Source: an uncultured Candidatus Saccharibacteria bacterium (lineage in GTDB: Bacteria > Patescibacteriota > Minisyncoccia > Sungbacterales > HO2-52-23). Taken from it: a stretch of DNA of 42,894 nucleotides. Every line of letters starts with the position of its first letter. Within the stretch, counting starts at the first letter, position 1. A program made the translations under genes and the position numbers. The stretch lies in assembly GCA_964373875.1 (NCBI GenBank), contig CAYJWH010000003.1, positions 1 through 42,894 of the forward strand. Direction: 5' to 3'. Shown in pieces: positions 1-42,894 of the stretch. The notes under the pieces were generated by a model. The model ran no database searches. It saw only the letters and a list, made by a program, of their open reading frames with translations, and was not told where the DNA came from.

Positions 1-280
1 TGCCACCCATAAAGCAATCAAAAGCATGCAACCGACCATGGCTTGAAGATTTTTATCATGAGGATGATAAAGCCGCCGGCAGACCATATGGTGTGGAAAA
101 AGTCCGTTTGCAAATCGATGCGGCGGAACGGGTTGACAGTTGCGGCTGGCTACTATGGAATGCTGCCAATTTATACACTGAAAACGCTTTACGCAAAGAA
201 GGAGTTGATTAATGTTAATTGTTAATATCCAAAGACATTACAAAGCGTAGTTACCGTAGAACAATATCCTATTTAAATAA

Positions 281-314
281 ATTCCATTAATTAACGATCG
301 CATTCTAATGGAAT
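281..314. repeat. Family-3 palindrome (imperfect): attccatta-attaaCGATCGCAttc-taatggaat
   Basis: 9-bp outer stem; shares CGATCGCA core and CTAATGG arm with the copy at 980-1013; lies just upstream of CDS 325. Confidence 0.7.
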
Positions 315-324
315 AGAGTGGCTT

Positions 325-945
325 ATGAAGATGAAAACAAATAAAGGAAGGAAAAATGGAATGGTTTTATATGGATCGTATGCTTACCGGGCGCTTAAAA
401 TTGTTGCGGGGGGAGCCGCCCTTGGAGTTGCTCTTACTGTTTTTATTGCCGTACCGAATATGGCAGTTGTCGCAAAACCACTTATTGAATATCTGGCTGG
501 CAAGGACAAACGTAAGTGGAAGCGGGAACAAGCCCAACTATGAAAAGCAGTCGAACGCTTAAGGAGACGCCGTTTGGTTTCGCTGCTTATGCGCGGAAAA
601 GAAACTTATCTGCTTATCACAAAAGAGGGAAAGGAGCAGCTAAAAAGGTTTGAGATCAATACCCTCCAAATTGAAAAGCCGAAAAAGTGGGATAAAAAAT
701 GGAGAATAGTTCTTTTTGATATTCCGGAAAAGCGCAAAGGAGCGCGTAACTCCATAAGAAGAAAGTTGCTAGAACTTGGTTTTTATCCTCTTCAAAAAAG
801 TACGTTTGTTCATCCGTATGATTGCCAAGATGAAATCGATTTTATTGCGCAATTTTTTAATGCTGAAAAATTTATTCAATATGTGGTATGCGACGATTTG
901 GGAGCAAACGAGCCCATAGTGAGGCGGCATTTTAATCTTCTATAA
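325..945 (+). pseudogene. PaaX-like (Cas2-fold) winged-helix regulator with N-terminal TM segment, interrupted by in-frame TGA at 541-543
   Basis: ORFs 325-543 and 574-945 share one frame; read-through gives KREQAQL*KAVERLRRRRLVSL; C-terminal WDKKWRIVLFDIPEKRKGARNSIRRKL..GF..LQKSTFVHPY resembles the PaaX-type domain (from memory). Confidence 0.6.
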
Positions 946-979
946 AATCCAGTCTTTTTATAGAAAGAAATTTGTGTTA

Positions 980-1013
980 TTTCCATTAGGATACGATCGC
1001 ATCCTAATGGAAA
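980..1013. repeat. Family-3 palindrome (perfect): tTTCCATTAGGAT-acgatcgc-ATCCTAATGGAAa
   Basis: 13-bp perfect stem, 8-nt loop containing CGATCG; 35 nt downstream of the CDS stop. Confidence 0.85.
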
Positions 1014-1114
1014 GTGATCTCTTTGGAGGGTGAGATAATAATAAAATTGTTGGCAGGGGGTGGGGATATTTTCACACCTATACCATCACGACATAAGCGG
1101 CTTCACCATCGCAA

Positions 1115-1140
1115 TCTATCCGTGCTATAGCACGGATAGA
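1115..1140. promoter_or_regulatory. Perfect 26-bp palindrome TCTATCCGTGCTATAGCACGGATAGA (candidate operator)
   Basis: Exact dyad symmetry, 46 nt upstream of TTGACA at 1187. Confidence 0.4.
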
Positions 1141-1201
1141 TATAGTAGTTATGCTGTCAGGGAATGCCTGTAGATATCTTTGTGCATTGACAAAAATTTG
1201 T

Positions 1202-1214
1202 GGGGGGGGGGGGG
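1202..1214 (+). repeat. G13 homopolymer tract
   Basis: 13 consecutive G counted between TTGACA (1187-1192) and CATACT (1215-1220), upstream of ATG 1261. Confidence 0.95.
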
Positions 1215-1260
1215 CATACTAGAGGAAGTCGATTATAGCAACATAATAACTATTAAACAT

Positions 1261-2034
1261 ATGGGGCATGAAGCAGTTTCTGGCGCGAAAGAAGCGTCTT
1301 TATCAATCGAAGATTGGGAAGGGAGAATAAAACCGGCCGTTGACCTTTACAGAGCAACGTGGCAGGGAGCTTTTAATATTCGACGTCAAGAATGGATATA
1401 TTCGAATATAAAGAATAAAGATGGAAGTTCTAAGCGAGAAGTAACATATGATATAAATATAGAGGCCATTGAGGGACTTCCTGGGTTTAAGGATTTAGTT
1501 GATGAGTTTAACGAAATGCTTGCGGCTTCCGTTGGGGGAGACGTGACAGCAGGATCGGATATTCGTGAGCGCATATATAAAAGAAAAGAAGAGTTGGAGA
1601 GGAAACGCGAAGATTTAAGAAAAGCGGACCCATTGGTGAGTGATGTCGTGTTGCAGCTTGCCATAAGATTTAGCAAGAGATTGGACGCTATCTCACAAGA
1701 TGAAGTGAAAATAGTAATTGACGATGTATTGAGTAAAAAAGAAAAGCATGAGTATGATTCGGCCGAGCATCAGGAGTTTCTCAACTTGAGGGGGCCGGCA
1801 AATGCGGCTTTTGACGGCGCGAAGGCAGAGGAAGATCTTGCACGGCAGGACGCGCAAGCAAAAAAACGTGGGTTCCCGTCTCGGCAGGAAATGTGGCAAC
1901 ACGATTTGGCTGCAATAAAAGCACTCAGGAAAAGAATAGGAGATGAAAGATTCAAAATGTGGGATAGTGTCGGCAGCTTTGGCGGCTTAAGCTATACTCT
2001 GGACCGGATGGAAAAAGCAGAGAGTGCGGAATAA
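1261..2034 (+). CDS. Hypothetical cytoplasmic protein (about 257 aa from first ATG)
   Basis: Long ORF 1180-2034; first ATG at 1261; followed by a strong intrinsic terminator; no recognisable motif. Confidence 0.55.
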   Translation: MGHEAVSGAKEASLSIEDWEGRIKPAVDLYRATWQGAFNIRRQEWIYSNIKNKDGSSKREVTYDINIEAIEGLPGFKDLVDEFNEMLAASVGGDVTAGSDIRERIYKRKEELERKREDLRKADPLVSDVVLQLAIRFSKRLDAISQDEVKIVIDDVLSKKEKHEYDSAEHQEFLNLRGPANAAFDGAKAEEDLARQDAQAKKRGFPSRQEMWQHDLAAIKALRKRIGDERFKMWDSVGSFGGLSYTLDRMEKAESAE

Positions 2035-2071
2035 GGTGAGAGGTTGAAAAGCAGAAAAAATCGTGCTAAAC

Positions 2072-2106
2072 ATAAAGAGTCCGTATCGGACTCTTTATGT
2101 TTTTTG
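2072..2106 (+). terminator. Intrinsic terminator
   Basis: ATAAAGAGTCC-gtatc-GGACTCTTTAT followed by GTTTTTT. Confidence 0.85.
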
Positions 2107-2107
2107 T

Positions 2108-2180
2108 GCCAGCGTAGCTCAGTTGGTAGAGCATCTCATTCGTAACGAGAAGGTCGCCGGTTCAATCCCGGCCGCTGGCT
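2108..2180 (+). tRNA. tRNA-Thr (anticodon CGT)
   Basis: Cloverleaf by hand: acceptor GCCAGCG/CGCTGGC, D arm GCTC-AGTTGGTA-GAGC, anticodon loop TTCGTAA, T arm GCCGG-TTCAATC-CCGGC; no encoded CCA. Confidence 0.9.
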
Positions 2181-2206
2181 TTTTGAAAAGGTGGGAGGGT
2201 AAATAA

Positions 2207-2241
2207 ATCGTAGGTTCCGGGTTCAAATCCCGGGGTCGGCT
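2207..2241 (+). other. Orphan tRNA 3' fragment (T arm plus 3' acceptor strand only)
   Basis: CCGGG-TTCAAAT-CCCGG followed by GGTCGGCT; no matching 5' acceptor strand GCCGACC upstream. Confidence 0.45.
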
Positions 2242-2252
2242 TCTGAATTTTT

Positions 2253-2285
2253 AAAAGCCGTCAAGCTTTGCTTGACGGCTTTTGG
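2253..2285. terminator. Bidirectional hairpin terminator
   Basis: aaaaGCCGTCAAG-ctttg-CTTGACGGCtttt between convergent features. Confidence 0.8.
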
Positions 2286-2286
2286 T

Positions 2287-2994
2287 TTATTGCAGATGCC
2301 GGCGAAATTCTTCCATGATCCGCTTGATAGGCATTACCAAGTAGAGATTTCGTTTTCCTCTCACCGATCCGATGAGGATGCCCAACAGCCGGCCGGTATT
2401 GGTAGCAACCGGCGCTCCGGAGAATCCATCTTCAATACTGAGTTCCGCCTCAAAAATCAGCGCGCCATCGTCCCGCATCTCCTTAAATTGTATTTTCTGA
2501 AGGGTCGGACTGGTACGCAAACGAATCGGCTCGGCCACGGTCATAGCATATTCATCTCGGTCCGGAATCGGCCTCCATTCATCAACCGTAAAAAACAAAG
2601 GTACCGGCCGCCTCTCTGCTATATAGCCGATGAAGAAATCGTGCAGATGCCCGGTCTCTATCTTAAGATTATTTACTAGAACTGCGGGTCTTACGGTCTG
2701 CCACTCCTGTTCTGGCGCACCCACGAGAATCGTTGTCGTATATTCAGAAGCTGGGCAATGCCCGGCCGAGAGTACGTAGGCATGAAAATAATCTTTGCGA
2801 TTTCCAACCGGACGAAAGTAGAAAGCATAGCATGACGCATTTTCCTTGTCAGACGATACCGGCATCAATAATGATCCGAAAAGTTTTTCTCCTTCCATTT
2901 CAAGTTCCTTAGGTGCCGGTAAAAGAGTTGCGCAACCGGCGACGACGAGAGCCAGACAAAGAAGTAGAAAACGCCGCATCTTTGCTACCACCAT
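2287..2994 (-). CDS. Lipoprotein, trypsin-like (S1) serine-protease fold
   Basis: Lipobox LVVAGC after MRRFLLL; SAGHC (His) and GFSGAPV (Ser) motifs; start may be M6 at 2979. Confidence 0.6.
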   Translation of the reverse strand: MVVAKMRRFLLLCLALVVAGCATLLPAPKELEMEGEKLFGSLLMPVSSDKENASCYAFYFRPVGNRKDYFHAYVLSAGHCPASEYTTTILVGAPEQEWQTVRPAVLVNNLKIETGHLHDFFIGYIAERRPVPLFFTVDEWRPIPDRDEYAMTVAEPIRLRTSPTLQKIQFKEMRDDGALIFEAELSIEDGFSGAPVATNTGRLLGILIGSVRGKRNLYLVMPIKRIMEEFRRHLQ

Positions 2995-3102
2995 TTGTTC
3001 TATTTCAAGGATACTTATGATTGCAGATTTGTAAAGTTTTTCTCTGGGTTTACTTTTTGCCGGGAAGCTAATATAAAGTAATTAGTACTGCAGGAGTGTT
3101 TT

Positions 3103-3738
3103 TTGAAAAGATTTAGCGCAGTTGTTTTGCTTTTTATTTTGGCGGGGTGCGCTAATATTCCGCCTTCAGGAACCGCTCATATACTCAATTTTATTCCCGG
3201 TCATATGCCCTACTATGCGGGCTATGGATTTTTCATTGGAGACAAAGGATGTTTTATCACCACCTTTCACCAAAAGCACTCTTTTGCCAGAGGAGTTCCT
3301 CGAGTATATAGCGGATCAAAGGAATATCGCATTGAGTTTCTGCAAGGTATTCCTGAACTTGAGGTTGCACTTTTTAGAACAGGTGAAGCAACAGTATCTT
3401 TGCCCTTGATCGAAAACATTGACGGAGAAGTATTAGGAAAGAAAGTTTTTATAAGAAGTGGAGCGGATATGTTTGAGGCAACTGTTGCTGACGATTGGAT
3501 ATTATATGATCTCAGTCCCGAACCATTTATTCCCGGACTTTCTACTCGAAGATTTCTCGCCTATAAAATAATTGGAGGAGATTTGCGGCGAGGGAAAAGC
3601 GGATCTGTTGTAGTTAACTCCAAAGGAGAGGTGTTTGCGATTGTAACGGCAATAATGGAGGGGGCTGAACCCTTTGGAGTAGCCGTTCCTATATCACACT
3701 CACTACTTTACACTTTTCTGACCTATCATAAGTGCTAG
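3103..3738 (+). CDS. Lipoprotein, trypsin-like serine-protease fold (paralog-like, divergent to 2287-2994)
   Basis: TTG start preceded by AGGAG; lipobox ILAGC; GKSGSVVV Ser motif. Confidence 0.6.
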   Translation: MKRFSAVVLLFILAGCANIPPSGTAHILNFIPGHMPYYAGYGFFIGDKGCFITTFHQKHSFARGVPRVYSGSKEYRIEFLQGIPELEVALFRTGEATVSLPLIENIDGEVLGKKVFIRSGADMFEATVADDWILYDLSPEPFIPGLSTRRFLAYKIIGGDLRRGKSGSVVVNSKGEVFAIVTAIMEGAEPFGVAVPISHSLLYTFLTYHKC

Positions 3739-3765
3739 TCCCGATTATATCGGGAATTTTTAATT
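3739..3765 (+). terminator. Intrinsic terminator
   Basis: TCCCGAT-tata-TCGGGA then ATTTTTAATTTTT. Confidence 0.7.
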
Positions 3766-3777
3766 TTTGTAGGTTTG

Positions 3778-3786
3778 TGATATAAT
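3778..3786 (+). promoter_or_regulatory. Extended -10 promoter TGaTATAAT; predicted leaderless prfB mRNA
   Basis: TATAAT ends 6 nt before ATG 3793; no SD in between. Confidence 0.45.
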
Positions 3787-3792
3787 ACGGAT

Positions 3793-4888
3793 ATGGAAGA
3801 AGTGAAGAAAATTCTTGAAGATCTTGAGGTAAAATCCCGCGAAATCGCGGACCGGCTTTGATATTTCCGGAAAGAAGAAGGAAATTTTGAAAATTGAGGA
3901 GGAGATGCAGGGGCCCGGATTTTGGGAAGATAAAATACGCGGAGCCTCACGCGGTCAGGAACTCTCGGCCTTAAAGAAAGAGTCGGATCGCTGGGATAAG
4001 CTCGAGCGAGATCTTAAAACACACCAAGAGTTGCTGGCAATGTCGGAAGGGGATGAATCTTTGCAAAAAGAAATTGAGGCAAAAGTCAGACAGCTTGAAA
4101 AAGAATTTAAAAATTTAGAGGTTGAACTATACTTCTCTGGGAAGTACGATAAAGGGAGTGCCATTATTTCCGTTTATTCCGGAGCGGGAGGCAAAGATGC
4201 CGAAGATTGGGCCGCGCTTTTGTTAAGAATGTATAGCCGGTTTGCCGAAAAAAGAGGATGGAAGACCAAGATTATCCACGAGCATTGGGGAGAATATTCA
4301 GGCCTTGCCGGCTGGGGGATAAAAAACGCGACCATTCTGATTGGAGCTTCCTATGCTTATGGATATTTGAAAAAAGAATCAGGTGTGCATCGCCTCGTGC
4401 GGATTTCGCCTTTTTCCTCGCAGTCTCTCCGTCACACCTCGTTTGCGCTGGTTGATGTCATGCCGGAATTCGTGGCGCCGGAGGAAGTGGAGATCAAGCC
4501 GGAGGATTTAAAAATTGATTTTTTCCGTTCCTCGGGTCCCGGCGGGCAGAATGTAAACAAGCGCGAGACGGCTGTTCGTATCACTCACTTGCCGACAGGC
4601 ATTCAAGTCGCCTCGCAGGTAGAGCGCTCGCAGGAAAGAAACCGCGAAACCGCTTTGGGCCTTTTACGCTCCCGTATCTATAGGTTTGAGTCGGAACGGC
4701 AAGAAAAAGAACGCTCTGGCGTCAGACAAGAAAAAGTGGCCATCGAATGGGGATCGCAAATTCGATCATACGTAATGCATCCTTATCAAATGGTCAAAGA
4801 TCATCGCACCCAAGTCGAGACTTCAAATATAGAAAAAGTATTGGACGGAGAATTAGATGAATTTATTGAAGCGGAAATAAAGCAATAG
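3793..4888 (+). CDS. prfB: Peptide chain release factor 2, programmed +1 frameshift
   Basis: Frame-0 ORF MEEVKKILEDLEVKSREIADRL ends at CTT TGA (3856-3861); the +1 frame continues DISGKKKEILKIEEEMQGPGFW; SPF and GGQ motifs present. Confidence 0.9.
3856..3861 (+). promoter_or_regulatory. prfB: prfB +1 frameshift site CTT-TGA
   Basis: Classical CUU UGA slippery/stop context joining frames 1 and 2. Confidence 0.8.
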
Positions 4889-4969
4889 TATCGATGCGAA
4901 TATGCTAATTTACCAATGATACGAATATTCGCATAATTGGCATTCATTCGCATATTGGCATCGAGACAA

Positions 4970-5650
4970 ATGATTTACTTCGACAACGTATCCAAAATTT
5001 ATAATCATCATTCCGTTGCCCTGAAAAACGTTACTCTTCGGGTCCATCCCAAAGAGTTTGTGTCTTTGGTTGGATCTTCCGGAGCCGGCAAAACCACGCT
5101 TCTAAAACTTTTTATCCGTGAAGAAGAACCGACGGAAGGAAGAATATTTTTGGATGGTATTGAAATAACCGGAGTAAAACGATCCGAGCTTCATCATGTT
5201 CGCCGCCGGATAGGAACGGTATTTCAGGATTACAAGCTTCTGCCAATGAAGACCGCTTATGAAAATGTCGCCTTTGCGATGGAGGTTGCCGGATGTCCGG
5301 ATGAGGAAATAGAAGAAGACGCGCCGCAGGTGCTTGAGCTTGTCGGGTTGAAGGAAAAAATGCAGAATTTTCCCCACCAACTGTCCGGAGGAGAGAAACA
5401 AAGAGTGGCCATCGCGCGGGCCCTGGTCAATCGGCCGGACGTATTGCTGGCCGACGAGCCCGCGGCAAACCTTGATCCCATCAATACTTGGGAGATTGTA
5501 AAGCTTCTGCAAAAAATCAACAGTCTTGGCACGACCGTGATTTTGGCATCGCATGACAAGGAGATTATCAACTCCATAGACAAACGCGTTATAGTCTTGG
5601 ATAAAGGAGAGGTGATAAGCGACCAGGAAAGAGGCAAATATCTTGTATAA
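4970..5650 (+). CDS. ftsE: Cell-division ABC ATPase FtsE
   Basis: Walker A GSSGAGKTT, signature LSGGEKQR, Walker B LLADEP; followed by ftsX. Confidence 0.9.
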   Translation: MIYFDNVSKIYNHHSVALKNVTLRVHPKEFVSLVGSSGAGKTTLLKLFIREEEPTEGRIFLDGIEITGVKRSELHHVRRRIGTVFQDYKLLPMKTAYENVAFAMEVAGCPDEEIEEDAPQVLELVGLKEKMQNFPHQLSGGEKQRVAIARALVNRPDVLLADEPAANLDPINTWEIVKLLQKINSLGTTVILASHDKEIINSIDKRVIVLDKGEVISDQERGKYLV

Positions 5651-5671
5651 ATGTCTAATTACTAATTTCCA

Positions 5672-6583
5672 ATGTCTAAACGAACCACATTCAAGCGCGT
5701 CATAAAAACCGGATACTTGAGTTTCCGGCGTAATGGTTGGCTTTCAACCGCTACCATCCTGATTATGATATTGGTGCTTTTTGTTCTGGGAAGTTTGGTG
5801 TTTGTGGGAGCTTTTGCCAATACCATGCTGACTGCTTTTGAATCCAAGATCGACATCAGTGTTTATTTTGTCGGCAATGCCGCGGAAGAAAACATTTTGC
5901 AAATTAAAAAGGAAATTGAGGCGTTCCCCGACGTCGCCCAAGTCGCTTATGTGTCAAAAGATGATGCCTTGGCCCAGTTTCGCGAGCGGCACAAGGGCAA
6001 TGCTTTGATTGTCGATGCCCTGGACGAACTTGGAGAAAATCCGTTGGAGGCGAGTCTCAATATCCGGGCGCGCGATCCCTCGCGATACGGAGATATCAGC
6101 GACTTTCTTCTGCAAAAAAGTTACCAGGCGGTGGATAAGATCAACTATTTTGAAAACCAGGCAATCATTGATCGTCTGGGGGCGATTGTCGGCACGGTGC
6201 GCGGGTCGGGAGCGATTCTTGCCGTCTTTCTGGCTTTTGTCGCGATCCTGGTCGCTTTCAATACCGTGCGTCTGTCAATTTATACCATGCGGGAAGAGAT
6301 CGGGATTATGCGATTGGTGGGCGCCACCAAATGGTTTATCCGCGGCCCATTTTTGGTAAGCGGAGTTTTATACGGCGCCGCGTCCGCCGCCATCACCACT
6401 TTGGTTTTCTTCCCGTTGACCTGGCTTGCCTCGCCCAAGCTTGCAGTACTCGTGCCTAATTTTAATCTCTTTCAATACTTTATTTCCAATTTTGCGGAGT
6501 TTTTCGCGATCATGCTTGCGAGCGGAGTATTGCTTGGCACTCTGTCCAGTTTTATCGCCATAAGGAGGTATCTTGAGATTTAG
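5672..6583 (+). CDS. ftsX: Cell-division permease-like protein FtsX
   Basis: N-terminal TM, large periplasmic loop, 3 C-terminal TMs; synteny with ftsE. Confidence 0.85.
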   Translation: MSKRTTFKRVIKTGYLSFRRNGWLSTATILIMILVLFVLGSLVFVGAFANTMLTAFESKIDISVYFVGNAAEENILQIKKEIEAFPDVAQVAYVSKDDALAQFRERHKGNALIVDALDELGENPLEASLNIRARDPSRYGDISDFLLQKSYQAVDKINYFENQAIIDRLGAIVGTVRGSGAILAVFLAFVAILVAFNTVRLSIYTMREEIGIMRLVGATKWFIRGPFLVSGVLYGAASAAITTLVFFPLTWLASPKLAVLVPNFNLFQYFISNFAEFFAIMLASGVLLGTLSSFIAIRRYLEI

Positions 6584-6604
6584 GATACCGGCTTCGTCTA
6601 ATGG
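6580..6604. repeat. Truncated family-3 palindrome TTAGGATAC-cggcttcg-TCTAATGG overlapping the ftsX stop
   Basis: Compare ccaTTAGGATAC-gatcgca-TCCTAATGG at 983-1010. Confidence 0.45.
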
Positions 6605-6612
6605 TAGGAAAG

Positions 6613-6639
6613 TCTTGCCAAATATGGTAAGATTTTTTT
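6613..6639 (+). terminator. Intrinsic terminator of ftsX
   Basis: TCTTGCC-aaatat-GGTAAGA followed by T7. Confidence 0.8.
6625..6633 (+). promoter_or_regulatory. Possible extended -10 (TGgTAAGAT) 6 nt before ATG 6640
   Basis: Same -10 to ATG spacing as prfB and CDS 33325; embedded in the terminator stem. Confidence 0.3.
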
Positions 6640-7344
6640 ATGCCAAGCAACTGGACAAAAGGATTTACGAAAGACACGCATCCGTCGATAATGAAAATTT
6701 CCGATACGATGCGAAGGAAGAAGTTAGATAACTTTGCGGAGTGGCGCGATAGAATGCGCGCTCTTGGAAAGATACAAACCGATTATCCGGAATTTAAGAA
6801 AGACGGAGACTTGGCTGAATTGATCGGAGTAATACTGGGAGATGGCCATATTGAAAGGTTCCCAAGGACAGAATCAGTTACTATTTCTTCTAATGCGAAA
6901 AATAAAGGATTTATTAACCGATACAGCAAGCTTTTGGAGACTATATTCAAGAAAAAACCGTATATTGCAAAAATGAGTGGTTCAAATTGCGTGCGTATTA
7001 GAATTTTTCAGAAGAATATAAGTAAAAGGTTTAATATCCCCTCCGGTGCAAGAAGATATAAAAAAATTTCAGTACCCCGCTGGATTTTTAAGGAGGAAGA
7101 GTATATAATAAGATATCTTCGGGGGCTTTATGAAGCAGAAGGCTCGTTTTGTATACATACGCCAACTTCTACCTATAAACTTTTTTTCAGCAATCGAAAT
7201 GAATCTATGCTCCGGAATGTTTTTCGGCTTATGAAACATTTGGGCTTTCATCCACATCAAAGCAAAAGCAATTATTCGATACAGGTTTCTAAACGTGAAG
7301 AGGTATACAATGCGGTTGAATTATTGAAGTTTAGAAATTATTGA
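6640..7344 (+). CDS. Double-motif LAGLIDADG homing endonuclease (free-standing)
   Basis: Motifs LIGVILGDGHI and YLRGLYEAEGSF; visibly more AT-rich than its neighbours. Confidence 0.8.
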   Translation: MPSNWTKGFTKDTHPSIMKISDTMRRKKLDNFAEWRDRMRALGKIQTDYPEFKKDGDLAELIGVILGDGHIERFPRTESVTISSNAKNKGFINRYSKLLETIFKKKPYIAKMSGSNCVRIRIFQKNISKRFNIPSGARRYKKISVPRWIFKEEEYIIRYLRGLYEAEGSFCIHTPTSTYKLFFSNRNESMLRNVFRLMKHLGFHPHQSKSNYSIQVSKREEVYNAVELLKFRNY

Positions 7345-7350
7345 AGTTTA
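7321..7350 (+). repeat. 13-bp direct repeat TTATTGAAGTTTA x2 (4-nt spacer) at the LAGLIDADG 3' end
   Basis: Copies at 7321-7333 and 7338-7350, immediately before tRNA-Gln. Confidence 0.8.
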
Positions 7351-7351
7351 T

Positions 7352-7422
7352 TGCCGGGTAGTGTAGTGGTAGCACGCCGCGCTCTGGACGCGGAAACCGG
7401 GGTTCGAATCCCTGCCCGGCAG
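7352..7422 (+). tRNA. tRNA-Gln (anticodon CTG)
   Basis: Acceptor TGCCGGG/CCCGGCA (U1-A72), anticodon arm CCGCG-CTCTGGA-CGCGG, T arm CGGGG-TTCGAAT-CCCTG. Confidence 0.9.
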
Positions 7423-7432
7423 AAATCAGCTT

Positions 7433-8125
7433 ATGAGACCAAAAACAACATTGTTTTTATTGATGTCCGTGGACGGGAAAATATCTACGGGAGACACCGA
7501 CATGATGGATGTCGATAAAGATTTTCCACAAATTGAGGGAATAAAAGAAGGTTTGAAGTAGTATTACGACCTTGAGCAACAAACAGACCTTTTTTCTTTG
7601 AATACTGGGCGGGTATTTGCGAAAGTGGGTATGAACGAGAAAACTGATGAACCAGTAAAACTCTCCATCAGTTTCGTCGTGATTGATAATGAGCCGCATC
7701 TTACCGAAAGGGGTGTGTCCTATCTGGCAAAGAAGGCAAAAAATCTCATCCTTGCCACAACGAATAAAAACCACCCCGCTTTTTCGCTACAGGAGAAATT
7801 CTTAAACCTCCATATTTTGATTTACGCAGAGCATATTGATTTTGTAGATTTGTTTCAGAAACTTGGTGAAAAGTATGGAGCTGATAAACTCACTATCCAA
7901 TCCGGTGGCACACTCAACACAACTTTGGTGAGGGATGGGTTGATAGATAGAGTTCTGCTTGTTGTCGCGCCTGCACTTATAGGCGGTAAGAATACTTCCA
8001 CATTGATGGACGGCGACTCGCTTCATGCCCCCGATGAGCTTTTCAAAATAAAGACGCTTGAGTTTGTTCAAGCAAAACCGCTTGAGCACTCCTACCTTTT
8101 GTTGGAATATAAAATTAGAAACTGA
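7433..8125 (+). pseudogene. RibD C-terminal / DHFR-like reductase family gene with in-frame TAG at 7559-7561
   Basis: ATG 7433 gives MRPKTTLFLLMSVDGKISTGD...EGLK*YYDLEQQTDLFSLNTGRV in the same frame as ORF 7598-8125 (SGGTLNTTL...VVAPALIGG). Confidence 0.6.
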
Positions 8126-8192
8126 AAGCAAAAGCCGATTTTCCTTGTAGAAGAAGGGTTCTAACTTCGTCCAGTACCAGGAGCCAAATAAA

Positions 8193-8226
8193 AATATCCT
8201 CTTATGGACGAGAGGATATTTGTTTC
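8193..8226 (+). terminator. Intrinsic terminator
   Basis: AATATCCTCT-tatggacg-AGAGGATATT then TGTTTC. Confidence 0.7.
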
Positions 8227-8281
8227 TTGAAGCGAGCCGGTTTATATCCGATTCCTTTGTGATAGACCATCACCATGTCAT

Positions 8282-8533
8282 TCAGGTATTTGGCCGCTTC
8301 CTTATAGAAATATATGAAAGGAACTTTTTTAATCCTTGATTCCGGTTCCGCCACTCGCTGATAGTTTTTATTACGAGCCGTTTACTGATAAAAATGAGAC
8401 GGCACTCGCCACAAAGAAAATAAGGCAATCTTAATGCTTGTATGGCATAATTTCTATTTTGAAGAGTTTCATGAACCGACCCCGGCTTATTACAGCGAGG
8501 ACAATAAAATTTAACATCTCCATCCTTTTCCAT
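8282..8533 (-). CDS. Small zinc-ribbon protein (CPRC...CGEC)
   Basis: AAGGAG 7 nt upstream of ATG at 8533; two CxxC pairs. Confidence 0.5.
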   Translation of the reverse strand: MEKDGDVKFYCPRCNKPGSVHETLQNRNYAIQALRLPYFLCGECRLIFISKRLVIKTISEWRNRNQGLKKFLSYISIRKRPNT

Positions 8534-8644
8534 GATGATCTCCTTTGGGGTTGAGATAAGTATAGCCATAATGGAACGTAAATATACAGCGGGTGTCAGT
8601 AACATTAATGGCTAAAATGTGGAAATACTTATACAATAAATGTC

Positions 8645-9301
8645 ATGGAATTTTTACTGGGAATGGACTTGGGCTCGTTTATCCGGACTATTGGTCTCGT
8701 AGGTATTTTTGCCGTGGTCTTTGCCGAGTCCGGGGTTCTTATCGGCCTGTTTTTACCCGGGGACTCGCTTCTTTTTACCGCGGGGCTTCTCGCTTCTCAA
8801 GGATTCGTAGATATAAAAATGCTGATGCTTGTAACTTTTTTGGGAGCGGTCTTGGGAGACAGCGTTGGCTACGCTTTTGGCAGGCGAGTAGGGCCAAGAT
8901 TTTTCACCAGAGAGGATTCTTTAATTTTCCGCAAGGAATATATCGTCCGGGCAAACGAGTTTTATGCCAAGCACGGAGGAAAAACAATCATACTTGCCCG
9001 GTTCTTGCCGATCGTCAGAACTCTTGCTCCTATTCTTGCCGGAGTTGGCAGGATGCGCTACGAGACATTTCTTTTATATAATGTTTTCGGCGCAATCCTT
9101 TGGGCGGTTGGCCTAACCGGACTTGGATTCTGGCTCGGAAACATTATTCCCGGCATTGATCGCTATATTATTCCGATAGTCCTTCTTATCATCATATTTT
9201 CCCTTCTTCCCGGATTCTTTCAAGTTTTAAAAAATAAGGAAAACCGCGCGTATATTAAAAATCTTTTTTCGGGTCTCTTTAATCGCTTCCGCTCATTGTA
9301 A
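8645..9301 (+). CDS. DedA family membrane protein
   Basis: VFAESGVLIGLFLPGDSLLFTAG and ARFLPIVRTLAPILAG motifs; multiple TMs. Confidence 0.85.
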   Translation: MEFLLGMDLGSFIRTIGLVGIFAVVFAESGVLIGLFLPGDSLLFTAGLLASQGFVDIKMLMLVTFLGAVLGDSVGYAFGRRVGPRFFTREDSLIFRKEYIVRANEFYAKHGGKTIILARFLPIVRTLAPILAGVGRMRYETFLLYNVFGAILWAVGLTGLGFWLGNIIPGIDRYIIPIVLLIIIFSLLPGFFQVLKNKENRAYIKNLFSGLFNRFRSL

Positions 9302-9330
9302 TTTAATGACCACTATGCTAAAAATTATGC

Positions 9331-9867
9331 ATGTTTAATTTGCCGAAAGTAGGAGAGAGAACGCCAGATTTCTCCCAAGCCACCGCGTATCATAATAGTA
9401 TTTTCAAGAAAGTATCGCTTAGCGACTACCAAAAAAAGTGGCTCGTATTTTTCTTTTACCCTCGTGATTTCACTTTTGTTTGTCCTACTGAAATTGAAGG
9501 GTTCGCGGATTTGGAAAAGGAATTTGAAGAGGCGGGGGCAAAAATACTCGCCTGCTCAACAGACAGCGAGTGGTCTCACAAAAATTGGTTTGAAACTGAC
9601 GAGCGTCTGAAAAAAGTTAAATATCCGGTCATTGCGGACACTACGCACGAAATTTCTAGCGCTTATAATATACTTGGGAAAGATGGAGCGTCCCAACGGG
9701 GAACTTTCATCATTGATCCAGAAGGAATATTACGTTTAATTACTATTTCAGATAATTCAGTAGGCCGTTCCATAAAAGAAACTCTGCGGGTTTTAAAAGC
9801 CCTGCAGACTGGAGAGCTTTGTCCAATAGAATGGGAACCGGGAGAAGCAACTTTGAAAGGGAAGTAA
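9331..9867 (+). CDS. 2-Cys peroxiredoxin (AhpC/Prx1 type)
   Basis: FFFYPRDFTFVCPTE peroxidatic Cys; C-terminal GELCPIEW resolving Cys. Confidence 0.9.
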   Translation: MFNLPKVGERTPDFSQATAYHNSIFKKVSLSDYQKKWLVFFFYPRDFTFVCPTEIEGFADLEKEFEEAGAKILACSTDSEWSHKNWFETDERLKKVKYPVIADTTHEISSAYNILGKDGASQRGTFIIDPEGILRLITISDNSVGRSIKETLRVLKALQTGELCPIEWEPGEATLKGK

Positions 9868-9906
9868 TCTAAAATCCCCTTCGACAAAGCTCAGGGGATT
9901 TTAGAT
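9867..9906. terminator. Bidirectional hairpin
   Basis: ATCTAAAATCCCCT-12 nt-AGGGGATTTTAGAT between convergent genes. Confidence 0.75.
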
Positions 9907-9921
9907 TTATCTCTTCAAAAA

Positions 9922-10305
9922 TTACATGCCCTCCACCATCTTTCGTCCGCTCCACCAAGCCCACAAGGCCCATACACCTACTACTAGGTGTAGGACAAGG
10001 TCCGCGGGGGTCTCCAGGTTTGCTCCAAGTAGGTTATCATAGCCAAGGTTGTACAAGGCGACAAGTATGCCTACTACTCCCACGAGGAGTGTAACCAATC
10101 CCTGCAAGCCCGCGCCAAGAGTATAGGCAACAACGAGTGCCACTACACCCAAGACGAGATGCGCCCAGTTCTCGGCATTGTCAAACCACCAAAACGAGCC
10201 AAAAATGCTCGAATCCGGCGTAGGTCCGATAACGCCCAAAAATCCGGCGAGTCCCACGACTACGAGTACCACTCCACCAATCGTCAAAAATTGTTTTGGA
10301 TTCAT
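9922..10305 (-). CDS. Small integral membrane protein (4 TM, DUF4383-like)
   Basis: Hydrophobic G/V/L-rich helices; NAENWAHLVLG motif. Confidence 0.6.
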   Translation of the reverse strand: MNPKQFLTIGGVVLVVVGLAGFLGVIGPTPDSSIFGSFWWFDNAENWAHLVLGVVALVVAYTLGAGLQGLVTLLVGVVGILVALYNLGYDNLLGANLETPADLVLHLVVGVWALWAWWSGRKMVEGM

Positions 10306-10386
10306 TACGATAAAATTACATTACAAAAACCGACCTTTTCCTGCATAGCCCTATTATAAGGTATTGTTTTTAAGCGACAAAATAGG

Positions 10387-10395
10387 TTTTCCACA
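10387..10395 (+). promoter_or_regulatory. DnaA-box-like variant TTTTCCACA(CC)
   Basis: One mismatch to TTATCCACA, 5 nt upstream of the nifS -35. Confidence 0.25.
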
Positions 10396-10400
10396 CCCCG

Positions 10401-10429
10401 TTGACTATGGGGTGATTTCAAGGTAAAAT
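10401..10429 (+). promoter_or_regulatory. Sigma-70-type promoter TTGACT-17-TAAAAT for nifS
   Basis: Exact 17-nt spacer; -10 ends 11 nt before ATG 10441; no SD. Confidence 0.5.
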
Positions 10430-10440
10430 TCAGCTACTTT

Positions 10441-11760
10441 ATGCGGGAAGTATATCTTGATCATGCGGCTACGACCTACCTTGATCCGCGAGTAAAGGAG
10501 GCGATGGAGCCGTACTGGGAGATAGAATATGGCAATCCATCGAGTCTTTATCGCTCGGGACGCAGGGCAAAGGACGGACTGGATGAAGCGCGCACAACTA
10601 TTGCGCGGATTTTGAATTGCAAACCGGAAGAAATAATTTTTACCGGCGGAGGTACAGAGGCGATAAATCTTGCTATCTTCGGCGTGGCCCGTTCCTATTC
10701 TAATGTTCTCAAGAACATTAGAATAGGAACGGCGGATGAGCATACGGCGTCTCGGGGCCATCTCATTACTTCCAAAATTGAGCACCACGCCGTACTTCAT
10801 TCAATGGAGGCGCTAAGCAAAGAAGGGTTTGAAGTTACTTACCTAGACGTGGATGAATATGGTTTGGTTGATCCGATAAATCTTCGTCAGGCAATTCGTC
10901 CGGACACGATTTTGGTATCAATAATGTACGCGAATAACGAGATTGGAACTATTGAACCCATTGAGGAAATTGGGAAAATAATTAAAGAAATCCGCGTAGA
11001 AAGAAAAGCCGCGGGCACCAGTACTCCGATATTTTTTCATACCGACGCTTGTCAGGCGGCTGGGTCTTTGGATATGGAAGTAGAAAAACTTGGGGTGGAT
11101 CTGCTTGCCTTCAACGGATCTAAAATTTATGGACCCAAAGGGGTTGGCGCGCTTTATATGCGCCGAGGTGTCAGAGTGAAGCCAATTATATACGGCGGAG
11201 GACAGGAAAATAATCTTCGCTCCGGAACGGAAAATGTCCCCGGGATAGTTGGGTTTGCCAAAGCGTTTGAGCTGGCGCAAAAAGAGCAAGAGAAAGAAAA
11301 TGAACGCCTGACAGAACTACGGGATTATCTTACGGGCCGGCTTCTAAAAGAAATTCCCAAAACGGTTCTCAACGGCCATCCCGTGAGGCGGCTTCCCAAT
11401 AACGTAAATGTTTCTGTCCTAGATATTGAAGGGGAGGGGGTTATTCTTTATTTGGATGCCAAAGGAGTTTATATTTCTACCGGATCGGCTTGCACTTCCA
11501 CCACTCTTGATCCCTCGCATGTGATTCTGGCCATCGGCCAGCCATATGAGTACGCGCACGGCTCTTTGCGCTTTACCTTGGGGAAAAGAACCACCAAAGA
11601 GGACCTCGATTATGTTATGGAAGTTTTCCCCGGAGTAGTGGAGAAATTGCGCAAAATGTCTCCGGTTCGCATGGAGGTCGGACAAAAAGAAGTTTCGCAT
11701 CCGGAAGCATTTGCCGGTCAGGGGTCAAAGATAAAAGTAGGAGGGAAGACGTACAAATAA
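10441..11760 (+). CDS. nifS: Cysteine desulfurase (NifS/IscS class, PLP-dependent) carrying an in-frame palindromic insertion
   Basis: HTDACQAAG, FNGSKIYGPKG (PLP Lys), SGSACTS (active Cys); extra about 15 aa at RSYSNVLKNIRIGT. Confidence 0.9.
   Translation: MREVYLDHAATTYLDPRVKEAMEPYWEIEYGNPSSLYRSGRRAKDGLDEARTTIARILNCKPEEIIFTGGGTEAINLAIFGVARSYSNVLKNIRIGTADEHTASRGHLITSKIEHHAVLHSMEALSKEGFEVTYLDVDEYGLVDPINLRQAIRPDTILVSIMYANNEIGTIEPIEEIGKIIKEIRVERKAAGTSTPIFFHTDACQAAGSLDMEVEKLGVDLLAFNGSKIYGPKGVGALYMRRGVRVKPIIYGGGQENNLRSGTENVPGIVGFAKAFELAQKEQEKENERLTELRDYLTGRLLKEIPKTVLNGHPVRRLPNNVNVSVLDIEGEGVILYLDAKGVYISTGSACTSTTLDPSHVILAIGQPYEYAHGSLRFTLGKRTTKEDLDYVMEVFPGVVEKLRKMSPVRMEVGQKEVSHPEAFAGQGSKIKVGGKTYK
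10689..10732. repeat. 44-bp near-perfect palindrome inside nifS
   Basis: CCGTTCCTATTCTAATGTTCT-ca-AGAACATTAGAATAGGAACGG; 21-bp arms; open in frame. Confidence 0.9.
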
Positions 11761-11770
11761 AGGGCTTTGT

Positions 11771-11806
11771 CTGAAATTTCGAGCGTAGTTCGCGAAGAAA
11801 TTTCAG
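11771..11806 (+). other. Hairpin after nifS (no T-run)
   Basis: CTGAAATTTC-16 nt-GAAATTTCAG. Confidence 0.5.
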
Positions 11807-11819
11807 CTGCCAAACCTTT

Positions 11820-11925
11820 ACCCCGCTCTTACTCTACTACTAAATCGAAAATATAGAGTAAGTGGCAATATCAGATAAACTTCTAAGGTGTATATCATAA
11901 GTCAGCAGTAGAGTAAGGGCGGGGT
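11820..11925. repeat. Family-2 TIR element (106 bp)
   Basis: ACCCCGCTCTTACTCTACTAC ... GCAGTAGAGTAAGGGCGGGGT, about 21-bp inverted termini. Confidence 0.8.
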
Positions 11926-11983
11926 GCTCATAATTTCAGCGAAAAGTTTGTTTGCTGAAGCTCCAAATTTTCGAAAATTATGG

Positions 11984-12008
11984 CAAAAAATACAGGGTTG
12001 ACCCTGTA
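11984..12008 (-). terminator. Intrinsic terminator for CDS 12023-12493
   Basis: Minus strand: TACAGGGT-ca-ACCCTGTA followed by T7. Confidence 0.7.
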
Positions 12009-12022
12009 AATAGTGTTGGTTG

Positions 12023-12493
12023 TCAGCGCGTAAGACCAAGCTCAACTGGGATACCGTTTTGCTTCATAAAATCCTGAATGTCATCCACGACTTCCATTTT
12101 AAGTTCGTATTCTCGGCGGTGCCTCTCGACGTTGTCTGTCGAGATGTTGAAAGTAGGAACAGGGATCGGGATTTCAAATTTTGTTTTTTCGCGCGGTATG
12201 GGTCTGGCGTTGAAGCGCTGACGCAGAAGTTCCGCTAATTTTTGCTCGGATCCTACCGGAGCGCTAAAGGCTGGTTTGATGATAAAAGGTTGCCAGATTA
12301 CCATTGAGAGATCTTCTTCCAAAATAGTCACGTGCAGTCCAAGCGCTTTTAGTGTATCTTGGGGGTTGTCAGGGAAGATCCCGGTTATTCCCCCGCTTTC
12401 GTCGAACCTTGTTATGGTGGCTTTGGGAAAGTTGCTGGTAACGATCGAGACAATGTCAAGGTCCTTTGGTCCGTAGACAATACAGCGCGGCAT
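12023..12493 (-). CDS. Hypothetical protein (156 aa)
   Basis: Clean ORF with its own terminator; no recognisable motif. Confidence 0.5.
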   Translation of the reverse strand: MPRCIVYGPKDLDIVSIVTSNFPKATITRFDESGGITGIFPDNPQDTLKALGLHVTILEEDLSMVIWQPFIIKPAFSAPVGSEQKLAELLRQRFNARPIPREKTKFEIPIPVPTFNISTDNVERHRREYELKMEVVDDIQDFMKQNGIPVELGLTR

Positions 12494-12561
12494 ATCTTTT
12501 CCTTTAAGTAACTGGTTATCAGTAGAGCATGATTAAAATTGAAAATCAAGAGAGGCTGGAA

Positions 12562-12587
12562 TAAAAAAATAGCCGAGAATTTCGGCT
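12562..12587 (-). terminator. Intrinsic terminator for CDS 12588-12794
   Basis: Minus strand: AGCCGAAATTCTCGGCT followed by ATTTTTTT. Confidence 0.7.
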
Positions 12588-12794
12588 TTAGTTTCTGCTC
12601 GCAAGCAGGGATGTATGAATCAAATCATGACGAGCATCGGCTGGCGTCACCCGGCGAGTCAGTCGATCTCCGCAAGGGCACGTTACATAAAGATTATATC
12701 CTTTGACAGTAAGACCTGTCGTCATTTTCTCGGCCTTTCCGCACAATTCGTGAGCTGTGAGAAATTCTTGAACGTCATTCCATACACCTGGCAT
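12588..12794 (-). CDS. Small hypothetical protein (68 aa, CPCG motif)
   Basis: ORF plus an immediately adjacent terminator. Confidence 0.4.
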   Translation of the reverse strand: MPGVWNDVQEFLTAHELCGKAEKMTTGLTVKGYNLYVTCPCGDRLTRRVTPADARHDLIHTSLLASRN

Positions 12795-12855
12795 TGAAAG
12801 ATCTCCTATAAGCTTTACAAACTATACAATATAATAATCTAAATAGCAAACTATG

Positions 12856-12955
12856 CCCCGTGCCACAACTAACGTGGATCTGGCATAAACTATAGATTAT
12901 AAGATAAATAACACAATCTAGTAAAAATTTATTTTACGAAGGTTGTGGCACAGGG
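12856..12955. repeat. Family-2-like TIR element (100 bp) ending 1 nt before the nifU ATG
   Basis: CCCCGTGCCACAAC ... GTTGTGGCACAGGG, 14-bp arms with 1 mismatch. Confidence 0.65.
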
Positions 12956-12956
12956 T

Positions 12957-13727
12957 ATGGAGCCAAATCCGAAAATTGATATAAACGCCGATGTCGTGAA
13001 CCAATTCACCCCGCACAAAACTTCAGCGACGGCTGAAGTTTTAGCGGGGCAAGCCGGCGAGAATAATATACAGCCAAAAGTAGATGTCAAAGCGGATGTC
13101 GTCAACCAGTTTACGGGCGAGAAATGGTACTACACGGATATCGTCAAAGAACATTTTTTCAATCCAAGAAATTTGATGCTTGAAGATCCGGACGAGTCGC
13201 AGTATCAGGCCACAGGCATGGTGGGGAGTCCAGCGTGCGGAGATATGATGAAGATGTGGTTGAAAATTGAGCCGGGTACGGAGAAAGTTAAAGAAATGAA
13301 ATGGCGTACGTTCGGCTGTGGTTCCGCAATTGCCGCCACCTCCATGTTTAGCGTAATGGTTACGGAAAATGACGGACTGCCAATCGGGGAAGCATTGAAA
13401 ATCAAGCCACAGCACATTATGGAACGCTTGGGCGGACTGCCGAATCGCAAGATTCACTGTTCCGTCCTCGCCGACAAAGCTTTTCGCAAAGCGGCTAATG
13501 ATTATTTTCGCAGGATGGGCCAAAACGAGCGTATTATGATAGAAGGAGCGCGGGTGATTGACGCGAAACTTAATATAACCGATAAAGATATTGAGGAGGC
13601 GGTACTGGAAGGCGCAATGGATTTGGACGGAGTGCAAAAAAAATTAAAAGTCGGCGTAGGGTCGCCTGAAATTATTACGGAGGTTGAACAACTAATAAGA
13701 TTTTACAAAGAGAAATATTATGGGTAA
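12957..13727 (+). CDS. nifU: NifU/IscU-type Fe-S scaffold with unusual N-terminal extension
   Basis: GSPACGD, FGCGSAIA, HCSVLA cluster-ligand motifs; the track's GTG 12945 start lies inside the repeat, so ATG 12957 is preferred. Confidence 0.85.
   Translation: MEPNPKIDINADVVNQFTPHKTSATAEVLAGQAGENNIQPKVDVKADVVNQFTGEKWYYTDIVKEHFFNPRNLMLEDPDESQYQATGMVGSPACGDMMKMWLKIEPGTEKVKEMKWRTFGCGSAIAATSMFSVMVTENDGLPIGEALKIKPQHIMERLGGLPNRKIHCSVLADKAFRKAANDYFRRMGQNERIMIEGARVIDAKLNITDKDIEEAVLEGAMDLDGVQKKLKVGVGSPEIITEVEQLIRFYKEKYYG
13017..13042 (+). repeat. Perfect hairpin inside the nifU N-terminal extension
   Basis: AAAACTTCAGC-gacg-GCTGAAGTTTT, 11-bp stem; encodes KTSATAEVL. Confidence 0.85.
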
Positions 13728-13736
13728 TATAAGGCC

Positions 13737-13916
13737 ATGAATCAACGATTACGTACCAAAATAAAACCGTCGCTGTATCCGCTCCTCATTTCAAGGGATC
13801 GGCTTTCGGTTTGGGAGAAAGTTAAGGGAATGTGGAAAAATCGGAAACCGGAGCCGATCCTAGAACTTAAAAAAATGCGTAGAGAGTGGGATCGCAAATT
13901 ACCGCCTCTACATTAA
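13737..13916 (+). CDS. Putative antitoxin (59 aa) upstream of VapC
   Basis: ATG 13737 to TAA 13914-13916, 3 nt before the PIN gene; below the 60-aa cut-off of the ORF track. Confidence 0.5.
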   Translation: MNQRLRTKIKPSLYPLLISRDRLSVWEKVKGMWKNRKPEPILELKKMRREWDRKLPPLH

Positions 13917-13919
13917 AGC

Positions 13920-14291
13920 GTGTATACCCTGGATACCAACGCAATAATTTATTACCTGAAGAATGATTCGGCTGTTGTCTTCGCAATACGTAAAATCATG
14001 GCTGGTAGTCCTACAATTTACATCTCGGCTATAACCGAGATCGAACTTTTTAGTTTCTCTGATCTGACCGAATTGGAGAGCGAAGAAATAGAGTTGGTTT
14101 TGCGAACCCTCGCGATTATCCCCCTGGATTCCCGCATCGCGCGCACCGCAGGGTTTCTGCGCAGTAACTATCGGCTCAAGATTGCTGACAGCGCTATTGC
14201 CGCCACCGCTTTATTTACGGGAACGACTTTGGTTACCCGCAATGTTCAAGATTTCAAGAAAGTTCAAGAACTTAAAGTAAGGAAAGTTTAG
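13920..14291 (+). CDS. vapC: PIN-domain toxin VapC
   Basis: LDTNAIIYY (Asp), ITEIE (Glu), IADSAIAATA (Asp), TRNVQDF. Confidence 0.8.
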   Translation: MYTLDTNAIIYYLKNDSAVVFAIRKIMAGSPTIYISAITEIELFSFSDLTELESEEIELVLRTLAIIPLDSRIARTAGFLRSNYRLKIADSAIAATALFTGTTLVTRNVQDFKKVQELKVRKV

Positions 14292-14341
14292 AATAAAAAA
14301 AATAGCCCGCACGGTTCCGGGCCTGGATTAACAAATACGCT

Positions 14342-14620
14342 ATGGATAGTCAAGGAGCAGCACAGAATCAAGAGAATCAGCCGTCACCAGAGAAAAAGCC
14401 TTTGAAAATAGGGAAAATTGTCGTTGACCGAAATCTTTGTATTGGGGCGGCATCCTGCATTGCCGTAGCGCCCGGTGTTTTTGAGCTTGATTCCGAAAAT
14501 AAAGCGGTAGTATATAATGATAAGGGCGCGGATGACGAGACGATTCTGCTTGCGGCCAAATCCTGCCCTACTCAGGCGATTCTCGTCTTTGATGATGAAG
14601 GTAATCAAATTTTCCCGTAG
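14342..14620 (+). CDS. Small single-cluster ferredoxin
   Basis: DRNLCIGAASCIAVAPGVFELD ... KSCPTQAI. Confidence 0.8.
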   Translation: MDSQGAAQNQENQPSPEKKPLKIGKIVVDRNLCIGAASCIAVAPGVFELDSENKAVVYNDKGADDETILLAAKSCPTQAILVFDDEGNQIFP

Positions 14621-14781
14621 GGCTTTGTCCAAAATTTTGAGAATCAAAATTTTGGTTACAAAACCTACGCCCTGCACTAATTTGAATACGTGCCAACAAA
14701 ATAGATAACCGAGCCGAAGGCGCATCCGCGAGTGTTACAACAATTGAAGAAATACTCCAGCCGAAATTAGTGCGCGGGCTA
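14621..14781 (-). repeat. Family-2 composite element, copy A (TIR core 14668-14781 plus CAAAATTTTG hairpin 14629-14655)
   Basis: Its reverse complement aligns end-to-end with copy B (16048-16221): TAGCCCnCGCACTAATTTCGG ... CGCGGnTnCGCCTTCGGCTCG ... CAAATTAGTGCnGGGC ... GTTTTGTA ... GACAAAGCC. Confidence 0.85.
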
Positions 14782-14819
14782 AATCTATTTTATCTTGAAA
14801 TATCAGTAACCAACAAAAT

Positions 14820-15413
14820 ATGTACGAACCAAAAAATTATGATCATTTGATAGGCACTCCCGGCTTTAGCGACCAGCTCCTTAAAAATCACTTTATCCTA
14901 TATCAGGGATATGTGAAAAATGTGAATACGATTTTACAGGAGCTCGAATCTATGTCCAAAGAAGGAAAAACAGGAACTCCCGCGTATGCCGAACTCCATA
15001 GAAGGTTTGGATGGGAATTTAACGGCATGCGCCTGCATGAATTGTATTTTGGCAACATGAAAAATGGGGGATCAAAACTCGATCCTGCCTCCAAACTGTG
15101 GGCGCAAATGGATAAAGATTTTGGCCCTAAACCTGCTTGGAGGAATGATTTTAAAGCGGTTGGCGCCATGCGCGGCATCGGCTGGGCTGTTTTATACTAT
15201 GATCCTGAAAGCAAAGAACTTTTTAACGTGTGGGTAAACGAGCATGACGTGGGGCATCTTGCCGGCGCCGTGCCATTGCTTGTCCTCGATATTTTTGAGC
15301 ATGCCTACGTTTTGGATTACGGGTTGAAACGCGCTGATTACATCGAGGCCTTTTTTGAAGCGATTGATTGGAGTATCGTGGAAACGAGGCTAAACCTCTA
15401 TAGCGGACTATAG
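14820..15413 (+). CDS. Fe/Mn-family superoxide dismutase; last 7 codons and the stop are supplied by REP sequence
   Basis: DIFEHAYVLDYG...DYIEAFF.AIDW C-terminal signature; NHF and RLHELYF His ligands. Confidence 0.8.
   Translation: MYEPKNYDHLIGTPGFSDQLLKNHFILYQGYVKNVNTILQELESMSKEGKTGTPAYAELHRRFGWEFNGMRLHELYFGNMKNGGSKLDPASKLWAQMDKDFGPKPAWRNDFKAVGAMRGIGWAVLYYDPESKELFNVWVNEHDVGHLAGAVPLLVLDIFEHAYVLDYGLKRADYIEAFFEAIDWSIVETRLNLYSGL
15382..15403 (-). repeat. REP copy (degenerate 5' arm), loop CTAAA
   Basis: aaacGAGG-CTAAA-CCTCTATAG; forms a doublet with 15408-15430. Confidence 0.7.
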
Positions 15414-15430
15414 AGGTTTAGCCTCTATAG
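15408..15430 (+). repeat. REP copy (perfect)
   Basis: CTATAGAGG-TTTAG-CCTCTATAG; contains the SOD stop TAG 15411-15413. Confidence 0.95.
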
Positions 15431-15440
15431 TTTATACAAA

Positions 15441-15659
15441 ATGCAGCAGCAAATAGAACAAGCACTTGAAGAAATCCGTCCCATGCTAGCACGGCATTTG
15501 GGTAATATTGAATTTGTGAATTTTGAAAATGGAGTTGTACGTATCCGGTTTCTCGGAACTTGTCACGGCTGTCCGCTATCGCAATTGACTCTCAAGGCGG
15601 GAGTTGAGGAAATGCTCAAATCAAAGATTCCGGAGGTTGCATCGGTGGAGGCGGTGTGA
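15441..15659 (+). CDS. Nfu/NifU C-terminal-domain Fe-S carrier
   Basis: GTCHGCPLS CxxC motif; 72 aa. Confidence 0.8.
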   Translation: MQQQIEQALEEIRPMLARHLGNIEFVNFENGVVRIRFLGTCHGCPLSQLTLKAGVEEMLKSKIPEVASVEAV

Positions 15660-15692
15660 TACTCTTGGTTCAGGACCCAAAAGAGGCAAGCA

Positions 15693-15974
15693 ATGTTCAA
15701 AGAGCGTCCGGCGTGGAGAGTTCATTCTCGTAATTCCGTGTTTGGTATAGTCATCAACGGCGGTGAACAACCGCGATTCTGGCCAAAAACCTGCATGTGT
15801 AATCAGTATTGTGGCAAGTGTAACCAGCATTTCGTTCTACAAAACACTCAAGTTGAGAATGCACCAGAGGGGAGTAAGGGTATCGCTGGAACCCGTCTTG
15901 TCCCAAAAACACATTTTCTTTATGCCAAGTTTTGTCCACAAGACGGGACTAAACTTGGAAACTGTCCATTCTAA
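15693..15974 (+). CDS. Cys-rich hypothetical protein (93 aa)
   Basis: ORF followed directly by a terminator; CMCNQYCGKC motif. Confidence 0.4.
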   Translation: MFKERPAWRVHSRNSVFGIVINGGEQPRFWPKTCMCNQYCGKCNQHFVLQNTQVENAPEGSKGIAGTRLVPKTHFLYAKFCPQDGTKLGNCPF

Positions 15975-15975
15975 A

Positions 15976-15995
15976 GGCCCCTCGGGCCCTTTTTG
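15976..15995 (+). terminator. Intrinsic terminator
   Basis: GGCCC-ctc-GGGCC then CTTTTTG. Confidence 0.65.
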
Positions 15996-16047
15996 TTACA
16001 CTTTTTTCTACAAATTTGTTATAATATTCGTAAATTCTAAATTAAAG

Positions 16048-16221
16048 TAGCCCACGCACTAATTTCGGTTCGGGTCTTATGTATCTCGAAAATGTCCCGC
16101 GGGTACGCCTTCGGCTCGTAAGATACCACCCGTTGTCTTGTATACAAATTAGTGCGGGGCATAAGTTTTGTAGCTAAATTTTGTTCTTCGCTTGCGACAA
16201 ATCCAAAATTTAGACAAAGCC
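16048..16221 (+). repeat. Family-2 composite element, copy B (TIR core 16048-16160 plus hairpin 16174-16213)
   Basis: Inverted relative to copy A; ends 2 nt before the htrA ATG. Confidence 0.85.
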
Positions 16222-16223
16222 TT

Positions 16224-17474
16224 ATGGAAAACCAGCCGACAACCAAACAACTGATTATTTTTACGGTCATTTTGAGTTTTATCGTGTCTATCCTGGGATC
16301 GGCGTTAACACTTGGAATTTTCGGAGGGGTGAGCGAGGGATCAAACAACAGTCCTTTTATTTTCAATCGTCCGGCCAACCTTCTGCGGATCACCCAGAAA
16401 GAAACCAGCGAGTCGATCCTTAGGCAGGATGAACTGGTCGTGCAGGTGGTGGAGCAGTCGTTTCCGGCCGTGGTGTCAGTAGTGGCAACCAAAGACGTAC
16501 CGGTTATTGAGAAGTTTTTTGTTGATCCTTTTGGCAATGACCCCCTTTTCAAGCAATTTTTTGGAGGAGATTCGGGGTTTAGAATCCCGCAATTCCGGCA
16601 GAAAGGGACCCAGACGCAAGAAGTTTCTATTGGAAGCGGATTTATTGCCTCATCTGACGGCTTGGTTATTACCAACAAGCACGTAGTTTCCGACGCAACT
16701 GCCGATTATACGATTTTTTTGAATGATGGATCAAAAAAATCAGCCAAGGTTCTTGCCCGAGATCCCATGCAAGACTTGGCCGTGCTCAAAATAGAGGGAT
16801 CAGAATATTCGTTTCTAAAACTTGGAGATTCATCAAAAGTTAAAATCGGCCAGAGCGCGGTTGCTATTGGAAATGCTCTTGGAGAATTTAGAAATACGGT
16901 GTCAGTGGGCGTCGTTTCCGGGCTTCAGAGATCAATTGTCGCCTCGGGGGCTTCAACCGGTCCGGAAATGCTGCAGGAACTGATTCAAACTGATGCGGCC
17001 ATAAATCCCGGAAATTCCGGCGGGCCGCTTTTAAACCTTCGCGGAGAGGTGATTGGCATAAATACGGCGATTGCCCAAGGCGCTGAAAATATCGGCTTTT
17101 CAATTCCGGTAAATAAAGCCGTGAGAGCCCTTGATAGCGTTAAGAAATTCGGCAAAATTGTCACTCCGTTTCTTGGCGTGCGCTATGTCGCTATTACCAA
17201 AGATTTGGCCGGAGCCGAAAAACTTGCCAGAGACTACGGGGCATTGCTTAAGTCATCAGATGGGGAGCCGGCGGTATCGGCGGGAAGTCCCGCGGAAAAA
17301 TCCGAGCTAAAAGAAGGCGACGTAATCCTTGAACTAAACGGCACGCGTGTTGATCAGGATCATTCCTTGTCCTCTTTAATTCAGAATTATAATGTTGGAG
17401 ATATTATAACCCTCAAAGTGTTTAGGGGTGGAAAAGAAATAGAGGTTAAAGTTACTCTGGAGGAAAGGAAGTAA
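16224..17474 (+). CDS. htrA: HtrA/DegP-family serine protease with PDZ domain
   Basis: TNKHV (His), DLAVLK (Asp), GNSGGPLLN (Ser); C-terminal PDZ; the upstream part of track ORF 16152 is repeat DNA. Confidence 0.9.
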   Translation: MENQPTTKQLIIFTVILSFIVSILGSALTLGIFGGVSEGSNNSPFIFNRPANLLRITQKETSESILRQDELVVQVVEQSFPAVVSVVATKDVPVIEKFFVDPFGNDPLFKQFFGGDSGFRIPQFRQKGTQTQEVSIGSGFIASSDGLVITNKHVVSDATADYTIFLNDGSKKSAKVLARDPMQDLAVLKIEGSEYSFLKLGDSSKVKIGQSAVAIGNALGEFRNTVSVGVVSGLQRSIVASGASTGPEMLQELIQTDAAINPGNSGGPLLNLRGEVIGINTAIAQGAENIGFSIPVNKAVRALDSVKKFGKIVTPFLGVRYVAITKDLAGAEKLARDYGALLKSSDGEPAVSAGSPAEKSELKEGDVILELNGTRVDQDHSLSSLIQNYNVGDIITLKVFRGGKEIEVKVTLEERK

Positions 17475-17536
17475 GGGGGTAGAAATTTCTTTTTGATTTT
17501 GCTATATTGCACGCAGAACCTGAAGAGGTTATAGAA

Positions 17537-17788
17537 ATGCCACGTTATTGTTCATTATGCGGAACTCCGCACCCGGGTGGGGATTCTACAGGGGAGGATT
17601 CTATCTGTTCGCACCATATAACGACTGATGTGGATTGGGCCGTGGCCAATCGTGTCTTTTGCGATCTTCTGCATCGCAGGATAGAACCCGCGCCAGTATT
17701 CTCAAATGATCCCAATTGTGCAGAGGTACTCCTTATAGAGTCCTCGCCTGTACCCAACAATAATCCCGATTATAGGGATGTCGCCTGA
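17537..17788 (+). CDS. Small hypothetical protein (CSLCG zinc-ribbon-like start)
   Basis: ATG 17537 after GAGG; followed by a terminator. Confidence 0.35.
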   Translation: MPRYCSLCGTPHPGGDSTGEDSICSHHITTDVDWAVANRVFCDLLHRRIEPAPVFSNDPNCAEVLLIESSPVPNNNPDYRDVA

Positions 17789-17800
17789 TTGAATAGGGAG

Positions 17801-17830
17801 AATAAACAAGGAGAAACTCCTTGTTATTTT
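17801..17830 (+). terminator. Intrinsic terminator
   Basis: AATAAACAAGGAG-aaa-CTCCTTGTTATTTT. Confidence 0.8.
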
Positions 17831-17832
17831 AT

Positions 17833-17939
17833 TAACCCCGCACCTTTCTTTGTGCAGAACTTCCCAAACAAGAAAATCGCTATAAAGGTTAAAGTCAAAA
17901 AATAAGATAAATCTTGCACAAAGAAAGGTGCGGGGTTAA
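17833..17939. repeat. Family-2 TIR element, copy C (107 bp)
   Basis: TTAACCCCGCACCTTTCTTTGTGCA ... TGCACAAAGAAAGGTGCGGGGTTAA, 25-bp arms; interior homologous to copy E. Confidence 0.9.
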
Positions 17940-17984
17940 TTGAATGTTCACTACTTGTGAGGTAAAATATGGGTATAAGACGAC

Positions 17985-18013
17985 TTGATTTCGTCAATTT
18001 TTTCTGCTATACT
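17985..18013 (+). promoter_or_regulatory. Sigma-70-type promoter TTGATT-17-TATACT for clpB
   Basis: Exact 17-nt spacer, 19 nt upstream of ATG 18033. Confidence 0.5.
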
Positions 18014-18032
18014 TGCGGATAATAAATAAAAA

Positions 18033-20789
18033 ATGATGCCCCCCTACAATAATTTCACAATCAAAGCCCAAGAAGTTCTAAAAAAGGCCCATGACTTGGC
18101 CCTCGAGCGTTCGCATCACCAAATTGACGTATTGCACCTGCTGGCATCCCTTGCTCTTCAAGAAGAAGGAACGGTGGACGCTATGCTTGAGAAAGTTGAG
18201 GTGGAAATCTCTGCTCTGATTGATCGTATGCTGGAGATGCTTGATGCTCTGCCAAGGGGAGCTATGATTGCCACTCCCTTGGGCCAAGTTTATTTGACGC
18301 AGGATTTGGCTAAAGTTATTGAGCAGGCGCACAAAGAAGCGGCCCAACTCAAAGACGAATTTATTTCTACCGAGCATTTATTTTTGGCGCTGCTGGAAGT
18401 TCCCTCCAAAGCCAAAGATCTGCTGGAGCGGGAAGGGCTAAATAAAGAGACGGTCCTAAAGGCGCTTGCTGAGCTTCGCGGAGGACAGCGAATCACTGAT
18501 CCGGAACCGGAATCAAAATACAACGTGCTTGAAAAATACGCGCGTAATTTGACGCGCCTGGCCCGCCAGGAGAAACTTGATCCGGTCATCGGCCGGGAAA
18601 AAGAAATCCGTCGGGTAATGCAGGTTTTGTCGCGGCGAACCAAAAACAATCCGGTCCTTATCGGAGAAGCCGGCGTGGGAAAGACGGCGATTGCCGAAGG
18701 ACTTGCCCAGCGCATAATTTCTGGCGACATACCGGAAACTTTGAAAGAAAAAGAACTTATTTCCATTGATCTTGCCGCCATTGTCGCCGGAACTAAATAT
18801 AGAGGAGAGTTTGAAGACCGGCTTAAAGCGATTCTTCGCGAGATTGAACGCGCGCAGGGCAAATATATTATTTTTATAGACGAGCTGCACACTATTGTCG
18901 GCGCGGGAGCGGCCGAGGGAGCAATTGACGCCTCCAATATGTTAAAACCCGCTCTGTCCCGAGGGGAGCTTCACGCCATCGGAGCGACAACCCTCAAAGA
19001 ATATCAGCGGTATATTGAGCGTGATCCTGCCTTGGCCAGGCGTTTTCAGCCGGTATATGTAGAAGAGCCGAGTGTTGAAGACGCGGTATCAATCTTGCGC
19101 GGACTCAAACCAAAATACGAGGCGCATCATGGGGTGCGGATAACCGATTCAGCGCTTCTTGCTTCAGCCAACCTTTCCAGCAGATACATTGCCGACAGAT
19201 TTTTACCGGACAAAGCGGTTGATCTGATGGATGAGGCGGCATCTTCCCTGCGGCTCGAGATAGACAGTTTGCCCAAAGAACTTGACGAAACCCGCCGGAA
19301 AATTATGACGCTTGAAATCGAGCGGGAGGCTTTGAATCCCGTTAGAAGTCAGCCTCGACGTGATGTCGGGCCTGCCGATCCGATTAAATCGGATCGGACT
19401 TCTAATGGGATGAAAAAAGAAACCGATAGAAAATCTAAGGAAAGATCGAAAATCATTGAAAAAGAAATTACTTCGCTTCAAGCGAGTATAAAGGGTCTTG
19501 AGGAAGACTGGAAACTTGAAAAAGACACGATTAGCGAGGTACGGCTTCTTAAAAAAGAGCTTGATACTTTCCGTCAAGAATCCGATATTGCCGAACGTGC
19601 CGGAGAATTCGGCAAAGTTGCCGAGCTTCGTTACGGCCAAGTTCCGCAGGCGGAGCAAAAACTCCGAGAGGCGGAGAAACGCTTGACCCGCTTACAAAAC
19701 TCCCGCCATCTCTTGCGCGGAGAAGTTAGCGAAGAAGACATTGCTGTCGTAGTCGCCCGCTGGACCAATATACCGGTTACCAAGATTTTGGAATCCGAAG
19801 CTTCTCGTCTGATCAAAATGGAAGACGAACTTAAGGGGCGAGTTATCGGCCAAGACGAAGCTATCCAAAAAATTGCCAATGCCGTCAGGCGTTCCCGTGC
19901 CGGAATTTCCGAGGAGAACCGTCCGATTGGATCATTTATTTTTCTTGGACCCACAGGAGTGGGAAAGACTGAGCTTGCCAAAACCCTGGCCGAATTTCTG
20001 TTCAGCGACGAGAAAGCTTTAATCCGTGTCGACATGTCCGAATATATGGAGCGCCACACCGTATCCAAATTTATCGGGTCGCCTCCGGGATATGTCGGGT
20101 ATGAGGAAGGGGGACAGCTGACCGAGCTTATCAAGCACCGGCCTTACTCGGTGGTTCTCTTTGACGAGATTGAAAAAGCGCATCCGGAAGTTTTCAATGT
20201 GCTTTTGCAGATTCTTGATAACGGCCGTCTGACCGATGCCAAGGGGCGCGTGATCAATTTCAAAAACACCATCATCATCATGACTTCAAATATCGGAGGA
20301 GAGTACGCGGCTGAAATGGGGCGGCTTGGATTTGTGTCCGGGGACGAAGATACGCGCGAGTCCAAAGAAGGCGACATGAAAGACAAAATCCGCAAAGCGC
20401 TTGAACGGCATTTCCGACCGGAGTTTTTGAACCGGCTTGATGAGATAATTATTTTCTCCTCGCTCACCCCGGCAACCATTCAGAAAATCGTGGAGATCCA
20501 GCTAGATTTGGTAAAGGAGAGAATGGCCAAAAGAGAAATTGCCGTGGCGTTTACCCCCGATCTTAAAAATTTCATTGCCGAAAAAGGATATGACGCGCAA
20601 TATGGAGCGCGGCCGTTGAAGCGCGCCATTCAAACCCACCTTCTCGACCCCATGGCGCAAAAAATTATCTGCGGAGAAATCAAAAGCGGAGACTCGGTAT
20701 TGGTGGATGTGCGAAATGGAGAGCTGGTGTTTGAGAAAAACGTTAAGCGAGTTGGTACCAGATTGCGGACGGCCGCGTCGGTTAAGTAA
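18033..20789 (+). CDS. clpB: ClpB disaggregase (two AAA+ modules) with a 24-aa insertion in the M-domain
   Basis: GEAGVGKT and GPTGVGKT Walker A motifs, N-domain repeats, coiled-coil middle domain. Confidence 0.95.
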   Translation: MMPPYNNFTIKAQEVLKKAHDLALERSHHQIDVLHLLASLALQEEGTVDAMLEKVEVEISALIDRMLEMLDALPRGAMIATPLGQVYLTQDLAKVIEQAHKEAAQLKDEFISTEHLFLALLEVPSKAKDLLEREGLNKETVLKALAELRGGQRITDPEPESKYNVLEKYARNLTRLARQEKLDPVIGREKEIRRVMQVLSRRTKNNPVLIGEAGVGKTAIAEGLAQRIISGDIPETLKEKELISIDLAAIVAGTKYRGEFEDRLKAILREIERAQGKYIIFIDELHTIVGAGAAEGAIDASNMLKPALSRGELHAIGATTLKEYQRYIERDPALARRFQPVYVEEPSVEDAVSILRGLKPKYEAHHGVRITDSALLASANLSSRYIADRFLPDKAVDLMDEAASSLRLEIDSLPKELDETRRKIMTLEIEREALNPVRSQPRRDVGPADPIKSDRTSNGMKKETDRKSKERSKIIEKEITSLQASIKGLEEDWKLEKDTISEVRLLKKELDTFRQESDIAERAGEFGKVAELRYGQVPQAEQKLREAEKRLTRLQNSRHLLRGEVSEEDIAVVVARWTNIPVTKILESEASRLIKMEDELKGRVIGQDEAIQKIANAVRRSRAGISEENRPIGSFIFLGPTGVGKTELAKTLAEFLFSDEKALIRVDMSEYMERHTVSKFIGSPPGYVGYEEGGQLTELIKHRPYSVVLFDEIEKAHPEVFNVLLQILDNGRLTDAKGRVINFKNTIIIMTSNIGGEYAAEMGRLGFVSGDEDTRESKEGDMKDKIRKALERHFRPEFLNRLDEIIIFSSLTPATIQKIVEIQLDLVKERMAKREIAVAFTPDLKNFIAEKGYDAQYGARPLKRAIQTHLLDPMAQKIICGEIKSGDSVLVDVRNGELVFEKNVKRVGTRLRTAASVK
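19338..19409. repeat. 72-bp TIR palindromic element inserted in frame in clpB
   Basis: CCCGTTAGAAGTC ... GACTTCTAATGGG (12/13 complementary), inner GATCCGAT-taa-ATCGGATC; exactly 24 codons (PVRSQPRRDVGPADPIKSDRTSNG). Confidence 0.85.
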
Positions 20790-20820
20790 TCGGTATACTA
20801 AAATTTATATAGACATTTTG

Positions 20821-20848
20821 AGAAGCCCGCTTTGGGGCTTCTTTTTTA
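20821..20848 (+). terminator. Intrinsic terminator of clpB
   Basis: AGAAGCCC-gctttg-GGGCTTCT then TTTTTT. Confidence 0.8.
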
Positions 20849-21223
20849 TTATCCCGGCCATCCGCCTTCATGCTTCACGCACTTAAAATACATCATGCTA
20901 AAATACTGGCCGGATTCGCAGTTAGGAATTTTCTCGCAGTTGTTAGTCTGTAAATCCCAGTAATAGCCGCTGGTTCCTATGCATCCCCTCTTTATAAATT
21001 CAAAAAGAGCTCCATCGTCTGTTATTTTCCATTTCTCGTTATTTTCCGGCTCTTTCGGTTTATCTCCATCACATAGACCAATGAACCTTTCAGGGTGGTT
21101 GCGTCCGTACTCTTTGCAAACGTCTTTCGGATCGACCCCTTCAGCTTTTTTCATTGGGATGATAGTTGAAAATAAAAAGATCGCGAGGAGCATCAACCAT
21201 CTGATCCTTGGAGGATCCTTCAT
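20849..21223 (-). CDS. Small secreted Cys-rich protein
   Basis: Signal-like N-terminus (LMLLAIFLFSTIIP); 8 Cys. Confidence 0.5.
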   Translation of the reverse strand: MKDPPRIRWLMLLAIFLFSTIIPMKKAEGVDPKDVCKEYGRNHPERFIGLCDGDKPKEPENNEKWKITDDGALFEFIKRGCIGTSGYYWDLQTNNCEKIPNCESGQYFSMMYFKCVKHEGGWPG

Positions 21224-21285
21224 TTATCGTTACTCCTTTGGTTACTACTATTTTGGCTTTTATACTTATTTTGTCAATGTAGGTG

Positions 21286-21458
21286 TTAACCCCGCATTTA
21301 TTTTGCGAATAGTTTGCTTGGCGAAGCGCTTCGCTTTGTAAAATTTGTTCTACTTATCCGCACCATTATTTGCTATTGTCTGGCAAAATAAGTGCGGGGT
21401 TATTTGTTTGTAACTAAATTTTGTTCACCTGCGAGCTCTCAAATTTAGACAAACAAAT
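21286..21458 (+). repeat. Family-2 composite element, copy D (TIR core 21286-21402 plus CTAAATTT hairpin)
   Basis: TTAACCCCGCATTTATTTTGC ... GCAAAATAAGTGCGGGGTTA; right flank TTTGTAACTAAATTTTGTTC...AAATTTAGACAAA matches that of copy B. Confidence 0.8.
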
Positions 21459-21702
21459 AAATAGCGGCCGATGTAGTAACCAGCCGCGTGTTGAAATAGA
21501 TGCGTGTTGCCACGCAGATGACCCCTCAAAGGAGCCAAAGGTTGTAAATGAGCTTATGATAGCTGGAGTCTTCGCGCAAGGGTAACCCGTTCGATTTTCG
21601 CTCTAAAGCGCAGCCTCTTCGGCTCTAAGGGGGTTACTAACTCTTGCGTACAAATTCCAGCAGAGTAATTATCGGCCATCGGCAAAAATGCCGCAAATAT
21701 AG

Positions 21703-21711
21703 TTATCCACA
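21703..21711 (+). promoter_or_regulatory. Perfect DnaA-box 9-mer TTATCCACA(CC)
   Basis: Exact match. Confidence 0.3.
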
Positions 21712-21726
21712 CCCTCTAATCACGAT

Positions 21727-21737
21727 GCACGTAACAC
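21727..21737. repeat. Left arm of the 11-bp inverted repeat GCACGTAACAC flanking the four-helix-bundle gene
   Basis: Partner GTGTTACGTGC at 22144-22154. Confidence 0.7.
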
Positions 21738-21756
21738 GTAACAAAGAATACGATGG

Positions 21757-22122
21757 TCATTCTGTTTCGTTCGTAAGACCTTCTATGGTTTTCCACAACA
21801 TCGCAGCGATTTCTCCAGATAAATTTTGCGCTTTTTGGAACTTATCCGTGTCTTTAATCCAATTTCTTTTATCTGCGAATATTAATAAGTAGCAGCTTTC
21901 CTTTAACGATCCAAAAGAGGTTTCAAAGAAGTTTATTTTTACTAATTTTCTTTTTCTGGCAAATCCCTCTATGTAGTTGAGAATAGTGGAAATTGCCGCG
22001 CGCCGTAACTGTGATGTTGTGCCGTACAACTCCTCTTTAGGAAAGTCTTTTGTTAAGTCGTAGACGAGATGAACAAAATTATCCATCTTCTGCTTAAGTT
22101 TGTCGTGGAATCGATCTTCCAT
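21757..22122 (-). CDS. Four-helix-bundle protein (23S rRNA intervening-sequence protein family)
   Basis: VYDLTKDFPKEELYGTTSQLRRAAISTILNYIEGFARK pattern, recalled as typical of this family. Confidence 0.75.
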   Translation of the reverse strand: MEDRFHDKLKQKMDNFVHLVYDLTKDFPKEELYGTTSQLRRAAISTILNYIEGFARKRKLVKINFFETSFGSLKESCYLLIFADKRNWIKDTDKFQKAQNLSGEIAAMLWKTIEGLTNETE

Positions 22123-22143
22123 TTTCGTTAAAGTGTTGTGCTA

Positions 22144-22154
22144 AGTGTTACGTG
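22144..22154. repeat. Right arm of the 11-bp inverted repeat (GTGTTACGTGC)
   Basis: Exact reverse complement of 21727-21737. Confidence 0.7.
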
Positions 22155-22175
22155 CTATGTGTTTTGTGTTTGAAA

Positions 22176-25100
22176 TTACGGAATCAAATTTGAGGGGTCG
22201 TCGTCGGTAGTGTTGCCGTCAAAAGTAATATTGGTAGCTGTCGTCGTTGAAGTTCCCACGGATTTAATACCTGTGGTATTGGTTTTGAACAAAATGTTAT
22301 CAAGGGTTGCCGAGGAGTTGGTTAGTTTAAGTCCGGTTGTTCCATAGCTAAATACGGAGTGAACTATAGTTGAAGTCGCCGTAGCGTTTTCTAAATGTAC
22401 TTGGTTCCAGTCGGCTTTTTGTGGTGAGCTTGCCGAACCATCATTATTTGTATCTCCTCCATAAGAGTCGTCTTTTATGGAAGTAAATACTACTTTGTTT
22501 GCCGAAGTACCGTTGGCAATCAGATTTCCTTGGACAGTCAGTGATCCACTATTGGTGAATTTCAAAATTACTCCGGCATCAAGGGTTAAAGTCGTGCTGG
22601 CCAAGACACCAAGGCCGGTAGAAATTTTGTAAGGCAGATTTGCCGAAAAAGAATAATTTTGGGAGATAACTCCCTGATGCAAAATTCCGTTGGTGCCGTT
22701 GTTTGAAGCCGTATTTCCGGAAAAGATAGGGAAGACATTATTGGCATCAATAGCTTCTTCCGTATTTTGACTAAAAGTATTGTTTAGTACCGAGAGAGAA
22801 TGGATAGCTCCGGCAGAAAGCATGCGGAGTCCGTAGGTGTTGCTGCTGAAAGTGTTGTTTTGAATAGTTACGGCGCCGTCGGTCACCAAAAGTCCAATAC
22901 TTGAAGTAGTAGTGCTGTTATTTTGAAAAGTATTGGCGGAGACCGTGGTAGTAGCGCCCTTGAGCCAGGCCCCATAGTTGCGGGCATGTTCAAAAACTGA
23001 ATTAGTGATAGTCGTGGAAGCGTTTTCCACCCGGAGATTGGCCTGATAGTCGGAAACATTTGCCCCTCCATATCTGATAATAGTCCGGTCAAAGATGGAT
23101 CCATCCGCTAGGATTTTGATACCTCGCCAGTTGCCGGCTTGTGCCGAGCTTGCCGACCCATCTTGGTTGGTATCACCCGCGTGAATATCATCCTGAAAGG
23201 AAGTAAAAATAATTTTGTCGTCGGAGGTGCCTTGGGCGAGGATTTTTCCTGAATTTACGGTAAGCGAAGAATCATTCATGAATTTAATTACCACTCCGGG
23301 TTCAATGGTAAGAGTGGTGGTTGCTTCACTGCCGATAGTAAGATTGTTGTTTATTAGATAAGGGCTGTTGGCTTTAGTAAGAGCTTTATTTTGATTTAAA
23401 GGGCCGGCGTCTTTAGTAATTAAATAGTTAATACTGTTTCTTTTCCCAGGAGTGCCTTTTATGGCCGCTCCGTCGGCGTTTAGGCCGTTATTTAAGAATC
23501 CTGTCCAAGTTCCCCAGTTGGTTGTGCTAGTCCCGGAAGCTAGGGGATCATAGCGCTCCATAGTGTAATAAGTTGAATCGGATCCGCCGCACCATCCGGA
23601 GCATGCGTTTATTGCCGGTGTCTGGTCAATAACAGCTCCTTTGTATTCTATCGCGAGCACCTCACCGGTATTTATAAGTCCCGCGCCACTACTATTTCCA
23701 AAAGAGGACGTGGTGCTGGCCGTAATATCCGAAATAGTATTATCGTTCGTGCGTTCTATAAGATAATAGCCCTTCGCTGGTATGGTTCCGGAAAGGCTTA
23801 TATTCGGCTTATTGTCAGTTTGCGACTTTAATTTCATTTGCGATATGTCAACCGTCTTGGATGTGGAATTGTAAAGCTCGATCCATTCGTCCTGATCTCT
23901 GGTTGCCGAGGTTCCGGCCCAGGCAATTTCATTTATGATTACGGGCCGTGAAATCATCTCTACGGTCTTGGATTGCTGTGTACCTTCGTTGCCGTATTTA
24001 TCCACTGCTTTGGCTTTGAAAATATATATTGTGTCGTTTTGTGGCGCGGTAAAAGTCGTGGTCGTGGCAGTAGTTTTCTCAAAATTAAAATTCGGGCACT
24101 TGGAGCCGCTGTTTTCGCATTCAATTATATAGTAGCTGGTGTCGCTGGCGCTGGAAGACCATTCAATGGTTACGGTCGTGGTGGCGATGAGGCAGTCGGT
24201 CAAGGAGAGCGACTGATTGCACTGGCTTACGGTAAGTGAAGAACTTGGCCCTATTGAATCCACAAAAATTGTCCGAGGTATGCCTTCGGATGTATTGCTG
24301 GACGCGTCAGTAGATAAAAATTCAATAGTGCTGGTGCCTTGAGGCAGAGAATTTAGAGTGAGTGTCCAAAAACCGTAGTCCTCGGAGGAATCGGTCGTGG
24401 TGGTTTGACTGTTTAGATTATTGGTTACGGTCGAGTTTTTCTCGGCTCGTCCCTTGAAGGTCACGGTAGTGGCGGTAAAAATCTGGTTGTCTCCCGCCGG
24501 AGAAAAAATCATTGGTTTTGGGGGAGAAATTTTATCTAAACCACTGCCGGCAGCTCCCATTGGAAAGGAAGAAATTTGGGAGGGAGGGGTAGAAGGAGAA
24601 ATTGGTTTTTGTGGAATTGCAGGTGGTTGCGTAGATCTGATTGGTTCGGGTGAAGCAACACTTTCCACTGGAGTTATTGGTGTAGTGGCGACCGAAGGCG
24701 GGGAAGGTAGAACCAACTTCTCTGACAGTGTCGCAGTAACAATGCTCGCAGTTTGTCCTTCTTCTCTTTCTGCTGGTTTAAATATACCAGCAACTAGTGA
24801 AGCCGTATTTTTCAAACTATCAATTTGTTTGCTAATCCACGACCTGTTTTTGTCATAAAGCACTTTGGTCTGCTTCTCTTTTTCCACCTCATCAAAAAAA
24901 AGCTTCACCACTCCCGCCCCATGCAAAACCACTTGTTTGGAGAGAAGATTCCAGTAGTCGTTTAAAATCAGAGAATCTGGATCGTTAATAATATATTCTT
25001 CGTCAATTAGTGCCCTCCAATTACTTACTCGACGGGCAACTAACCTATGGCCATTCTCTGAATACCCAAAGCTATATGTTAGCTCATCACCCAAAACCTC

Positions 25101-25826
25101 GTTTTTCCAATAGGAGACTTTTGGTTCCTGAAATTCCTTTTTGAAAATTGTGTCTTTGCTAAAAAAGTTATTGTTTGAATATCTGGAAACTGAATCAAAG
25201 TATTGCCCTAGATCAGCAAAAGATAAAACACTGTCTCTGCTTGTAAATTTAAAGTTTTCTTTAGTGAATTTCTTTGCCCAAGTTTCATAAGGACTGCCCC
25301 AATGAAACATAGATGGATGTGGATCGTTTCTTGTATGATCAGGAACAGCCATATCTTCAATCAAATGCAGCATGTGGCCCAATGATTCAAACCCCCTATT
25401 TTTATCGCCCCAAGCATATTCATAAATCGCTCGGTCCCATGAATAATCTTTTACGCCACTGAAAAAGTCTTTAAGAACTCCAGCAAACGCGCTGTCTGTA
25501 AAGCCGCTCTGGGCTTTTGTATTTACCGCCCATTCTTTAGCGTTCATCCATTCTGCGTAGTAAGTAAAACCTCGGTTATGTACCGGGTCGTAAAAATGAT
25601 GCATCCATCGTATTCCCAAGTCTTCGTCAATAGACCCTTGGATTATTTTTTCTGTCTCGTCGCTAGGTAACTTATTTGGAGAAGTTAAATTATAAAAATT
25701 TACTATTTCTTGGGTAAGAACTGGGTGAGTAGTTTTGTCGTCATAGCCAGATACAAAAAGAGGGAACACAAGCAATATCCCTCCAAGCATAATCTTTATC
25801 GAAGTTAGAGTCCTCGAATTTTCCAT
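22176..25826 (-). CDS. Giant secreted protein: Zn-dependent PLC/P1-nuclease-like domain, P/S linker, Ig-like region, lamin-tail domain, two right-handed beta-helix modules
   Basis: HHFYDP and HLIEDMAVPDH (H-x3-D-x5-H); INEIAWAGT...DEWIELYN (LTD); duplicated GTSxxKxxFTSxxDDxxGGDTNxDGSASS modules; NNTFSxN PbH1-like repeats. Confidence 0.8.
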   Translation of the reverse strand: MENSRTLTSIKIMLGGILLVFPLFVSGYDDKTTHPVLTQEIVNFYNLTSPNKLPSDETEKIIQGSIDEDLGIRWMHHFYDPVHNRGFTYYAEWMNAKEWAVNTKAQSGFTDSAFAGVLKDFFSGVKDYSWDRAIYEYAWGDKNRGFESLGHMLHLIEDMAVPDHTRNDPHPSMFHWGSPYETWAKKFTKENFKFTSRDSVLSFADLGQYFDSVSRYSNNNFFSKDTIFKKEFQEPKVSYWKNEVLGDELTYSFGYSENGHRLVARRVSNWRALIDEEYIINDPDSLILNDYWNLLSKQVVLHGAGVVKLFFDEVEKEKQTKVLYDKNRSWISKQIDSLKNTASLVAGIFKPAEREEGQTASIVTATLSEKLVLPSPPSVATTPITPVESVASPEPIRSTQPPAIPQKPISPSTPPSQISSFPMGAAGSGLDKISPPKPMIFSPAGDNQIFTATTVTFKGRAEKNSTVTNNLNSQTTTTDSSEDYGFWTLTLNSLPQGTSTIEFLSTDASSNTSEGIPRTIFVDSIGPSSSLTVSQCNQSLSLTDCLIATTTVTIEWSSSASDTSYYIIECENSGSKCPNFNFEKTTATTTTFTAPQNDTIYIFKAKAVDKYGNEGTQQSKTVEMISRPVIINEIAWAGTSATRDQDEWIELYNSTSKTVDISQMKLKSQTDNKPNISLSGTIPAKGYYLIERTNDNTISDITASTTSSFGNSSGAGLINTGEVLAIEYKGAVIDQTPAINACSGWCGGSDSTYYTMERYDPLASGTSTTNWGTWTGFLNNGLNADGAAIKGTPGKRNSINYLITKDAGPLNQNKALTKANSPYLINNNLTIGSEATTTLTIEPGVVIKFMNDSSLTVNSGKILAQGTSDDKIIFTSFQDDIHAGDTNQDGSASSAQAGNWRGIKILADGSIFDRTIIRYGGANVSDYQANLRVENASTTITNSVFEHARNYGAWLKGATTTVSANTFQNNSTTTSSIGLLVTDGAVTIQNNTFSSNTYGLRMLSAGAIHSLSVLNNTFSQNTEEAIDANNVFPIFSGNTASNNGTNGILHQGVISQNYSFSANLPYKISTGLGVLASTTLTLDAGVILKFTNSGSLTVQGNLIANGTSANKVVFTSIKDDSYGGDTNNDGSASSPQKADWNQVHLENATATSTIVHSVFSYGTTGLKLTNSSATLDNILFKTNTTGIKSVGTSTTTATNITFDGNTTDDDPSNLIP

Positions 25827-26272
25827 CTATTAGAAGAAGTTTTGACAAGATCAATGGTTGTGACAGCCTCTCCTTTTTCATTTCCTGCTGTAAAAAAGAT
25901 TTGACCTTCTGTTTGTGATTTATATTTCCTTGCTCTTGTTAAATCTGCGATCATTTCATCAATAAGCCCCTTCTCCTGTATCTTCGCCAAATCCTCCCTC
26001 CACTGCTCCTGATCCTCAATCAAGAAATACCTCGCCGCCAAATCCGTATCTCCTTTCTTCAGTGCCTCAATAAATAGTTGAAGCGTCTCCTCCGGAGTAG
26101 AACCGCCGTATGGATCTTCGGCATATTGTTTCTCAAGATTTTTAAAATATTCAGTTGCCTGATACTCCGGGCTGGTTTTATTTCGCCAGTACTGGACTCC
26201 ATAAAGCGCCGCAACTCCCAAAGCCACGATTCCCAGCGCAATTATCAAAAACTTAAAAATATTTCGTAACAT
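25805..26272 (-). CDS. Membrane-anchored hypothetical protein, overlaps the start of the giant gene by 22 nt
   Basis: N-terminal TM FLIIALGIVALGVAALYG; co-oriented, probable operon. Confidence 0.55.
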   Translation of the reverse strand: MLRNIFKFLIIALGIVALGVAALYGVQYWRNKTSPEYQATEYFKNLEKQYAEDPYGGSTPEETLQLFIEALKKGDTDLAARYFLIEDQEQWREDLAKIQEKGLIDEMIADLTRARKYKSQTEGQIFFTAGNEKGEAVTTIDLVKTSSNRWKIRGL

Positions 26273-26338
26273 AGCCCCATAGTTGCAGAGCCGTATATCT
26301 CTGTAAAGTCAGCTAAAACAGGCAAGCTGTTCACAACC

Positions 26339-26347
26339 TGTGGATAA
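26339..26347 (-). promoter_or_regulatory. Perfect DnaA-box 9-mer (TGTGGATAA on the + strand)
   Basis: Exact match, abutting the REP at 26348. Confidence 0.3.
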
Positions 26348-26370
26348 CTATAGAGGTTTAGCCTCTATAG
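26348..26370 (+). repeat. REP copy (perfect) spanning the RAYT stop codon
   Basis: CTATAGAGG-TTTAG-CCTCTATAG. Confidence 0.95.
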
Positions 26371-27042
26371 TGGATCTATGTATCCAGTGAGGAGGTTGAT
26401 ATCCTTCAAGGCCCATTCTTTGGTAAAGGATTCGTATTGAGATGAGTTGTATAGTTCACCCATCACCTCTTTATTGAGAATTAGCCCATAATTATTTTGC
26501 CCAATATAGTCAGAAAAACTTGACCACGGATAGCTTTTCACAAATTTATAGGACTCGTTCCAGTTTTTTACACCCTTTTCTTTCCAGTTAGGTTCTTTAA
26601 GTTCAAGGGGATTAAGATGAATGTATCGGGTAAGGTGAGTCAGATAGGTTTCTTCATCAATATGAATCGCCTTAAATGTACCTTGGAAGAGGGAACCGCT
26701 ACGTTGATATTTTGTATTGAAATACATAGTGTAGCCGGTACCCAGTTTTTGCATAAATTTTGAAATTCCGTTGTCTACCCTCTGCCGCAGTAATAGGTGA
26801 AAGTGATTAGACATAAGGCAAAAGCTCAAAATATCTACCATCATTTCCCGTTTCCTCTTCTCTATAGAGGCTAAACCTCTATAGTAGAACTGGGAATTTA
26901 GGAGCGGCTGGGTGTCGTTGCATGCATAGAGGAGATAGAGGAATCGTTGGTAGTCGTTCTTCTTGGTAAAAGTTATCCTCTTATCAACCCCGCGATTATA
27001 CACGTGGTAGTATTGCTCATTACTTAATTCAACTTTTCGCAT
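26365..27042 (-). CDS. REP-associated tyrosine transposase (RAYT; IS200-like Y1 HUH enzyme)
   Basis: YHVYNRG, HUH motif NHFHLLL, catalytic Tyr in TRYIHLNP; flanked by REPs; ATG at 27042 preferred over GTG 27051. Confidence 0.85.
   Translation of the reverse strand: MRKVELSNEQYYHVYNRGVDKRITFTKKNDYQRFLYLLYACNDTQPLLNSQFYYRGLASIEKRKREMMVDILSFCLMSNHFHLLLRQRVDNGISKFMQKLGTGYTMYFNTKYQRSGSLFQGTFKAIHIDEETYLTHLTRYIHLNPLELKEPNWKEKGVKNWNESYKFVKSYPWSSFSDYIGQNNYGLILNKEVMGELYNSSQYESFTKEWALKDINLLTGYIDPL
26862..26884 (-). repeat. REP copy (perfect) inside the RAYT coding sequence
   Basis: CTATAGAGG-CTAAA-CCTCTATAG; on the coding strand encodes YYRGLASI. Confidence 0.95.
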
Positions 27043-27050
27043 ACCTACCA

Positions 27051-27073
27051 CTATAGAGGTTTAGCCTCTATAG
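27051..27073 (+). repeat. REP copy (perfect) 8 nt upstream of the RAYT start
   Basis: CTATAGAGG-TTTAG-CCTCTATAG. Confidence 0.95.
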
Positions 27074-27092
27074 TCAAGTCTCTATAGTCAAG
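27066..27092 (+). repeat. Tandem duplication of the REP 3' arm plus flank (CTCTATAGTCAAG x2)
   Basis: Copies at 27066-27078 and 27080-27092. Confidence 0.8.
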
Positions 27093-27131
27093 AAATTGAC
27101 ATTTTAGGGATTTCTGAATACGCTTGAATTT

Positions 27132-27929
27132 ATGGACTCGCGAATGCCCAAAGAGATACAAAAAAAGGTATTTGAGTTGACTCTGGCCGTATACCGGGTG
27201 ACTGACTTTTTTCCGCAGGGGGAGGCGCTTCGCCGGCATATCCGAGAAAAAACCAATGATGTTTTTGGCATGTGCTCGGAATATTTTTTTTCTTTTGGGG
27301 ATGAAGAAGGCGTGGTCATGCCTGCCCCGCACTGCGGATACGCCGGTGCGGGAATCCTAGCCAAAATTGAGAGTTTAAAGGGTTATATGAATATCGCGAG
27401 ATCCTTGCGATATGTAAAGCCCATAAACCTTACGATTCTTGAGCGGGAATACGACTACATCGCCAAGTTTTTTTCTCAAGAACTTGGCAAAAGAGATGAC
27501 CTGCATACCCGCCAGAATTTTGCCGAGCAAAACTCAAGCGGGCTAGCCTGGGAAGAATTTTCTAAAAGACAGCGGGAAAATGAGCATGTGTCTGATACAA
27601 AAAGCGATGTGTCCGATAAAAATAATGTGGTGGTAAACCCCGTTAGAAAGAAACACGGGATGCCGTCGGCAGAAACCCGCTTTTCTAAAAAAGAGGAAGT
27701 AGGCGGAGAAAATCAACCGGCGTTTCTTTCTAACGTGGTAAATGAGCGCCAGCAGAAAATTGTTGAATATATACAAGAGACCTCGCAGGCCAAGATTAGC
27801 GACTTCTTTAACTCTTTTGCCGATATAAGTTCAAAAACTATTCAAAGAGATTTACAAGATTTAGTAGCTAAAAATATTCTTAAAAAGGAGGGTGAAAAAC
27901 GGTGGACAATATACTCTCTAGTAAATTAA
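27132..27929 (+). CDS. Four-helix-bundle-like N-terminal domain fused to a C-terminal DeoR-type HTH
   Basis: KKVFELTLAVYRVTDFFP ... ; C-terminal RQQKIVEYIQETSQAKISDF...SSKTIQRDLQDLV. Confidence 0.6.
   Translation: MDSRMPKEIQKKVFELTLAVYRVTDFFPQGEALRRHIREKTNDVFGMCSEYFFSFGDEEGVVMPAPHCGYAGAGILAKIESLKGYMNIARSLRYVKPINLTILEREYDYIAKFFSQELGKRDDLHTRQNFAEQNSSGLAWEEFSKRQRENEHVSDTKSDVSDKNNVVVNPVRKKHGMPSAETRFSKKEEVGGENQPAFLSNVVNERQQKIVEYIQETSQAKISDFFNSFADISSKTIQRDLQDLVAKNILKKEGEKRWTIYSLVN
27325..27352. repeat. Mini family-2 hairpin CCCCGCAC-13 nt-GTGCGGG inside CDS 27132-27929
   Basis: Same terminal octamers as the 100-117-bp elements; encodes part of PAPHCGYAGAG. Confidence 0.6.
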
Positions 27930-27955
27930 GTAACCAGTTACTAATAAGTAAACAG

Positions 27956-28834
27956 ATGTCCAATACCATTAAGAAAATAATTATACCGGTAGGCGGATTC
28001 GGCACCCGCTTTCTTCCGGCCACCAAGGCCCAGCCAAAAGAAATGCTCACTGTAGTGGACAAGCCGGTTATCCAATATTTGGTGGAGGAGGCGGCGAATT
28101 CCGGAATCAAAGAAATCATCCTGGTTACCGGAAAGGGGAAGAGGGCCATAGAAGATCACTTTGATCACGCCTTGGAACTTGAGTCTTTTCTTGAGTCTCG
28201 CGGAAAATCAGAACTGGCTAAATCTGTCAGACACATATCTTCCCTGGCTTTTTTTTATTATGTCCGACAGAAAGAGCCCAAGGGAATAGGGGACGCGATC
28301 TTGCAGGCGCGCGGACTTGTTGGAGACGAGCCGGTGGCTATAATGTCCGGAGATGATATCATTGATACTGGTTCAGGAGATCCGGCTTTGAAGCAGTTGA
28401 TAAAGATATATGAGAAATATCAAAAGCCGGTGGTGGCGGTAGTGCGAGTACCCAAAGAAGAAGTGCATAAATACGGAGTTATTGCCGGTAAAGAAGTTGG
28501 ACCTAAAACATGGAAGGTTAGCGGCATGGTGGAAAAGCCAAATACAGAAGATGCCCCCTCAAACTTGGCTATTGTGGTAAAATACATTATCACCCCTGAA
28601 ATTTTTGAGTATTTAGCCAAACAGGAGCCGGTAAATGAGGAGATATACATCAACTTGGCGTGCGATAAGTATATAAAGAATGGGGGAGGGTTTTACGCGT
28701 ATGAAGTTGACGGTACTTGGTACGACTGCGGGACCAAGCTCGGCTTTCTCAAAGCGATAGTAAATTATGGCCTAAAGCACCAGGAGGTAGGGGAAGGGTT
28801 CAGGGAGTACCTAAAGAATGTGGATGTTAAATAA
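27956..28834 (+). CDS. galU: UTP-glucose-1-phosphate uridylyltransferase
   Basis: IIPVGGFGTRFLPATKAQPKEML N-terminal signature from ATG 27956. Confidence 0.9.
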   Translation: MSNTIKKIIIPVGGFGTRFLPATKAQPKEMLTVVDKPVIQYLVEEAANSGIKEIILVTGKGKRAIEDHFDHALELESFLESRGKSELAKSVRHISSLAFFYYVRQKEPKGIGDAILQARGLVGDEPVAIMSGDDIIDTGSGDPALKQLIKIYEKYQKPVVAVVRVPKEEVHKYGVIAGKEVGPKTWKVSGMVEKPNTEDAPSNLAIVVKYIITPEIFEYLAKQEPVNEEIYINLACDKYIKNGGGFYAYEVDGTWYDCGTKLGFLKAIVNYGLKHQEVGEGFREYLKNVDVK

Positions 28835-28836
28835 AG

Positions 28837-28845
28837 TTATCCACA
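28837..28845 (+). promoter_or_regulatory. Perfect DnaA-box 9-mer TTATCCACA(CC)
   Basis: Exact match; inverted partner at 28938-28946. Confidence 0.35.
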
Positions 28846-28865
28846 CCTATGGGGTTGCGTGAATG

Positions 28866-28894
28866 TTGACATAATCTATGATGGAGGTTAGATT
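28866..28894 (+). promoter_or_regulatory. Sigma-70-type promoter TTGACA-17-TAGATT
   Basis: Consensus -35 and exact 17-nt spacer; lies between the two inverted DnaA-like boxes, about 740 nt upstream of CDS 29632. Confidence 0.4.
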
Positions 28895-28937
28895 GGGCTT
28901 TGTGTCTGCTTCAAGCTATCCTAGCTTAAAAACTGGG

Positions 28938-28946
28938 TGTGGATAA
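28938..28946 (-). promoter_or_regulatory. Perfect DnaA-box 9-mer (GGTGTGGATAA on the + strand)
   Basis: Exact match. Confidence 0.35.
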
Positions 28947-29315
28947 ATGGGCTTGAAGACGTATTTGGCGACACATATAATAGATGTACAAGCTATGTTT
29001 ATTCTGTCATAAACGGAAAGAAGAAAGCCATTTTTTGGTTGTCTTTAGATATCAGTTCGGATTTATATGCTGATCTGATATCTGGAGGCAAGACAGATAG
29101 AGACCGCACGGAGAGAACTTTGACAACTTAATGACCAAACGTTTAAAAGTTTAAAGTTTAAACGTTTCAAGTTATAAGTTAATTAGAATTTTTCTGGAGA
29201 TTCAAGGTCCGGTCGGTCCGTCGTGCTTCGCACAGAGTTACCGGTTACCGGTAACTAGTTATTCTGCGCGGAGCGCGGTGGAAATGGCTTGACTCCAATT
29301 GAATTGATTATTAGT

Positions 29316-29420
29316 AAACCCCGCCCTTAACTTTGTGCAGCATTTCCCAAACAATAAAGTAGCTATAAAGATTTTGGTATAAAGCTGGTGCAGATATTGC
29401 ACAAGGTTAAGGGCGGGGTA
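29316..29420. repeat. Family-2 TIR element, copy E (105 bp)
   Basis: AACCCCGCCCTTAACTTTGTGCA ... TGCACAAGGTTAAGGGCGGGGT; interior TTCCCAAACAA.AAA...GCTATAAAG shared with copy C. Confidence 0.9.
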
Positions 29421-29631
29421 AATTAAAAACACTCATCTCGTTACACATTGTCGATGGGTAAAAAAGATGAGTGTACCACCGGAGATTCTCCTCACTATCT
29501 ATAAATGGCAGCGAGGAAGAAATAAAAGCAATTTTATTTCAGCCGAGCGAATCATTTATATAAGTCTATTTCATGCTTATATAACCATAGAAAGGGAGGA
29601 TGAGTTTCCTAAGTAAATATAGGAAAAAATT

Positions 29632-32600
29632 ATGAACATAAAATTAAAAGCGACTACGCTGGTTACTAGCATAGTCCTTTCCGGAGTAGCAGTAGTTGTG
29701 CCTTTTGCGGCAGTGGCGGACCACACAACGGCCCACACCATTGAGCAATTGTCAGCGCAAATTGTAGCTCTCCAAGCACAGCTTACGGCATTGTCCGGCG
29801 CACCAGCCGCACCTGCAGCAGGCGCGTGCTCATTCACTCGTAACCTCTCACGAGGAGTACGCGGTGATGATGTAAAATGTCTTCAAGATAAATTAATCGC
29901 CCAAGGCCATCTTGCCTCGGGCAACAATACTGCTTTCTTTGGTCCTTTGACCCAAGCAGCGGTTGCAAAATGGCAGGCAGCCAACGGAGTAGCACCGGCA
30001 GTAGGATATTTCGGTCCGCTTTCGCAGGCCAAATATAATTCGATGGTAGCGGCAGCTCCTGCAGCTCCTGCAGCTCCTGCAGCTCCTGCAGTACCGGGCG
30101 CGCCAGTAGTAGCAGTCGGTAGCGGCTTGACCGTAACTGCGTCAGCAAACCAGCCCGAAGCAGCGTTAGCGCCACTCAAAGCGGCTCGCGTGCCCATGGT
30201 AAGAGCAATTCTTACTGCTTCAGCCGATGGTGATGTAACGGTTAAATCCGTAACCGTTGAGCGTCAAGGTCTTGCGGACGATGACGCTTTTGACAGCATT
30301 GTCCTTCTTGACCAAGACGGAGTTCAAGTTGGTGATTCCAAAACTCTTAACGCTCTCAACCAAGTGAAGCTCAATGAGTCCTTTGTGGTAAAAGCGGGAA
30401 CCTCCAAGACCATTACGATCGGAGCAAATATGGTATCAACTTCGGGCAGCAATGCTGGACAGGTTGCCAAGTTTGCGATTGTTGCGGTTGACGCAGGTTC
30501 GAGCGCGGTCAATGCCAGTCTTCCGATTGCTGGAAATGGTATGACCATCAACGAATCTTTGTCCCTGGGATCAGTAGATTCTCCGACCCGAGGAGCCAGA
30601 GACCCTGGCGCCGGACGAGATCCGCTTGAAATCGGAACCAAGGGATTCATCGCCTCCGGTGTCAAATGGACTGTCGGCTCTGCCGAACCGGTTATACTTG
30701 AGCAGATGAGGTGGTATCAGTCAGGTTCTGTTGCTTCAGGAGACATTAAGAATGTCAAAGTTGTACTCAAAGATGTTGAGTACGATGCCGCAGTTTCCTC
30801 TGACGGAAAATACTACACAGCCAGATTTGGATCTGGAATAGAGTACGACAAAGGAGCCACCATTGACGCCTACATCAAGGCAGATATAGAGTCCGGTTCT
30901 AATCGAACTGTTGACTTTGATATCCAGAAGAGGACTGACATAGTAGCGCGAGGTAAGACCTTTGGTTACTATATGATCCCGGCCAATGGAACTTCTGATC
31001 CTACGGATGACACTGGAGCATTCTCCAACACCGAACCTTACTACGATGCGTATCAGCACACCATCAGCAAAGGTTCTCTTCGCGTAGAGAAATCCAATGC
31101 TGTTCCGTCGAGCAATATCGCTGAAGACGTATCCGGTACTTCGTTTGGCGCCTTTACTTTCGAAGCAAAGGGCGAGCCGGTGCAGGTATCTTCCTTCAAG
31201 GTCAACGTGATCTTTACAGGAACGGCTACCGCAACAGACATGATCAATATTTCCCTCTACGACAAAAATAACGCTGTAGTGGCAGGACCAAAAGATGGTA
31301 CTGCTTCAGGAATTACTTTTACCGACACCTGGACCGTACCGGTAGGTACCAACGTCTATACCTTGAAAGGTAAGGTTGATACCAGTGCCGCGAATAACGA
31401 CACGATTCAGTTCGCGACCAATCCGAACAGTCATATCACCGCAAAAGGTGAGACGACTGGTTTGACCATTACCGCGACGCCATCAACCGGAGTAACGGCA
31501 AATACCCAGACCGTGAAAACCGCGGCCTTGTCAGTGTCTCTGTCTACGTCTCCGGTCTCGCAAAGCGTAGTGAGAGGAGTAAATGGATTTACCATGGCCA
31601 AACTAGTCTACGATGCCACCGCCTCCGGAGAGGATCTCCGAATCACCTCGCAGGTACTCGGTTTGACTCCGGCCTCGGGTGGACAGGCAAACGACTTGAA
31701 CTCCTGTCAAATTTTTGACGGAGCAGTCGCCCTCAACACCGGTGGCAATGTGACAAACCCCGATGAGACAGCGGCCAACACCGAGGACGCGCTTACTTTC
31801 AACTTTGACACCGGCTTGGTCCTGGCCAAGGGAGTAGTGAAAGTAGTTGACGTGAAGTGTAACATCTCTAATACCCCGGCAGCAGGCGAAACTTTCCGCC
31901 TGGGCCTTACTTCAACCAACAGCGACTCGGCCGTAACTGGATTAAACACAGGAGTTACTGTAACCGAATCGGAAACCCTCAACACGGGACCGACCATGAC
32001 TATCCAGACGGCTGGTACCCTAACTGTTACCAAGGATTCTTCATCGCCCACGGTTCGCTATGGCATTGCCGGAAAGACGGGTGTGGTGATGGGGGTATTG
32101 AAAATCAACGCTACCAACGAGGACATCAAGCTTAATCAAATAGGTTTGATACTCTCTACTTCCACCGCGTCCACTTCCGACGTAGTGAAAGTAACGGTTT
32201 GGGACGGGGCTACCAAAGTCGGCGAGGCCTTCTTTACTGAAGTGACTCTCCCGTCCGGCGGTCCGATTGCCCGTGCGACTTCAACGCTTACAAGCACTTT
32301 CACAATTCCGAAAGATACCGACAAACTGCTTACCGTTAAAGCCGATCTTTCAGCCATCGGAATTTCCGAGGCGGGAACCAGAGGGCGCTTGGTTGAAGTT
32401 AACTACGACGGTGGAGGCGTCTCTACCGAAGGTGCTGGACAGTCGTCTGGTACGACAATCAACCCGACGGCGGGTGCTGTGACCGATGCCGCCGGAGTAC
32501 GTCTGGTAAGAACCGTACCGACTCTTACCAAGTTGTCAGTATTGACTTCTACTTTGTCTAACGTAGAAACGATACTCTACCGCTTTAGCGTAACTGCTGA

Positions 32601-33150
32601 CGCGGCAAGGGATGTCGCGCTTGCCAAAGTAACCTTACGGCTCGCGACTTCAGGCGCTGCTACCGATTTCTGGACGGTTAACACCGTTAACCTGTACGCC
32701 TATTCTGATGTCGGATTTAGTACGCAGGCCTACTCCAACAACCCGGTTACCCGAGGCGGATGGGCCAACCTAGCCGCGACCTCAACTGCTTTGTCTGCTG
32801 ATATTCCGATTCAGTTCAATCCGGTTAACGCTGGAGGCGCTGGTACACAGTACGAGACCTTAATTGTTCCTGCGGGACAAACCAGGTACTTTGAAGTCCG
32901 AGGTACTCCGGCATCAAGTGTTGCTGGCGACTCGCTGACCGCGACCATCAAGGGTGATACTGCGGTCCTTGTACCCGCCGCATTGGTTGGTACAGCGTCT
33001 TCAGGTGCCGCTTTCCTCAGAGACAGTGCCTTTATCTGGTCTCCGAACTCCACCACGTCTTCGGCCACCACGTCTAACGACTGGTTGAACGGATTCACGG
33101 TGGACGGTCTACCATCGACCAACATGTCCCAGAACTCATTTACGAGATAA
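29632..33150 (+). CDS. Large secreted surface (S-layer-like) protein with a PG-binding domain
   Basis: Signal peptide, coiled segment, PGBD1-like GDDVKCLQDKL...FGPLTQAAVAKWQ, (PAA)n linker, then about 1000 aa rich in T/S/A/V/G/N; visibly higher GC than its neighbours; two terminators downstream. Confidence 0.8.
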   Translation: MNIKLKATTLVTSIVLSGVAVVVPFAAVADHTTAHTIEQLSAQIVALQAQLTALSGAPAAPAAGACSFTRNLSRGVRGDDVKCLQDKLIAQGHLASGNNTAFFGPLTQAAVAKWQAANGVAPAVGYFGPLSQAKYNSMVAAAPAAPAAPAAPAVPGAPVVAVGSGLTVTASANQPEAALAPLKAARVPMVRAILTASADGDVTVKSVTVERQGLADDDAFDSIVLLDQDGVQVGDSKTLNALNQVKLNESFVVKAGTSKTITIGANMVSTSGSNAGQVAKFAIVAVDAGSSAVNASLPIAGNGMTINESLSLGSVDSPTRGARDPGAGRDPLEIGTKGFIASGVKWTVGSAEPVILEQMRWYQSGSVASGDIKNVKVVLKDVEYDAAVSSDGKYYTARFGSGIEYDKGATIDAYIKADIESGSNRTVDFDIQKRTDIVARGKTFGYYMIPANGTSDPTDDTGAFSNTEPYYDAYQHTISKGSLRVEKSNAVPSSNIAEDVSGTSFGAFTFEAKGEPVQVSSFKVNVIFTGTATATDMINISLYDKNNAVVAGPKDGTASGITFTDTWTVPVGTNVYTLKGKVDTSAANNDTIQFATNPNSHITAKGETTGLTITATPSTGVTANTQTVKTAALSVSLSTSPVSQSVVRGVNGFTMAKLVYDATASGEDLRITSQVLGLTPASGGQANDLNSCQIFDGAVALNTGGNVTNPDETAANTEDALTFNFDTGLVLAKGVVKVVDVKCNISNTPAAGETFRLGLTSTNSDSAVTGLNTGVTVTESETLNTGPTMTIQTAGTLTVTKDSSSPTVRYGIAGKTGVVMGVLKINATNEDIKLNQIGLILSTSTASTSDVVKVTVWDGATKVGEAFFTEVTLPSGGPIARATSTLTSTFTIPKDTDKLLTVKADLSAIGISEAGTRGRLVEVNYDGGGVSTEGAGQSSGTTINPTAGAVTDAAGVRLVRTVPTLTKLSVLTSTLSNVETILYRFSVTADAARDVALAKVTLRLATSGAATDFWTVNTVNLYAYSDVGFSTQAYSNNPVTRGGWANLAATSTALSADIPIQFNPVNAGGAGTQYETLIVPAGQTRYFEVRGTPASSVAGDSLTATIKGDTAVLVPAALVGTASSGAAFLRDSAFIWSPNSTTSSATTSNDWLNGFTVDGLPSTNMSQNSFTR
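30052..30090 (+). repeat. Tandem 9-bp repeat (GCAGCTCCT)x4
   Basis: Perfect copies at 30052-30087 encoding AAPAAPAAPAAP. Confidence 0.9.
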
Positions 33151-33192
33151 TAAGAGTCACTCTTGTGCGTCGAGCCAAGCTCGATGGATTCG

Positions 33193-33228
33193 GCAAGAAC
33201 CTAGGTTTTCCTAGGTTCTTTGCTTTTT
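33193..33228 (+). terminator. Intrinsic terminator 1 after the surface-protein gene
   Basis: GCAAGAACCTAGG-ttttc-CTAGGTTCTTTGC then TTTTT. Confidence 0.85.
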
Positions 33229-33278
33229 AGGCAGGGTCTCAATTATCCGTTAAATATAAAAGACCCTTAATTATGGGG

Positions 33279-33311
33279 ATAAATCCCGCTTCTTGGCGGG
33301 ATTTATTTTTG
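33279..33311 (+). terminator. Intrinsic terminator 2
   Basis: ATAAATCCCGC-ttcttg-GCGGGATTTAT then TTTTT. Confidence 0.8.
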
Positions 33312-33312
33312 G

Positions 33313-33318
33313 TATACT
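33313..33318 (+). promoter_or_regulatory. -10 box TATACT, 6 nt before ATG 33325 (leaderless geometry)
   Basis: Same spacing as prfB; no SD. Confidence 0.35.
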
Positions 33319-33324
33319 ACGACC

Positions 33325-34230
33325 ATGCGGGAAAAAGTAGCTTATATATTGATATTTTTGAATTTTATTATGCCGGGAGTGGCATTGGCCTCTTTTGAAA
33401 AGGACCTTTATTTTGGCCTACGCAATGACGCGGAAGTGACTAAACTGCAGGAATTTCTTAGGGACCAGCGCGTATATACAGGGCCGATTACAGGCGGCTT
33501 TTTTTCGTTAACCCGTGATGCGGTAAAGAAATTTCAGGAAAAAGAAAAAATTATACCGGCCGCAGGATTCTTTGGACGTCTCACACGCGCGCGAGCAAAT
33601 AGCTTTTTGTCAGCAAATCCCCCAAGTGAAACAATCACTTCTTCGCTGGCGAGTCAGATTGCGGCACTTCAAGCAAAACTGGCGGAGCTTCAAGAAAAAC
33701 TTAAAAAAGAGGGGTCAGTACCATCTGCGTCAATCTCGCCTGCGGCTCCAGTCGAGCCGGAACCGGTGAAGGTGAAGAAACTCATCATTAAGGGAGGCAG
33801 TGACATATCTTTTCCGGTGGGAACTGAAGTCTCTCTTAAGCTCGGGAAAATAACATTGGCTAATCAAACGGATAACGATATTTTTTTGGCCCAGCTTCAG
33901 GTAAAGATTACTGACAATATGGATTCTCCTTTCAATCGTGATAAAGAAGTTATCTTTGTACTCCGGCGAGGAGAAACCACTGGGGATCCCGAAATTTCCA
34001 AAACAAAGTTTACATTCAACTCCAACGCGCCACTTACTAGCCCGCATACGGCGTCTACCAACTTTTCTCTGCCGGAGACATTGCGGACGGGTGAAGAAAG
34101 AACGTTTGGGCTTTGGATAGACAATCTGCAATATGTTGCAAGGGGTTCGCTTGACATTGAACTTATCTCTATTTTAACTACTATCGCAGTAGAGTCCGAA
34201 GGAACACTTCGTTTCCGTTTGACAAAGTAG
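33325..34230 (+). CDS. Secreted PG-binding-domain protein
   Basis: Signal peptide; PGBD1-like DAEVTKLQEFL...GFFSLTRDAVKKFQ; coiled ASQIAALQAKLAELQ resembling the N-terminus of CDS 29632. Confidence 0.7.
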   Translation: MREKVAYILIFLNFIMPGVALASFEKDLYFGLRNDAEVTKLQEFLRDQRVYTGPITGGFFSLTRDAVKKFQEKEKIIPAAGFFGRLTRARANSFLSANPPSETITSSLASQIAALQAKLAELQEKLKKEGSVPSASISPAAPVEPEPVKVKKLIIKGGSDISFPVGTEVSLKLGKITLANQTDNDIFLAQLQVKITDNMDSPFNRDKEVIFVLRRGETTGDPEISKTKFTFNSNAPLTSPHTASTNFSLPETLRTGEERTFGLWIDNLQYVARGSLDIELISILTTIAVESEGTLRFRLTK

Positions 34231-34254
34231 CGGTATCCCGATAGAATCGTTCAT

Positions 34255-35037
34255 ATGATTTTGGATAAAAAGAAAATCTTTATTATTGTAATTATCGTTT
34301 TGTTGGGTCTCTCTATCTTTTTTAGAGACCGTATCTCTTCAATACTCACTTTTAGAAGCGAGCCGGAACGCGTTGTGAAATTGCCAGAGGACAAACCAAA
34401 AGAAGAAAAACTCGGAGAGGCGCTAATTTCTTCCTCCATGCCTGTTTATAAAGGAGCGGATCCCGCTCAAGTTCTTCCCGATCCGGAGGCGCTAAAGGGG
34501 CTCGACGATCAGCAGAAAGAAAATCTCTATTCGCGAATAAGGACCCACGCGGGCGAGGTCAAAGCGAATCCTGATTACTTTGCCGGATGGTTGGAGATAG
34601 GATTGCTTAAAAAAGTTATTGGAGACCTTGCCGGGGCAAGAGATGCGTGGGAATACGCAAGTTTGATTCGCCCCCAAAATTCCGTATCGTTTGCAAACCT
34701 TGGAGAACTATACTGGCGTTATCTTTCGGATTATCCGCGGTCCGAGCAGAATTTCCATAAAGCCCTCGAAAACGATCCAAAAGATGCGGATACTTATGTT
34801 TCCATTGCCGAGTTGTATCACTATTCTCTGCGGAACAAAGTCAACGAAGCCCCCGGGGTTCTACTAGACGGTCTTAAAGTTAATCCCGGAAACGATACCC
34901 TAACGCGCCGCCTCGCCTATCTTTATGAGCAAAGAGAAGAATACGCGTTAGCGCTTGAATGGTGGGAGAAGGTGCTGGCCGGAGATCCCGGCAATTTAGC
35001 TGTTGTGGCCACCATAGAAAAACTTAGGAACAGGTAA
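34255..35037 (+). CDS. Membrane-anchored TPR-repeat protein
   Basis: N-terminal TM; several 34-aa W/Y/A/P TPR-like units. Confidence 0.7.
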   Translation: MILDKKKIFIIVIIVLLGLSIFFRDRISSILTFRSEPERVVKLPEDKPKEEKLGEALISSSMPVYKGADPAQVLPDPEALKGLDDQQKENLYSRIRTHAGEVKANPDYFAGWLEIGLLKKVIGDLAGARDAWEYASLIRPQNSVSFANLGELYWRYLSDYPRSEQNFHKALENDPKDADTYVSIAELYHYSLRNKVNEAPGVLLDGLKVNPGNDTLTRRLAYLYEQREEYALALEWWEKVLAGDPGNLAVVATIEKLRNR

Positions 35038-35040
35038 TCA

Positions 35041-35063
35041 CTATAGAGGTTTAGCCTCTATAG
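35041..35063 (+). repeat. REP copy (perfect; stem extended to 13 bp by flanks ATCA/TGAT)
   Basis: CTATAGAGG-TTTAG-CCTCTATAG, 3 nt after the TPR gene stop. Confidence 0.95.
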
Positions 35064-35067
35064 TGAT

Positions 35068-35097
35068 AAAAACACGACAGGCGCCTGTCGTGTTTTT
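35068..35097 (+). terminator. Intrinsic terminator
   Basis: ACACGACAGGC/GCCTGTCGTGT hairpin followed by TTTTT. Confidence 0.85.
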
Positions 35098-35138
35098 AGT
35101 TTGACGAAGTCTGCCTGTTTTTGCTACTTTGTCTCCAT

Positions 35139-36566
35139 ATGCTTGTGACTCTTTTTGTTTTTATTTTCGCGCTATTCCCGTTGGCGGTTCTACACGCGGC
35201 TGAAGGAGATATAATTATTACGGAAATCATGTATGATCTTCCGGACGCTGACGGCATGAGAGAGTGGGTCGAAATCTATAACAGCGGAGCGGGGCCGGTA
35301 ACGGTTATCGGCGGATCTGGAAATAATACCTGGCGTTTACACGAGATCCACTCATCGGGACCGCACAACCATACGTTTGGAGCCGAGCCATCACAAGGAA
35401 GCATGACTCTATCCTCCGGGCAGTATGCCGTGATTGCTCAAAACGGAGAAGCATTTTTGGCGGATAATCCAAATTTTAGCAAGACAATTCTTATTTCTTC
35501 AGCTTTTTCTCTTACCAATACCAGCCAGACACTTGGTTTGCGAATTGGTTCATCGGGTACTGTCTGGAGCGGGGTAAATTACGCAAGTGAACTTGGCGCG
35601 CAAGGGGATGGGAAGTCGCTTCAGCTTATTGGTTCACAATGGGTCGCGGCATCTTCAACGCCCGGCGCTTTCAATAGTATTGAGACCACGCCCTCACCAT
35701 CTTCCTCCGAAGAAGGCGTGAGTGCGCCTCCGTCGGCTAGTGGAGCATCCGTAACAACACAATCAAAAATAACAATTGTATTTCCTTCCATCAAGGCCAA
35801 CTCCGGAGGAAACCGGACGGCAGTTGCGGGATCGCTCATTGAGTTCAAAGGTAACGCTTTAGGGCTAAAAGACGATCCGTTGGACAACGCTCGCTTTTGG
35901 TGGAATTTGGGGGATGGCAACTCAATCGAGGGAAGATCAATCTTGCATACTTTTAGAATTCCCGGAACTTACACGGTGGGCCTGCATGTGTCTTCTGGAG
36001 AATATGCCGCTTCGGACTATATAACCGTATCGGTTATTCCAAACCAACTGCGGGTCGCGGATGTTATACTTTTAGAAGACGGATATATCAAACTGGTGAA
36101 CAAAGAGAAAACCGAGATAGACCTTGGCGGATGGATTTTAGAAGATTCTTCCGGAAAGACGTTCACGATTCCCGTGAAAACCAAAATCGGTCCGCAAGCG
36201 GAAATTGCCCTGTTGAATTCGGTAACTTCCCTTTTTAAGTTCGTTGATTCCTCACGCGCGATTATCCGCTATCCAAACGGTAGGGAGGCCGTTAGATGGA
36301 GCGTGGATGCCAAAAGTTTAGTGTCTGACATCGGTACTACTGTTTCTCCGCGGGTTTTGACGGATGACGTCAATGTTAAAGATCGGGTGTCGGACATAGG
36401 GGAAGAAGACCCGGCGGCGGCTCCGGAACTTGTCCCCAAGCTCGGGTCGGAACAAGCCGCAGTGGCTGCCTCCGGAATAAGCTCTAAATTGTTTTTCTTG
36501 CTTGCCGCCGTTTTTAGCGTTCTCGCGTCTGTCGGCTTCTTCCTCGTCAAAAAGAAATATTTCTGA
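35139..36566 (+). CDS. Surface protein: lamin-tail domain, PKD domain, second LTD-like domain, C-terminal TM anchor
   Basis: ITEIMYDLPDADGMREWVEIYN (LTD); WNLGDGNS...GTYTVGLHV (PKD); IDLGGWILEDSSG; C-terminal hydrophobic helix. Confidence 0.75.
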   Translation: MLVTLFVFIFALFPLAVLHAAEGDIIITEIMYDLPDADGMREWVEIYNSGAGPVTVIGGSGNNTWRLHEIHSSGPHNHTFGAEPSQGSMTLSSGQYAVIAQNGEAFLADNPNFSKTILISSAFSLTNTSQTLGLRIGSSGTVWSGVNYASELGAQGDGKSLQLIGSQWVAASSTPGAFNSIETTPSPSSSEEGVSAPPSASGASVTTQSKITIVFPSIKANSGGNRTAVAGSLIEFKGNALGLKDDPLDNARFWWNLGDGNSIEGRSILHTFRIPGTYTVGLHVSSGEYAASDYITVSVIPNQLRVADVILLEDGYIKLVNKEKTEIDLGGWILEDSSGKTFTIPVKTKIGPQAEIALLNSVTSLFKFVDSSRAIIRYPNGREAVRWSVDAKSLVSDIGTTVSPRVLTDDVNVKDRVSDIGEEDPAAAPELVPKLGSEQAAVAASGISSKLFFLLAAVFSVLASVGFFLVKKKYF

Positions 36567-38758
36567 TGCAAAAACCGAAAATTCTTATCTTTACCACCTC
36601 CTACCACCCATTTATAGGAGGTGCCGAAATAGCTGTCCAGGAAATTACCAGGCGCCTGAAAGAGCGCTTTGATTTTTATATTGTAACTTCCCGATTTCGC
36701 CGTGATCTGCCCAAGAGAGAAATAAGACCGGAGGGGATCGTCCTAAGAATAGGATTTGGCAATCGGCTGGATAAATATTTGCTTATCTTAGCCCCCTTTT
36801 ACTATAGAGGTTTAGCCTCTATAGTGCTGGGGGTGGATATCTCCCAGGCGTCGGTAGCCGCGGCAATTTACAAAATTCTCAATCCAAGAACTCCTTTTGT
36901 ATTAAATATCCAATTTGGCGAGAGCGAGGAGCGGCTTTCTTCCGGACGGGCAGGAATCATATCTGTTATGTTTCGTTTTATCCTCGGCCGGGCGGACTTT
37001 GTGACGGCCATCTCGAGCTATCTTCTAAATATCGCGAGAAGCTATGGATACAAAGGGCCGGCAGGGGCAGTACCTAATGGAGTAGATGTCTCAAAATTCC
37101 AAAACACAAAACACAAATCACAAACTAATCATAAAATAGTAATTACGACCGGGAGACTAGTCCGTAAAAACGGCGTCGATATTTTAATAAAGGCGATTGC
37201 CGAGATAAAAAAAAGTATCCCGGATGTTCGGCTGCATATAGTCGGCAATGGCCTGGAACGTAAGAATCTTGAGTTGCAAGTTTCAAATTACAAACTGCAA
37301 GAAAACGTAACGTTTTTAGGCAGTGTTTCCCATGAAGAAGTTCCACGGCACTTGCATGAGGCAGACCTCTTTGTCCGTCCTTCGCGCTCCGAAGGCATGG
37401 GCAACTCTTTTATAGAGGCCCTTGCGGCCGGTCTGCCAATAATCGGAACTCCGGTGGGCGGAATTTTAGATATAATTGAGGATGAAAAAACCGGGCTTTT
37501 TTGCAATCCCGAAGATCCGCGGGATTTGGCCGAGAAAATTACTCGGCTCCTGCAAGATAAAGCTCTCTCCTCCAATATAGCGGCTCAAGGCAAAAAAATG
37601 GTTGAGGATAGATTTTCTTGGGATAAAATTGCTGAAGCATACGCCGAGTTACTATCGAGGTTTAGCCTCTATAGTGAGGCTAAACCTCTGCGTATTTTGG
37701 TCGCGACTCCGTTGCTGCCGCCGCAGATAGGAGGCCCCGCTCAATATGCCAGACATTTATCCGAAGAATTTTTAAAACTTGAACAGAAAGTAAAAGTAAT
37801 TTCTTTTGGAAAATATCTGCGTTATCCAAGCGGAATCCGCCATCTGCTTTATTTATGGGCACTTGCCATACACGCGATAAAAAGCGATCTCATATTCGCG
37901 TTGGATTATACAAGCGTTGGGTTTCCGGCGGCTATAGTTTCTCTGATTTTTAGAAGGCCACTAGTGATTAGAGTTGAAGGCGATTTTCTTTGGGAAAGCT
38001 TTGTGGAGCGCGCGCGACAGGATATAATTCTAAGGGAGTTCTATAAAAATCCTCCCTCCCTCACGCCAAAAGAAAGGCTGGTTAAATGGCTTTCGGGTTG
38101 GGTGATGCGACGTGCCTCAAAACTCGTCTTTTCTTCCGAATGGAGGCGGTCTATGGTTGTTGATGCTTATAAGATTCCTTCAGAGAAAACTTTAATAATC
38201 CGCAACGTCTTTCCATATTCGGTAGCGCTAGAGCCTAGAGCCTATAGCCTAGAGCCCAGAATTATCCTTTGGGCTGGCCGGATGCTCTACCTTAAAAATC
38301 TCCAGCGCCTGATTAGGGCATTTGCAAACATGAACGTTTCATCTTACGAACTTCATCTCGTTGGGGAAGGACCGGAGAGAAAAAATCTTGAGCGCCTCAT
38401 AAACGAATATCACGCTGGGAGCCGCATAAAATTTTTTGATTCAATGGATCACGGGAAGCTCATGGACAAACTTGCTTCTTCAACGGCAGTTGTATTGCCG
38501 TCTCTTTCCGATGTCGGCCCAAATATAGTTACCGAAGCAATTAGCGCGGGCGTACCGGTAATCATGACTAAAGAATCCGGACATGCGGAGATTTTTCATC
38601 ACAAAGTTGAGTTGGTCAATCCGTTGGATGAGGGTGATTTGCGCCGGAAACTCGAAAAATTAATGAGAGAACCCGCAGAACGAGTTGTATCCGCATTCAC
38701 GATCCGACCGTGGGTTACTGCTGCCAAAGAGTGGATTAGTTTATTTAAGTCTCTATGA
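36566..38758 (+). CDS. Fused double GT4-family glycosyltransferase (two complete GT-B units joined through a REP doublet)
   Basis: Unit 1 has the EGMGNSFIEALAAGLPIIGT motif. Unit 2 begins RILVATPLLPPQIGGPAQ right after the REP doublet and has SDVGPNIVTEAISAGVPVI. Confidence 0.8.
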   Translation: MQKPKILIFTTSYHPFIGGAEIAVQEITRRLKERFDFYIVTSRFRRDLPKREIRPEGIVLRIGFGNRLDKYLLILAPFYYRGLASIVLGVDISQASVAAAIYKILNPRTPFVLNIQFGESEERLSSGRAGIISVMFRFILGRADFVTAISSYLLNIARSYGYKGPAGAVPNGVDVSKFQNTKHKSQTNHKIVITTGRLVRKNGVDILIKAIAEIKKSIPDVRLHIVGNGLERKNLELQVSNYKLQENVTFLGSVSHEEVPRHLHEADLFVRPSRSEGMGNSFIEALAAGLPIIGTPVGGILDIIEDEKTGLFCNPEDPRDLAEKITRLLQDKALSSNIAAQGKKMVEDRFSWDKIAEAYAELLSRFSLYSEAKPLRILVATPLLPPQIGGPAQYARHLSEEFLKLEQKVKVISFGKYLRYPSGIRHLLYLWALAIHAIKSDLIFALDYTSVGFPAAIVSLIFRRPLVIRVEGDFLWESFVERARQDIILREFYKNPPSLTPKERLVKWLSGWVMRRASKLVFSSEWRRSMVVDAYKIPSEKTLIIRNVFPYSVALEPRAYSLEPRIILWAGRMLYLKNLQRLIRAFANMNVSSYELHLVGEGPERKNLERLINEYHAGSRIKFFDSMDHGKLMDKLASSTAVVLPSLSDVGPNIVTEAISAGVPVIMTKESGHAEIFHHKVELVNPLDEGDLRRKLEKLMREPAERVVSAFTIRPWVTAAKEWISLFKSL
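36802..36824 (+). repeat. REP copy (perfect) inserted in frame in GT unit 1
   Basis: Codons 36800-36823 read YYRGLASI, identical to the peptide encoded by the REP inside the RAYT gene. Confidence 0.95.
37652..37674 (+). repeat. REP copy (1 mismatch: CTATCGAGG)
   Basis: At the junction of the two GT units. Confidence 0.9.
37672..37690 (-). repeat. Degenerate REP copy (GAGG-CTAAA-CCTCT) forming a doublet
   Basis: Shares TAG with the preceding copy; reads through as SEAKPL. Confidence 0.65.
38228..38255 (+). repeat. Tandem heptamer (CTAGAGC)x4, third unit CTATAGC
   Basis: Inside GT unit 2, encoding ALEPRAYSLEP. Confidence 0.85.
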
Positions 38759-39870
38759 AAGTACTGGTTATAGGCCGCGAGCCGAATATATTTGACGAAC
38801 ATTCGGAAGCGTATCGCAGAATCCGGGAATACGCGGAGCTTTTTGACGAACTTCACATTGTCCCGGGAGAAAAGGAAAAACGCGAACCCAAGCGGGTCGG
38901 CAATCTTTATGTTTGGCCGGCCTGTTCTCGTTACGCGGTTCCCAGATTCTTTAAGGTTTTTTGGAAAGGCGTCTCCAAAGCGCGGGAATACCGTATTGAC
39001 GTGATCGACGCCCAAGATGCCGGAGAATGGGGACTGATCGCGTGGCTGGTGTCCGTATGCACAAGGATCCCTTTTAGGCTGCAAATTCATACGGACGTAT
39101 TCAGTCCTTGGTACAGAAAAGCGTCATGGAAAGAAAGAGTACGGTATTTCCTTGCCAGGTTTTTAGTTCCCAGAGCGCGCTGTGTTAGAGTTGTTTCAGA
39201 GCGAATCAGGCGATCTCTTGCGTCCGACCTCAAATATAAAAGCCCGGGTGCCGTAACTTTGCCTATTTTTACCGATATTTCTGATTTTTTGAAGGTCTCT
39301 CGTACCGGAGACGCTTCAGGGTTAAATATGGTTGCCGCCGGAAGATTTATAGATAGGGAGAAAAATTTCAGTATGTTGCTTCGGATGATGGCCGATCTGA
39401 TAAAAACCTGTCCGAAAGCGCGTTTAACTATTTTCGGAGACGGGCCCGACAAAAAATATTACGAGGAACTGATTTCCTCCAAGAATTTGGGTATGTATGT
39501 TAAAATAAGTCCGTGGACTACCCGAGAGAACATAATCAAATTTTACTCCACGTGCAATGTTTATTTGATGTCCTCAAATTTTGAAGGCTGGGGCAGGGTT
39601 GTAATAGAAGCAATGGCAGCGGGCCTCGCGATAGTCACGACCGATGTTGGACTTGCCGGAGAAGTAGTGAAAAACGGAGAAAACGGAGTTGTGGTGCCTC
39701 CCGCCGATGAAGAAAAATATTCGCGGGCTGTTCGTGATTTGTGTGAAAATCCCGATAAAATAATCCGACTCGCGACCGCGGGCAGGAAAACCGCGCAAGA
39801 CCTTAAACCGGCAACCAAAGAAGAGTACCTCGCATTATATAAAGAAAGTTTTTCAAAATGCGTCTTTTAG
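38755..39870 (+). CDS. GT4-family glycosyltransferase
   Basis: ATGA overlap with the upstream gene; SNFEGWGRVVIEAMAAGLAIVTTDVG...ENG motif. Confidence 0.85.
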   Translation: MKVLVIGREPNIFDEHSEAYRRIREYAELFDELHIVPGEKEKREPKRVGNLYVWPACSRYAVPRFFKVFWKGVSKAREYRIDVIDAQDAGEWGLIAWLVSVCTRIPFRLQIHTDVFSPWYRKASWKERVRYFLARFLVPRARCVRVVSERIRRSLASDLKYKSPGAVTLPIFTDISDFLKVSRTGDASGLNMVAAGRFIDREKNFSMLLRMMADLIKTCPKARLTIFGDGPDKKYYEELISSKNLGMYVKISPWTTRENIIKFYSTCNVYLMSSNFEGWGRVVIEAMAAGLAIVTTDVGLAGEVVKNGENGVVVPPADEEKYSRAVRDLCENPDKIIRLATAGRKTAQDLKPATKEEYLALYKESFSKCVF

Positions 39871-40898
39871 TTGTCACTCAAGTCATTGATGCAAATCACC
39901 CCGTACTTGGTTTCTTTTGCCGGTGGGTTGAAGAATTCGTCAAACACGCGGAGCAAGTCACGGTGATTACCGGTTTCGTCGGTAAATGCAATTTTCCGTC
40001 CAACGTATCGGTTTATTCTTTAGGTAAGGAAGAAGGAGCTGGCAGGCCTAAACGCATCTATAGATTTTGCAAGCTTTTTTTTCATCACTACGCAAAATCC
40101 GATGCGGTCTTTTTCCATATGATTCCGGAGTCCGTAGCGGCCGCCTTGCCGTTTCTTATCTTTTCTTGGAAAACCACAGGCCTTTGGTATGTCCATAAAA
40201 GCGTTACTTGGAAATTAAAACTTGCGGAGCGGATTGTTGATTATGTTTTTACCGCTTCTGATATGAGTTTTCGGCTCCCTTCAAAAAAGGTCATCTACAC
40301 TGGCCACGCGATTGATACCGACTTTTTTTCGCCTGGAAATTCTTTTCATTCGCCCGGTCAGGCGCTTCGCATGCTCACGGTTGGCAGAATTTCCCCTGTC
40401 AAAGATTATGAGACGGTTATTCGCGCGTGCAAAATTTTAAAAGACAGCTGGCCGCGGTTCTGGACCCTCTCGATTGTCGGTGGTCCTTTAATGGAGCGGG
40501 ACAAAGAATACCTTCTCTTGCTGAAAAAACAGGTTGCCGAATTGGGACTTGAGCGCCATATTGTGTTTCAAGGCGCCCGTCCTTATACGGAAATTGCTTC
40601 GTTGTACCACGACCACGATGTATTTATTTCCATGTCTCGAACCGGCTCTATTGATAAAGCAGTGCTTGAAGCGATGTCCTCCGGCCTGACAGTGCTTACG
40701 GCCAATGAGGCTTTTAGAGAAATTTTGCCTCCCCCTTATTTTATTGAAAAAAGAAGTCCCGAGCTTCTGGCTGAGCGGATAAAGGCGCTGGCGTTTGAAC
40801 CCCGACCCAACTTAAAATTGCGGGAAATCGTAGTTGAGAATCATAGTCTTGAGAAAACCATAAGCCGAATTTGTGAGCTTCTTTCGCATGGAGTATAA
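39858..40898 (+). CDS. Glycosyltransferase (GT-B, GT4-like)
   Basis: GRISPVKDYE and GSIDKAVLEAMSSGLTVLT; overlaps the upstream gene by 13 nt. Confidence 0.7.
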   Translation: MRLLVVTQVIDANHPVLGFFCRWVEEFVKHAEQVTVITGFVGKCNFPSNVSVYSLGKEEGAGRPKRIYRFCKLFFHHYAKSDAVFFHMIPESVAAALPFLIFSWKTTGLWYVHKSVTWKLKLAERIVDYVFTASDMSFRLPSKKVIYTGHAIDTDFFSPGNSFHSPGQALRMLTVGRISPVKDYETVIRACKILKDSWPRFWTLSIVGGPLMERDKEYLLLLKKQVAELGLERHIVFQGARPYTEIASLYHDHDVFISMSRTGSIDKAVLEAMSSGLTVLTANEAFREILPPPYFIEKRSPELLAERIKALAFEPRPNLKLREIVVENHSLEKTISRICELLSHGV

Positions 40899-41511
40899 AC
40901 CCCAAGTGACAAAAGAGCATTATCTTAATAACTACGATAGCAAAGATCGGTGGCTTTCGTATTGGTACCAAATTAGGGAAGTACTTGGTCGCGAGCCAAA
41001 AAATGTTCTGGAAGTAGGACCCGGCAACAAGACGGTGACTGATGCCTTGCGCAAAGCCGGAGTAGAAGTCACTACAGCCGACATTGCTCCGGATCTGAAT
41101 CCGGATGTTATTGCCTCGGTGCTCGAGCTTCCTTTTGCGGAGAGTTTATTTGATGTGGTACTTTGCGCTGAAGTGCTTGAACATCTTCCTTTTGACGAGT
41201 TTCCCCGCGCTCTCGCGGAAATTCACCGCGTTTCCAGAAGCTTTGCCATTATCTCACTTCCTCATGCCGGATTCGTTTTTTCTCTGGAGTGGAAGGCGCC
41301 GTTGTTAAAAAAGAAACAATGGATTTGGAAACTTCCATTTTTTTGGAAAACGCATATCTTTAACGGGGAACACTATTGGGAACTTGGCAAGCGGGGATGT
41401 TCCGTGCGGAAAATCAGACAGATTATCGGCGCAAGCGGATTTGCCATACGCGATGGCGGACTTCACGCGGACGATCCGGCGCACTACTTTTTTGTACTCA
41501 AAAAGATATGA
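40888..41511 (+). CDS. Class I SAM-dependent methyltransferase
   Basis: VLEVGPGNK (motif I), FDVVLCAEVLEHL. Confidence 0.8.
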   Translation: MEYKPQVTKEHYLNNYDSKDRWLSYWYQIREVLGREPKNVLEVGPGNKTVTDALRKAGVEVTTADIAPDLNPDVIASVLELPFAESLFDVVLCAEVLEHLPFDEFPRALAEIHRVSRSFAIISLPHAGFVFSLEWKAPLLKKKQWIWKLPFFWKTHIFNGEHYWELGKRGCSVRKIRQIIGASGFAIRDGGLHADDPAHYFFVLKKI

Positions 41512-41638
41512 CCGGCAAACGCGGGAGGCCTTCCCCAAAAGACCGCAGGTGATACGGGCGAAGGAGGGTTAAAAAGGTGACACCTTTTATGCGATCACTT
41601 CGCTTGACTTATAATTATAATAAAATTATAATAGGAGT

Positions 41639-41878
41639 ATGACTCAAAAAGTTCTAAAAGTTGGATCGTCCGCGGCCGTTACCATTCCCAAAAAGTCTCT
41701 TAAGGAGCTGGGGATTAGGATTGGGGACGAGGTGAGCGTTGAAGTGGACAGGGAGAAAAAAGAAGTCCATATAAGATCCGGCGATATCATTTCACGGGAA
41801 GATACGAGAATCGCTAAGCTTACCCTGAATTTTATCAAGCGGTATCGCAAGGACCTTGAAGCATTGGCACGGGCATAG
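41639..41878 (+). CDS. AbrB/SpoVT-type antitoxin
   Basis: KVGSSAAVTIPKKSLKELGIRIGDEV swapped-hairpin motif; stop abuts the doc start. Confidence 0.75.
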   Translation: MTQKVLKVGSSAAVTIPKKSLKELGIRIGDEVSVEVDREKKEVHIRSGDIISREDTRIAKLTLNFIKRYRKDLEALARA

Positions 41879-42277
41879 ATGAGATATCTTACCAAAGAGC
41901 AGATTCTTCTCATTCATTCGATGCTTATTGATGAGACGGGAGGAAGCCACGGCGTGAGAGATTATCACGCTATTTTAAGTCTGGAGGACTTACCGCGGCA
42001 GAGCGTTTTCGGAAAGGAATTATATCCCACCGTTTTTGAAAAAGCCGCGGTTTTGGCGAGAAATATTATTATGAACCGTCCATTTTTGGACGGAAATAAA
42101 AGGACGGGCATGACGGCGGCATCCGTGTTTCTCGAAAACAACGGATACGAGATTAACGTTAGAAAGGGCAAGATAGAAGCGTTTGCGTTAAGTATGGTCA
42201 AAGAGCGACTCTCCATTAAAGATATCGCTAAGTGGTTTGAAAAGGGCTCCAAGCGAACTAAAAATAGCGATGTCTAA
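41879..42277 (+). CDS. doc: Doc (death-on-curing, Fic-fold) toxin homolog with Arg at the catalytic His position
   Basis: RPFLDGNKRTG where Doc has HxFxDGNKR; CGT codon at 42077-42079. Confidence 0.8.
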   Translation: MRYLTKEQILLIHSMLIDETGGSHGVRDYHAILSLEDLPRQSVFGKELYPTVFEKAAVLARNIIMNRPFLDGNKRTGMTAASVFLENNGYEINVRKGKIEAFALSMVKERLSIKDIAKWFEKGSKRTKNSDV

Positions 42278-42894
42278 GATTCCTTGCTCCGTAGAAATTC
42301 TTACCCGCAATTCAGCGCTCACTCTGGAGCGTTGTTTGGAATCCGTGAAAGATTTTGCCGAAATTATGGTGCTTGACGGCAATAGCACGGATGCGACTCG
42401 GACAATTGCCCAAGAATACGGCTGCCGCATTATAAAGCAATATGACACTGACGATCCGAATGTTGCGGTAAAAGATTATGCGGAAGTGCGAAATAAAGGT
42501 TTGCGGCTCGCGACTTACGATTGGTTTATGTTCATTGATTCGGATGAATTTCTCTCATCAGAGGCAGTGGAAGAAATCCGGAAAATTGTAACCGCTTCCG
42601 ACCCGCCCGCCTACGTCTTCTGGCAGCCGCGAAAGTATGTGCTCAACGGAAAAATAATCCACTGCGCGACCACTTATCCGAATAAACAAATCCGGCTTTT
42701 TCATCGCGCTTATGTCGAAGAGTTTATTAAACCTATTCACGAGCGTATAAAGGTAAAACCGGACAGTTCGGTCGGAACTTTGAAAAATTTCGAATATGTG
42801 CCCCTGGTCACGCTTCCAGAACTAAAGGCGCGCTGGCAACGTTATATGGACACGGAGATAAAGATGAACGCCGGCCGGTCGCGCGGCAAATTGT
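42270..42894 (+). CDS. GT2-family glycosyltransferase, 3'-truncated by the window end
   Basis: ATG 42270 (8-nt overlap with doc): MSKIPCSVEILTRNSALTLERCLESV...VLDGNSTD...FIDSDEF (DxD); frame stays open to 42894; absent from the ORF track because it has no stop. Confidence 0.7.
   Translation, partial: MSKIPCSVEILTRNSALTLERCLESVKDFAEIMVLDGNSTDATRTIAQEYGCRIIKQYDTDDPNVAVKDYAEVRNKGLRLATYDWFMFIDSDEFLSSEAVEEIRKIVTASDPPAYVFWQPRKYVLNGKIIHCATTYPNKQIRLFHRAYVEEFIKPIHERIKVKPDSSVGTLKNFEYVPLVTLPELKARWQRYMDTEIKMNAGRSRGKL

Follow-up and report, generated by a model that had tools for sequence, protein, structure and literature searches.

The locus examined here raises the question of how a long, perfect palindrome came to lie in frame within the gene of an essential enzyme, and by what means it is kept there. 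The palindrome covers 44 bp (10689..10732, not assigned to a strand) of the window, which denotes the whole 42,894-nt (43-kb) stretch of DNA analyzed. As established by arm complementarity, shuffles and folding, it has a 21-2-21 architecture, in which two 21-nt arms at 10689–10709 (CCGTTCCTATTCTAATGTTCT) and 10712–10732 are separated by the 2 nt CA. The earlier note had recognized this palindrome but called it near-perfect, a qualification that can be dropped, as the arms are complementary at 21 of 21 positions (100%). Folded as single-stranded DNA the segment reaches −20.8 kcal/mol (z = −8.4), and as RNA −33.1 kcal/mol (z = −8.0), values which were equalled by 0 of 200 shuffles in either case. 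No second copy of the 21-mer arm was found in the 43-kb window, even allowing 3 mismatches (shuffles likewise gave no match), and the window holds no other long palindrome well inside a gene, except copies of a second repeat family. Rfam and tRNA scans of the palindrome site gave no match, and no promoter- or terminator-like signal was detected there in the scan. A true REP–RAYT pair with in-frame copies is also present in the same 43-kb window.

The host gene (10441..11760, plus strand), which belongs to a member of Candidatus Sungbacteria, encodes a NifS/IscS-type class I cysteine desulfurase of 439 amino acids with intact catalytic residues, as judged from family, structure and ortholog matches. 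Its best family match is NifS TIGR03402 (492 bits, under the cutoff of 530.75), it belongs to PF00266 (Aminotran_5 fold), and its best solved homolog is PDB 9wep (E = 1e-116). The PLP lysine K228, the catalytic cysteine C351 and H116 are invariant in NifS orthologs (60 orthologs for K228 and C351), and the promoter scan placed a promoter-like site, TTGACT-17-TAAAAT, at 10401..10429 on the plus strand. The palindrome falls between the GGTEAINLAIFG.AR.Y and HLITSKIEHHAVL blocks of NifS. According to the ortholog alignment, the coding segment S87–G106 (SNVLKNIRIGTADEHTASRG; 10699..10758, plus strand) replaces the KDQGK of the uninserted allele, such that 20 residues stand in place of a 5-residue loop, with a net gain of 15 codons. 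The solved homolog 9wep accordingly aligns with a 15-residue gap at the palindrome site, and the closest ortholog (P0002, 89% identity, 424 aa) is without insert, reading ...ARFYKDQGK-HLITSK.... These results bear out the proposal of the earlier note that a cysteine desulfurase gene has received an in-frame insertion of about 15 residues where homologs have a short loop. Mapping onto a structure, which had been suggested alongside, placed the insert in an AlphaFold model (pTM 0.82) at the end of helix 71–93, which it prolongs, followed by a low-confidence loop, with K228 and C351 unaltered. In conceptual translation the element reads SNVLKNIRI..., and the peptide sequences SYSNVLK and NIRIGTADEHTASR would mark translation of the segment. 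Because the palindrome is symmetric, an ORF on the minus strand (10405..10800, from the ORF list) encodes a mirrored peptide (RRSYSNVLENIRIGTG), just as had been noticed before; this ORF is antisense to nifS, and we regard the mirroring as a trivial by-product and do not take the ORF as a gene.

Alignment of 60 close NifS sequences revealed a presence/absence polymorphism at this site, with the short ancestral loop in 24 sequences, the palindrome-type peptide in 12 and other inserts in the remaining 24. Insert states are scattered over the NifS tree, the nearest relative being empty, and the pattern of similarity around the nifS insert is mosaic. A segment shared by all orthologs with non-palindromic DNA, which would have refuted an insertion, was therefore not encountered (24/60 short loop). 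Given a closest ortholog without insert and the mosaic local similarity, the nifS element was gained, lost or exchanged by recombination, and is not an inherited old loop. Tandem repeats and other hairpins are also taken up by this loop, and the nifS of one locus (L017) carries a different palindrome (CCAGACTAAGTCTGG), which was not dispersed among the loci compared. At two loci (L087 and L082) an intergenic copy of the palindrome lies <2 kb from the nifS copy. That the segment might be bypassed in translation or excised remained unsupported, all inserts examined in orthologs called as full-length proteins being in frame and stop-free; this evidence is weak, since a protein database would hide disrupted alleles.

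A search for further copies, which the earlier note had advised on a genome-wide scale, was run as a pattern search and located the family at at least 148 places in at least 120 metagenome contigs, with up to 5 copies per contig. The palindrome of the window is thus a member of a family of short palindromic repeats, which are dispersed widely among CPR bacteria of the Parcubacteria type. Nearly all copies have arms of 13–15 nt around a 2-nt center (core 28–32 bp). The family consensus reads (A)ACATTCyNAyrTTCT-nn-AGAAyrTNrGAATGT(T), and the window copy falls in a subtype marked by TATTC...GAATA. In this copy, the family core CTATTCTAATGTTCT-ca-AGAACATTAGAATAG occupies 10695..10726 (15-2-15, no strand assigned; pattern match from 10697). 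Its core arms equal those of the site that precedes the ERIVKG-like ArsR-type gene of L173 (8840); its inner 13-nt arms were found again at five loci (L104, L127, L148, L178 and L205). Ortholog comparison resolved the remaining 6 bp on each side (neither assigned to a strand): the left extension CCGTTC (10689..10694) represents the native codons A83-R84-S85, of which S85 is unusual in that orthologs have F, M or H at the same position, and the right extension GAACGG (10727..10732) is the complement of this native left flank. Relatives with the same core lack CCGTTC and have CATCAC, AACTTC or CGTCAC instead, and the right extension GAACGG is lineage-specific and probably a secondary addition.

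Under a crude ORF criterion, 102 (∼70%) of the 148 listed metagenome copies fall between genes; 26 lie inside called genes. At least 10 housekeeping genes other than nifS carry copies in frame, and the affected products comprise UvrB, UvrC, TsaD, MnmA, TruB, Fmt, a PurN-like protein, Lgt, an M24 peptidase, Dus and a reverse transcriptase. The usual reading of in-frame copies, seen in 11 of them, is (H/Y)SN(I/V)LxN(I/V)(G/R)(M/I); in UvrB, as in NifS, native residues are replaced, in the former case without net change in length. Between genes, 19 listed copies lie in convergent arrangements, many copies are found 15–30 nt past gene ends, and a T-run follows 38 of 146 listed copies (about a quarter), giving them a terminator-like look. 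The genes downstream of the copies are functionally unrelated, and we rejected a themed regulon; together with the copies between convergent genes, this fits better with indiscriminate spread. Neither a transposase nor a target-site duplication nor any other mark of how insertion took place was detected for the family, and the family pattern had no match in 2.9 million viral contigs, so that we do not regard the element as phage-borne. Literature searches on CPR palindromic elements and on the motif sequence returned nothing relevant, and no prior description was found.

Is the nifS copy merely tolerated, or is its DNA sequence under constraint? At three loci (L082, L084 and L085), nifS identity amounts to 72–77% over the gene and 45–53% at third positions, as opposed to 32/32 identical nucleotides and 11/11 identical third positions inside the palindrome; over the rest of the gene, third positions are ∼50% identical. 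Such conservation speaks for a function of the DNA itself or for active homogenization, and not for a decaying selfish insert, as inferred from sequence alone. Mismatches within the stems do not favor G-U over A-C (13 versus 15 inside genes, 18 versus 22 at 3′ ends), which places the constraint at the level of DNA rather than RNA; selection at the RNA level was rejected on this ground. Across the family, the arms are symmetric in 74 of 142 cases (16.9 ± 3.5 in shuffled controls), beyond what independent half-sites would give, and positions flanking the core are symmetric in 75 of 142 (28.9 shuffled). The bases ATTC and TTCT and a flanking AC or CT are conserved in distant lineages.

A candidate partner for such a DNA site emerged from the contigs themselves. 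The ≥120 contigs had been picked on the palindrome alone; a gene for a ∼90-aa ArsR-type winged-helix protein (Pfam HTH_5) is flanked by the palindrome in 36 of the 120 listed. In 22 cases a palindrome precedes the ArsR-type start codon by 10–90 nt, and in 18 one overlaps the stop codon. The same layout is seen in Sungbacteria (L209–211), where the right arm of the palindrome constitutes the −35-like hexamer of TTGGAA-17-TG-TATGAT; the copy at the regulator stop codon of L209 forms a 19-bp stem followed by T9. Protein and palindrome subtypes correspond, in that CATTC arms accompany ER[HY]FKG regulators (41:9) and TATTC arms accompany the ERIVKG type (16:2; Fisher p = 1.5e-7), a statistic that does not control for the shared ancestry of the gene and its adjoining DNA, which may contribute in part. 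The regulator forms at least 809 clusters, whose named sources are all Sungbacteria, Giovannonibacteria, Liptonbacteria or other Parcubacteria/Patescibacteria; it measures 88–99 aa, has no catalytic domain, and its example sequences are without cysteines or an obvious metal site. Using tblastn, no ArsR-type gene was found in the 43-kb window or at the Sungbacteria nifS loci. As the window contains one palindrome copy and no such gene, a partner encoded in its own genome is predicted, not seen. An Rrf2 regulator encoded upstream of nifS in relatives was rejected as the binding partner, because it is of another family, and the gene flanked by the palindromes is not its own.

Taken together, these observations suggest a model, which as a whole we hold to be reasonably probable but far from settled, in which the nifS palindrome is a repeat copy whose site is bound by the small winged-helix protein; the pairing is drawn from genomic association, in the absence of binding data. 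The palindrome would be the DNA recognition site of this conserved ∼90-aa ArsR-type protein. A copy placed over the −35 region of the gene that encodes this regulator would provide the geometry for autorepression, with a second copy often placed over the stop codon. Copies inside genes, that of nifS included, would persist as intact duplex sites or as hairpin-capable DNA, and their upkeep could reflect either selection for binding, the copy acting as intragenic operator or as roadblock, or correction at the DNA level between arms and between copies. In nifS, the site falls on a permissive helix end and loop, leaving the catalytic residues untouched, and the 6-bp outer extension yielding 44 bp probably arose locally, through correction templated from arm to arm on the native ARS codons. 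The origin of new copies lies outside this proposal. Moreover, a dimeric regulator reading half-sites does not alone explain the matching variable arm positions, which would require hairpin-level selection, templated correction or spread from perfect master copies. One may go further and envisage a binding site turned self-propagating repeat, that is, a CPR-wide minimal ArsR-type operator copied genome-wide, with some copies selected in the loops of essential enzymes as intragenic operators or roadblocks; we advance this extension only tentatively, as a possibility that we would not presently expect to hold. If true, genes for Fe-S cluster assembly, tRNA modification and DNA repair would be tied to one global DNA-binding protein, and novel peptide segments would arise as a by-product of operator copying.

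The proposed protein–DNA pairing has to be weighed against a purely selfish REP/RPE-like palindrome that has no function in nifS and merely occupies a tolerant loop, the ArsR-type gene being its 'home' locus or a propagating or protecting factor, as RAYT is for REPs. We consider this doubtful without dismissing it. It would accommodate a multicopy repeat that is dispersed over all intergenic contexts, convergent ones included, beside unrelated neighbors, and in frame in many genes, as are RPEs (PMC10969869). Units of the genuine REP–RAYT system of the window likewise occupy in-frame positions within genes, which shows that insertions of this kind are tolerated here, and the tandem repeats and other hairpins in the nifS loop attest to a permissive site. 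What it leaves unaccounted for is the identity of third positions in the palindrome across nifS genes that are 23–28% divergent, since a neutral passenger should decay unless continually homogenized; nor is any transposase linked to the family, the flanked gene encoding a small DNA-binding protein devoid of catalytic domain. An RNA hairpin acting as terminator, processing or stability signal, or translational pause in the nifS mRNA appears improbable. The predicted structure is very stable (−33 kcal/mol, z = −8), its arms co-vary, a T-run follows 38 of 146 listed copies, L209 has the 19-bp stem with T9, and many copies are situated 15–30 nt past genes. However, sense-strand mismatches show no G-U preference, specific bases (ATTC, TTCT, flanking AC or CT) are conserved beyond structural need, and the palindrome tracks the regulator subtype. 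In the intrinsic-terminator test, the stem of the nifS copy is followed by CGGATGAG, with no U-run and no terminator call, and a terminator at this place would truncate an essential enzyme.

Two readings would dispense with a dispersed element at nifS altogether. A local origin in nifS, through template switching or fold-back replication that copied adjacent native codons in inverted form, is suggested by a left arm overlapping the native A-R-S-Y codons, by a right arm that is its exact complement, and by the above-chance symmetry of flanks outside the core throughout the family. As the origin of the entire palindrome it is nonetheless very improbable, given that the core 15-nt arms recur identically at unlinked loci, in other genes and in other genomes. 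The core is common to relatives and the outer 6 bp are not, and local templating therefore covers only the growth from 32 to 44 bp; we rejected it for the core and kept it for the outer 6 bp. Still harder to uphold, and refuted by the comparison of orthologs, is the view that the segment represents a loop ancestral to NifS of Sungbacteria, or that it stems from faulty assembly. Related peptides do occupy the same site in several orthologs; yet the KDQGK-type loop fits the solved NifS/IscS structures and is that of the 24 insert-free orthologs, the nearest included, with scattered states, and the feature recurs in independent NCBI, JGI, ENA and Logan assemblies.

Regardless of how copies are maintained, a conserved and abundant palindromic repeat reshapes essential proteins in CPR genomes, as RPEs do in Rickettsia. 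CPR/Patescibacteria make up a large share of bacterial diversity; their genomes are tiny, and few regulators or mobile elements are known from them. Repeat-driven protein innovation would then recur in reduced genomes instead of being a Rickettsia oddity. The link to a highly conserved small winged-helix protein offers, for organisms difficult to grow in culture, a directly testable protein–DNA pair. In annotating MAGs, repeat-derived insertions within genes that are otherwise conserved can be recognized by the peptide motif given above and by the DNA consensus, and the repeats are a likely cause of assembly breaks.

How does this family compare with known systems? RPEs are repeated palindromes of ∼150 bp found in frame in genes (PMC10969869), and the earlier note had likened the nifS insertion to them, albeit in another lineage. 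No RPE sequences were compared, but the likeness is supported by multicopy palindromic DNA, in-frame positions in unrelated housekeeping genes, a conserved peptide at tolerant sites and polymorphism among orthologs. In contrast to the Rickettsia-only RPEs, the family described here has a core of 28–32 bp (44 bp being the longest perfect palindrome), occurs in CPR bacteria (Candidatus Sungbacteria/Parcubacteria), is mostly intergenic, has an ArsR-type partner gene and is conserved at the nucleotide level inside its host gene. Intragenic MITEs (ERIC, Correia/NEMIS, QMITE1) are likewise small, non-autonomous repeats within ORFs that can be translated (PMC10969869). These, however, measure 100–400 bp and have terminal inverted repeats and target-site duplications, whereas the nifS element is a single hairpin, with no internal segment bounded by terminal inverted repeats, and, compared with the empty nifS allele, replaces 5 native codons without duplication. 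With REP/REPIN–RAYT systems the family shares palindromes of 20–40 nt, located mostly between genes and often at 3′ ends, and one gene flanked by two copies; it departs from them in that this gene encodes a ∼90-aa winged-helix protein and not a Y1 transposase, and in that REPs are extragenic by definition. A phmmer search with a single query (the RAYT of the window) found no RAYT homolog in the ORFs of the 120 listed contigs.

Parallels are also found among repressor operators. CIRCE is a long perfect inverted repeat for the dedicated repressor HrcA, is carried in the repressor's own operon and is said to act at the DNA and mRNA level. The likeness lies in a dedicated-repressor inverted repeat at the repressor's own locus; CIRCE is confined to few chaperone promoters and is not known to occur inside coding sequences, and among the genes downstream of our copies nothing connected the family to heat shock. 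ArsR/SmtB operators are imperfect 12-2-12 inverted repeats. Compared with these, the regulator of the present family is minimal, its sites are many per genome and include coding and convergent intergenic positions, and the arm symmetry exceeds what half-sites need. Still, the family likewise presents an inverted repeat with a 2-nt center that covers the −35 region of the promoter-like site preceding the regulator gene, and its partner matches HTH_5. While physical binding is only inferred, spacer geometry, location at the regulator's own promoter and a site specificity that tracks the protein all meet what is expected of an ArsR/SmtB-type operator.

The palindrome in the window nifS gene (10689-10732) is composed of two 21-nt arms, CCGTTCCTATTCTAATGTTCT and AGAACATTAGAATAGGAACGG, with 100% complementarity and a CA spacer between them. 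Single-strand folding is predicted at -20.8 kcal/mol as DNA (z = -8.4) and -33.1 kcal/mol as RNA (z = -8.0), both relative to shuffled controls, and no further match to the 21-mer arm was detected in the window, or in window shuffles, with 3 mismatches allowed. The host ORF (10441-11760, plus strand; 439 aa), in which the palindrome lies in frame, has NifS as its top family match (TIGR03402, 492 bits, slightly below cutoff), matches solved cysteine desulfurases with E = 1e-116 and retains its two catalytic residues, K228 (the PLP lysine) and C351 (the cysteine), both unchanged across 60 NifS orthologs. By the source names of its closest homologs, the window belongs to Candidatus Sungbacteria (Patescibacteria/CPR), and the surrounding gene order is AhpC-membrane protein-nifS-nifU-PIN-SOD. 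Among the loci used for comparison (L-numbers), several Sungbacteria relatives encode an enlarged NifU of 363-643 aa (L085 3758-5557; L087 12116-14047; L213 2331-3422) with matches to LAGLIDADG_3 or Intein_splicing, which probably carries an intein, as inferred from sequence alone; the window NifU (12945-13727, 260 aa) has no match to either. Unrelated perfect or near-perfect intergenic hairpins in the window (980-1013, 1114-1141, 2068-2102, 2253-2283 and 35067-35098), two of which bracket tRNA-Thr (2108-2180), are probably ordinary terminators.

The earlier note had read the palindrome as an insertion in nifS rather than an ancestral loop, and this reading is upheld by an alignment of the 60 closest NifS sequences (overall identity 65-89%). 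Between FG.AR.Y and HLITSKIEHHAVL these orthologs are hypervariable: 24 of 60 have the short loop ARFYKDQGK-H, which also fits solved structures, 12 carry a palindrome-type peptide (YSNVLKNIRIG..., YSQILKNLRIG... or YSNILKNVGM...) and 24 carry other inserts; the loop at this hotspot is generally permissive. The nearest relative (P0002; 89% identity, 424 aa) is empty at the insert site, where 20 residues of window NifS (S87-G106) occupy the place of KDQGK, and the three states are intermixed on a neighbour-joining tree with the insert site masked. In the AlphaFold model (pLDDT 77.6, pTM 0.82), the inserted peptide lengthens helix 71-93, and a low-confidence loop lies between this helix and strand 107-111. 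DNA identity between the window and the empty allele is 84-97% over the 3' two-thirds of nifS and just 69-81% near the insert, not above that to distant relatives; since identity falls around the insert, a recombination tract at this place is suggested.

Other repeats were observed in nifS of relatives. In L017 (10265-10310) the hotspot contains a different palindrome, CCGTTCCAGACT-a-AGTCTGGAACGG, which has the outer CCGTTCC/GGAACGG in common with the window copy, plus a second, partial copy; it contains a G7...C6 hairpin in L212 (3062-3208) and tandem repeats of the type (AAATCCC)n in L213 (747-833). A second variable loop (columns ~585-620 of the nifS DNA alignment A2; window about 11015-11030) shows short tandem repeats, CTACAAC in L084 and CCCTAAACCCTATA in L087, and a third in-frame insert of ~75 nt (columns 963-1037), containing the GC-rich hairpin CCCGCCTCCGGAGGGCGGG, is present in L082 only.

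A hairpin is found at the same nifS position in every palindrome-type ortholog, and lineages differ on both arms: AATGTTCT/AGAACATT in the window, CAAATTCT/AGAATTTG in L082 and TACTCTC/GAGAGTA in L086. Flank scans of L087 revealed an intergenic copy, AACATTCCAACATTCT-tg-AGAATGTTGGAATGTT, at a distance of 1 kb on the upstream side of its nifS copy, and L082 has a similar intergenic copy besides the nifS one. Using a degenerate pattern spanning these variants (ATTCYNANNTTCTNNAGAANNTNRGAAT), we retrieved at least 148 copies on at least 120 contigs from dozens of metagenomes, with up to five copies per contig among the matches listed, whereas 2.9 million viral contigs contained none. The family consensus, (A)ACATTC...GAATGT(T), reaches past the search pattern, and the exact window variant, ATTCTAATGTTCT..AGAACATTAGAAT, also occurs at non-nifS sites in L104, L127, L148, L173, L178 and L205. 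We regard it as highly probable that the nifS palindrome belongs to a dispersed repeat family and was inserted in frame; no paper found in our literature searches describes this family. Some copies are clustered, with four in 2 kb in L119 (8448-10410), all sharing asymmetric arms (left CCAAC, right CTCAC or a close variant), and five different variants in 11 kb adjoining two ArsR-type genes in L151 (2532-13071).

Among the matches listed, a crude ORF test placed 102 of 148 copies between genes, 44 within open frames that span 100 codons or more and 2 in or adjoining nifS; by greedy gene calls, 26 lie inside genes, 66 between tandem, 19 between convergent and 15 between divergent genes, with a concentration near gene starts as well as gene ends. 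Genes starting directly downstream of intergenic copies are unrelated in function. The larger ORFs hosting the element are real genes with the element in frame, and the three reading frames are represented by 11, 4 and 6 copies among the matches listed. The reading (H/Y)SN(I/V)LxN(I/V)(G/R)(M/I) occurs in UvrB, TsaD, MnmA, TruB, Fmt, a PurN-like formyltransferase, Lgt and an M24 peptidase, a second (FSxSxE) in UvrC and Dus, and the third in two reverse transcriptases; four of the six third-frame ORFs look spurious (three antisense to the regulator gene, and L144). Compared to solved structures, the peptide forms a clean ~12-residue insertion in TsaD and lies within a variable loop in MnmA. In UvrB (L193, about 2333), HSNILENIGM pairs residue-by-residue with native FFGEEIDRIT of a solved UvrB and, because length is unchanged, the palindrome is here a replacement of native residues and not an insertion.

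Palindrome pairs ~310 bp apart bracket a ~90-aa protein matching Pfam HTH_5 (ArsR family), and a profile of such proteins detected 38 ORFs, distributed over 36 of the 120 contigs listed, which had been selected by the palindrome alone. Among the matches listed, the ArsR-type start codon has a palindrome 10-90 nt on its 5' side in 22 metagenome cases, and one overlaps the stop codon in 18. In the latter position an arm encodes the C-terminus (...RTF, ...TFSHS or ...RILE) and the stop codon (L209 2303-2340; L169, L180, L161, L102, L124, L195, L162, L200, L205), and a 166-aa protein in L151 (about 3117) likewise terminates in ...HSNILQNVRIL; because arms encode the last residues of these proteins, the repeat can supply C-termini in addition to internal segments. 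In the Sungbacteria loci L209-211, a perfect 40-bp palindrome precedes the ArsR-type gene, its right arm forming the -35-like hexamer of a promoter-like TTGGAA-17-TG-TATGAT that ends 9 nt ahead of the ATG, and a perfect 38-bp palindrome 3' of the gene includes the stop codon and continues into T9. The family comprises at least 809 clusters, and its named sources among the matches listed are all CPR (Sungbacteria, Giovannonibacteria, Liptonbacteria, Parcubacteria or Patescibacteria groups). Arm subtype co-varies with regulator subtype: regulators with the motif ER[HY]FKG lie beside CATTC arms (41:9) and those with ERIVKG beside TATTC arms (16:2), with Fisher p = 1.5e-7 and no control for shared ancestry. 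The window nifS copy belongs to the TATTC subtype, and an ERIVKG-like regulator in L173 is preceded by a site with the very same 15-nt arms. No ArsR-type gene was found in the window or in the relatives' nifS loci, which is unsurprising because these samples span 20-40 kb of ~1 Mb genomes.

Selection on the peptide, on an RNA hairpin or on the DNA itself could be considered for the retention of coding copies. L082, L084 and L085 share 72-77% identity over nifS, a value that drops to 45-53% at third codon positions, and their palindromes are identical at 32 of 32 positions, including 11 of 11 third positions, which protein-level selection on a surface segment cannot account for. Stem mismatches on the sense strand lack a G-U bias, both inside genes (13 G-U vs 15 A-C) and at 3' ends (18 vs 22), and this argues against selection on a putative RNA hairpin. 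Together with the lack of a T-run or any promoter- or terminator-like signal in a scan at the nifS copy, these observations point to a palindrome that would act at the DNA level. Of 142 distinct copies, 74 have arms that agree at the four inner positions which vary (16.9 +/- 3.5 when shuffled), and flank symmetry outside the core is likewise above chance. Such agreement is not predicted if a dimer recognises two half-sites; it needs hairpin- or cruciform-level selection, templated correction from arm to arm, or propagation out of perfect master copies. The process is illustrated by the CCGTTC/GAACGG pair that extends the 32-bp core common to the relatives in the window only, and whose left half, CCGTTC, corresponds to native A-R-S codons, the serine being unusual.

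A second window repeat, the 23-nt hairpin CTATAGAGG-tttag-CCTCTATAG, yields nine exact 13-mer matches across the 43 kb, where 0.9 would be expected; they fall at 7 sites (15386-15425, 26353, 26867, 27056, 35046, 36807 and 37657-37688). This repeat is lineage-specific, since it is nearly missing from the other 213 loci. The SOD and TPR genes have copies at their stop codons. A minus-strand ORF (26365-27051, region 26353-27080; 228 aa) with a Y1_Tnp match and a below-cutoff match to 'REP-associated tyrosine transposase' has a unit on each side, in a classical arrangement of a REP and its RAYT transposase in a CPR genome, and includes one unit in frame (FYYRGLASIE). A plus-strand ORF of 730 aa (36566-38758) with two GT4 glycosyltransferase halves contains one in-frame unit within its first half (FYYRGLASIV) and a double unit (SRFSLYSEAKPL), also in frame, as linker between the halves, as if two genes had been fused by read-through of an intergenic REP. 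Given these in-frame units besides the nifS element, this genome tolerates in-frame palindromic repeats of at least two independent families, and this adds support to the view that the nifS element, too, was inserted.

Taken together, we propose that the nifS palindrome is a copy of a CPR-wide dispersed repeat that entered the permissive loop, or was exchanged into it, the segment being translated; native residues are replaced rather than purely added to in the NifS and UvrB copies. The repeat would be recognised by a small ArsR-type protein and overlaps the promoter of the gene for that protein, and intact coding copies would be upheld at the DNA level. A putative binding site for this winged-helix protein is the most likely function, held with moderate confidence, and a regulatory role of the nifS copy itself is possible, with low confidence. 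As for traces of a copying mechanism, neither a transposase nor a target-site duplication was found for the nifS-type palindrome.

The likeness to Rickettsia palindromic elements (RPE) put forward in the earlier note holds for its behaviour: the element is in frame, encodes a conserved peptide, is polymorphic and is tolerated on the protein surface, but RPE are about 150 bp long (PMC10969869), a length that it does not reach, and it occurs in an unrelated lineage. It resembles REP in size and in one gene being flanked by two copies, yet the flanked gene does not encode a RAYT, and a search of the 120 contigs listed with the window RAYT detected no homolog alongside nifS-type palindromes. ArsR/SmtB operators are 12-2-12 inverted repeats, a geometry which the palindrome shares, as it does the position at the regulator's promoter. 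No operator family, however, is known that reaches such numbers or resides in coding regions.

What the first reader, a model, noticed from the sequence alone, without database searches (positions are those of the whole stretch)
17833..17939. Family of 100-117-bp elements with CCCCGCAC...GTGCGGGG termini and co-varying 20-25-bp stems
Seven intergenic copies occur at 11820, 12856, 14668, 16048, 17833, 21286 and 29316. Copies C (17833-17939) and E (29316-29420) share an interior block: TTTGTGCAG-nA-TTCCCAAACAA-nAAA...GCTATAAAG. Their long terminal stems differ (CACCTTTCTT/AAGAAAGGTG versus CCCTTAACTT/AAGGTTAAGGG) but stay complementary within each copy. That pattern fits selection on a hairpin (structured RNA or single-strand DNA intermediate) or a MITE/PATE-like mobile element. 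Copies sit right after terminators and/or just upstream of promoters or start codons (clpB, nifU, htrA, the surface-protein leader). I cannot assign them to a known RNA family or IS.
Basis: seen in the sequence. Interest (0 to 1): 0.7.

Follow-up and report, generated by a model that had tools for sequence, protein, structure and literature searches.

The report
Small mobile hairpin DNA elements
The repeats are small hairpin-shaped jumping DNA elements (MITE-like) that litter this reduced-genome groundwater bacterium, duplicate 4 bases where they land, and even sit in frame inside essential genes such as clpB; the kind is known, but this family appears undescribed.

Summary
All seven hairpins are at the stated coordinates, C and E share an interior block, and their stems differ by compensated changes. 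Only the outermost CCCCG/CGGGG is truly conserved.

They are best read as non-autonomous mobile elements, not an RNA gene family.
- A syntenic relative (L081, ClpB 89% identical) has none of them. It supplies two exact empty sites, which show 4-bp target duplications (TATG, TGAA).
- Other copies carry TAAA, TTAA or TTTG direct repeats.
- Two more copies lie in frame inside window ORFs (clpB and an HTH gene).
- The same sub-type sits in clpB here and in the sod gene of another genome. One copy is nested inside another.
- The clpB site gains and loses inserts patchily across Sungbacteria.
- A metagenome scan found 22 more loci. One is from a WOR-3-like (non-CPR) bacterium. Their stems extend beyond the searched bases in a copy-specific way.
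- Over 31 copies, 93% of stem cells pair, against 70% when shuffled (0 of 500 shuffles as high).
- Rfam has no match.

CCC termini plus TTAA-type 4-bp duplications resemble piggyBac/IS1380 transposons, but no cognate transposase was found. Verdict: new member of a known kind, moderate interest.

The parts
17836..17935 (+). Copy C. 100-nt core CCCCGCACC...GGTGCGGGG with a perfect 21-bp stem (26 bp counting the flanks). TTAA direct repeats at 17832-17835 and 17936-17939. It sits between a terminator-like hairpin (17805-17825) and the clpB promoter-like site (17940-17968).
   Evidence: (-45.5 kcal/mol, z -10.4). L081 keeps only AGTGCGGGATTAA at the orthologous spot.
29319..29418 (+). Copy E. Same sub-family as C (shared TTTGTGCAG..TTCCCAAACAA..GCTATAAAG). 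The stem differs from C at 4 positions, all compensated. TAAA direct repeats at 29315-29318 and 29419-29422.
   Evidence: The site is empty in L084.
12856..12955 (.). Copy with CCCCGTGCC...GGCACAGGG ends, inserted exactly at the nifU start codon. TATG is duplicated at 12852-12855 and 12956-12959.
   Evidence: The empty site AACTATGGAATC in syntenic L081 has a single TATG. Fold z -5.9.
21290..21399 (.). 110-nt copy CCCCGCATTTATTTTGC...GCAAAATAAGTGCGGGG, flanked by TTAA (left) and TTAT (right).
   Evidence: (-46.1 kcal/mol, z -5.7).
11821..11924 (.). 104-nt copy CCCCGCTCTTACTCTACTACT.../...GGGCGGGG. No flanking direct repeat (TTTA/TGCT). It is embedded between two smaller hairpin modules. The whole ~235-nt block is absent from L081.
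   Evidence: L228 has the same right-hand module after a related hairpin upstream of clpB.
14670..14778 (+). Copy with CCCTGCACTAATTT...AAATTAGTGCGCGGG ends. Its interior core GAGCCGAAGGCG..CCGCG is shared with 16052 (-), L213 and L212.
16052..16159 (-). Reverse-complement relative of the 14670 copy (CCACGCACTAATTT...AAATTAGTGCGGGG), upstream of htrA.
19337..19410 (+). In-frame copy inside clpB (18033-20789). The 74-nt core TCCCGTTAGAAGTC...GACTTCTAATGGGA plus a duplicated TGAA (19333-19336, 19411-19414) makes 78 nt, or 26 codons (NPVRSQPRRDVGPADPIKSDRTSNGM), in the ClpB middle domain.
   Evidence: Insert relative to T. thermophilus ClpB 1qvr. The empty site CCTTGAAAAAAG is in L081. A homologous element is in the sod gene of L082. 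Fold z -7.8.
27638..27738 (+). In-frame copy inside ORF 27132-27929 (C-terminal DeoR-type HTH). Ends are CCCCGTTAGAAAGAAAC...GTTTCTTTCTAACGTGG. TAAA direct repeats at 27634-27637 and 27739-27742. Core plus duplication is 105 nt, or 35 codons.
   Evidence: The L230 homologue carries a different copy.
27325..27353 (+). Probable mini or remnant copy CCCCGCAC-13 nt-GTGCGGGA, in frame in the same ORF.
   Evidence: Assigned by sequence resemblance only.
10689..10732 (.). Perfect 21-bp-arm palindrome CCGTTCCTATTCTAATGTTCT..AGAACATTAGAATAGGAACGG. It encodes most of a 15-aa in-frame insert in NifS that is absent from L081. Possible stem-only relative of the family.
   Evidence: Membership is uncertain.
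11762..11819 (+). Accessory ~50-60-nt module (GGGCTTTGTC, small hairpin, CAAACCTTT) that abuts the large hairpin. Equivalent modules are at 14620-14667 (+) and 16161-16222 (-).
   Evidence: Not present next to metagenome members of the same sub-family (L212, L213).

Best explanation
These are non-autonomous, MITE-like foldback transposable elements. The core is 60-130 nt (74-110 nt in the window). It is bounded by CCCCG...CGGGG at the foot of a 13-26-bp stem, and its loop sequence is free to vary.

Shown:
- They insert with a 4-bp target duplication (TTAA most often; also TAAA, TATG, TGAA, TTTG).
- They are present or absent between close relatives.
- They occur in intergenic DNA, often exactly at a stop or start codon.
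- They occur in frame inside ORFs when core plus duplication is a multiple of 3 and free of stop codons.
- They insert into one another.
- They are found in distant phyla (CPR and WOR-3).
- Their two arms co-vary.

Inferred:
- They are moved in trans by a cut-and-paste DDE-type transposase that makes 4-bp staggered cuts. The most likely type is the IS1380/piggyBac kind (CCC termini, TTAA-type duplications, possibly seamless excision). I put the probability of this specific assignment at about 0.4-0.5.
- The arms stay complementary because only copies whose ends can pair, or are recognised as a matched pair, keep transposing. The covariation therefore reflects selection on the element, not on a host RNA.
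- Any effects on neighbouring genes (5' UTR of nifU, spacing of the clpB and htrA promoters, extra loop in ClpB) are by-products.
For: Empty sites and target duplications:
- In syntenic L081 the 12856 copy and the clpB copy are missing, and a single TATG / TGAA is present.
- Perfect non-palindromic 4-bp direct repeats flank E, the 27638 copy, two copies in L230 and one in L084.
- TTAA flanks C and most metagenome copies.

Polymorphism:
- L081 (11.8 kb, same gene order) has no such hairpin.
- The E site is empty in L084, and the L084 site is empty in the window.

Mobility:
- The clpB insert here (NPVRSQPRRDVG..RTSNG) and the sod insert in L082 (RPVRSQPRRDVG..RTSNG) are the same element.
- In L228 the clpB copy carries a nested 29-nt copy.
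- About 35 of 120 ClpB homologues have variable inserts at this one site, and sister sequences differ in presence.

Spread:
- 22 metagenome loci matched. 16 of 20 distinct hits extend the stem by 3-8 unspecified, copy-specific pairs.
- L222 is WOR-3-like. L053 is a CPR MAG.
- Flanking genes are unrelated housekeeping genes.

Covariation: 93.1% of cells paired against 70.1% shuffled; 99 against 32 double-change cells; 0 of 500 shuffles as high.

No Rfam family matches.

piggyBac hallmarks (TTAA, with rare TAAA/TATG/TCAA variants; conserved 5' CCC; otherwise divergent TIRs; IS1380 as the prokaryotic relative) are taken from PMC10813416 and PMC5718144.
Against: - No transposase with matching ends was found in the window or in any fetched locus.
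- Three window copies (11821, 14670, 16052) and L053 lack a clean 4-bp direct repeat.
- Several different stems coexist in one small genome. That is unusual if one transposase reads a long TIR.
- Copies within the window are diverged (C and E share only a patchy interior block), so recent activity in this genome is not shown.
- Part of the covariation set was chosen for having stems. The unbiased subset is smaller.
- A peptide search for more in-frame hosts found nothing.
Confidence: 0.8

Rival explanations
1. REPIN/PATE-like hairpins moved as single-stranded DNA by a Y1 (HUH) transposase of the IS200/RAYT type, such as the one encoded at 26365-27051.
For: A Y1_Tnp / REP-associated tyrosine transposase-like ORF is in the window. 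REPINs also show arm-to-arm compensation. Only the foot of the hairpin is conserved, as expected for structure-reading enzymes.
Against: IS200/IS605 and RAYT mobilisation makes no target duplication (established knowledge), whereas 4-bp duplications with empty sites are seen here. The Y1 gene is flanked by its own, unrelated and nearly invariant 22-nt REP, TATAGAGGYTWARCCTCTATAG, present in 8 copies. Its NCBIfam score is below cut-off (42.5 against 80). The elements carry no GTAG/CGTC tag.
Confidence: 0.08
2. A family of structured RNAs (cis-regulatory leaders or small RNAs) kept by the host, for example to control stress genes (clpB, htrA, sod, nifU).
For: Strong predicted folds. Stems covary. 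Positions lie next to promoters and start codons of stress genes. One sub-family has a conserved interior core, GAGCCG..GGCG..CCGCG, across metagenomes.
Against: - Interiors are unalignable between sub-families.
- Sister copies occur in both orientations (14670 + and 16052 -).
- Some copies lie inside coding sequence.
- The same genes in L081 and L082 lack them.
- Flanking genes elsewhere are unrelated.
- Both strands fold about equally well.
- Rfam has no match.
Confidence: 0.06
3. Mobile in origin but now domesticated: the hairpins serve the host as transcript-end or mRNA-stability signals or RNase III sites, as reported for Correia/ERIC elements.
For: Many copies start exactly at a stop codon or follow a terminator. 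This class of effect is documented for other MITEs (PMC10969869).
Against: No U-tract follows the stems. Real terminator-like hairpins already precede C. Relatives do without them. Nothing here measures RNA.
Confidence: 0.05
4. Integron attC-like recombination sites that delimit gene cassettes.
For: Imperfect palindromes of similar size lie between genes, and their sequences vary while the structure is kept.
Against: There is no integrase. There are no RYYYAAC/GTTRRRY core sites. The genes between copies are conserved syntenic housekeeping genes. Some copies lie inside ORFs, and target duplications are present.
Confidence: 0.01

Closest known systems
Rickettsia palindromic elements (RPEs)
   Same: Palindromic repeats of roughly 100-150 bp in a reduced genome. 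They insert both between genes and in frame inside unrelated housekeeping genes, adding a peptide loop (PMC10969869). Here that applies to clpB, sod, an HTH gene and probably nifS.
   Different: The host phyla differ (CPR, WOR-3). The ends are CCCCG. A clear 4-bp target duplication is seen. Only 5-9 terminal bases are conserved. No sequence similarity to RPEs was tested or expected.
Correia / ERIC-type bacterial MITEs
   Same: Short, non-coding, bounded by terminal inverted repeats. They form long hairpins, carry target duplications, sit beside promoters and gene ends, and differ in position between strains (PMC10969869).
   Different: Correia and ERIC duplicate TA (my own knowledge), and their TIRs are conserved among copies. 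Here the duplication is 4 bp, and the sub-terminal arm sequence differs from copy to copy while staying complementary.
piggyBac superfamily / IS1380 family and their MITEs
   Same: TTAA 4-bp duplication with rare TAAA/TATG/TCAA variants. TIRs begin with CCC and are otherwise divergent between elements but matched within an element (PMC10813416). IS1380 is the prokaryotic relative (PMC5718144). The TIR of one sub-type here (CCCCGTTAGAAAG) resembles piggyBac CCCTAGAAAG; this last point is recalled from memory and is only a lead.
   Different: No transposase of this superfamily was found near any copy. The IS1380 end and target rules were not checked against ISfinder. The arms here are far longer than needed for a 13-15-bp TIR in several copies.
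REPINs (REP doublets mobilised by RAYTs)
   Same: Hairpins of about 100 nt whose arms show compensatory change. A RAYT-like gene is present in the window.
   Different: REPINs have no target duplication and are near-identical within a genome. Here duplications are present and copies are diverse. The window's RAYT-like gene has a separate REP.

Membership tests
MITE (miniature inverted-repeat transposable element) | Short (under about 500 bp), with no coding capacity of its own | tested here: met
   Cores are 61-128 nt. The intergenic copies are too short to encode a transposase, and their loop sequences are unrelated between sub-families.
MITE (miniature inverted-repeat transposable element) | Terminal inverted repeats | tested here: met
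   13-26-bp arms. 93.1% of cells paired over 14 positions in 31 copies.
MITE (miniature inverted-repeat transposable element) | Target-site duplication, with empty sites in relatives | tested here: met
   TATG and TGAA are confirmed by empty sites in L081. TAAA (four copies), TTTG and TTAA direct repeats are seen elsewhere. Three window copies and L053 lack one.
MITE (miniature inverted-repeat transposable element) | Multiple dispersed copies and insertion polymorphism | tested here: met
   9-11 copies in 43 kb. None in syntenic L081. 22 metagenome loci. The clpB hot spot is patchy.
MITE (miniature inverted-repeat transposable element) | A cognate autonomous element with the same ends | tested here: not met
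   No transposase-bearing element with CCCCG ends was found in the window or any fetched locus. Whole genomes could not be searched.
IS1380 / piggyBac-type element | 4-bp duplication, TTAA preferred | tested here: met
   TTAA dominates. Variants are TAAA, TATG, TGAA and TTTG. The criterion is taken from PMC10813416.
IS1380 / piggyBac-type element | Ends begin with CC(C); the rest of the TIR is divergent | tested here: met
   CCCCG is invariant at positions 1-5. Positions 6-14 show up to four pair types.
IS1380 / piggyBac-type element | Mobilised by a DDE/DDD transposase of that superfamily | not testable with these tools
   None was seen in about 43 kb plus the fetched loci.
IS1380 / piggyBac-type element | Seamless excision that restores the target | tested here: inconclusive
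   Sister ClpB genes with and without the insert keep an intact frame and a single TGAA. This fits precise loss, but equally fits never having been inserted.
REP/REPIN-RAYT system | No target duplication; a conserved tag (GTAG/CGTC) beside a short palindrome; the RAYT gene flanked by the same repeats | tested here: not met
   Duplications are present. No such tag is seen at the CCCCG ends read. The RAYT-like ORF is flanked by a different 22-nt REP.
Rfam structured-RNA family | Match to a curated covariance model at its gathering score | tested here: not met
   Only two tRNAs pass. In E-value mode only microRNA-precursor models hit, at 26-40 bits against cut-offs of 100-211.
Rickettsia palindromic elements | In-frame insertion into unrelated protein genes | tested here: met
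   Seen in clpB (window, L228, L084), sod (L082) and the HTH ORF (window, L230). Every one has core plus duplication divisible by 3.
Rickettsia palindromic elements | Sequence homology to RPE families / Rickettsiales host | not tested
   The host is a Sungbacteria-like CPR bacterium. No RPE sequences were compared.

The most novel reading that the evidence does not exclude
A prokaryotic piggyBac-like transposition system (TTAA-type target, CCC ends, seamless excision) is active across very distant uncultivated phyla (CPR and WOR-3). Alternatively, an unknown structure-reading enzyme recognises only the CCCCG foot of a hairpin. Either way, its miniature derivatives repeatedly add and remove peptide loops at a fixed site of the essential chaperone ClpB, and in other core enzymes, in bacteria with minimal genomes.
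Probability: 0.25. Interest if true: 0.75.

Novelty: new member of a known kind. Interest (0 to 1): 0.55.

Why it matters
CPR bacteria have very small genomes and are usually described as poor in mobile DNA. Here one 43-kb stretch carries about ten copies of a single hairpin element plus a separate REP/RAYT system.

- The family is shared with an unrelated phylum, which suggests horizontal spread of whatever enzyme moves it.
- The in-frame copies show that transposon insertion, and probably precise loss, is a live source of protein-length variation in essential genes of these organisms. About 30% of Sungbacteria-like ClpB sequences carry a variable insert at one codon.
- For annotation, these elements explain odd over-long ORFs and long intergenic hairpins that could be mistaken for RNA genes, terminators or introns.
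- If the piggyBac/IS1380 link holds, the family offers a compact bacterial model for TTAA-type transposition.

Tried and rejected
- **Rfam, both modes.** No family matched. The microRNA-precursor hits are far below their cut-offs and only reflect a long hairpin.
- **Viral-contig scans.** The in-frame sub-type is absent. The loose pattern gave mostly chance hits, plus an unrelated conserved 115-nt phage hairpin.
- **Peptide search with the two in-frame inserts joined.** The third found no candidates, so the range of host proteins could not be widened this way.
- **Exact-protein lookup of the window's ClpB.** Not on record, so the rest of the source genome could not be reached.
- **Search for a full-length element (pairs of CCCCGC[AC]C ends 150-4000 bp apart) and Pfam on neighbouring ORFs.** No transposase was found.
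- **The Y1/RAYT gene as mobiliser.** Rejected because of the target duplications and its own distinct REP.
- **attC sites, plain terminators and chance palindromes.** Considered and rejected.
- **G-T against A-C mismatch bias.** Tallied by eye from the stems (4 against 2 on the gene-sense strand). Too few to say anything about RNA-level selection.
- **A covariance model.** Not built. Interiors are unalignable, so a hairpin scan and a direct pair count on the arms were used instead.

Full report
**Host and setting.** The window (45% GC) comes from a Candidate Phyla Radiation bacterium close to Candidatus Sungbacteria. Its ClpB is 77-80% identical to proteins named Sungbacteria. The best species-representative genomes reach only 66%. 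The region 9.3-20.8 kb is a stress and Fe-S cluster block: AhpC, NifS, NifU, a PIN protein, ferredoxin, SOD, HtrA and ClpB. Rfam at gathering thresholds finds only two tRNAs.

**The observation.**
- All seven reported hairpins are present.
- They fold far better than shuffled sequence, with z from -3.1 to -10.4. They fold about equally well on the other strand.
- CCCCGCAC occurs 6 times against 0.91 expected.
- Under a strict filter, long-stem hairpins number 6 against 0.98 in shuffles.
Their arms differ at four positions, each compensated on the other arm.
- The description needs trimming. Only CCCCG...CGGGG is invariant, stems are 13-26 bp, and 14668 and 16048 are reverse complements of each other.

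**More copies inside genes.**
- A 76-nt hairpin at 19336-19411 lies inside clpB. Aligned to T. thermophilus ClpB, it is a clean insertion in the middle domain.
- A 101-nt copy at 27638-27738 lies in frame in ORF 27132-27929.
- Both read AAY CCC GTT AGA (N-P-V-R) at their left end.
- A 29-nt CCCCGCAC...GTGCGGGA mini-hairpin lies in the same ORF.
- A perfect 44-nt palindrome encodes most of a 15-residue insert in NifS. These two look like reduced relatives.

**Empty sites and target duplications.** Contig L081 (ClpB 89% identical) has the same gene order from nifS to clpB and no such hairpin at all. Two junctions are exact.
- At nifU the window reads AACTATG[CCCCG...CAGGG]TATGGAG. L081 reads AACTATGGAATC.
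- In clpB the window reads TTTGAA[TCCCG...TGGGA]TGAAAAAAG. L081 reads CCTTGAAAAAAG.

Each shows a 4-bp duplication, TATG and TGAA. The clpB insertion is 74 + 4 = 78 nt, or 26 codons.

Perfect 4-bp direct repeats also flank other copies:
- E (TAAA), the 27638 copy (TAAA) and C (TTAA);
- two copies in L230 (TAAA);
- one copy in L084 (TTTG).

Seven of these repeats are non-palindromic, so they are direct repeats and not stem extensions.

Copies 11821, 14670 and 16052 lack such repeats. They are embedded in composite blocks with smaller hairpin modules. At the C site, L081 retains only AGTGCGGGATTAA in front of the conserved clpB promoter-like site. That is a remnant of the right end.

**Evidence of movement.**
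- In L082 (ClpB 86% identical) clpB is uninterrupted. Its sod gene, however, carries CCCCGTTAGAAGTCAGCCCCGACG..., encoding RPVRSQPRRDVG...GRTSNGV. This is the same element as the window's clpB insert, NPVRSQPRRDVG...RTSNGM.
- In L228 the clpB site holds a 98-nt core that contains a nested 29-nt copy. In L084 the same site holds a decayed homologue.
- About 35 of 120 close ClpB homologues have inserts of 8-49 residues at this one position.
- On a tree built with the insert masked, at least seven sister pairs differ in presence. The site therefore sees recurrent insertion, precise loss, or both.
- In the intergenic region upstream of the 1172-residue peptidoglycan-binding gene, the window and L084 each carry one copy at different positions. 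Each site is empty in the other.
- Every in-ORF copy has core plus duplication divisible by three: 78, 78, 102, 105 and 99 nt.

**Distribution.**
- A metagenome scan for TTAACCCCGCA-N70-100-TGCGGGGTTA returned 22 loci of 31-55% GC from groundwater, sediment and wastewater.
- Of 20 distinct hits, 16 extend the stem by 3-8 further perfect pairs that were not specified and differ from hit to hit. About 0.3 would be expected by chance, which is my estimate.
- The CCCCGCACC and CCCCGTTAGA sub-types co-occur on the same contigs (L207, L222, L227, L230 and the window).
- L222 carries at least five copies in 14 kb. Its pyruvate phosphate dikinase and T9SS-type sorting domains place it with candidate division WOR-3.
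- L053 is a different CPR genome.
- Neighbouring genes are unrelated housekeeping genes. Several copies start exactly at a TAA stop that lies inside the TTAA/TAAA repeat.

**Covariation.** Arms of 31 copies were aligned in register from the ends.
- 93.1% of cells form standard pairs, against 70.1% when partners are shuffled.
- There are 99 double-change cells against 32.
- The covariation score is 0.577 against 0.158. No shuffle out of 500 reached it, and all slid registers collapse to 40-53% paired.
- Positions 1-5 never vary. Positions 6-14 show up to four Watson-Crick pair types.
- Part of this set was chosen for having a stem. The pattern-selected subset is the unbiased control.
- Interiors are unalignable except within sub-families: C/E, and 14670/16052/L213/L212, which share a GAGCCG..GGCG..CCGCG core.

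**Interpretation.** Four features define a MITE-like element: short size, inverted ends, target duplications with empty sites, and dispersed polymorphic copies. All four are met.

A host RNA family is unlikely. Interiors differ, both orientations occur, some copies are coding, relatives lack them, and no Rfam model matches.

The only transposase-like gene in the window is a Y1/RAYT-like ORF. It is flanked by its own nearly invariant 22-nt REP, present in 8 copies. HUH enzymes also leave no duplication, so it is probably not the mobiliser.

The combination of CCC ends, TTAA-dominated 4-bp duplications with TAAA/TATG-type variants, and TIRs matched within an element but divergent between elements is the published signature of piggyBac. 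Its prokaryotic relatives are the IS1380 family. This is a lead, not a membership. No cognate transposase was found in any sequence I could reach.

The compensated arms are most simply explained by selection at the level of the element. C and E have diverged heavily in their loops, yet have 0 and 1 mismatched stem pairs. That fits descent through transposition-competent masters rather than decay in place. Why pairing beyond the first ~9 bases should matter remains unexplained.

**Literature.** Full-text searches found no description of MITEs or palindromic elements in CPR/Patescibacteria. The nearest described parallels are Rickettsia palindromic elements, for the in-frame habit, and Correia/ERIC-type MITEs.

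**Verdict.** This is a real and apparently undescribed family of a known kind of element. It is interesting for three reasons: its density in a minimal genome, its cross-phylum spread, and its in-frame turnover in essential genes.

Noticed in passing
window 26365-27051 (-) with repeats at 15386-15430, 26348-26370, 26862-26884, 27051-27073, 35041-35063, 36802-36824, 37652-37674: A second, unrelated repeat system. It is a nearly invariant 22-nt palindrome, TATAGAGGYTWARCCTCTATAG, in 8 copies. Copies flank both sides of a Y1 / REP-associated tyrosine transposase-like ORF and one lies inside it. Two copies lie inside the glycosyltransferase ORF 36566-38758. This looks like a REP/RAYT system in a CPR genome.
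   Followed up: partly
window 18033-20789 (clpB), residues 435-460; homologues P0001-P0120: About 30% of Sungbacteria-like ClpB proteins carry a variable 8-49-residue insert at one codon of the middle domain. Presence differs between sister sequences, so this is an insertion / precise-loss hot spot.
   Followed up: partly
window 28837-28845 and 28938-28946; also L084 about 8560-8720: Two perfect DnaA-box sequences (TTATCCACA / TGTGGATAA) in inverted orientation lie in a long intergenic region conserved between the window and L084. This may be a replication origin or a DnaA-controlled promoter. GC skew was not examined.
   Followed up: no
window 29236-29256; L084 about 2555-2590 and 9300-9370: Runs of GTAACCR / GTTACCGGTAAC-type short repeats lie upstream of the large peptidoglycan-binding gene, and in L084 also upstream of clpB. 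They may be an operator for a shared regulator.
   Followed up: no
L160:1812-1927 and about 45 other IMG/VR contigs (e.g. L104, L136): A conserved ~115-nt Y-shaped hairpin, AACCCCGCAAGATGCTCTGTGGTCTTGGC...CAAGACCACACAGTACCCTGCGGGGTT, occurs in a group of viral contigs. It folds at -54 to -62 kcal/mol (z about -7) and has no Rfam match. It shares the AACCCCGCA ends, but it looks like a single conserved locus rather than a dispersed repeat.
   Followed up: partly
window 10689-10732 in nifS (10441-11760): A perfect 21-bp-arm palindrome encodes most of a 15-residue in-frame insert that is absent from the L081 orthologue. A second 9-residue insert lies further on (residues 186-194).
   Followed up: partly
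window 13920-14291; L081 8014-8965; window 6640-7344: Other lineage-specific insertions in the same syntenic block. A PIN-domain gene lies between nifU and ferredoxin (window only). An HNH endonuclease cassette lies between htrA and clpB (L081 only). A LAGLIDADG-domain ORF lies next to tRNA-Gln.
   Followed up: no
window 11926-11990 and L228 about 2125-2185: A ~60-nt module, TCATAATTTCAGCGAAAA..GCTGAAGCTC.AAATTTTCG.AAATTATG, follows a large hairpin both after nifS in the window and upstream of clpB in L228. The hairpins therefore also travel, or accumulate, as composite blocks with smaller palindromes.
   Followed up: partly

Follow-up and report, generated by a model that had tools for sequence, protein, structure and literature searches.

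The clpB gene in the window (the whole stretch of DNA analyzed, 42.9 kb) very probably contains a non-autonomous DNA transposon (MITE) inserted in frame. Terminal inverted repeats (TIRs), a target-site duplication (TSD), empty sites, a multi-copy family, in-frame copies in many genes, and a loop position in the host protein were all found, and the insert is of mobile origin. The feature represents a new MITE family working like the Rickettsia palindromic elements (RPEs), the comparison being one of behavior ('works like') and implying no sequence relationship. The positions of the features are summarized in Table 1.

Table 1. Features of the window related to the clpB insertion
Feature	Position	Strand	Basis
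clpB ORF, 918 aa, insertion host gene	18033..20789	+	ORF list
26 extra codons N435-M460, peptide NPVRSQPRRDVGPADPIKSDRTSNGM	19335..19412	+	120-ortholog alignment, DNA vs empty sites, AF2
74-nt MITE, Y-type subfamily (TCCCG...CGGGA)	19337..19410	+	TIR, TSD, covariance model, DNA fold
Left terminal inverted repeat TCCCGTTAGAAGTC	19337..19350	+	Inverted-repeat search
Right terminal inverted repeat GACTTCTAATGGGA	19397..19410	+	One G:T mismatch to left arm
Left TSD copy TGAA	19333..19336	+	Sequence; once in L081 empty site CCTTGAAAAAAG
Right TSD copy TGAA	19411..19414	+	Same basis as left copy
Inner hairpin 1 CTCGAC-GTGAT-GTCGGG	19354..19370	+	Minimum free energy structure
Inner hairpin 2 CCGATCCGAT-TAA-ATCGGATCGG	19375..19397	+	Inverted repeat, fold, covariation in helices 3 and 4
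Second same-TIR family member, 101 nt	27638..27738	+	TSD TAAA at 27634-27637 and 27739-27742
Related CCCCG-terminated 100-nt MITE, intergenic	17836..17935	.	TIR 16/16, TSD TTAA

Insertion site and empty sites in relatives

The window ClpB matched that of T. thermophilus (1qvr) with E = 1e-275 and showed 67-89% identity to 120 Sungbacteria orthologs. Compared with the closest empty-site orthologs, L081 (89% identity) and L086 (86% identity), the window gene had 78 extra nt (26 codons), consisting of the 74-nt element and the 4-nt TSD, and these fell exactly between GAGGCCTTG and AAAAAAGAG in the former and between GCTCTC and AAGAAAGAA in the latter. The original prediction of a TIR element in frame in the ClpB middle domain was therefore right about the element, its frame, and its location, while its size of 72 bp (24 codons) had to be corrected. 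The closest relative of the window ClpB was without the insert, the site was also empty in L211, and the palindromic segment was missing from the ClpB proteins of T. thermophilus, M. tuberculosis, and E. coli in the alignment. Since about two thirds of the 120 Sungbacteria ClpBs had nothing at this site, the segment was clearly not a universal part of the protein encoded by non-palindromic DNA, in agreement with the prediction.

On the other hand, 39 of the 120 ClpBs had an insert of 8-49 aa at exactly the same turn, and the insert sequences showed no relation between clades in the alignment. In an NJ tree, the NPVR-class ClpBs fell into three clades, and every one of these had a sister with an empty site. 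Other insert classes, in L085, L088, and L209, were weakly palindromic (z about -1.4 to -2.2), and the inserts of these three and of L210 (fold measured for the first three) could not be assigned to a MITE family. In a search of metagenome contigs with ClpB, most of the sequences recovered were distant ClpBs with at most 66% identity; L053 was also found in this way.

Palindromes can mis-assemble and the window is one metagenome contig, so that an assembly or chimera artefact was considered; its probability is practically negligible, because assemblies made independently from other samples (L082, L083/L084, L087, and L209) showed in-frame inserts at the same ClpB site, the reading frame was exactly preserved, and the TSD was clean.

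Anatomy and fold of the element

The predicted 13-nt inverted termini, CCCGTTAGAAGTC and GACTTCTAATGGG, were confirmed (12/13 complementary, one G:T), and the inverted repeat reached one base beyond these ends on each side (T19337 and A19410), giving arms complementary at 13/14 positions; over 16 positions, 14 were paired, with identical TGAA at both flanks. TGAA or its counterpart was present once at the empty sites. The predicted inner hairpin was also present, but longer than described: its arms are really CCGATCCGATT and AATCGGATCGG, 11 nt long and 100% complementary. The other inner hairpin (hairpin 1 in Table 1) and the flanking TGAA direct repeat had both been overlooked. Furthermore, the terminus TTCTAATGG, previously held to match the arm of a 'family 3', showed an 8-9 nt, chance-level resemblance to other hairpins.

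The 72-mer (19338-19409) is a Y-shaped palindrome folding into a three-way junction: -41.7 kcal/mol as RNA (z = -7.95; 0/200 shuffles as good), while the DNA fold of the 74-mer had -26.6 kcal/mol (z = -8.16). A covariance model (R1) scored 60.3 bits on the 74-nt element (E = 2e-13). Compensatory changes were observed in 16 of 27 pairs, the covariation score being matched by 0/500 shuffles; in the helix of hairpin 1, they were found at all six pairs across 16 family members. The hairpins of the family kept their structure, and not their sequence. As expected for a MITE, the ClpB element had TIRs and a fixed-length TSD that was single at the empty site, was only 74 nt long with no transposase coding capacity, occurred at multiple non-homologous loci, and differed in presence or absence among relatives.

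The wider element family

The family has the termini (C/T)CCCGTTAGA...TCTAACGGG(G/A), TIRs of 14-16 nt, and a size range of about 49-136 nt. A scan of at least 120 loci revealed at least 150 unique copies in Patescibacteria metagenome contigs, and the termini were conserved across the 150 unique copies listed. Flanking 4-mers were identical in 89 of the 152 copies listed, compared with 12.7 expected by permutation, and the TSD consensus was TNNA (commonest among the copies listed: TGAA 17, TAAA 17, TTTA 14, and TTCA 13). Most family copies were intergenic, and the host genes were mutually unrelated; 31 clear cases among the 153 listed lay within genes. A near-twin of the 72-mer (L086, 2393-2464) interrupts a Sod_Fe gene, where it has the same frame and encodes RPVRSQPRRDVG...GRTSNGV; the ClpB site of L086 itself was empty. 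A copy in GyrA formed an in-frame insert of 24 aa that was absent in 7/7 of the closest homologs, and further conserved genes with in-frame copies were UvrC, TrmD, CinA, GDE, polyprenyl synthase, and a XerC/D-like integrase.

In the window, copies with the same TIR numbered only two: that in ClpB and the 101-nt member, which forms an in-frame insertion within a DeoR-like HTH gene (27132-27929) and whose peptide, NPVRKKHG...AFLSNVV, was missing from the L083 homolog. The latter came to notice through a 10-nt match at 27639. The CCCCG-terminated MITE lies about 100 nt upstream of clpB. No further full copy of the 72-mer was present in the window; exact and 2-mismatch searches, blastn-short, and the covariance model all failed to detect a second Y-type copy within the 42.9 kb. 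Blastn of the element against a plasmid database gave no match. In the literature searched, no description of MITEs or in-frame palindromes in Patescibacteria/CPR was found, and the element family is apparently large and undescribed.

Probable translation of the insert

All 31 copies in long ORFs had a length of 3n and were read in one or the other of the two stop-free frames; among the copies listed, the 85 intergenic ones were uniform modulo 3 (29/23/33). When 57 non-3n copies and 27 intergenic 3n copies were excised in silico, no long ORF was restored in any case, and intron-like use was rejected on this test. In decayed copies at the ClpB site of L083 and L087, the fold was lost (z = -1.0 and -0.4, respectively) and the frame was intact. 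Both orientations with respect to the host gene were seen among Y-type copies. Because genic copies were 3n and stop-free and decayed copies remained in frame, the insert is, judging from the sequences, probably translated rather than removed from the mRNA. With Rfam 15 (E up to 10), only chance-level matches far under the gathering scores were obtained (E = 4.5-5.4), and membership in a known structured RNA family was rejected; Rfam detected two tRNAs in the whole window and nothing else.

The palindrome might alternatively act at the RNA level, as an intron-like or self-cleaving element or as a structured hairpin under selection in the clpB message for regulation or temperature sensing, instead of being a translated passenger. 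The very stable RNA fold, real covariation in both inner hairpins, and the fact that clpB is a heat-shock gene are in favor of such a role. Nevertheless, we give it a very slim chance: no Rfam family matched, 3n and stop-free genic copies would be needless if the RNA were excised, no gene was seen split by an out-of-frame copy, both orientations occurred within genes, decayed copies stayed in frame, and copies were mostly intergenic with unrelated hosts.

The loop in the ClpB middle domain

AF2 predicted a helix at residues 415-434, a coil at 435-460, and a second helix at 461-522, with pLDDT below 50 for 436-464. The insert aligned between L429 and M430 of E. coli ClpB and, in this model, is predicted to be a disordered loop between helices L1 and L2 of the M-domain, adjoining the equivalents of E. 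coli K431 and E432. The earlier view that the inserted peptide is not coiled-coil-like agreed well with the non-helical loop predicted exactly at the L1/L2 turn. Many bacteria can do without ClpB unless they are under stress, and the description of the protein as essential was an assumption of the original prediction. The insertion appears to be neutral or near-neutral for ClpB function; however, K431 and E432 of E. coli mediate repressive M-domain contacts (PMC4023160) and, since the insert adjoins their equivalents, a 'neutral loop' is not assured. Selection for or against the loop after insertion is possible. The inserted ClpBs amount to naturally occurring mutants with an insertion at the regulatory tip of the middle domain, which may be relevant to Hsp70-dependent activation.

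This position, which abuts the regulatory residues (PMC4023160), and the occurrence of inserts at this turn in 39/120 Sungbacteria ClpBs could also suggest a lineage-specific selected loop that tunes M-domain regulation, the palindrome being incidental or derived from quasi-palindrome templated mutation and not from mobile insertion. Such an origin is very unlikely, given that the closest relative has no insert, that a 4-bp TSD flanks the element, that the SOD of another genome has a 72-mer of the same architecture and peptide, with at least 150 copies elsewhere, and that the inserts found at this site in different clades are unrelated.

Proposed mechanism and transposase

In the transposition model preferred here, the 74-nt element, having no protein of its own, would have been moved by a staggered-cut (DDE-type) transposase acting in trans and inserted at TGAA in the clpB coding sequence, with duplication of that 4-mer. 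The reading phase would avoid the single stop-containing frame of the element and, since element and duplication together amount to 78 nt, clpB would stay open. Transcription and translation would then turn the element into a Pro/Arg/Gly-rich loop of 26 residues, which bulges from the L1-L2 turn at the motif 1 tip of the middle domain. This turn tolerates extra residues (about one third of Sungbacteria ClpBs carry an insert there), while insertions elsewhere or out of phase were presumably purged by selection. Later, the palindrome would decay with the frame kept, and the segment would therefore evolve as ordinary loop-coding sequence.

In about 1.4 Mb of loci, paired termini 300-4000 bp from each other belonged in every case to separate MITEs, and neither an autonomous element nor a transposase with these TIRs turned up; we therefore infer mobilization in trans, probably by a DDE-type transposase, from TIR and TSD alone. 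Comparison of 30 window ORFs with Pfam detected no DDE transposase, and the sole transposase among them was Y1_Tnp (26365-27051), located 7 kb from the ClpB element. A simple 'junk' MITE has no need of strong hairpin covariation, so that this model may overlook some function that the DNA or RNA has when folded.

The proximity of this Y1_Tnp ORF, together with hairpins that keep structure and not sequence, which is how ssDNA transposases recognize ends, raised the possibility of a REP-like or IS200/IS605-type palindrome moved as ssDNA by a Y1 (RAYT-like) transposase, e.g., that at 26365-27051. REP/RAYT and IS200/IS605 palindromes are likewise structured and mostly intergenic, and the Y1 gene in the window has its own flanking hairpins. 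These, however, belong to a different family (CTATAGAGG...CCTCTATAG) that scored merely 19 bits with the model of the element, and a variable 4-bp TNNA duplication was found at 89 of the 152 copies listed. It is well established that Y1 transposition (IS200/IS605, REP/RAYT) makes no TSD. REP/RAYT and IS200/IS605 palindromes have a conserved GTAG-type head; the family here has TIRs starting with CCCCG, and a TSD. Membership in these groups failed on the 4-bp TSD and on the different hairpins around Y1_Tnp, and mobilization by a Y1 enzyme is considered highly improbable.

Comparison with known systems

RPEs were described by Ogata et al. (2000, Science 290:347; 2002, Genome Res 12:808) and are summarized in PMC10969869. 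As far as this summary describes them, they resemble the MITE family in being short palindromic repeats in frame in unrelated housekeeping genes, in being translated as extra peptides at fold-compatible positions (here, translation is probable from the sequences), in the decay of copies, and in the presence of one family in both coding and non-coding DNA (PMC10969869). RPEs are about 100-150 nt according to the same summary, and the family here is shorter, at about 55-110 nt. It also differs in its clear 14-16-nt TIRs and 4-bp TNNA TSD, with the peptide ends fixed by the TIRs (NPVR...SNGV or TPLE...LTGF). We know of no RPE described with such TIRs or TSD. The hosts of RPEs are Alphaproteobacteria and, since that of the present element belongs, judging by its ClpB relatives, to Sungbacteria (Patescibacteria/CPR) and not to Rickettsiales, it was not filed as an RPE. 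In-frame 'protein-coding palindromes', treated as a peculiarity of Rickettsia, are now found in the small genomes of CPR/Patescibacteria, where they carry the formal hallmarks of transposition (TIR, TSD, and empty sites) and affect the core genes gyrA, uvrC, trmD, sodA, and clpB. Such insertions partly explain the heterogeneity of protein length in CPR. For annotation, mobile-element loops can be separated from native sequence by a signature of three features: a TNNA duplication, termini of the form CCCCGTTAGA, and a peptide of the NPVR...SNGV or TPLE...LTGF type.

Similar to other bacterial MITEs (Correia, ERIC, Nezha, and BOX/RUP; PMC10969869), the family is small in size, has TIRs and a TSD with no transposase gene, and shows many dispersed copies, presence/absence polymorphism, and occasional in-frame intragenic copies. 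On the other hand, the family with its CCCCGTTAGA termini and the host group are new, the inner hairpins of a Y-shaped subfamily covary, and the share in conserved genes is high (31 among the 153 copies listed).

PiggyBac targets TTAA, and rarely TAAA, TCAA, and others, with termini CCC...GGG, and IS1380 is a prokaryotic relative that served as the outgroup in the piggyBac study (PMC10813416). The 4-bp T..A TSD (TNNA here) and the termini (C/T)CCCG...CGGG(G/A) are similar, whereas the degenerate TNNA differs from the strict TTAA (PMC10813416). Since no TIR-linked transposase was found, kinship with IS1380/piggyBac is a lead and not a claim of membership. The piggyBac TIR CCCTAGAAAGATA resembles CCCCGTTAGAAAGAAA at 27638.

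A more speculative extension, to which we attach a low probability, is that the CCCCG/TNNA elements are footprints of a piggyBac/IS1380-like prokaryotic transposase active across Patescibacteria with seamless excision; the covarying Y fold would be needed for mobility or an RNA role, occupation of the ClpB tip would be selected by retuning the repressive head-to-tail contact, and MITEs would be a routine source of loops in reduced CPR genomes. If this were true, seamless excision would explain the empty-site sisters nested among occupied ClpBs. For the NPVR-class ClpB inserts of the P0005/P0023/P0009/P0045 clade, gain and loss were tied by parsimony.

Boundaries of the ClpB insertion

The closest kin of the ClpB protein encoded in the window were ClpBs of Candidatus Sungbacteria (CPR/Patescibacteria), with 67-89% identity. 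The original prediction had placed a 72-nt terminal-inverted-repeat element of 24 codons at 19338-19409, in frame in the middle domain. This sequence was correct to the letter, and the outer arms (CCCGTTAGAAGTC and GACTTCTAATGGG) paired with one G:T, but the inverted repeat reached T19337 and A19410, one base further on each side, and the element was 74 nt. It contained a perfect inner palindrome (arms of 11+11 nt) and a further inner hairpin, CTCGAC-GTGAT-GTCGGG. The RNA fold of the 72-mer was a Y-shaped three-way junction: -41.7 kcal/mol, z = -7.95, equalled by 0 of 200 shuffles. The complement folded nearly as well, and the DNA fold of the 74-mer gave z = -8.16.

The segment was absent from ClpB of T. 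thermophilus, M. tuberculosis, and E. coli, whose alignments were interrupted between query residues 434 and 460. When 120 Sungbacteria ClpBs (baseline length ~890 aa) were aligned with MAFFT, about two-thirds had no insert at the site. DNA of the two closest orthologs was used as the empty-site reference: GAGGCCTTG joined to AAAAAAGAGACA in locus L081 (protein P0002, 89% identity), and GAAGCTCTC joined to AAGAAAGAAACC in L086 (P0004, 86%). Compared with these, the window carried 78 extra nt, i.e., 26 codons (N435-M460, nt 19335-19412) rather than the proposed 72 nt and 24 codons. TGAA flanked the element on both sides and occurred once in the L081 empty site, the hallmark of a target-site duplication (TSD) of 4 bp. 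The ClpB copy is a recent, nearly intact insertion.

A dispersed MITE family

Among the loci compared, a local search revealed a 72-nt near-twin (L086, 2393-2464) with identical termini and the first hairpin in common, with compensatory changes, inside a Sod_Fe gene and in the reading frame used in ClpB (RPVRSQPRRDVGAAAVPPAGRTSNGV); in L086, the ClpB site is empty. The window's own SOD gene had no insert. When metagenome contigs were scanned with the pattern CCCGTTAGAA-N34-64-TTCTAACGGG, at least 120 loci were found, chiefly from groundwater and sediment, and at least 153 elements (at least 150 unique) were present across all DNA examined. Flank alignment defined the element proper as (C/T)CCCG...CGGG(G/A). 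Among the matches listed, the outside 4-mers were identical left and right in 89 of 152 copies (12.7 expected by permutation) and differed by one mismatch in 27 more, with a TSD consensus of TNNA: TGAA 17, TAAA 17, TTTA 14, TTCA 13, TCAA 6, TTGA 5, and TTAA 3.

A MITE is defined by terminal inverted repeats, a TSD of fixed length, small size, numerous scattered copies, and empty sites, and by mechanism this CCCCG/TNNA element is a classical one; the reading as an in-frame mobile-type insertion in ClpB was essentially right. REP/RAYT and IS200/IS605-type elements are not known to make a TSD, and such an identity was therefore dropped for the ClpB element. The 4-bp T..A duplication with CCC...GGG termini resembles that of piggyBac and of IS1380, the piggyBac relative in prokaryotes (PMC10813416). 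This possible kinship stays a lead, because no transposase tied to the elements was found among pairs of termini 300-4000 bp apart in ~1.4 Mb of loci, or among the window ORFs compared with Pfam. The closest functional likeness is to Rickettsia palindromic elements (RPEs), which insert in frame in unrelated genes and are translated (PMC10969869). Neither MITEs nor in-frame palindromes were described for Patescibacteria in the literature searched. In CPR bacteria, the CCCCG/TNNA elements form a new MITE family that behaves like RPEs. What gives the family weight is how wide a range of housekeeping genes it affects, its structural covariation, and its place at the regulatory tip of ClpB.

The terminal pattern also occurred five times in four IMG/VR contigs classed as viral (L212-L216; UViG_3300009431_000021, 3300031952_000413, 3300033489_000655, and 3300038429_000794), which are either misfiled CPR contigs or evidence of elements carried by phages.

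Covariation in the Y-type subfamily

The three-way-junction (Y-type) subfamily, including the ClpB copy, had a common architecture in 16 copies (alignment A1): outer stem, AG, hairpin 1, CUGCCG, hairpin 2, and CGGAC. RNAalifold assigned 27 pairs to these copies, and compensatory double changes were seen in 16. Paired cells amounted to 95.4% (82.9% in shuffles, 33-47% with slid partners), and the covariation score of 0.425, against 0.189, was reached by 0 of 500 shuffles; the seed set was partly picked by eye, a mild bias. With the covariance model (R1), ~19 Y-type members exceeded 55 bits among the matches listed, and the rest of the family matched via the termini only. The covariation could arise if transposition needs folded DNA, if intergenic copies have a role at the RNA level, or through intrastrand templated correction of quasi-palindromes.

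Probable translation of genic copies

Copies were considered genic when the ORF around them had a minimum length of 200 aa and extended 25 aa or more beyond the element on either side. Among the matches listed, 31 of 153 elements were genic, and the length was divisible by three in 31 of 31, a figure that is partly a consequence of demanding an intact ORF; these copies used only the two stop-free frames (NPVR...SNGV, 21; TPLE...LTGF, 10), the third containing TAG. The 85 clearly intergenic copies among the matches listed were uniform in length modulo three (29/23/33). Since the 3n result was partly built into the ORF criterion, we tested the converse, genes split by out-of-frame copies and mended by excision: virtual excision restored a long ORF in 0 of 57 non-3n and 0 of 27 intergenic 3n copies among the matches listed.

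Same-site ClpB inserts in L083 and L087 no longer folded (z = -1.0 and -0.4) but stayed in frame and still began with NPV(R/K)S. That of L082 (P0005) was intact (z = -10.5), with a nested 29-nt mini-hairpin with family termini, CCCCGTTAGAGAT-AAA-ATCTCTAACGGGG (3528-3558), within the second hairpin of the full-length element, which looks like an element-in-element insertion. By our own tally among the matches listed, ~8 Y-type copies were sense and ~7 antisense to the host gene, and no Rfam family matched the element. Lengths of 3n with stop-free frames, the null excision test, in-frame decay, both orientations, and the lack of an Rfam match together point to read-through translation rather than to a role that is intron-like or specific to mRNA.

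Pfam confirmed the host ORFs as real conserved genes: GyrA, UvrC, TrmD, CinA, glycogen debranching enzyme, polyprenyl synthase, XerC/D-like integrase, HhH-GPD glycosylase, epimerase, and HAD hydrolase. In a Paceibacterota-type gyrA (L107, 4162-4227), the copy encoded an in-frame 24-aa peptide, GPVRSRPARGTATTAEGRSASNGT, between ...ERKA and GQFNI..., missing in 7 of 7 closest homologs. Three other patescibacterial GyrA homologs (P0150, P0167, and P0222) were 1212-1245 aa long, with intein or LAGLIDADG domains.

Other elements in the window

At least seven CCCCG-terminated elements were present in the window, five with identical 4-bp flanks. Five MITE-like elements of 100-110 nt, all with CCCCG(C/T)... 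termini, had mostly intact 4-bp flanking repeats (TATG, TTAA, and TAAA); one overlapped the annotated start region of a NifU-like ORF (12856-12955). The second CCCCGTTAGA-type MITE interrupted, in frame, the linker of a DeoR-like HTH protein, to which it added NPVRKKHGMPSAETRFSKKEEVGGENQPAFLSNVV; the L083 homolog was without this insert. The hairpin family flanking the Y1_Tnp gene differed from the CCCCG/TNNA MITEs, and gene and hairpins look like a separate REP/RAYT-type set.

Features of the window
Feature	Position	Strand	Remarks
LAGLIDADG_3 homing-endonuclease-like ORF	6640-7344	+	free-standing; ends 8 nt before tRNA gene 7352-7422
MITE-like elements	11821-11924, 12856-12955, 21290-21399, 29319-29418		CCCCG(C/T)... 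termini
SOD gene	14820-15413		
MITE-like element, 100 nt	17836-17935		TSD TTAA; ~100 nt upstream of clpB
clpB ORF, 918 aa	18033-20789	+	T. thermophilus ClpB 1qvr match, E = 1e-275
ClpB element	19337-19410		TGAA at 19333-36 and 19411-14
23S rRNA-intervening-sequence protein/bAvd-like four-helix-bundle ORF	21757-22122	-	between clpB and 1216-aa LTD-domain protein
IS200-like Y1 transposase ORF	26365-27051	-	Pfam Y1_Tnp, E = 3e-11
CTATAGAGG-TTTAG-CCTCTATAG hairpins	26857-26885, 27050-27078		flanking Y1_Tnp ORF
CTATAGAGG-TTTAG-CCTCTATAG hairpins	15386-15425, 35037-35067, 37657-37688		three other intergenic places
DeoR-like HTH protein	27132-27929		
Second CCCCGTTAGA-type MITE, 101 nt	27638-27738		TSD TAAA at 27634-37 and 27739-42

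Position in the ClpB middle domain and recurrence of the site

An AlphaFold2 model (40-sequence alignment; moderate mean pLDDT of 67) predicted a helix at 415-434, coil of pLDDT below 50 at 435-460, and a long helix at 461-522, an order that places the insert exactly at the turn between M-domain helices L1 and L2, the motif 1 tip. The phmmer alignment put the insertion after E. coli L429 and before M430; K462/E463 of the window corresponded to K431/E432. In E. coli ClpB, a K431C-S499C crosslink forms, the E432A mutant is repressed, and deleting motif 1 makes the protein hyperactive and toxic (PMC4023160). From the modelled turn, this alignment, and the mutant data, the loop is predicted to be surface-placed yet at a functionally sensitive spot; it is most likely translated and disordered.

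Inserts of 8-49 aa at the L1/L2 turn were found in 39 of 120 Sungbacteria orthologs, in unrelated sequence classes. In a neighbour-joining tree, NPVR-class inserts, those of the CCCCG/TNNA family, occurred in three clades (P0001/P0002, P0005/P0023, and P0025 with its neighbours), each beside an empty-site sister; in the P0023 empty site (L211, CTCTCAAAAAAG), the 4-mer was present once. Either the site was hit repeatedly or elements were lost precisely, and parsimony favours neither. Other classes, located at the turn or a few residues away from it (xGE(S/G/P)..., AGRS...GGEG, and Ala/Asn/Gly-rich), were carried by P0003, P0016/17/20, P0028, P0039, P0045, P0046, P0055-60, and others (loci L085, L088, L209, and L210). 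The examples folded (L085, L088, and L209) were only weakly palindromic, and P0045 had a decayed 3' part of the insert in common with P0009. In a further ClpB homolog, P0014, a 38-aa stretch of NBD1 was internally duplicated (EAHHGIRITD...KAIDLVD).

Follow-up and report, generated by a model that had tools for sequence, protein, structure and literature searches.

Background

REP sequences and the RAYT proteins associated with them are the best example of mobile DNA that is maintained through vertical descent. Nearly all characterised systems come from Proteobacteria, with a few from other phyla, and in the canonical pairs TnpAREP recognises a 5' GT[AG]G tag of its REP. Patescibacteria have genomes of about 1 Mb with almost no intergenic room.

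The TnpAY1 proteins fall into class 1 (IS200), whose Y motif is Y---Q, and class 2, where it is Y---NP (PMC6006769). Within class 2, subclass 2.1 is recognised by NH[YF]H, FQ, Y[IV]HLNP and a C-tail 'SS', with a median length of 238 aa; Quentin, Siguier, Chandler and Fichant (2018), using an automatic and a manual search, found no REP-like sequences near its genes (PMC6006769). Subclass 2.1 equals RAYT group 1, for which Bertels et al. (2017) reported only low-abundance flanking 16-mers, with 12 occurrences (PMC5581495). The TIRYT or 'TIRtron' genes of Di Nocera et al. (2013) are probably the same; certain TIRs can pair with themselves and make up small families of repeats (PMC3733652). REPs inside coding regions were described in that same paper, and in-frame REPs inside tnpAREP genes of subclass 2.4 by Quentin et al. 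(2018) (PMC6006769). Patescibacteria hosts are absent from the published TnpAY1/RAYT surveys, in which no mention of 'Parcubacteria' was found, and our literature search found no paper joining 'RAYT' with 'candidate phyla radiation'.

A 25-nt palindrome dispersed over the window

The window, that is, the whole stretch of 42.9 kb analysed here, was searched with the query ACTATAGAGGNNNNNCCTCTATAGT, allowing up to three mismatches. Seven full copies of ACTATAGAGG-N5-CCTCTATAGT were found, plus three partial copies (among them 15386-15403 and 37668-37689), whereas the same search returned no copy in any of 100 dinucleotide-preserving shuffles. An earlier note on this DNA had reported such a dispersed palindrome, and its coordinates, which belong to the 23-nt core, were correct. 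The stem can be written CTATAGAGG-N5-CCTCTATAG, and the unit has 25 nt; the flanking 'NAC before, T after' that the note had described can be seen, and is simply the tenth base pair of this stem. The note had put forward about one copy per 5 kb; the density is seven copies in 42.9 kb, and three of the seven are the transposase gene's own. Coordinates are collected in Table 1.

Five copies are perfect and show the loop TTTAG on the + strand (those starting at 15407, 26347, 27050, 35040 and 36801), and a sixth, at 37651-37675, has one mismatch. All six non-internal copies share one orientation, on the G-rich strand of the window. Outside the window, the association between orientation and the sign of the GC skew was not significant (odds ratio 1.9, p = 0.23; 71 copies, 80 other stretches listed), and a lagging-strand bias is therefore not claimed. 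The hairpin is a perfect, bulge-free 10-bp palindrome in which the entire 25-mer is self-paired, with a folding energy of -7.9 kcal/mol (z = -6.2). The canonical 5' GT[AG]G tag was looked for at its foot, and neither GTAG nor GTGG occurs in ACTATAGAGGTTTAGCCTCTATAGT; the window does not, therefore, hold a canonical RAYT/REP pair, and the hairpin resembles the 'atypical', self-complementary TIR type. At Rfam gathering thresholds, the window yielded two tRNAs only and no known RNA family at the repeats.

The loci and their repeats recur at 99.6 to 100% identity in independent assemblies from three sequencing runs (L085, L166-L168), and are thus not an assembly artefact. This organism is present in the runs ERR4904390, ERR4904392 and ERR3478686. 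In some short assemblies, hairpins were found at contig ends. Four REP sites (the three of the RAYT gene and 35040) are also covered in other samples, and no presence/absence polymorphism was detected there. The identity of the repeats in these samples is evidence neither for nor against current mobility, and the description of the system as 'active-looking' is not upheld at these four sites.

Among the 80 stretches listed, the lower bounds for related MAGs range from 3 to at least 17 copies, and the predominant loop variant differs genome by genome; TTTAG, TCGGA and CGAAA are examples of such variants. JAUSFV has at least 17 copies on the 10 repeat-bearing stretches covered, and JBBTRD at least seven on seven; in both, only one of these stretches carries the transposase gene. 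The CTATAGAGG stem is common to many Patescibacteria lineages and even occurs in Dehalococcoidales.

Table 1. Features of the transposase gene and of the 25-nt repeat in the window
Feature	Positions	Strand	Basis or remark
Y1/HUH tyrosine 'transposase' gene, 225 aa, RAYT/TnpAREP class	26365..27042	-	Pfam Y1_Tnp, AF2 model, match to 4ER8
5' flanking hairpin, perfect	27050..27074	+	ends 7 nt from the ATG (27042), gene strand
Sigma70-like promoter match TTGACT-N16-TATAGT (predicted function)	27050..27077	-	'TTG' plus both arms of the 5' hairpin
14-bp tandem duplication CCTCTATAGTCAAG / TCTCTATAGTCAAG (3' arm of the hairpin plus flank)	27065..27092	+	read directly
Internal in-frame hairpin, encoding Y53-YRGLASI-E61	26861..26885	-	orientation opposite to both flanking copies
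3' flanking hairpin, perfect	26347..26371	+	overlaps the gene end and provides the TAG stop codon
REPIN-like doublet	15386..15431	+	5'-truncated inverted copy 15386-15403, CGG, full copy 15407-15431
Dispersed copy	35040..35064	+	2 nt past the stop codon of the TPR gene 34255-35037
Intragenic in-frame copy (YYRGLASIV)	36801..36825	+	N-terminal GT4 domain of ORF 36566-38758
Intragenic copy plus overlapping inverted partial copy	37651..37689	+	linker between two GT4 domains

A Y1/HUH protein of the TnpAREP class at a fixed locus

The hallmarks recognised earlier in the ORF 26365-27042 are present: YHVYNRG (aa 12-18), NHFH (aa 79-82) and RYIHLNP (aa 139-145). Pfam Y1_Tnp (PF01797) matches aa 41-142 with 43.7 bits, against a cutoff of 23. 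The HUH motif is made of H80 and H82, the catalytic tyrosine is Y140, and N79, H80, H82, Y140, H142 and N144 are invariant in 46 homologues. Invariance of the HUH and Tyr residues in such diverse homologues argues, at the level of sequence, for retained nuclease and ligase chemistry. The start MRKVEL is shared with the nearest database relative, P0001.

Sequence searches of the PDB gave weak matches with the family profile (ISDra2 TnpA, E = 0.004; 4ER8, E = 0.18) and spurious RPA matches only with single-sequence phmmer, so that structure prediction followed by Foldseek was needed for a ranking. In the AF2 model (pLDDT 86, pTM 0.84) the C-terminal 80 aa or so are helical, and the sole low-confidence loop is formed by aa 51-60, which contain the peptide of the internal hairpin. 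The best PDB match of the model is 4ER8, the TnpAREP-REP complex (E = 2.3e-5, TM 0.66); the IS200-family TnpAs of ISDra2 and IS608 match as well, behind 4ER8. The Y motif, YIHLNP, is that of class 2 (Y---NP). Motif and structural match together support the view, already taken in the earlier note, that this Y1/HUH protein belongs to the TnpAREP/RAYT class and not with the IS200 TnpAs.

Its four motifs (NHFH, LFQG, YIHLNP and YPWSSFSDY, in 225 aa) fit only subclass 2.1 (PMC6006769, Table 1). Judged by published motif signatures, the protein thus matches subclass 2.1, or Bertels group 1, and is TIRYT-like. The designation of gene and repeat as a RAYT pair holds for the flanking and dispersed repeat; it does not extend to the missing GT[AG]G tag or to the NCBIfam REP_Tyr_transpos equivalog (NF047646), which scores 42.6 bits, below its cutoff of 80. 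A C-terminal HTH-like domain (Bac_DnaA_C, HTH_23, HTH_28) was not detected, Pfam giving Y1_Tnp only at E <= 0.01.

The window contains a single transposase gene. It lies in a collinear block of six genes (PG-binding, NTP-transferase, DeoR, RAYT, hyp155 and LTD) that is shared with CP066690.1 (L169), a complete genome of Ca. Sungbacteria, and with L171; the organism is a member of the Patescibacteria/CPR, in agreement with the CPR-like host proposed earlier. Across the block, identity is 58 to 63% for the RAYT, compared to 43 to 69% for its neighbours. The fixed place in a collinear block indicates vertical inheritance and not an IS200 insertion sequence: the gene is domesticated and vertically inherited at a fixed locus. 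In plasmid and phage collections, only relatives of at most 35% identity were found, and no vector for horizontal spread was identified. Short contigs are frequent among the database contigs that carry the gene.

Three hairpins at one gene

The gene has the same hairpin three times: ahead of the ATG at a distance of 7 nt, within the reading frame at aa 53-61, and over the stop codon. The gene is therefore bracketed by the repeat that it also contains and that is dispersed across the window, as had been claimed. The internal copy had been called a third perfect copy. It is indeed in frame, but it has one mismatch, at the outermost base, and its + strand loop, CTAAA, shows that it is inverted relative to the other six full copies. 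Its orientation and frame are the sole combination free of stop codons.

A 5' hairpin placed 7 to 10 nt ahead of the ATG is also present in five relatives (L041, L169, L171, L172 and L175). The two units of the 14-bp tandem duplication (27065-27078 and 27079-27092) are also found in the strain variants L085 and L168. Only one promoter-like match occurs in the interval 26200-27300, TTGACT-N16-TATAGT, and a TTG stands before the 5' hairpin in six of the six clade genes that keep a perfect internal copy. We infer that the 5' copy forms a promoter-like, near-consensus site.

Hairpins in the relatives of the gene

In 63 of 78 related genes (81%), the 5' and 3' flanks have in common an exact match of at least 12 nt. 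The internal window shares such a match with a flank in 30 of the 78 (38%), compared to about 2% of control windows. At 22 loci, representing about 18 different hairpin sequences, the internal hairpin is the same as the flanking one. Its position is fixed across the family, 12 to 21 residues upstream of CLMPNH and before the HUH motif. The 5', internal and 3' loops covary in the window and in L041, L169, L171, L172 and L175, three of these relatives being syntenic orthologues. The internal copy belongs to the family as a whole, keeps one fixed position and covaries with the copies on the flanks.

The dipeptides that follow YRG in 72 of 120 homologues are translations of observed loop variants. 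At this same site, homologous hairpins are read in different frames across relatives, which indicates that it is the DNA that is conserved, and not the peptide. In L004 and L019 the internal copy has decayed, and in about 60% of the wider family none can be recognised, so that it is not essential. The family comprises 551 clusters at 50% identity (E <= 1e-30).

Dispersal of the flanking hairpin away from the gene is scarce near these relatives: 10 copies were counted in 268 kb, and only six of 32 loci have any. No claim of REP dispersal is therefore made for the whole family, and for much of it the hairpins may serve the gene alone. The covarying internal copy, the syntenic vertical inheritance and the promoter-like 5' site had all been overlooked in the earlier note.

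Copies in other genes

An Fe/Mn superoxide dismutase gene (14820-15413), whose Sod_Fe_C domain ends at residue 190 of 197, takes its final residues and its stop codon from the doublet. The doublet folds as a hairpin of 18 bp or more (-19.9 kcal/mol, z = -9), and a comparable full doublet, with a spacer of 3 nt, is present in L063; doublets also occur in L098 and L119. The copy behind the TPR gene is identical in two other samples; a separate terminator-like hairpin lies downstream of it.

The two copies in the glycosyltransferase ORF are missing from all 54 aligned homologues. The first falls in a hypervariable segment, where the window protein is shorter than its homologues, so that it is not a simple insertion. 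Because this segment is hypervariable and the best homologues are only 60 to 61% identical, insertion boundaries and a target duplication are not definable. In the second, the single mismatch, A to C (TAG to TCG), abolishes an in-frame stop codon. The GT4-GT4 fusion is also found in the relatives P0121, P0122, P0130 and P0150, which indicates that the open reading frame through this copy is real. Fusion of two glycosyltransferase genes by the REP at 37651 was considered and rejected, since relatives without the repeat have the same fusion. Copies within coding regions had been thought undescribed; they are already in PMC3733652 and, in frame within tnpAREP, in PMC6006769.

A proposed system and its alternatives

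We put at about three in four the probability that these observations reflect a REP/RAYT-type system of a Sungbacteria-related Patescibacteria genome, in which a cognate 25-nt hairpin is paired with one domesticated HUH/Y1 endonuclease gene that is passed on vertically. If the protein works like E. coli TnpAREP and the TnpAs of IS608 and ISDra2, it would bind the hairpin folded on single-stranded DNA; His80 and His82 would hold the metal, and Tyr140 would cut and rejoin beside the hairpin. Such cutting and rejoining could copy or replace hairpins, both at new and at existing sites. This would account for the dispersal, for the doublets and truncated copies, and for the match of the gene's three copies to each other and, where comparable, to the other copies of the genome. 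With scant intergenic room, insertions would survive where they coincide with a stop codon or where a tolerant protein loop can be read through them in the one open frame. The 5' copy may double as a promoter (TTGACT-N16-TATAGT) giving a leaderless mRNA, and a protein binding its own 5' hairpin would exert feedback on its own expression.

A further proposal is made tentatively, as one that we think somewhat more apt to fail than to hold: the family would keep an in-frame 'reference copy' of its own target hairpin, continually overwritten or converted to match the promoter, stop-codon and other copies. If so, the enzyme, or recombination triggered by it, would act on its own gene, and a surface loop of the protein would be translated directly from whatever target sequence is current. 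Constraint on what the stem encodes (Y-R-G ... S-I) would be part of the reason why CTATAGAGG is so widely shared, and this self-referential coupling of enzyme and substrate would offer a natural system for the co-evolution of REP/RAYT specificity. Such self-reference was not found described in the literature searched on RAYT/REPIN systems.

Among the alternatives, the most resistant holds that the hairpins are regulatory elements (promoter or operator, terminator, mRNA stabiliser) and the Y1 protein a hairpin-binding factor that no longer moves DNA. The gene's three copies would form an autoregulatory module, and the dispersed copies would put other genes under the same control. The near-consensus promoter derived from the 5' copy and conserved in the clade is in line with this, as are the copies at or just past the stop codons of the SOD, TPR and RAYT genes, the stability of copy positions between samples, and the restriction of hairpins to the gene in most relatives. 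However, none of the 46 diverse homologues departs from the catalytic HUH and Tyr residues, and the lineage-specific in-frame copies inside unrelated genes have no apparent regulatory role. Moreover, truncated copies, doublets and the tandemly duplicated arm have the appearance of DNA-processing products, and loops that change together in all copies require copying at the DNA level. We judge this explanation unlikely; it overlaps with the REP/RAYT-type system proposed above and does not exclude it.

Far less probable is an autonomous insertion sequence of the IS200/IS605 type, of which the flanking hairpins would be the left and right ends, and the solitary hairpins footprints or solo ends. 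There are indeed hairpins at both ends of a unit of about 730 bp, and in the window, as in IS200, these end hairpins are direct repeats whose loops read alike on one strand; most relatives have the hairpin only around the gene, and many of the database contigs that carry the gene are short. This reading is largely refuted by the six-gene synteny, in which the gene diverges at the rate of neighbours that are 43 to 69% identical. It is further opposed by the Y---NP motif, not IS200's Y---Q, by a predicted structure nearer to TnpAREP than to the IS608 and ISDra2 TnpAs, and by the single copy in the window. Both ends are the same palindrome instead of an LE that differs from the RE, several genomes have more solitary copies than genes, and plasmids or phages carry only relatives of at most 35% identity.

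Next to no probability is given to the idea that the internal copy amounts to no more than a conserved peptide motif (YRG..SI), encoded by a palindrome by chance and unrelated to the repeats outside. YRG..S[IVL] does occur in 72 of 120 homologues and is retained, as FYKGLGSLD and RYRGFASVE, in genes whose DNA palindrome has decayed, but covariation between internal and flanking copies refutes the idea. In other subfamilies this site reads FSETEPPN, NVGGLASRI, IEVQPQY, NVESSTLNM or yet other peptides, each encoded by the gene's own flanking hairpin; homologous hairpins are read in different frames, the unrelated glycosyltransferase reads the same 25-mer as the same peptide, and the segment is the sole low-confidence loop of the predicted model.

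A REP/RAYT-type system at this locus would extend the pairing of hairpins with domesticated Y1 genes to Patescibacteria, and would show how repeats fit into a gene-dense genome, by coinciding with stop codons and by lying, in the only open frame, within protein loops that tolerate them. It would connect such repeats with a subclass that is the largest of TnpAY1 apart from IS200, has been reported REP-free and has no known function. In-frame REPs as such are already published; the present case differs in the family-fixed internal copy that covaries with the flanks, and in the association of hairpins with a subclass 2.1-like gene. The fixed in-frame copy would document, from within thousands of metagenomic genes, how REP and RAYT have co-evolved, and its concerted change with the flanks suggests testable ideas on autoregulation and repeat homogenisation. 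For the annotation of CPR genomes, peptides encoded by REPs, such as YRGLASI, are to be expected, since these hairpins terminate genes, become part of ORFs and, in some short assemblies, lie at contig ends.

Comparison with known systems

IS200/IS605 TnpAs (IS608, ISDra2) share the HUH/Y1 fold with the window protein, and their recognition of single-stranded DNA hairpins may serve as a mechanistic model for cleavage and strand transfer here. IS200 transposases are class 1 (Y---Q), about 150 aa long, multicopy and horizontally mobile, with distinct LE and RE; none of this applies to the window gene. Rickettsia palindromic elements and intragenic REPs (Di Nocera et al., 2013) offer another likeness, as the excerpted account has in-frame palindromes tolerated in a small, gene-dense genome, where they encode extra peptide segments. 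In that excerpt, RPE-1 is a longer palindromic insert and no transposase gene is linked to RPEs, whereas the element of the window has 25 nt, one usable frame and orientation, and a linked Y1 gene.

Subclass 2.4 genes (Cyanobacteria/Bacteroidetes) also carry their cognate REP in frame, in a peripheral variable region, with the frame intact. In the family studied here, however, the site is upstream of the HuH motif, fixed family-wide, and evolves in concert with the flanks; the subclass 2.4 motifs NH[IFV]H, WQ and YIxNNP also differ from those of the window protein.

E. coli TnpAREP/RAYT with its REP/BIME (REPtron; subclass 2.2; 4ER8) is the best structural match. Both proteins have HUH and a single Tyr, both genes are chromosomal and single-copy (here, in the window) with cognate flanking hairpins, and both hairpins are dispersed at gene ends and form inverted REPIN-like doublets. 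Sequence similarity is marginal (profile E = 0.18; NCBIfam below cutoff). In contrast to the E. coli REP, the window hairpin pairs perfectly over 10 bp, is free of bulges and lacks the 5' GTAG tag; at its C-terminus the protein has about 80 aa more, which form a helical domain, and the gene contains an in-frame copy.

Closest by motifs are the subclass 2.1/TIRYT genes, which resemble the window gene in length (about 225 to 238 aa), in NH[YF]H, FQ, Y[IV]HLNP and a WSS tail, in low copy number and in a bracketing repeat pair. Compared to the published reports on subclass 2.1, 81% of 78 relatives are bracketed here by one palindrome, this palindrome is dispersed in the CTATAGAGG clade (at least 17 copies in one MAG), and the gene contains an in-frame copy and, by Pfam, no HTH/DnaA-like C-terminal domain. 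The operational definition of a RAYT/REPtron (Nunvar, 2010; Bertels and Rainey, 2011; Bertels, 2017) is flanking on both sides by a repeat over-represented in the genome. Tens to hundreds of repeat copies per genome also belong to this definition; the 42.9 kb of the window have seven full copies, the lower bounds in related MAGs are 3 to at least 17, and most other relatives show no dispersal nearby. Perfect copies at 27050 and 26347 flank the gene of the window, and four further full copies lie in the 42.9 kb; as in a RAYT/REPtron, the gene is single-copy in the window and vertically inherited, with six-gene synteny and neighbour-like divergence.

Hairpin copies in the window

A search for ACTATAGAGG-N5-CCTCTATAGT over the 42,894-bp window, allowing up to 3 mismatches, gave seven matches, compared to none in any of 100 dinucleotide-preserving shuffles. 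The observation of a repeat around a Y1 ORF, reported in an earlier note made from the sequence alone, is correct. An assembly artefact, which the note had named as a possible pitfall, is excluded, as independent assemblies from three sequencing runs contained the same loci at 99.6 to 100% identity, with identical repeats. Folded as single-stranded DNA, the 25-mer pairs over 10 bp around a 5-nt loop (-7.9 kcal/mol, z -6.2). Orientation was biased in the window (6/6), and not significantly so elsewhere. The canonical REP tag GT[AG]G is absent from the window hairpin.

Features of the window
Feature	Position	Remark
Hairpin copy	15407	Perfect, + strand loop TTTAG
Hairpin copy (3')	26347	Perfect, + strand loop TTTAG
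Hairpin copy (internal)	26861	1 mismatch, at outermost base; loop complementary, hence opposite orientation
Hairpin copy (5')	27050	Perfect, + strand loop TTTAG
Hairpin copy	35040	Perfect, + strand loop TTTAG
Hairpin copy	36801	Perfect, + strand loop TTTAG
Hairpin copy	37651	1 mismatch
Partial hairpin copy	15386-15403	Adjoins full copy
Partial hairpin copy	37668-37689	Adjoins full copy
Doublet	15380-15433	Folds into longer hairpin, -19.9 kcal/mol
14-bp tandem duplication	27065-27092	Arm and flank
Y1 gene	26365-27042 (-)	225 aa
Sigma70-like match	27077 to 27050	Gene strand
GT4-GT4 fusion ORF	36566-38758	730 aa
NifU-like short ORF (MQQQIEQALEEIRPMLARHLGNIEFVNF...)	15441-15650	Starts 9 nt after the 15407-15431 hairpin; under 90-aa listing threshold
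~124-nt element	17821-17944, 29304-29427	Two copies, 70% identical
ClpB gene	18033-20789	
PG-binding protein gene	29632-33150	
AAATTAGTGCG(C/G)GGGC-type motif	14647-14697, 14751-14790, 16039-16078, 16132-16182	Two nested inverted pairs
HtrA-like protease gene	16152-17474	
Palindrome TTCCATTA(G/A)(G/T)ATACGATCGCAT(C/T)CTAATGGAA	271-313, 970-1012	Copies 699 bp apart
9-nt tandem repeat GCAGCTCCT	30043-30105	About 5-7 units, within PG-binding protein gene
tRNA genes	2108-2180, 7352-7422	Only Rfam matches

Five of the six hairpin frames contain stop codons, and the sole open frame, (Y)YRGLASI, is used both by the internal copy of the Y1 gene and by the 36801 copy, in a GT4 glycosyltransferase. The 37651 copy occupies the linker between the domains of a GT4-GT4 fusion, and its one mismatch, by turning TAG into TCG, is precisely what abolishes the stop codon in its frame. 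The SOD gene takes its stop codon from the 15407 copy and the Y1 gene from the 26347 copy, and the 35040 copy begins 2 nt past the stop codon of a TPR gene. Both GT4 copies are missing from all 54 aligned homologues, which makes them lineage-specific acquisitions. The fusion of the two GT4 domains is itself ancestral, since it is shared with several relatives (P0121, P0122, P0130 and P0150), and the repeat was rejected as its cause.

A resident gene for a TnpAREP-like protein

The Y1 protein shares its MRKVEL start with its nearest database relative, P0001. The Pfam profile Y1_Tnp gives it 43.7 bits (cutoff 23), and the NCBIfam equivalog REP_Tyr_transpos 42.6 bits, which is under the cutoff of 80. 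A confident AlphaFold2 model (46 homologues, pLDDT 86, pTM 0.84) found its top PDB match in 4ER8, the E. coli TnpAREP-REP hairpin complex (E 2.3e-5, target TM 0.66), with the TnpA proteins of ISDra2 and IS608 ranking behind. Residues N79, H80, H82, Y140, H142 and N144 were invariant in the family alignment. The family is large, with 551 clusters (50% identity) at E <= 1e-30, or 7,631 when the threshold is E <= 1e-10. When the motifs were read against Table 1 of Quentin et al. 2018 (PMC6006769), subclass 2.1 alone fitted the combination of NHFH, LFQG, YIHLNP, C-terminal WSS and length. This subclass is Bertels group 1, and it probably corresponds to the TIRYTs of Di Nocera et al. 2013 (PMC3733652). 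Class 1, that of IS200 transposases, is excluded by the Y---NP motif. The REP/RAYT reading of the earlier note is essentially right.

In the window, genes for an LTD protein and a 155-aa protein precede the Y1 gene, followed by divergent DeoR-HTH, NTP-transferase and PG-binding protein genes. This order is collinear with L169/L170, from a complete Ca. Sungbacteria genome (CP066690.1), and with a further locus, L171. Across the block, protein identity was 43 to 69% for the neighbours and 58 to 63% for the Y1 protein. Collinearity, together with a divergence like that of the neighbours, shows that the gene was passed on vertically at one locus. On this comparison the Y1 gene is resident, and the reading as an insertion sequence is largely ruled out. 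Known plasmids and phages contained relatives of the Y1 protein at 35% identity or less only.

The genomes of L175 and L171 each have a second, divergent Y1 paralogue (L175 16241-16834, GCA_016188485.1; L171 3281-4045). The one in L175 has a 37-nt palindrome of its own, CCCAAGCCAGGCTTAGGTTACCTAAGCCTGGCTTGGG, on either side, so that different Y1 genes of one genome have different cognate hairpins. In L172 (4407-12201; relative P0009), NucS-like, N6/N4 methyltransferase, DUF5681 and terminase genes are found a few kb away from the Y1 gene and may represent a prophage or defence island beside the conserved block.

An internal copy at a fixed site

Among 120 aligned homologues, the internal site carries the conserved peptide QFYYRG[LFS][AT]SI, with quite different peptides in other subgroups. 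The nucleotide loci show each of these peptides to be encoded by the hairpin that flanks the same gene. Thus, L081 has TGTGTGAGG-CTTAG-CCTCACACA at both ends and a version with 3 mismatches internally, and L083 has TTCGGAG-ACCGAAC-CTCCGAA upstream, internally (FSETEPPN) and across the stop codon. The flanks were compared in 78 distinct genes for which both were available, taken from a metagenome scan and from loci fetched before. An exact match of at least 12 nt was common to the 5' and 3' flanks in 63 genes (81%), and to the internal window and a flank in 30 (38%); for control windows from other parts of these genes, a flank was matched in 5 and 6 out of 268. Internal and flanking copies agreed at 0 to 2 mismatches in 22 loci, representing about 18 different hairpin sequences, with the exception of one 47-nt doublet differing at 5 positions.

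The site is fixed at 12 to 21 residues (mostly 13 to 16) ahead of CLMPNH, and homologous hairpins there are translated in different frames, which indicates that the DNA element is maintained and not the peptide. In the model, the hairpin-encoded residues 51-60 are the sole internal stretch of low confidence and lie in the loop that connects helix 28-40 to strand 69-76. The internal copy has decayed in two loci, L004 and L019, and cannot be recognised in about 60% of the family at large; it is therefore not indispensable. In two relatives the internal in-frame insert is instead a 47-54-nt doublet of two inverted hairpins, REPIN-like (L098 6177-6223, L119 6183-6236), and some genes (L089, L116, L104) have extra in-frame copies close to the C-terminus.

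All six CTATAGAGG clade genes with a perfect internal copy share the stem, and their three loops change together; syntenic orthology was shown for three of them (window, L169, L171).

Loops of the gene-associated copies, in gene sense
Locus	5'	Internal	3'
Window	CTAAA	TTTAG	CTAAA
L041	CTAAA	CTTAG	CTTAG
L169	TCGGA	TCCGA	TCGGA
L171	CGAAA	TTTCG	TTTCG
L172	CTAAG	CTTAG	CTTAG
L175	TTTCG	TTTCG	CGAAA

The dipeptide following YRG, present in 72 of the 120 homologues, was LA (30), FA (14), LT (9), ST (6), SA (3) or PT (3). With the exception of ST, these correspond to loop variants of dispersed or gene-flanking copies, translated in the stop-free orientation. The joint changes imply a copying process that keeps the three copies alike, which would be gene conversion or enzyme-mediated replacement.

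The sole sigma70-like match in 26200-27300, TTGACT-N16-TATAGT, is built from 'TTG' and both arms of the 5' hairpin and stops 7 nt short of the ATG. In the same six genes, 'TTG' stands ahead of the 5' hairpin (TTGACT, TTGCAA or TTGCTC) and the ATG 7 to 10 nt past it, mostly without a Shine-Dalgarno sequence. From this arrangement we infer a leaderless Y1 transcript, whose promoter would be the enzyme's own putative binding site.

The same stem in other genomes

When GTDB species representatives were scanned for the exact pattern CTATAGAGG-N5-CCTCTATAG, at least 80 stretches were found to carry it. Among the matches listed, most were from Patescibacteria (Sungbacteria, Yanofskybacteria, Saccharibacteria, Peribacteria, Parcubacteria) and some from Dehalococcoidales; a Y1 gene was present in only 3 of the 80 listed, so that solitary hairpins outnumber genes. 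One loop variant predominates per genome: CTAAG/CTTAG in JACPBG and JAUSFV, TTTAG in JBBTRD, TTAAA/TTTAA in JBBTVQ and CAZVRG, and CGAAA/TTTCG in CAYIBQ and LCKU01. Distant copies were found in 6 of the 32 relatives having at least 4 kb outside the gene, 10 copies altogether over 268 kb. Demonstrated dispersal is limited to the CTATAGAGG clade and a few others and does not extend to the entire family.

In stretches from Dehalococcoidales MAGs (L014, L018, L020, L035, L039, L055, L057), the stem forms part of a longer element that is conserved (GGGGAGAGAAGT-hairpin-GGTGGGTATTGG; loops TGACA/TTACA), and no Y1 gene was found there. This element may be a separate repeat family with the same stem.

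Other repeats in the window

The ~124-nt element has 31-32-nt inverted arms (AACCCCGC.CTT..TTTGTGCA ... TGCACAA..AAGG.GCGGGGTT) and a conserved 58-nt centre. The ClpB gene has one copy upstream, the PG-binding protein gene the other; the element may be an operator/promoter cassette common to both genes or else another kind of small mobile element. The AAATTAGTGCG(C/G)GGGC-type motifs bracket the SOD/NifU-like cluster, ahead of the HtrA-like protease gene, and look like a shared binding site of a putative regulator.

Comparison with known systems

The earlier note took copies inside coding regions to be undescribed; this claim does not hold, as in-frame intragenic REPs already appear in Di Nocera et al. 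2013 (PMC3733652). Quentin et al. 2018 describe REPs in frame within tnpAREP genes of subclass 2.4, and report that their automatic and manual searches gave none close to genes of subclass 2.1. For Bertels group 1, Bertels et al. 2017 (PMC5581495) give low-abundance flanking 16-mers only. A literature search found no paper joining RAYTs with the candidate phyla radiation, later TnpAREP papers included. Relative to these systems, the novelty lies in the host group, in hairpin repeats tied to a subclass 2.1-like Y1 protein, in a position-fixed internal copy that precedes the HUH motif, evolves jointly with its flanking counterparts and equals the genome's dispersed copies where comparison was possible, and in a predicted promoter carried by the hairpin.

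What the first reader, a model, noticed from the sequence alone, without database searches (positions are those of the whole stretch)
36800..36823. The same 24-nt REP insertion yields the identical octapeptide YYRGLASI in a glycosyltransferase and in the RAYT itself
In GT unit 1 the codons TAC TAT AGA GGT TTA GCC TCT ATA (36800-36823) are REP DNA. On the coding strand of the RAYT gene the same 24 nt in the same phase give QF-YYRGLASI-EKR. A 23-nt hairpin plus one flanking base makes 24 nt, so the frame is preserved. Two independent in-frame survivors in the same phase suggest either selection for the tolerated frame or a phase-specific insertion mechanism.
Basis: seen in the sequence. Interest (0 to 1): 0.7.

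Follow-up and report, generated by a model that had tools for sequence, protein, structure and literature searches.

The report
In-frame REP hairpins in two genes
A 25-base palindromic repeat gives the same peptide in a sugar-transferase gene and in its own transposase-like gene because only one of its six reading phases lacks a stop codon, and the copy inside the transposase gene is a conserved, family-wide feature rather than a chance insertion.

Summary
TACTATAGAGGTTTAGCCTCTATA occurs exactly at 36800-36823 (+) in a double GT4 glycosyltransferase ORF and at 26863-26886 (-) in a RAYT-like Y1/HUH transposase gene. Both copies read YYRGLASI.

The shared phase needs no special mechanism. Five of the six phases of this REP contain TAG or TAA. 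A third coding copy at 37650 sits in another phase and is open only because its TAG is TCG.

The two copies are not equivalent "survivors". In the RAYT, NSQFYYRGLASI is the family consensus. Of 87 homologous genes from other genomes, 58 carry an exact copy of their own flanking hairpin inside the CDS. These copies lie only at two loops, and the hairpin sequence differs between genomes. Orthologs at 53-60% amino-acid identity keep the REP codons nearly unchanged (21/22, against 43% elsewhere).

In the GT, the peptide is absent from 26 homologs. It fills a hypervariable helix end and turn that is shorter than in relatives. One ortholog has a different palindrome at the same two GT sites.

Verdict: the phase coincidence is trivial. 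The RAYT-internal cognate REP appears undescribed and is a new variant of a known system.

The parts
36800..36825 (+). REP copy inside GT4 unit 1. The reported 24-mer is 36800-36823 and the 25-nt palindrome is 36801-36825. It encodes Y79-I86 (YYRGLASI).
   Evidence: The AF2 model of GT unit 1 (pLDDT 93.3) places residues 79-86 at the C-cap of helix 69-79, the turn 80-85 and the first residue of strand 86-90. The peptide is absent from 26 homologs and lies in a hypervariable, length-variable segment.
26862..26886 (-). REP copy inside the RAYT-like gene. It encodes Y53-I60 (YYRGLASI) and is inverted relative to the other six copies.
   Evidence: It lies in the loop between helix 28-40 and strand 69-76, where the AF2 model dips to pLDDT 61. 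The same segment is the consensus of the family.
26365..27042 (-). RAYT-like Y1/HUH transposase gene (225 aa). It has HUH at H80-F-H82 and the catalytic Tyr at Y140 in YIHLNP.
   Evidence: Pfam Y1_Tnp 43.7 bits against a cutoff of 23. The only NCBIfam hit is REP_Tyr_transpos, 42.6 bits, below its cutoff of 80. The Foldseek top hit is 4er8_A, E. coli TnpAREP bound to a REP (E 5.8e-6, TM 0.72). Invariant residues are listed.
27049..27073 (+). REP flanking the 5' end of the RAYT gene. It ends 6 nt upstream of the ATG.
26346..26370 (+). REP flanking the 3' end of the RAYT gene. The RAYT stop codon TAG lies inside it.
36566..38758 (+). 730-aa ORF made of two fused GT4 glycosyltransferase units.
   Evidence: All invariant residues of the GT unit 1 family are retained. 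Some relatives are fused in the same way, and one has two genes overlapping by 4 nt.
37650..37688 (+). REP doublet forming the GT1-GT2 linker (LSRFSLYSEAKPL). It consists of a full REP with TAG>TCG (37650-37673) and a partial inverted REP (37676-37688).
   Evidence: As single-stranded DNA it folds into a 13-bp hairpin, -13.6 kcal/mol.
15386..15430 (+). REP doublet (partial inverted copy plus full copy) overlapping the 3' end of the Fe/Mn superoxide dismutase gene. It supplies the tail RLNLYSGL and the stop codon.
   Evidence: The Pfam Sod_Fe_C domain ends at residue 190 of 197. The fold has -19.2 kcal/mol.
35039..35063 (+). Intergenic REP copy directly after the stop of the TPR gene and upstream of the LTD/PKD gene.

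Best explanation
The 25-nt palindrome is the cognate hairpin (REP) of the RAYT-like Y1/HUH enzyme encoded at 27042-26365.

Shown:
- The gene is bracketed by this REP, and 7 copies lie in the 43-kb window.
- Only one of the six reading phases of the REP is free of stop codons. An intact coding copy can therefore only read YRGLASI, and only in the orientation that matches the gene's strand.
- Both YYRGLASI copies sit in segments that are hypervariable in sequence and length in the two protein families. The AF2 models place them at a loop (RAYT) and at a helix end plus turn (GT).
- The RAYT copy is not a sporadic hit. In this RAYT clade an in-frame copy of the genome's own flanking hairpin occupies one of two fixed loops in about two thirds of genes. 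Its sequence follows the local REP from genome to genome, with compensatory stem changes.
- The RAYT copy is held constant at the nucleotide level in orthologs whose other codons have diverged.

Inferred:
- REP copies are generated on single-stranded DNA by the RAYT, as for E. coli TnpAREP and IS200/IS605.
- Copies landing in genes are removed unless they are in the open phase and in a structurally permissive place.
- The copy inside the RAYT gene is an old resident. The process that keeps the flanking and dispersed REPs uniform also keeps it identical to them. That process could be gene conversion or RAYT-mediated replacement in place, possibly reinforced by a function as a RAYT binding site.
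- The GT copy is a lineage-specific example of the same filter. It replaces part of a dispensable helix and turn. The site seems to be a long-lived or preferred REP site, because an ortholog carries a different palindrome at the same nucleotide boundary.
For: - Phase filter: five of six phases contain TAG or TAA. In the window plus 20 metagenome loci that hold the exact REP there are 38 REP-like sites. Every intact copy inside a long ORF reads (x)YRGLASI: four RAYT genes and the GT. A near-variant with two changes reads NYRGFTSI, in the same phase, in a 96-codon ORF that is probably spurious. The only coding copy in another phase has TAG>TCG.
- Family trait, hairpins: NSQFYYRGLASI is the consensus of 34 aligned homologs. 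At this site a perfect stem of at least 9 bp occurs in 29/87 homolog genes, against 8/281 control segments of the same genes (p about 1e-13).
- Family trait, match to flanks: 32 of 36 internal hairpins recur within about 70 nt of the start or stop of the same gene. 58/87 genes hold an exact 14-mer or longer of their own 200-nt flanks. These lie at site 1 (48), site 2 (14) or both (4), and never elsewhere in the gene. Equal-length DNA further out gives 16/160. Three loci were inspected by eye.
- Fixed position: the hairpin centre lies a median of 56 nt (IQR 51-64) before the F74 anchor codon.
- Nucleotide-level constraint: in three orthologs with 53-60% amino-acid identity, codons inside the REP are identical in 21/22 cases, against 140/327 at other conserved residues (p = 5e-7).
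- Permissive sites: RAYT loop with pLDDT 61; GT helix end and turn; variable columns in both alignments. E. coli RayT lacks both loops and has no internal REP.
- GT site: ortholog P0121 has ATGTTCAACAC-CGG-GTGTTGAACAT in-frame at both GT sites. At site 1 the left boundary is identical to the nucleotide.
Against: - No activity of this enzyme on this hairpin has been shown.
- The source genome is not available, so genome-wide copy number and the full phase census are unknown. Only 7 copies are seen here.
- In many homolog loci the hairpin is seen only at the RAYT gene (two flanks plus the internal copy) within 20 kb. That looks more like an IS with terminal hairpins than a proliferating REP family.
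- Site 1 and site 2 carriers are interleaved in a distance clustering. Repeated gain at hot spots can therefore not be separated from ancient residence with loss.
- 29/87 genes have no exact internal copy, so the feature is dispensable.
- For the GT, only 2 of 6 orthologs examined at DNA level have hairpins at the sites. Independent insertion into the two most permissive places is a fair alternative.
Confidence: 0.7

Rival explanations
1. Repeated fresh insertion at hot spots. The RAYT acts mainly in cis. It would keep inserting or replacing hairpins in the DNA next to and inside its own gene, for example on the non-template strand exposed during its own transcription. It would also do so in existing hairpin sites elsewhere. 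Only copies in two permissive loops and in an open phase survive. The internal copies would then be young and recurrent rather than old and maintained.
For: - Internal copies are usually identical to the flanks: an exact 16-mer in 43/87 genes.
- Two alternative sites exist, sometimes both in one gene, and they are interleaved in the clustering.
- The length of the host segment varies from 25 to 52 aa and contains degenerate extra copies, e.g. L052 QLYETKQLYEAKPRK.
- Gene bodies are enriched about 6-fold over DNA 250 nt further out.
- Different REPs share the same nucleotide boundary in the GT orthologs.
Against: - Four RAYT orthologs at 53-60% identity have the same REP at the same codon in the same phase. 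This is easier to explain by inheritance.
- Within the main cluster the reading phase at site 1 is constant (E-V/A-x-P/L) while the stems change in a compensatory way. That suggests change in place.
- No common target sequence is seen at the 5' flanks of the seven window copies.
Confidence: 0.25
2. The internal REP is a functional cis element of the RAYT gene. It could be a binding site through which the enzyme represses its own expression, either as a DNA roadblock or on the mRNA hairpin. It could also be a protected master copy that keeps enzyme and hairpin co-inherited. This can be true together with the best explanation.
For: - Prevalence is 67% across very divergent genomes, restricted to two sites.
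- Nucleotide-level conservation exceeds protein constraint.
- The internal copy co-varies with the flanking hairpins.
- E. coli TnpAREP is reported to be auto-inhibited and strongly down-regulated (PMC3479197), so tight control of such enzymes has precedent.
Against: - A third of homologs lack it, and some show decayed half copies, e.g. L001 GGLASI.
- Its orientation relative to the flanks is not constant.
- No expression or binding data exist.
- Gene conversion alone could give the same conservation.
- A count of G.T against A.C mismatches, meant to detect RNA-level selection, had too few events.
Confidence: 0.3
3. The two copies are independent recent 24-nt insertions made by a mechanism that inserts REPs in a defined codon phase.
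For: Both copies are exact and in the same phase.
Against: - The stop codons in the other five phases explain the phase.
- The copy at 37650 is in a different phase with a repaired stop.
- REPs at the SOD and RAYT 3' ends are in stop-giving phases.
- The RAYT copy is shared by distant orthologs.
- The GT segment is shorter, not 8 aa longer, than in homologs.
- A DNA-level transposase has no known way of sensing a reading frame (general knowledge).
Confidence: 0.03
4. Peptide first. YYRGLASI is a conserved functional motif of the RAYT protein, and the dispersed REPs, including the GT copy, are derived from this piece of coding sequence.
For: The motif is conserved in many homologs. The gene-internal copy is the one best protected from decay.
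Against: - Across the clade the encoded peptide changes completely with the local hairpin (YRGLASI, EAKPRK, EVGLRK, VRSPTPN, YGSPTTI ...). The palindrome and its identity to the flanks stay.
- The copy can sit at a second, unrelated loop.
- The region is a low-confidence loop that is absent from E. coli RayT.
- Synonymous positions are frozen, which protein function does not require.
Confidence: 0.07

Closest known systems
REPtron: REP-associated tyrosine transposase (RAYT / TnpAREP) with its REPs (Nunvar 2010 PMC2817692; Ton-Hoang 2012 PMC3333891; Messing 2012 PMC3479197)
   Same: It is a small Y1/HUH protein with an HUH motif and a Tyr in a YIxxNP motif. Its best structural match is E. coli TnpAREP bound to a REP. 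The gene is bracketed by copies of a short palindrome that also occurs elsewhere in the genome, often at 3' ends of genes.
   Different: - It is only a distant relative: NCBIfam REP_Tyr_transpos scores 42.6 bits against a cutoff of 80.
- It is 60 aa longer than E. coli RayT, with two extra loops.
- The REP has no 5' GTAG/CGTC tag.
- Both flanking copies have the same loop orientation in the window.
- The gene itself carries an in-frame copy of its REP. E. coli rayT has none. No mention of such a copy was found in seven core RAYT/REP papers or in the intragenic-REP table of Di Nocera 2013.
Intragenic in-frame palindromic repeats: Rickettsia palindromic elements (RPE) and intragenic GTAG/CGTC REPs (Di Nocera 2013, PMC3733652)
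   Same: A dispersed palindromic repeat is translated as part of apparently functional proteins, as single units or dimers. Some copies lie at ORF ends. The GT copies and the SOD tail fit this description.
   Different: - The unit here is very short (8 codons).
- The phase is dictated by stop codons in the five other phases.
- One host is the element's own transposase-like gene, at a site conserved across a large clade.
- In the GT the element replaces native sequence rather than only adding to it.
IS200/IS605 insertion sequences (IS608, ISDra2)
   Same: The protein has the Y1_Tnp domain and a related fold. The gene lies between subterminal hairpins. In many homolog loci the hairpin is seen only around the gene.
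   Different: - The left, right and internal hairpins are the same sequence.
- There is no tnpB.
- The Tyr motif is of the RAYT type (YIHLNP).
- The hairpin also occurs alone at other loci in the window.
Species-specific REP/BIME sequences at conserved intergenic positions, and the gene-conversion idea for REP homogeneity (Higgins 1988, cited as ref 29 in PMC6006769; own knowledge of the enterobacterial BIME literature)
   Same: The occupied sites persist while the repeat sequence is specific to each genome. Here this holds at the RAYT loops and at two sites of the GT gene.
   Different: Here the sites are inside coding sequence and are read in-frame. That adds a stop-codon and protein-structure filter.

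Membership tests
RAYT / TnpAREP (REP-associated tyrosine transposase) | HUH metal-binding motif | tested here: met
   H80-F-H82. Both His are invariant in 34 homologs.
RAYT / TnpAREP (REP-associated tyrosine transposase) | Catalytic Tyr in the RAYT-type motif Y-I-x-x-N-P | tested here: met
   The motif is YIHLNP. Y140, H142 and N144 are invariant. It aligns with YIYINP of E. coli RayT.
RAYT / TnpAREP (REP-associated tyrosine transposase) | Gene flanked on both sides by the REP it is associated with | tested here: met
   REPs lie at 27049-27073 and 26346-26370. The same arrangement is seen in most homolog loci.
RAYT / TnpAREP (REP-associated tyrosine transposase) | The two flanking REPs are in inverted orientation (Nunvar 2010) | tested here: not met
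   Both flanking copies have the TTTAG loop on the + strand. Orientation is defined only by the 5-nt loop, because the stem is a perfect palindrome. In homolog loci both arrangements occur.
RAYT / TnpAREP (REP-associated tyrosine transposase) | Curated sequence model (NCBIfam NF047646 REP_Tyr_transpos) above its cutoff | tested here: not met
   The score is 42.6 bits against a cutoff of 80. It is the only NCBIfam hit. A profile search of PDB sequences gave no hit.
RAYT / TnpAREP (REP-associated tyrosine transposase) | Fold of TnpAREP | tested here: met
   The AF2 model has pLDDT 84.5. The Foldseek top hit is 4er8_A (E 5.8e-6, TM 0.72 on the target), ahead of IS608 and ISDra2 TnpA.
RAYT / TnpAREP (REP-associated tyrosine transposase) | Binds and cleaves its REP on single-stranded DNA | not testable with these tools
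   This needs biochemistry.
REP (repetitive extragenic palindrome) | Short hairpin-forming palindrome repeated in the genome | tested here: met
   It is a 25-nt perfect palindrome. There are 7 copies against 0 expected. The DNA fold has -8.4 kcal/mol, z = -8.7.
REP (repetitive extragenic palindrome) | High copy number genome-wide (classically >100) | not testable with these tools
   Only the 43-kb window is available. The source genome was not found in either collection. Only 20 metagenome stretches hold the exact 23-mer.
REP (repetitive extragenic palindrome) | 5' GTAG or CGTC tag (Di Nocera superfamilies) | tested here: not met
   All copies begin nACTATAG. No GTAG or CGTC head is present.
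In-frame intragenic palindromic element (RPE-like) | Member of a dispersed repeat family that lies inside an intact ORF | tested here: met
   GT copies are at 36800 and 37650, and the RAYT copy is at 26863.
In-frame intragenic palindromic element (RPE-like) | Absent from orthologs (secondary insertion) | tested here: inconclusive
   GT: the peptide is absent from 26 homologs, but one ortholog has another palindrome at the same place. RAYT: the element is present in orthologs, so it is not a recent insertion.
In-frame intragenic palindromic element (RPE-like) | Located in a structurally permissive, surface segment | tested here: met
   The RAYT loop 41-68 has a pLDDT dip. In the GT the peptide covers a helix C-cap, a turn and the strand start in a high-confidence model, in length-variable alignment columns. 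These are predicted models only.
GT4 glycosyltransferase (GT-B fold) | Glyco_transf_4 and Glycos_transf_1 domains with family-invariant residues | tested here: met
   Pfam gives E 3e-74 with two units. All 40 invariant columns of alignment A2 are present in the window protein, including the E276/E284 pair.

The most novel reading that the evidence does not exclude
In a large, mostly Patescibacteria (CPR) clade of RAYT-like enzymes, the gene carries an in-frame copy of its own recognition hairpin at one of two fixed loops. This copy would be a functional part of the system, either an autoregulatory binding site or a protected master copy that keeps enzyme and REP co-evolving. More generally, REP-occupied sites, including sites inside ordinary genes such as the GT, would persist over long times while the REP sequence is overwritten in place.
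Probability: 0.35. Interest if true: 0.8.

Novelty: new variant of a known kind. Interest (0 to 1): 0.6.

Why it matters
The coincidence that was reported has a simple cause, so it should not be read as evidence for frame-aware transposition. The follow-up matters more.

How REPs and their RAYTs stay matched, and how RAYT activity is restrained, are open questions. Here the recognition hairpin is embedded in the enzyme's own coding sequence. It is frozen at synonymous sites and changes together with the flanking hairpins across dozens of genomes. This gives a natural handle on both questions. The internal, flanking and dispersed copies can be compared in binding, cleavage and expression assays.

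It also shows that very short palindromic repeats contribute loops, linkers, C-terminal tails and stop codons to proteins in small CPR genomes. Annotation and protein-family alignments there will contain repeat-derived peptides.

Tried and rejected
- Source genome: neither the GTDB genome scan with the RAYT alignment (best hit 61% identity) nor the metagenome scan with the exact REP (blastn against the window) returned it. A genome-wide phase census was therefore impossible. A census of 38 REP-like sites in the window plus 20 metagenome loci was used instead.
- Clean-insertion test: alignment with homologs shows no +8-aa gap pattern in either protein. The "24-nt insertion" model was dropped.
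- RNA-level versus DNA-level selection: counting G.T against A.C mismatches next to the internal stems gave only 8 events, 1 against 1. This is uninformative.
- Orientation rule: the orientation of the internal copy relative to the flanks is not consistent across loci. For hairpins with 3-nt loops, orientation differs by a single base, so it carries little weight.
- Common target sequence: none is seen at the 5' side of the seven window copies.
- PDB sequence search with the family profile: no hit. The fold search was needed.
- First literature search: the terms were too loose and the results irrelevant.
- 96-codon ORF with NYRGFTSI in L085/L088: it overlaps the REP directly upstream of that locus's RAYT gene and is probably not a gene.
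- Third protein-database search and the representative-library search: not used, because short peptide queries cannot reach significance there.
Full report
**1. The observation**

The 24-mer TACTATAGAGGTTTAGCCTCTATA is present exactly at 36800-36823 on the + strand and at 26863-26886 on the - strand. Five further copies carry one mismatch each (15406, 26346, 27049, 35039, 37650). None is expected in dinucleotide-preserving shuffles.

The first copy lies in a 730-aa ORF (36566-38758, +) made of two GT4 glycosyltransferase units and reads LAPF-YYRGLASI-VLGVD. The second lies in a 225-aa ORF (27042-26365, -) with a Y1_Tnp domain and reads NSQF-YYRGLASI-EKRKR.

Aligning the seven copies shows that the repeat unit is a 25-nt perfect palindrome, ACTATAGAGG-TTTAG-CCTCTATAGT. 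As single-stranded DNA it folds with -8.4 kcal/mol, z = -8.7. The description is therefore correct, except that the unit is not "23 nt plus one base".

**2. Why the phase is the same**

I translated the palindrome in all six phases:
- TTTAG-loop orientation: TIEV*PL*, L*RFSLYS and YRGLASI.
- Opposite orientation: TIEAKPL*, L*RLNLYS and YRG*TSI.

Only YRGLASI is open. Any copy that survives inside an intact gene must be in this phase and in the orientation matching the gene's strand. This also explains why the RAYT copy is the only one of the seven that is inverted.

The window holds a direct counter-example to a phase-specific mechanism. The copy at 37650-37673 lies in the same GT ORF in phase L*RFSLYS. 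Its single mismatch to the consensus is the A>C that turns TAG into TCG. Together with a partial inverted copy it forms the whole GT1-GT2 linker, LSRFSLYSEAKPL.

REPs in stop-giving phases are also used as gene ends. The RAYT stop codon lies inside the REP at 26346. The SOD gene ends in a REP doublet that adds RLNLYSGL* after the end of the Sod_Fe_C domain.

In the window plus the 20 metagenome stretches that contain the exact 23-mer there are 38 REP-like sites. Every intact copy inside a long ORF reads (x)YRGLASI: four RAYT genes and the GT. A near-variant with two changes reads NYRGFTSI, in the same phase, in a 96-codon ORF that is probably spurious. The only coding copy in another phase is the repaired one at 37650.

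**3. The host of the second copy**

The 225-aa protein has these features:
- the HUH motif (H80, H82) and a Tyr in YIHLNP (Y140), all invariant in homologs;
- Pfam Y1_Tnp above threshold;
- REP_Tyr_transpos as its only NCBIfam hit, but below the curated cutoff (42.6 against 80 bits);
- a confident AF2 model (pLDDT 84.5) whose best PDB match is E. coli TnpAREP bound to its REP (4er8_A, E 5.8e-6), ahead of the IS608 and ISDra2 transposases.

The gene is bracketed by the REP on both sides. I call it RAYT-like: a distant relative that behaves like a REPtron, not a certified member of the curated family.

**4. The RAYT copy is a family trait, not a chance survivor**

Homologs have the same length as the window protein, and NSQFYYRGLASI is the consensus of the alignment. 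Variants such as HYRGLASI, YYRGFASI and YYQGLTSI occur down to about 55% identity.

I fetched 80 loci with homologs from GTDB genomes. Most are Patescibacteria, with some Omnitrophota, Nitrospirota and others. At the aligned position most genes carry a perfect palindrome, but a different one in different genomes:
- L025: TACAGAGG-TTTAA-CCTCTGTA
- L008: TTACGAGGC-TAA-GCCTCGTAA
- L012: CCGCTGTTCGGAGT-CCG-ACTCCGAACAGCGG
- L040: TATGGTAGT-CCG-ACTACCATA

The main counts are:

| Test | At the site / in the gene | Control |
|---|---|---|
| Perfect stem of at least 9 bp | 29/87 genes | 8/281 equal-length segments of the same genes |
| Internal hairpin recurs within about 70 nt of the gene's start or stop | 32/36 | - |
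| Exact 14-mer or longer of the gene's own 200-nt flanks inside the CDS | 58/87 | 16/160 equal-length stretches 250 nt further out |

Searching for flank k-mers in the gene body revealed a second internal site directly after the catalytic YIHxNP motif, e.g. L057 NYRGSTSIE. The 58 positive genes split into site 1 (48), site 2 (14) and both (4). No copy lies anywhere else in the gene. I checked three loci by eye. The hairpin centre sits a median of 56 nt (IQR 51-64) before the F74 anchor codon.

In three orthologs that share the window's REP but are only 53-60% identical in protein, 21 of 22 codons inside the REP are identical. At other conserved residues 140 of 327 are identical (p = 5e-7).

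So the constant feature is a DNA palindrome identical to the gene's flanking hairpins, not a peptide. The encoded peptide changes with the palindrome (YRGLASI, EAKPRK, EVGLRK, VRSPTPN ...). E. coli rayT has no internal copy and lacks both loops.

**5. The GT copy**

YYRGLASI is absent from 26 aligned homologs, the best at 61% identity. It lies between the conserved DKWLLP and LWGxDISQ blocks, where homologs have 18-35 unalignable residues. The window has only 12 (LAPFYYRGLASI). The REP-coded stretch therefore replaces native sequence and is not a simple +8-codon insertion.

The AF2 model of GT unit 1 is confident (pLDDT 93.3). It puts residues 79-86 at the end of helix 69-79, the turn 80-85 and the first residue of strand 86-90. 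All family-invariant residues are kept, so the enzyme is probably functional.

One finding was unexpected. The closest ortholog, P0121 (locus L081), carries a different perfect palindrome, ATGTTCAACAC-CGG-GTGTTGAACAT (peptide VQHRVLN), in-frame at the same two places:
- Site 1: it starts at the identical nucleotide after ...TTTT and is followed by a degenerate second copy.
- The GT1-GT2 junction.

Four other orthologs have no hairpin at these places, and in one of them GT1 and GT2 are separate genes overlapping by 4 nt. Either these two positions are long-lived REP sites whose sequence was overwritten, or they are the two most permissive spots and were hit twice.

**6. Mechanism**

Shown:
- the anatomy described above;
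- the stop-codon filter;
- the permissive location of both copies;
- the clade-wide, flank-matching, nucleotide-conserved internal copy.

Inferred from the family (TnpAREP, IS200/IS605):
- The enzyme recognises the hairpin on single-stranded DNA and generates or replaces copies.
- Copies in genes survive only in the open phase and in tolerant segments.

The internal RAYT copy stays identical to the flanks. That needs either homogenisation (gene conversion or replacement in place) or selection for recognition by the enzyme. Within the main cluster the site-1 phase is constant (E-V/A-x-P/L) while the stems change in a compensatory way, and a flip of a 3-nt loop needs only one base change. This favours evolution in place. 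The interleaving of site 1 and site 2 carriers, together with the length variation, leaves room for repeated re-insertion.

A regulatory or "master copy" role is plausible but untested. A third of genes lack an exact copy, and some show decayed halves.

**7. Comparison with what is known**

REPs flanking RAYT genes are established, and so are REP-like palindromes translated inside genes: the Rickettsia RPEs and the intragenic GTAG/CGTC REPs (PMC2817692, PMC3733652). The GT copies, the SOD tail and the REP-borne stop codons are new examples of that known kind.

I found no mention of a REP inside a RAYT coding sequence in any of these sources:
- Nunvar 2010, Ton-Hoang 2012, Messing 2012, Di Nocera 2013, Bertels 2017, Quentin 2018 and Corneloup 2021;
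- the supplementary files of Di Nocera 2013 held as text, which include the table of intragenic REPs and contain no occurrence of 'transposase'.

No paper in the library linked REPs with Patescibacteria. This is absence of evidence in a limited library, not proof of novelty.

**8. Verdict**

- Its proposed significance (phase coincidence) is explained by stop codons and is ordinary.
- The claim of two independent insertions is wrong for the RAYT and doubtful for the GT.
- The internal cognate REP of this RAYT clade is the point of interest, and I rate it a new variant of a known kind. The apparent persistence of REP sites with sequence turnover inside a GT gene adds to it, but rests on a single ortholog pair.

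Noticed in passing
window 37650-37688: The GT1-GT2 linker (LSRFSLYSEAKPL) is made entirely of a REP doublet. The ORF stays open only because the REP's TAG is TCG. Relatives are either fused without a hairpin, fused with a different palindrome, or have two genes overlapping by 4 nt (L104). REPs may therefore have taken part in making or remodelling the fusion.
   Followed up: partly
window 15386-15430 (3' end of ORF 14820-15413): The Fe/Mn superoxide dismutase gene ends in a REP doublet. The doublet supplies the last 8 residues (RLNLYSGL) after the end of the Pfam domain, and also the stop codon. The doublet folds as an 18-bp hairpin (-19.2 kcal/mol), like a REPIN.
   Followed up: partly
window 26346-26370 and 27049-27090: The RAYT stop codon TAG lies inside the 3' flanking REP. 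The 5' flanking REP ends 6 nt before the ATG and is preceded by a partial direct repeat (GACTATAGAGA). Both flanking copies are inverted relative to the internal copy, so long-range pairing across the 5' part of the gene is possible.
   Followed up: no
L081 262-286, about 290-312 and 1162-1186: GT ortholog P0121 carries a different perfect palindrome (ATGTTCAACAC-CGG-GTGTTGAACAT, peptide VQHRVLN) at the same two positions as the window's REPs. There is a degenerate second copy at site 1. The left boundary at site 1 is identical to the nucleotide.
   Followed up: yes
L057 10468-10490; also L024, L027, L042, L047, L054, L056, L061, L075, L077: There is a second in-frame internal REP site in RAYT homologs, directly after the catalytic YIHxNP motif. 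Four genes (L032, L048, L058, L068) have copies at both sites, inverted relative to each other.
   Followed up: yes
L043 1332-2018 and 2257-2943: The whole unit (REP, RAYT with internal REP, REP) is duplicated in tandem. Several other loci (L039, L058, L069, L070, L031) hold two different RAYT homologs.
   Followed up: no
window, whole length: Six of the seven REP copies have the same orientation (TTTAG loop on the + strand), and cumulative GC skew rises across the whole window. This would fit strand-biased insertion, as in IS200/IS605, but seven copies are too few for significance.
   Followed up: no
L036 6147-6746: This RAYT homolog has a perfect 10-bp internal hairpin (ATTCGGAAGT-CGG-ACTTCCGAAT) but no matching copy in its flanks or elsewhere in the 7.2-kb locus.
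   Followed up: no
L106 1638-2135 (E. coli K-12 rayT): The classical RAYT has no internal hairpin and no flank k-mer (K of 10 or more) inside the gene. It lacks both loops that host REPs in the CPR clade, so those loops may themselves be REP-derived.
   Followed up: partly
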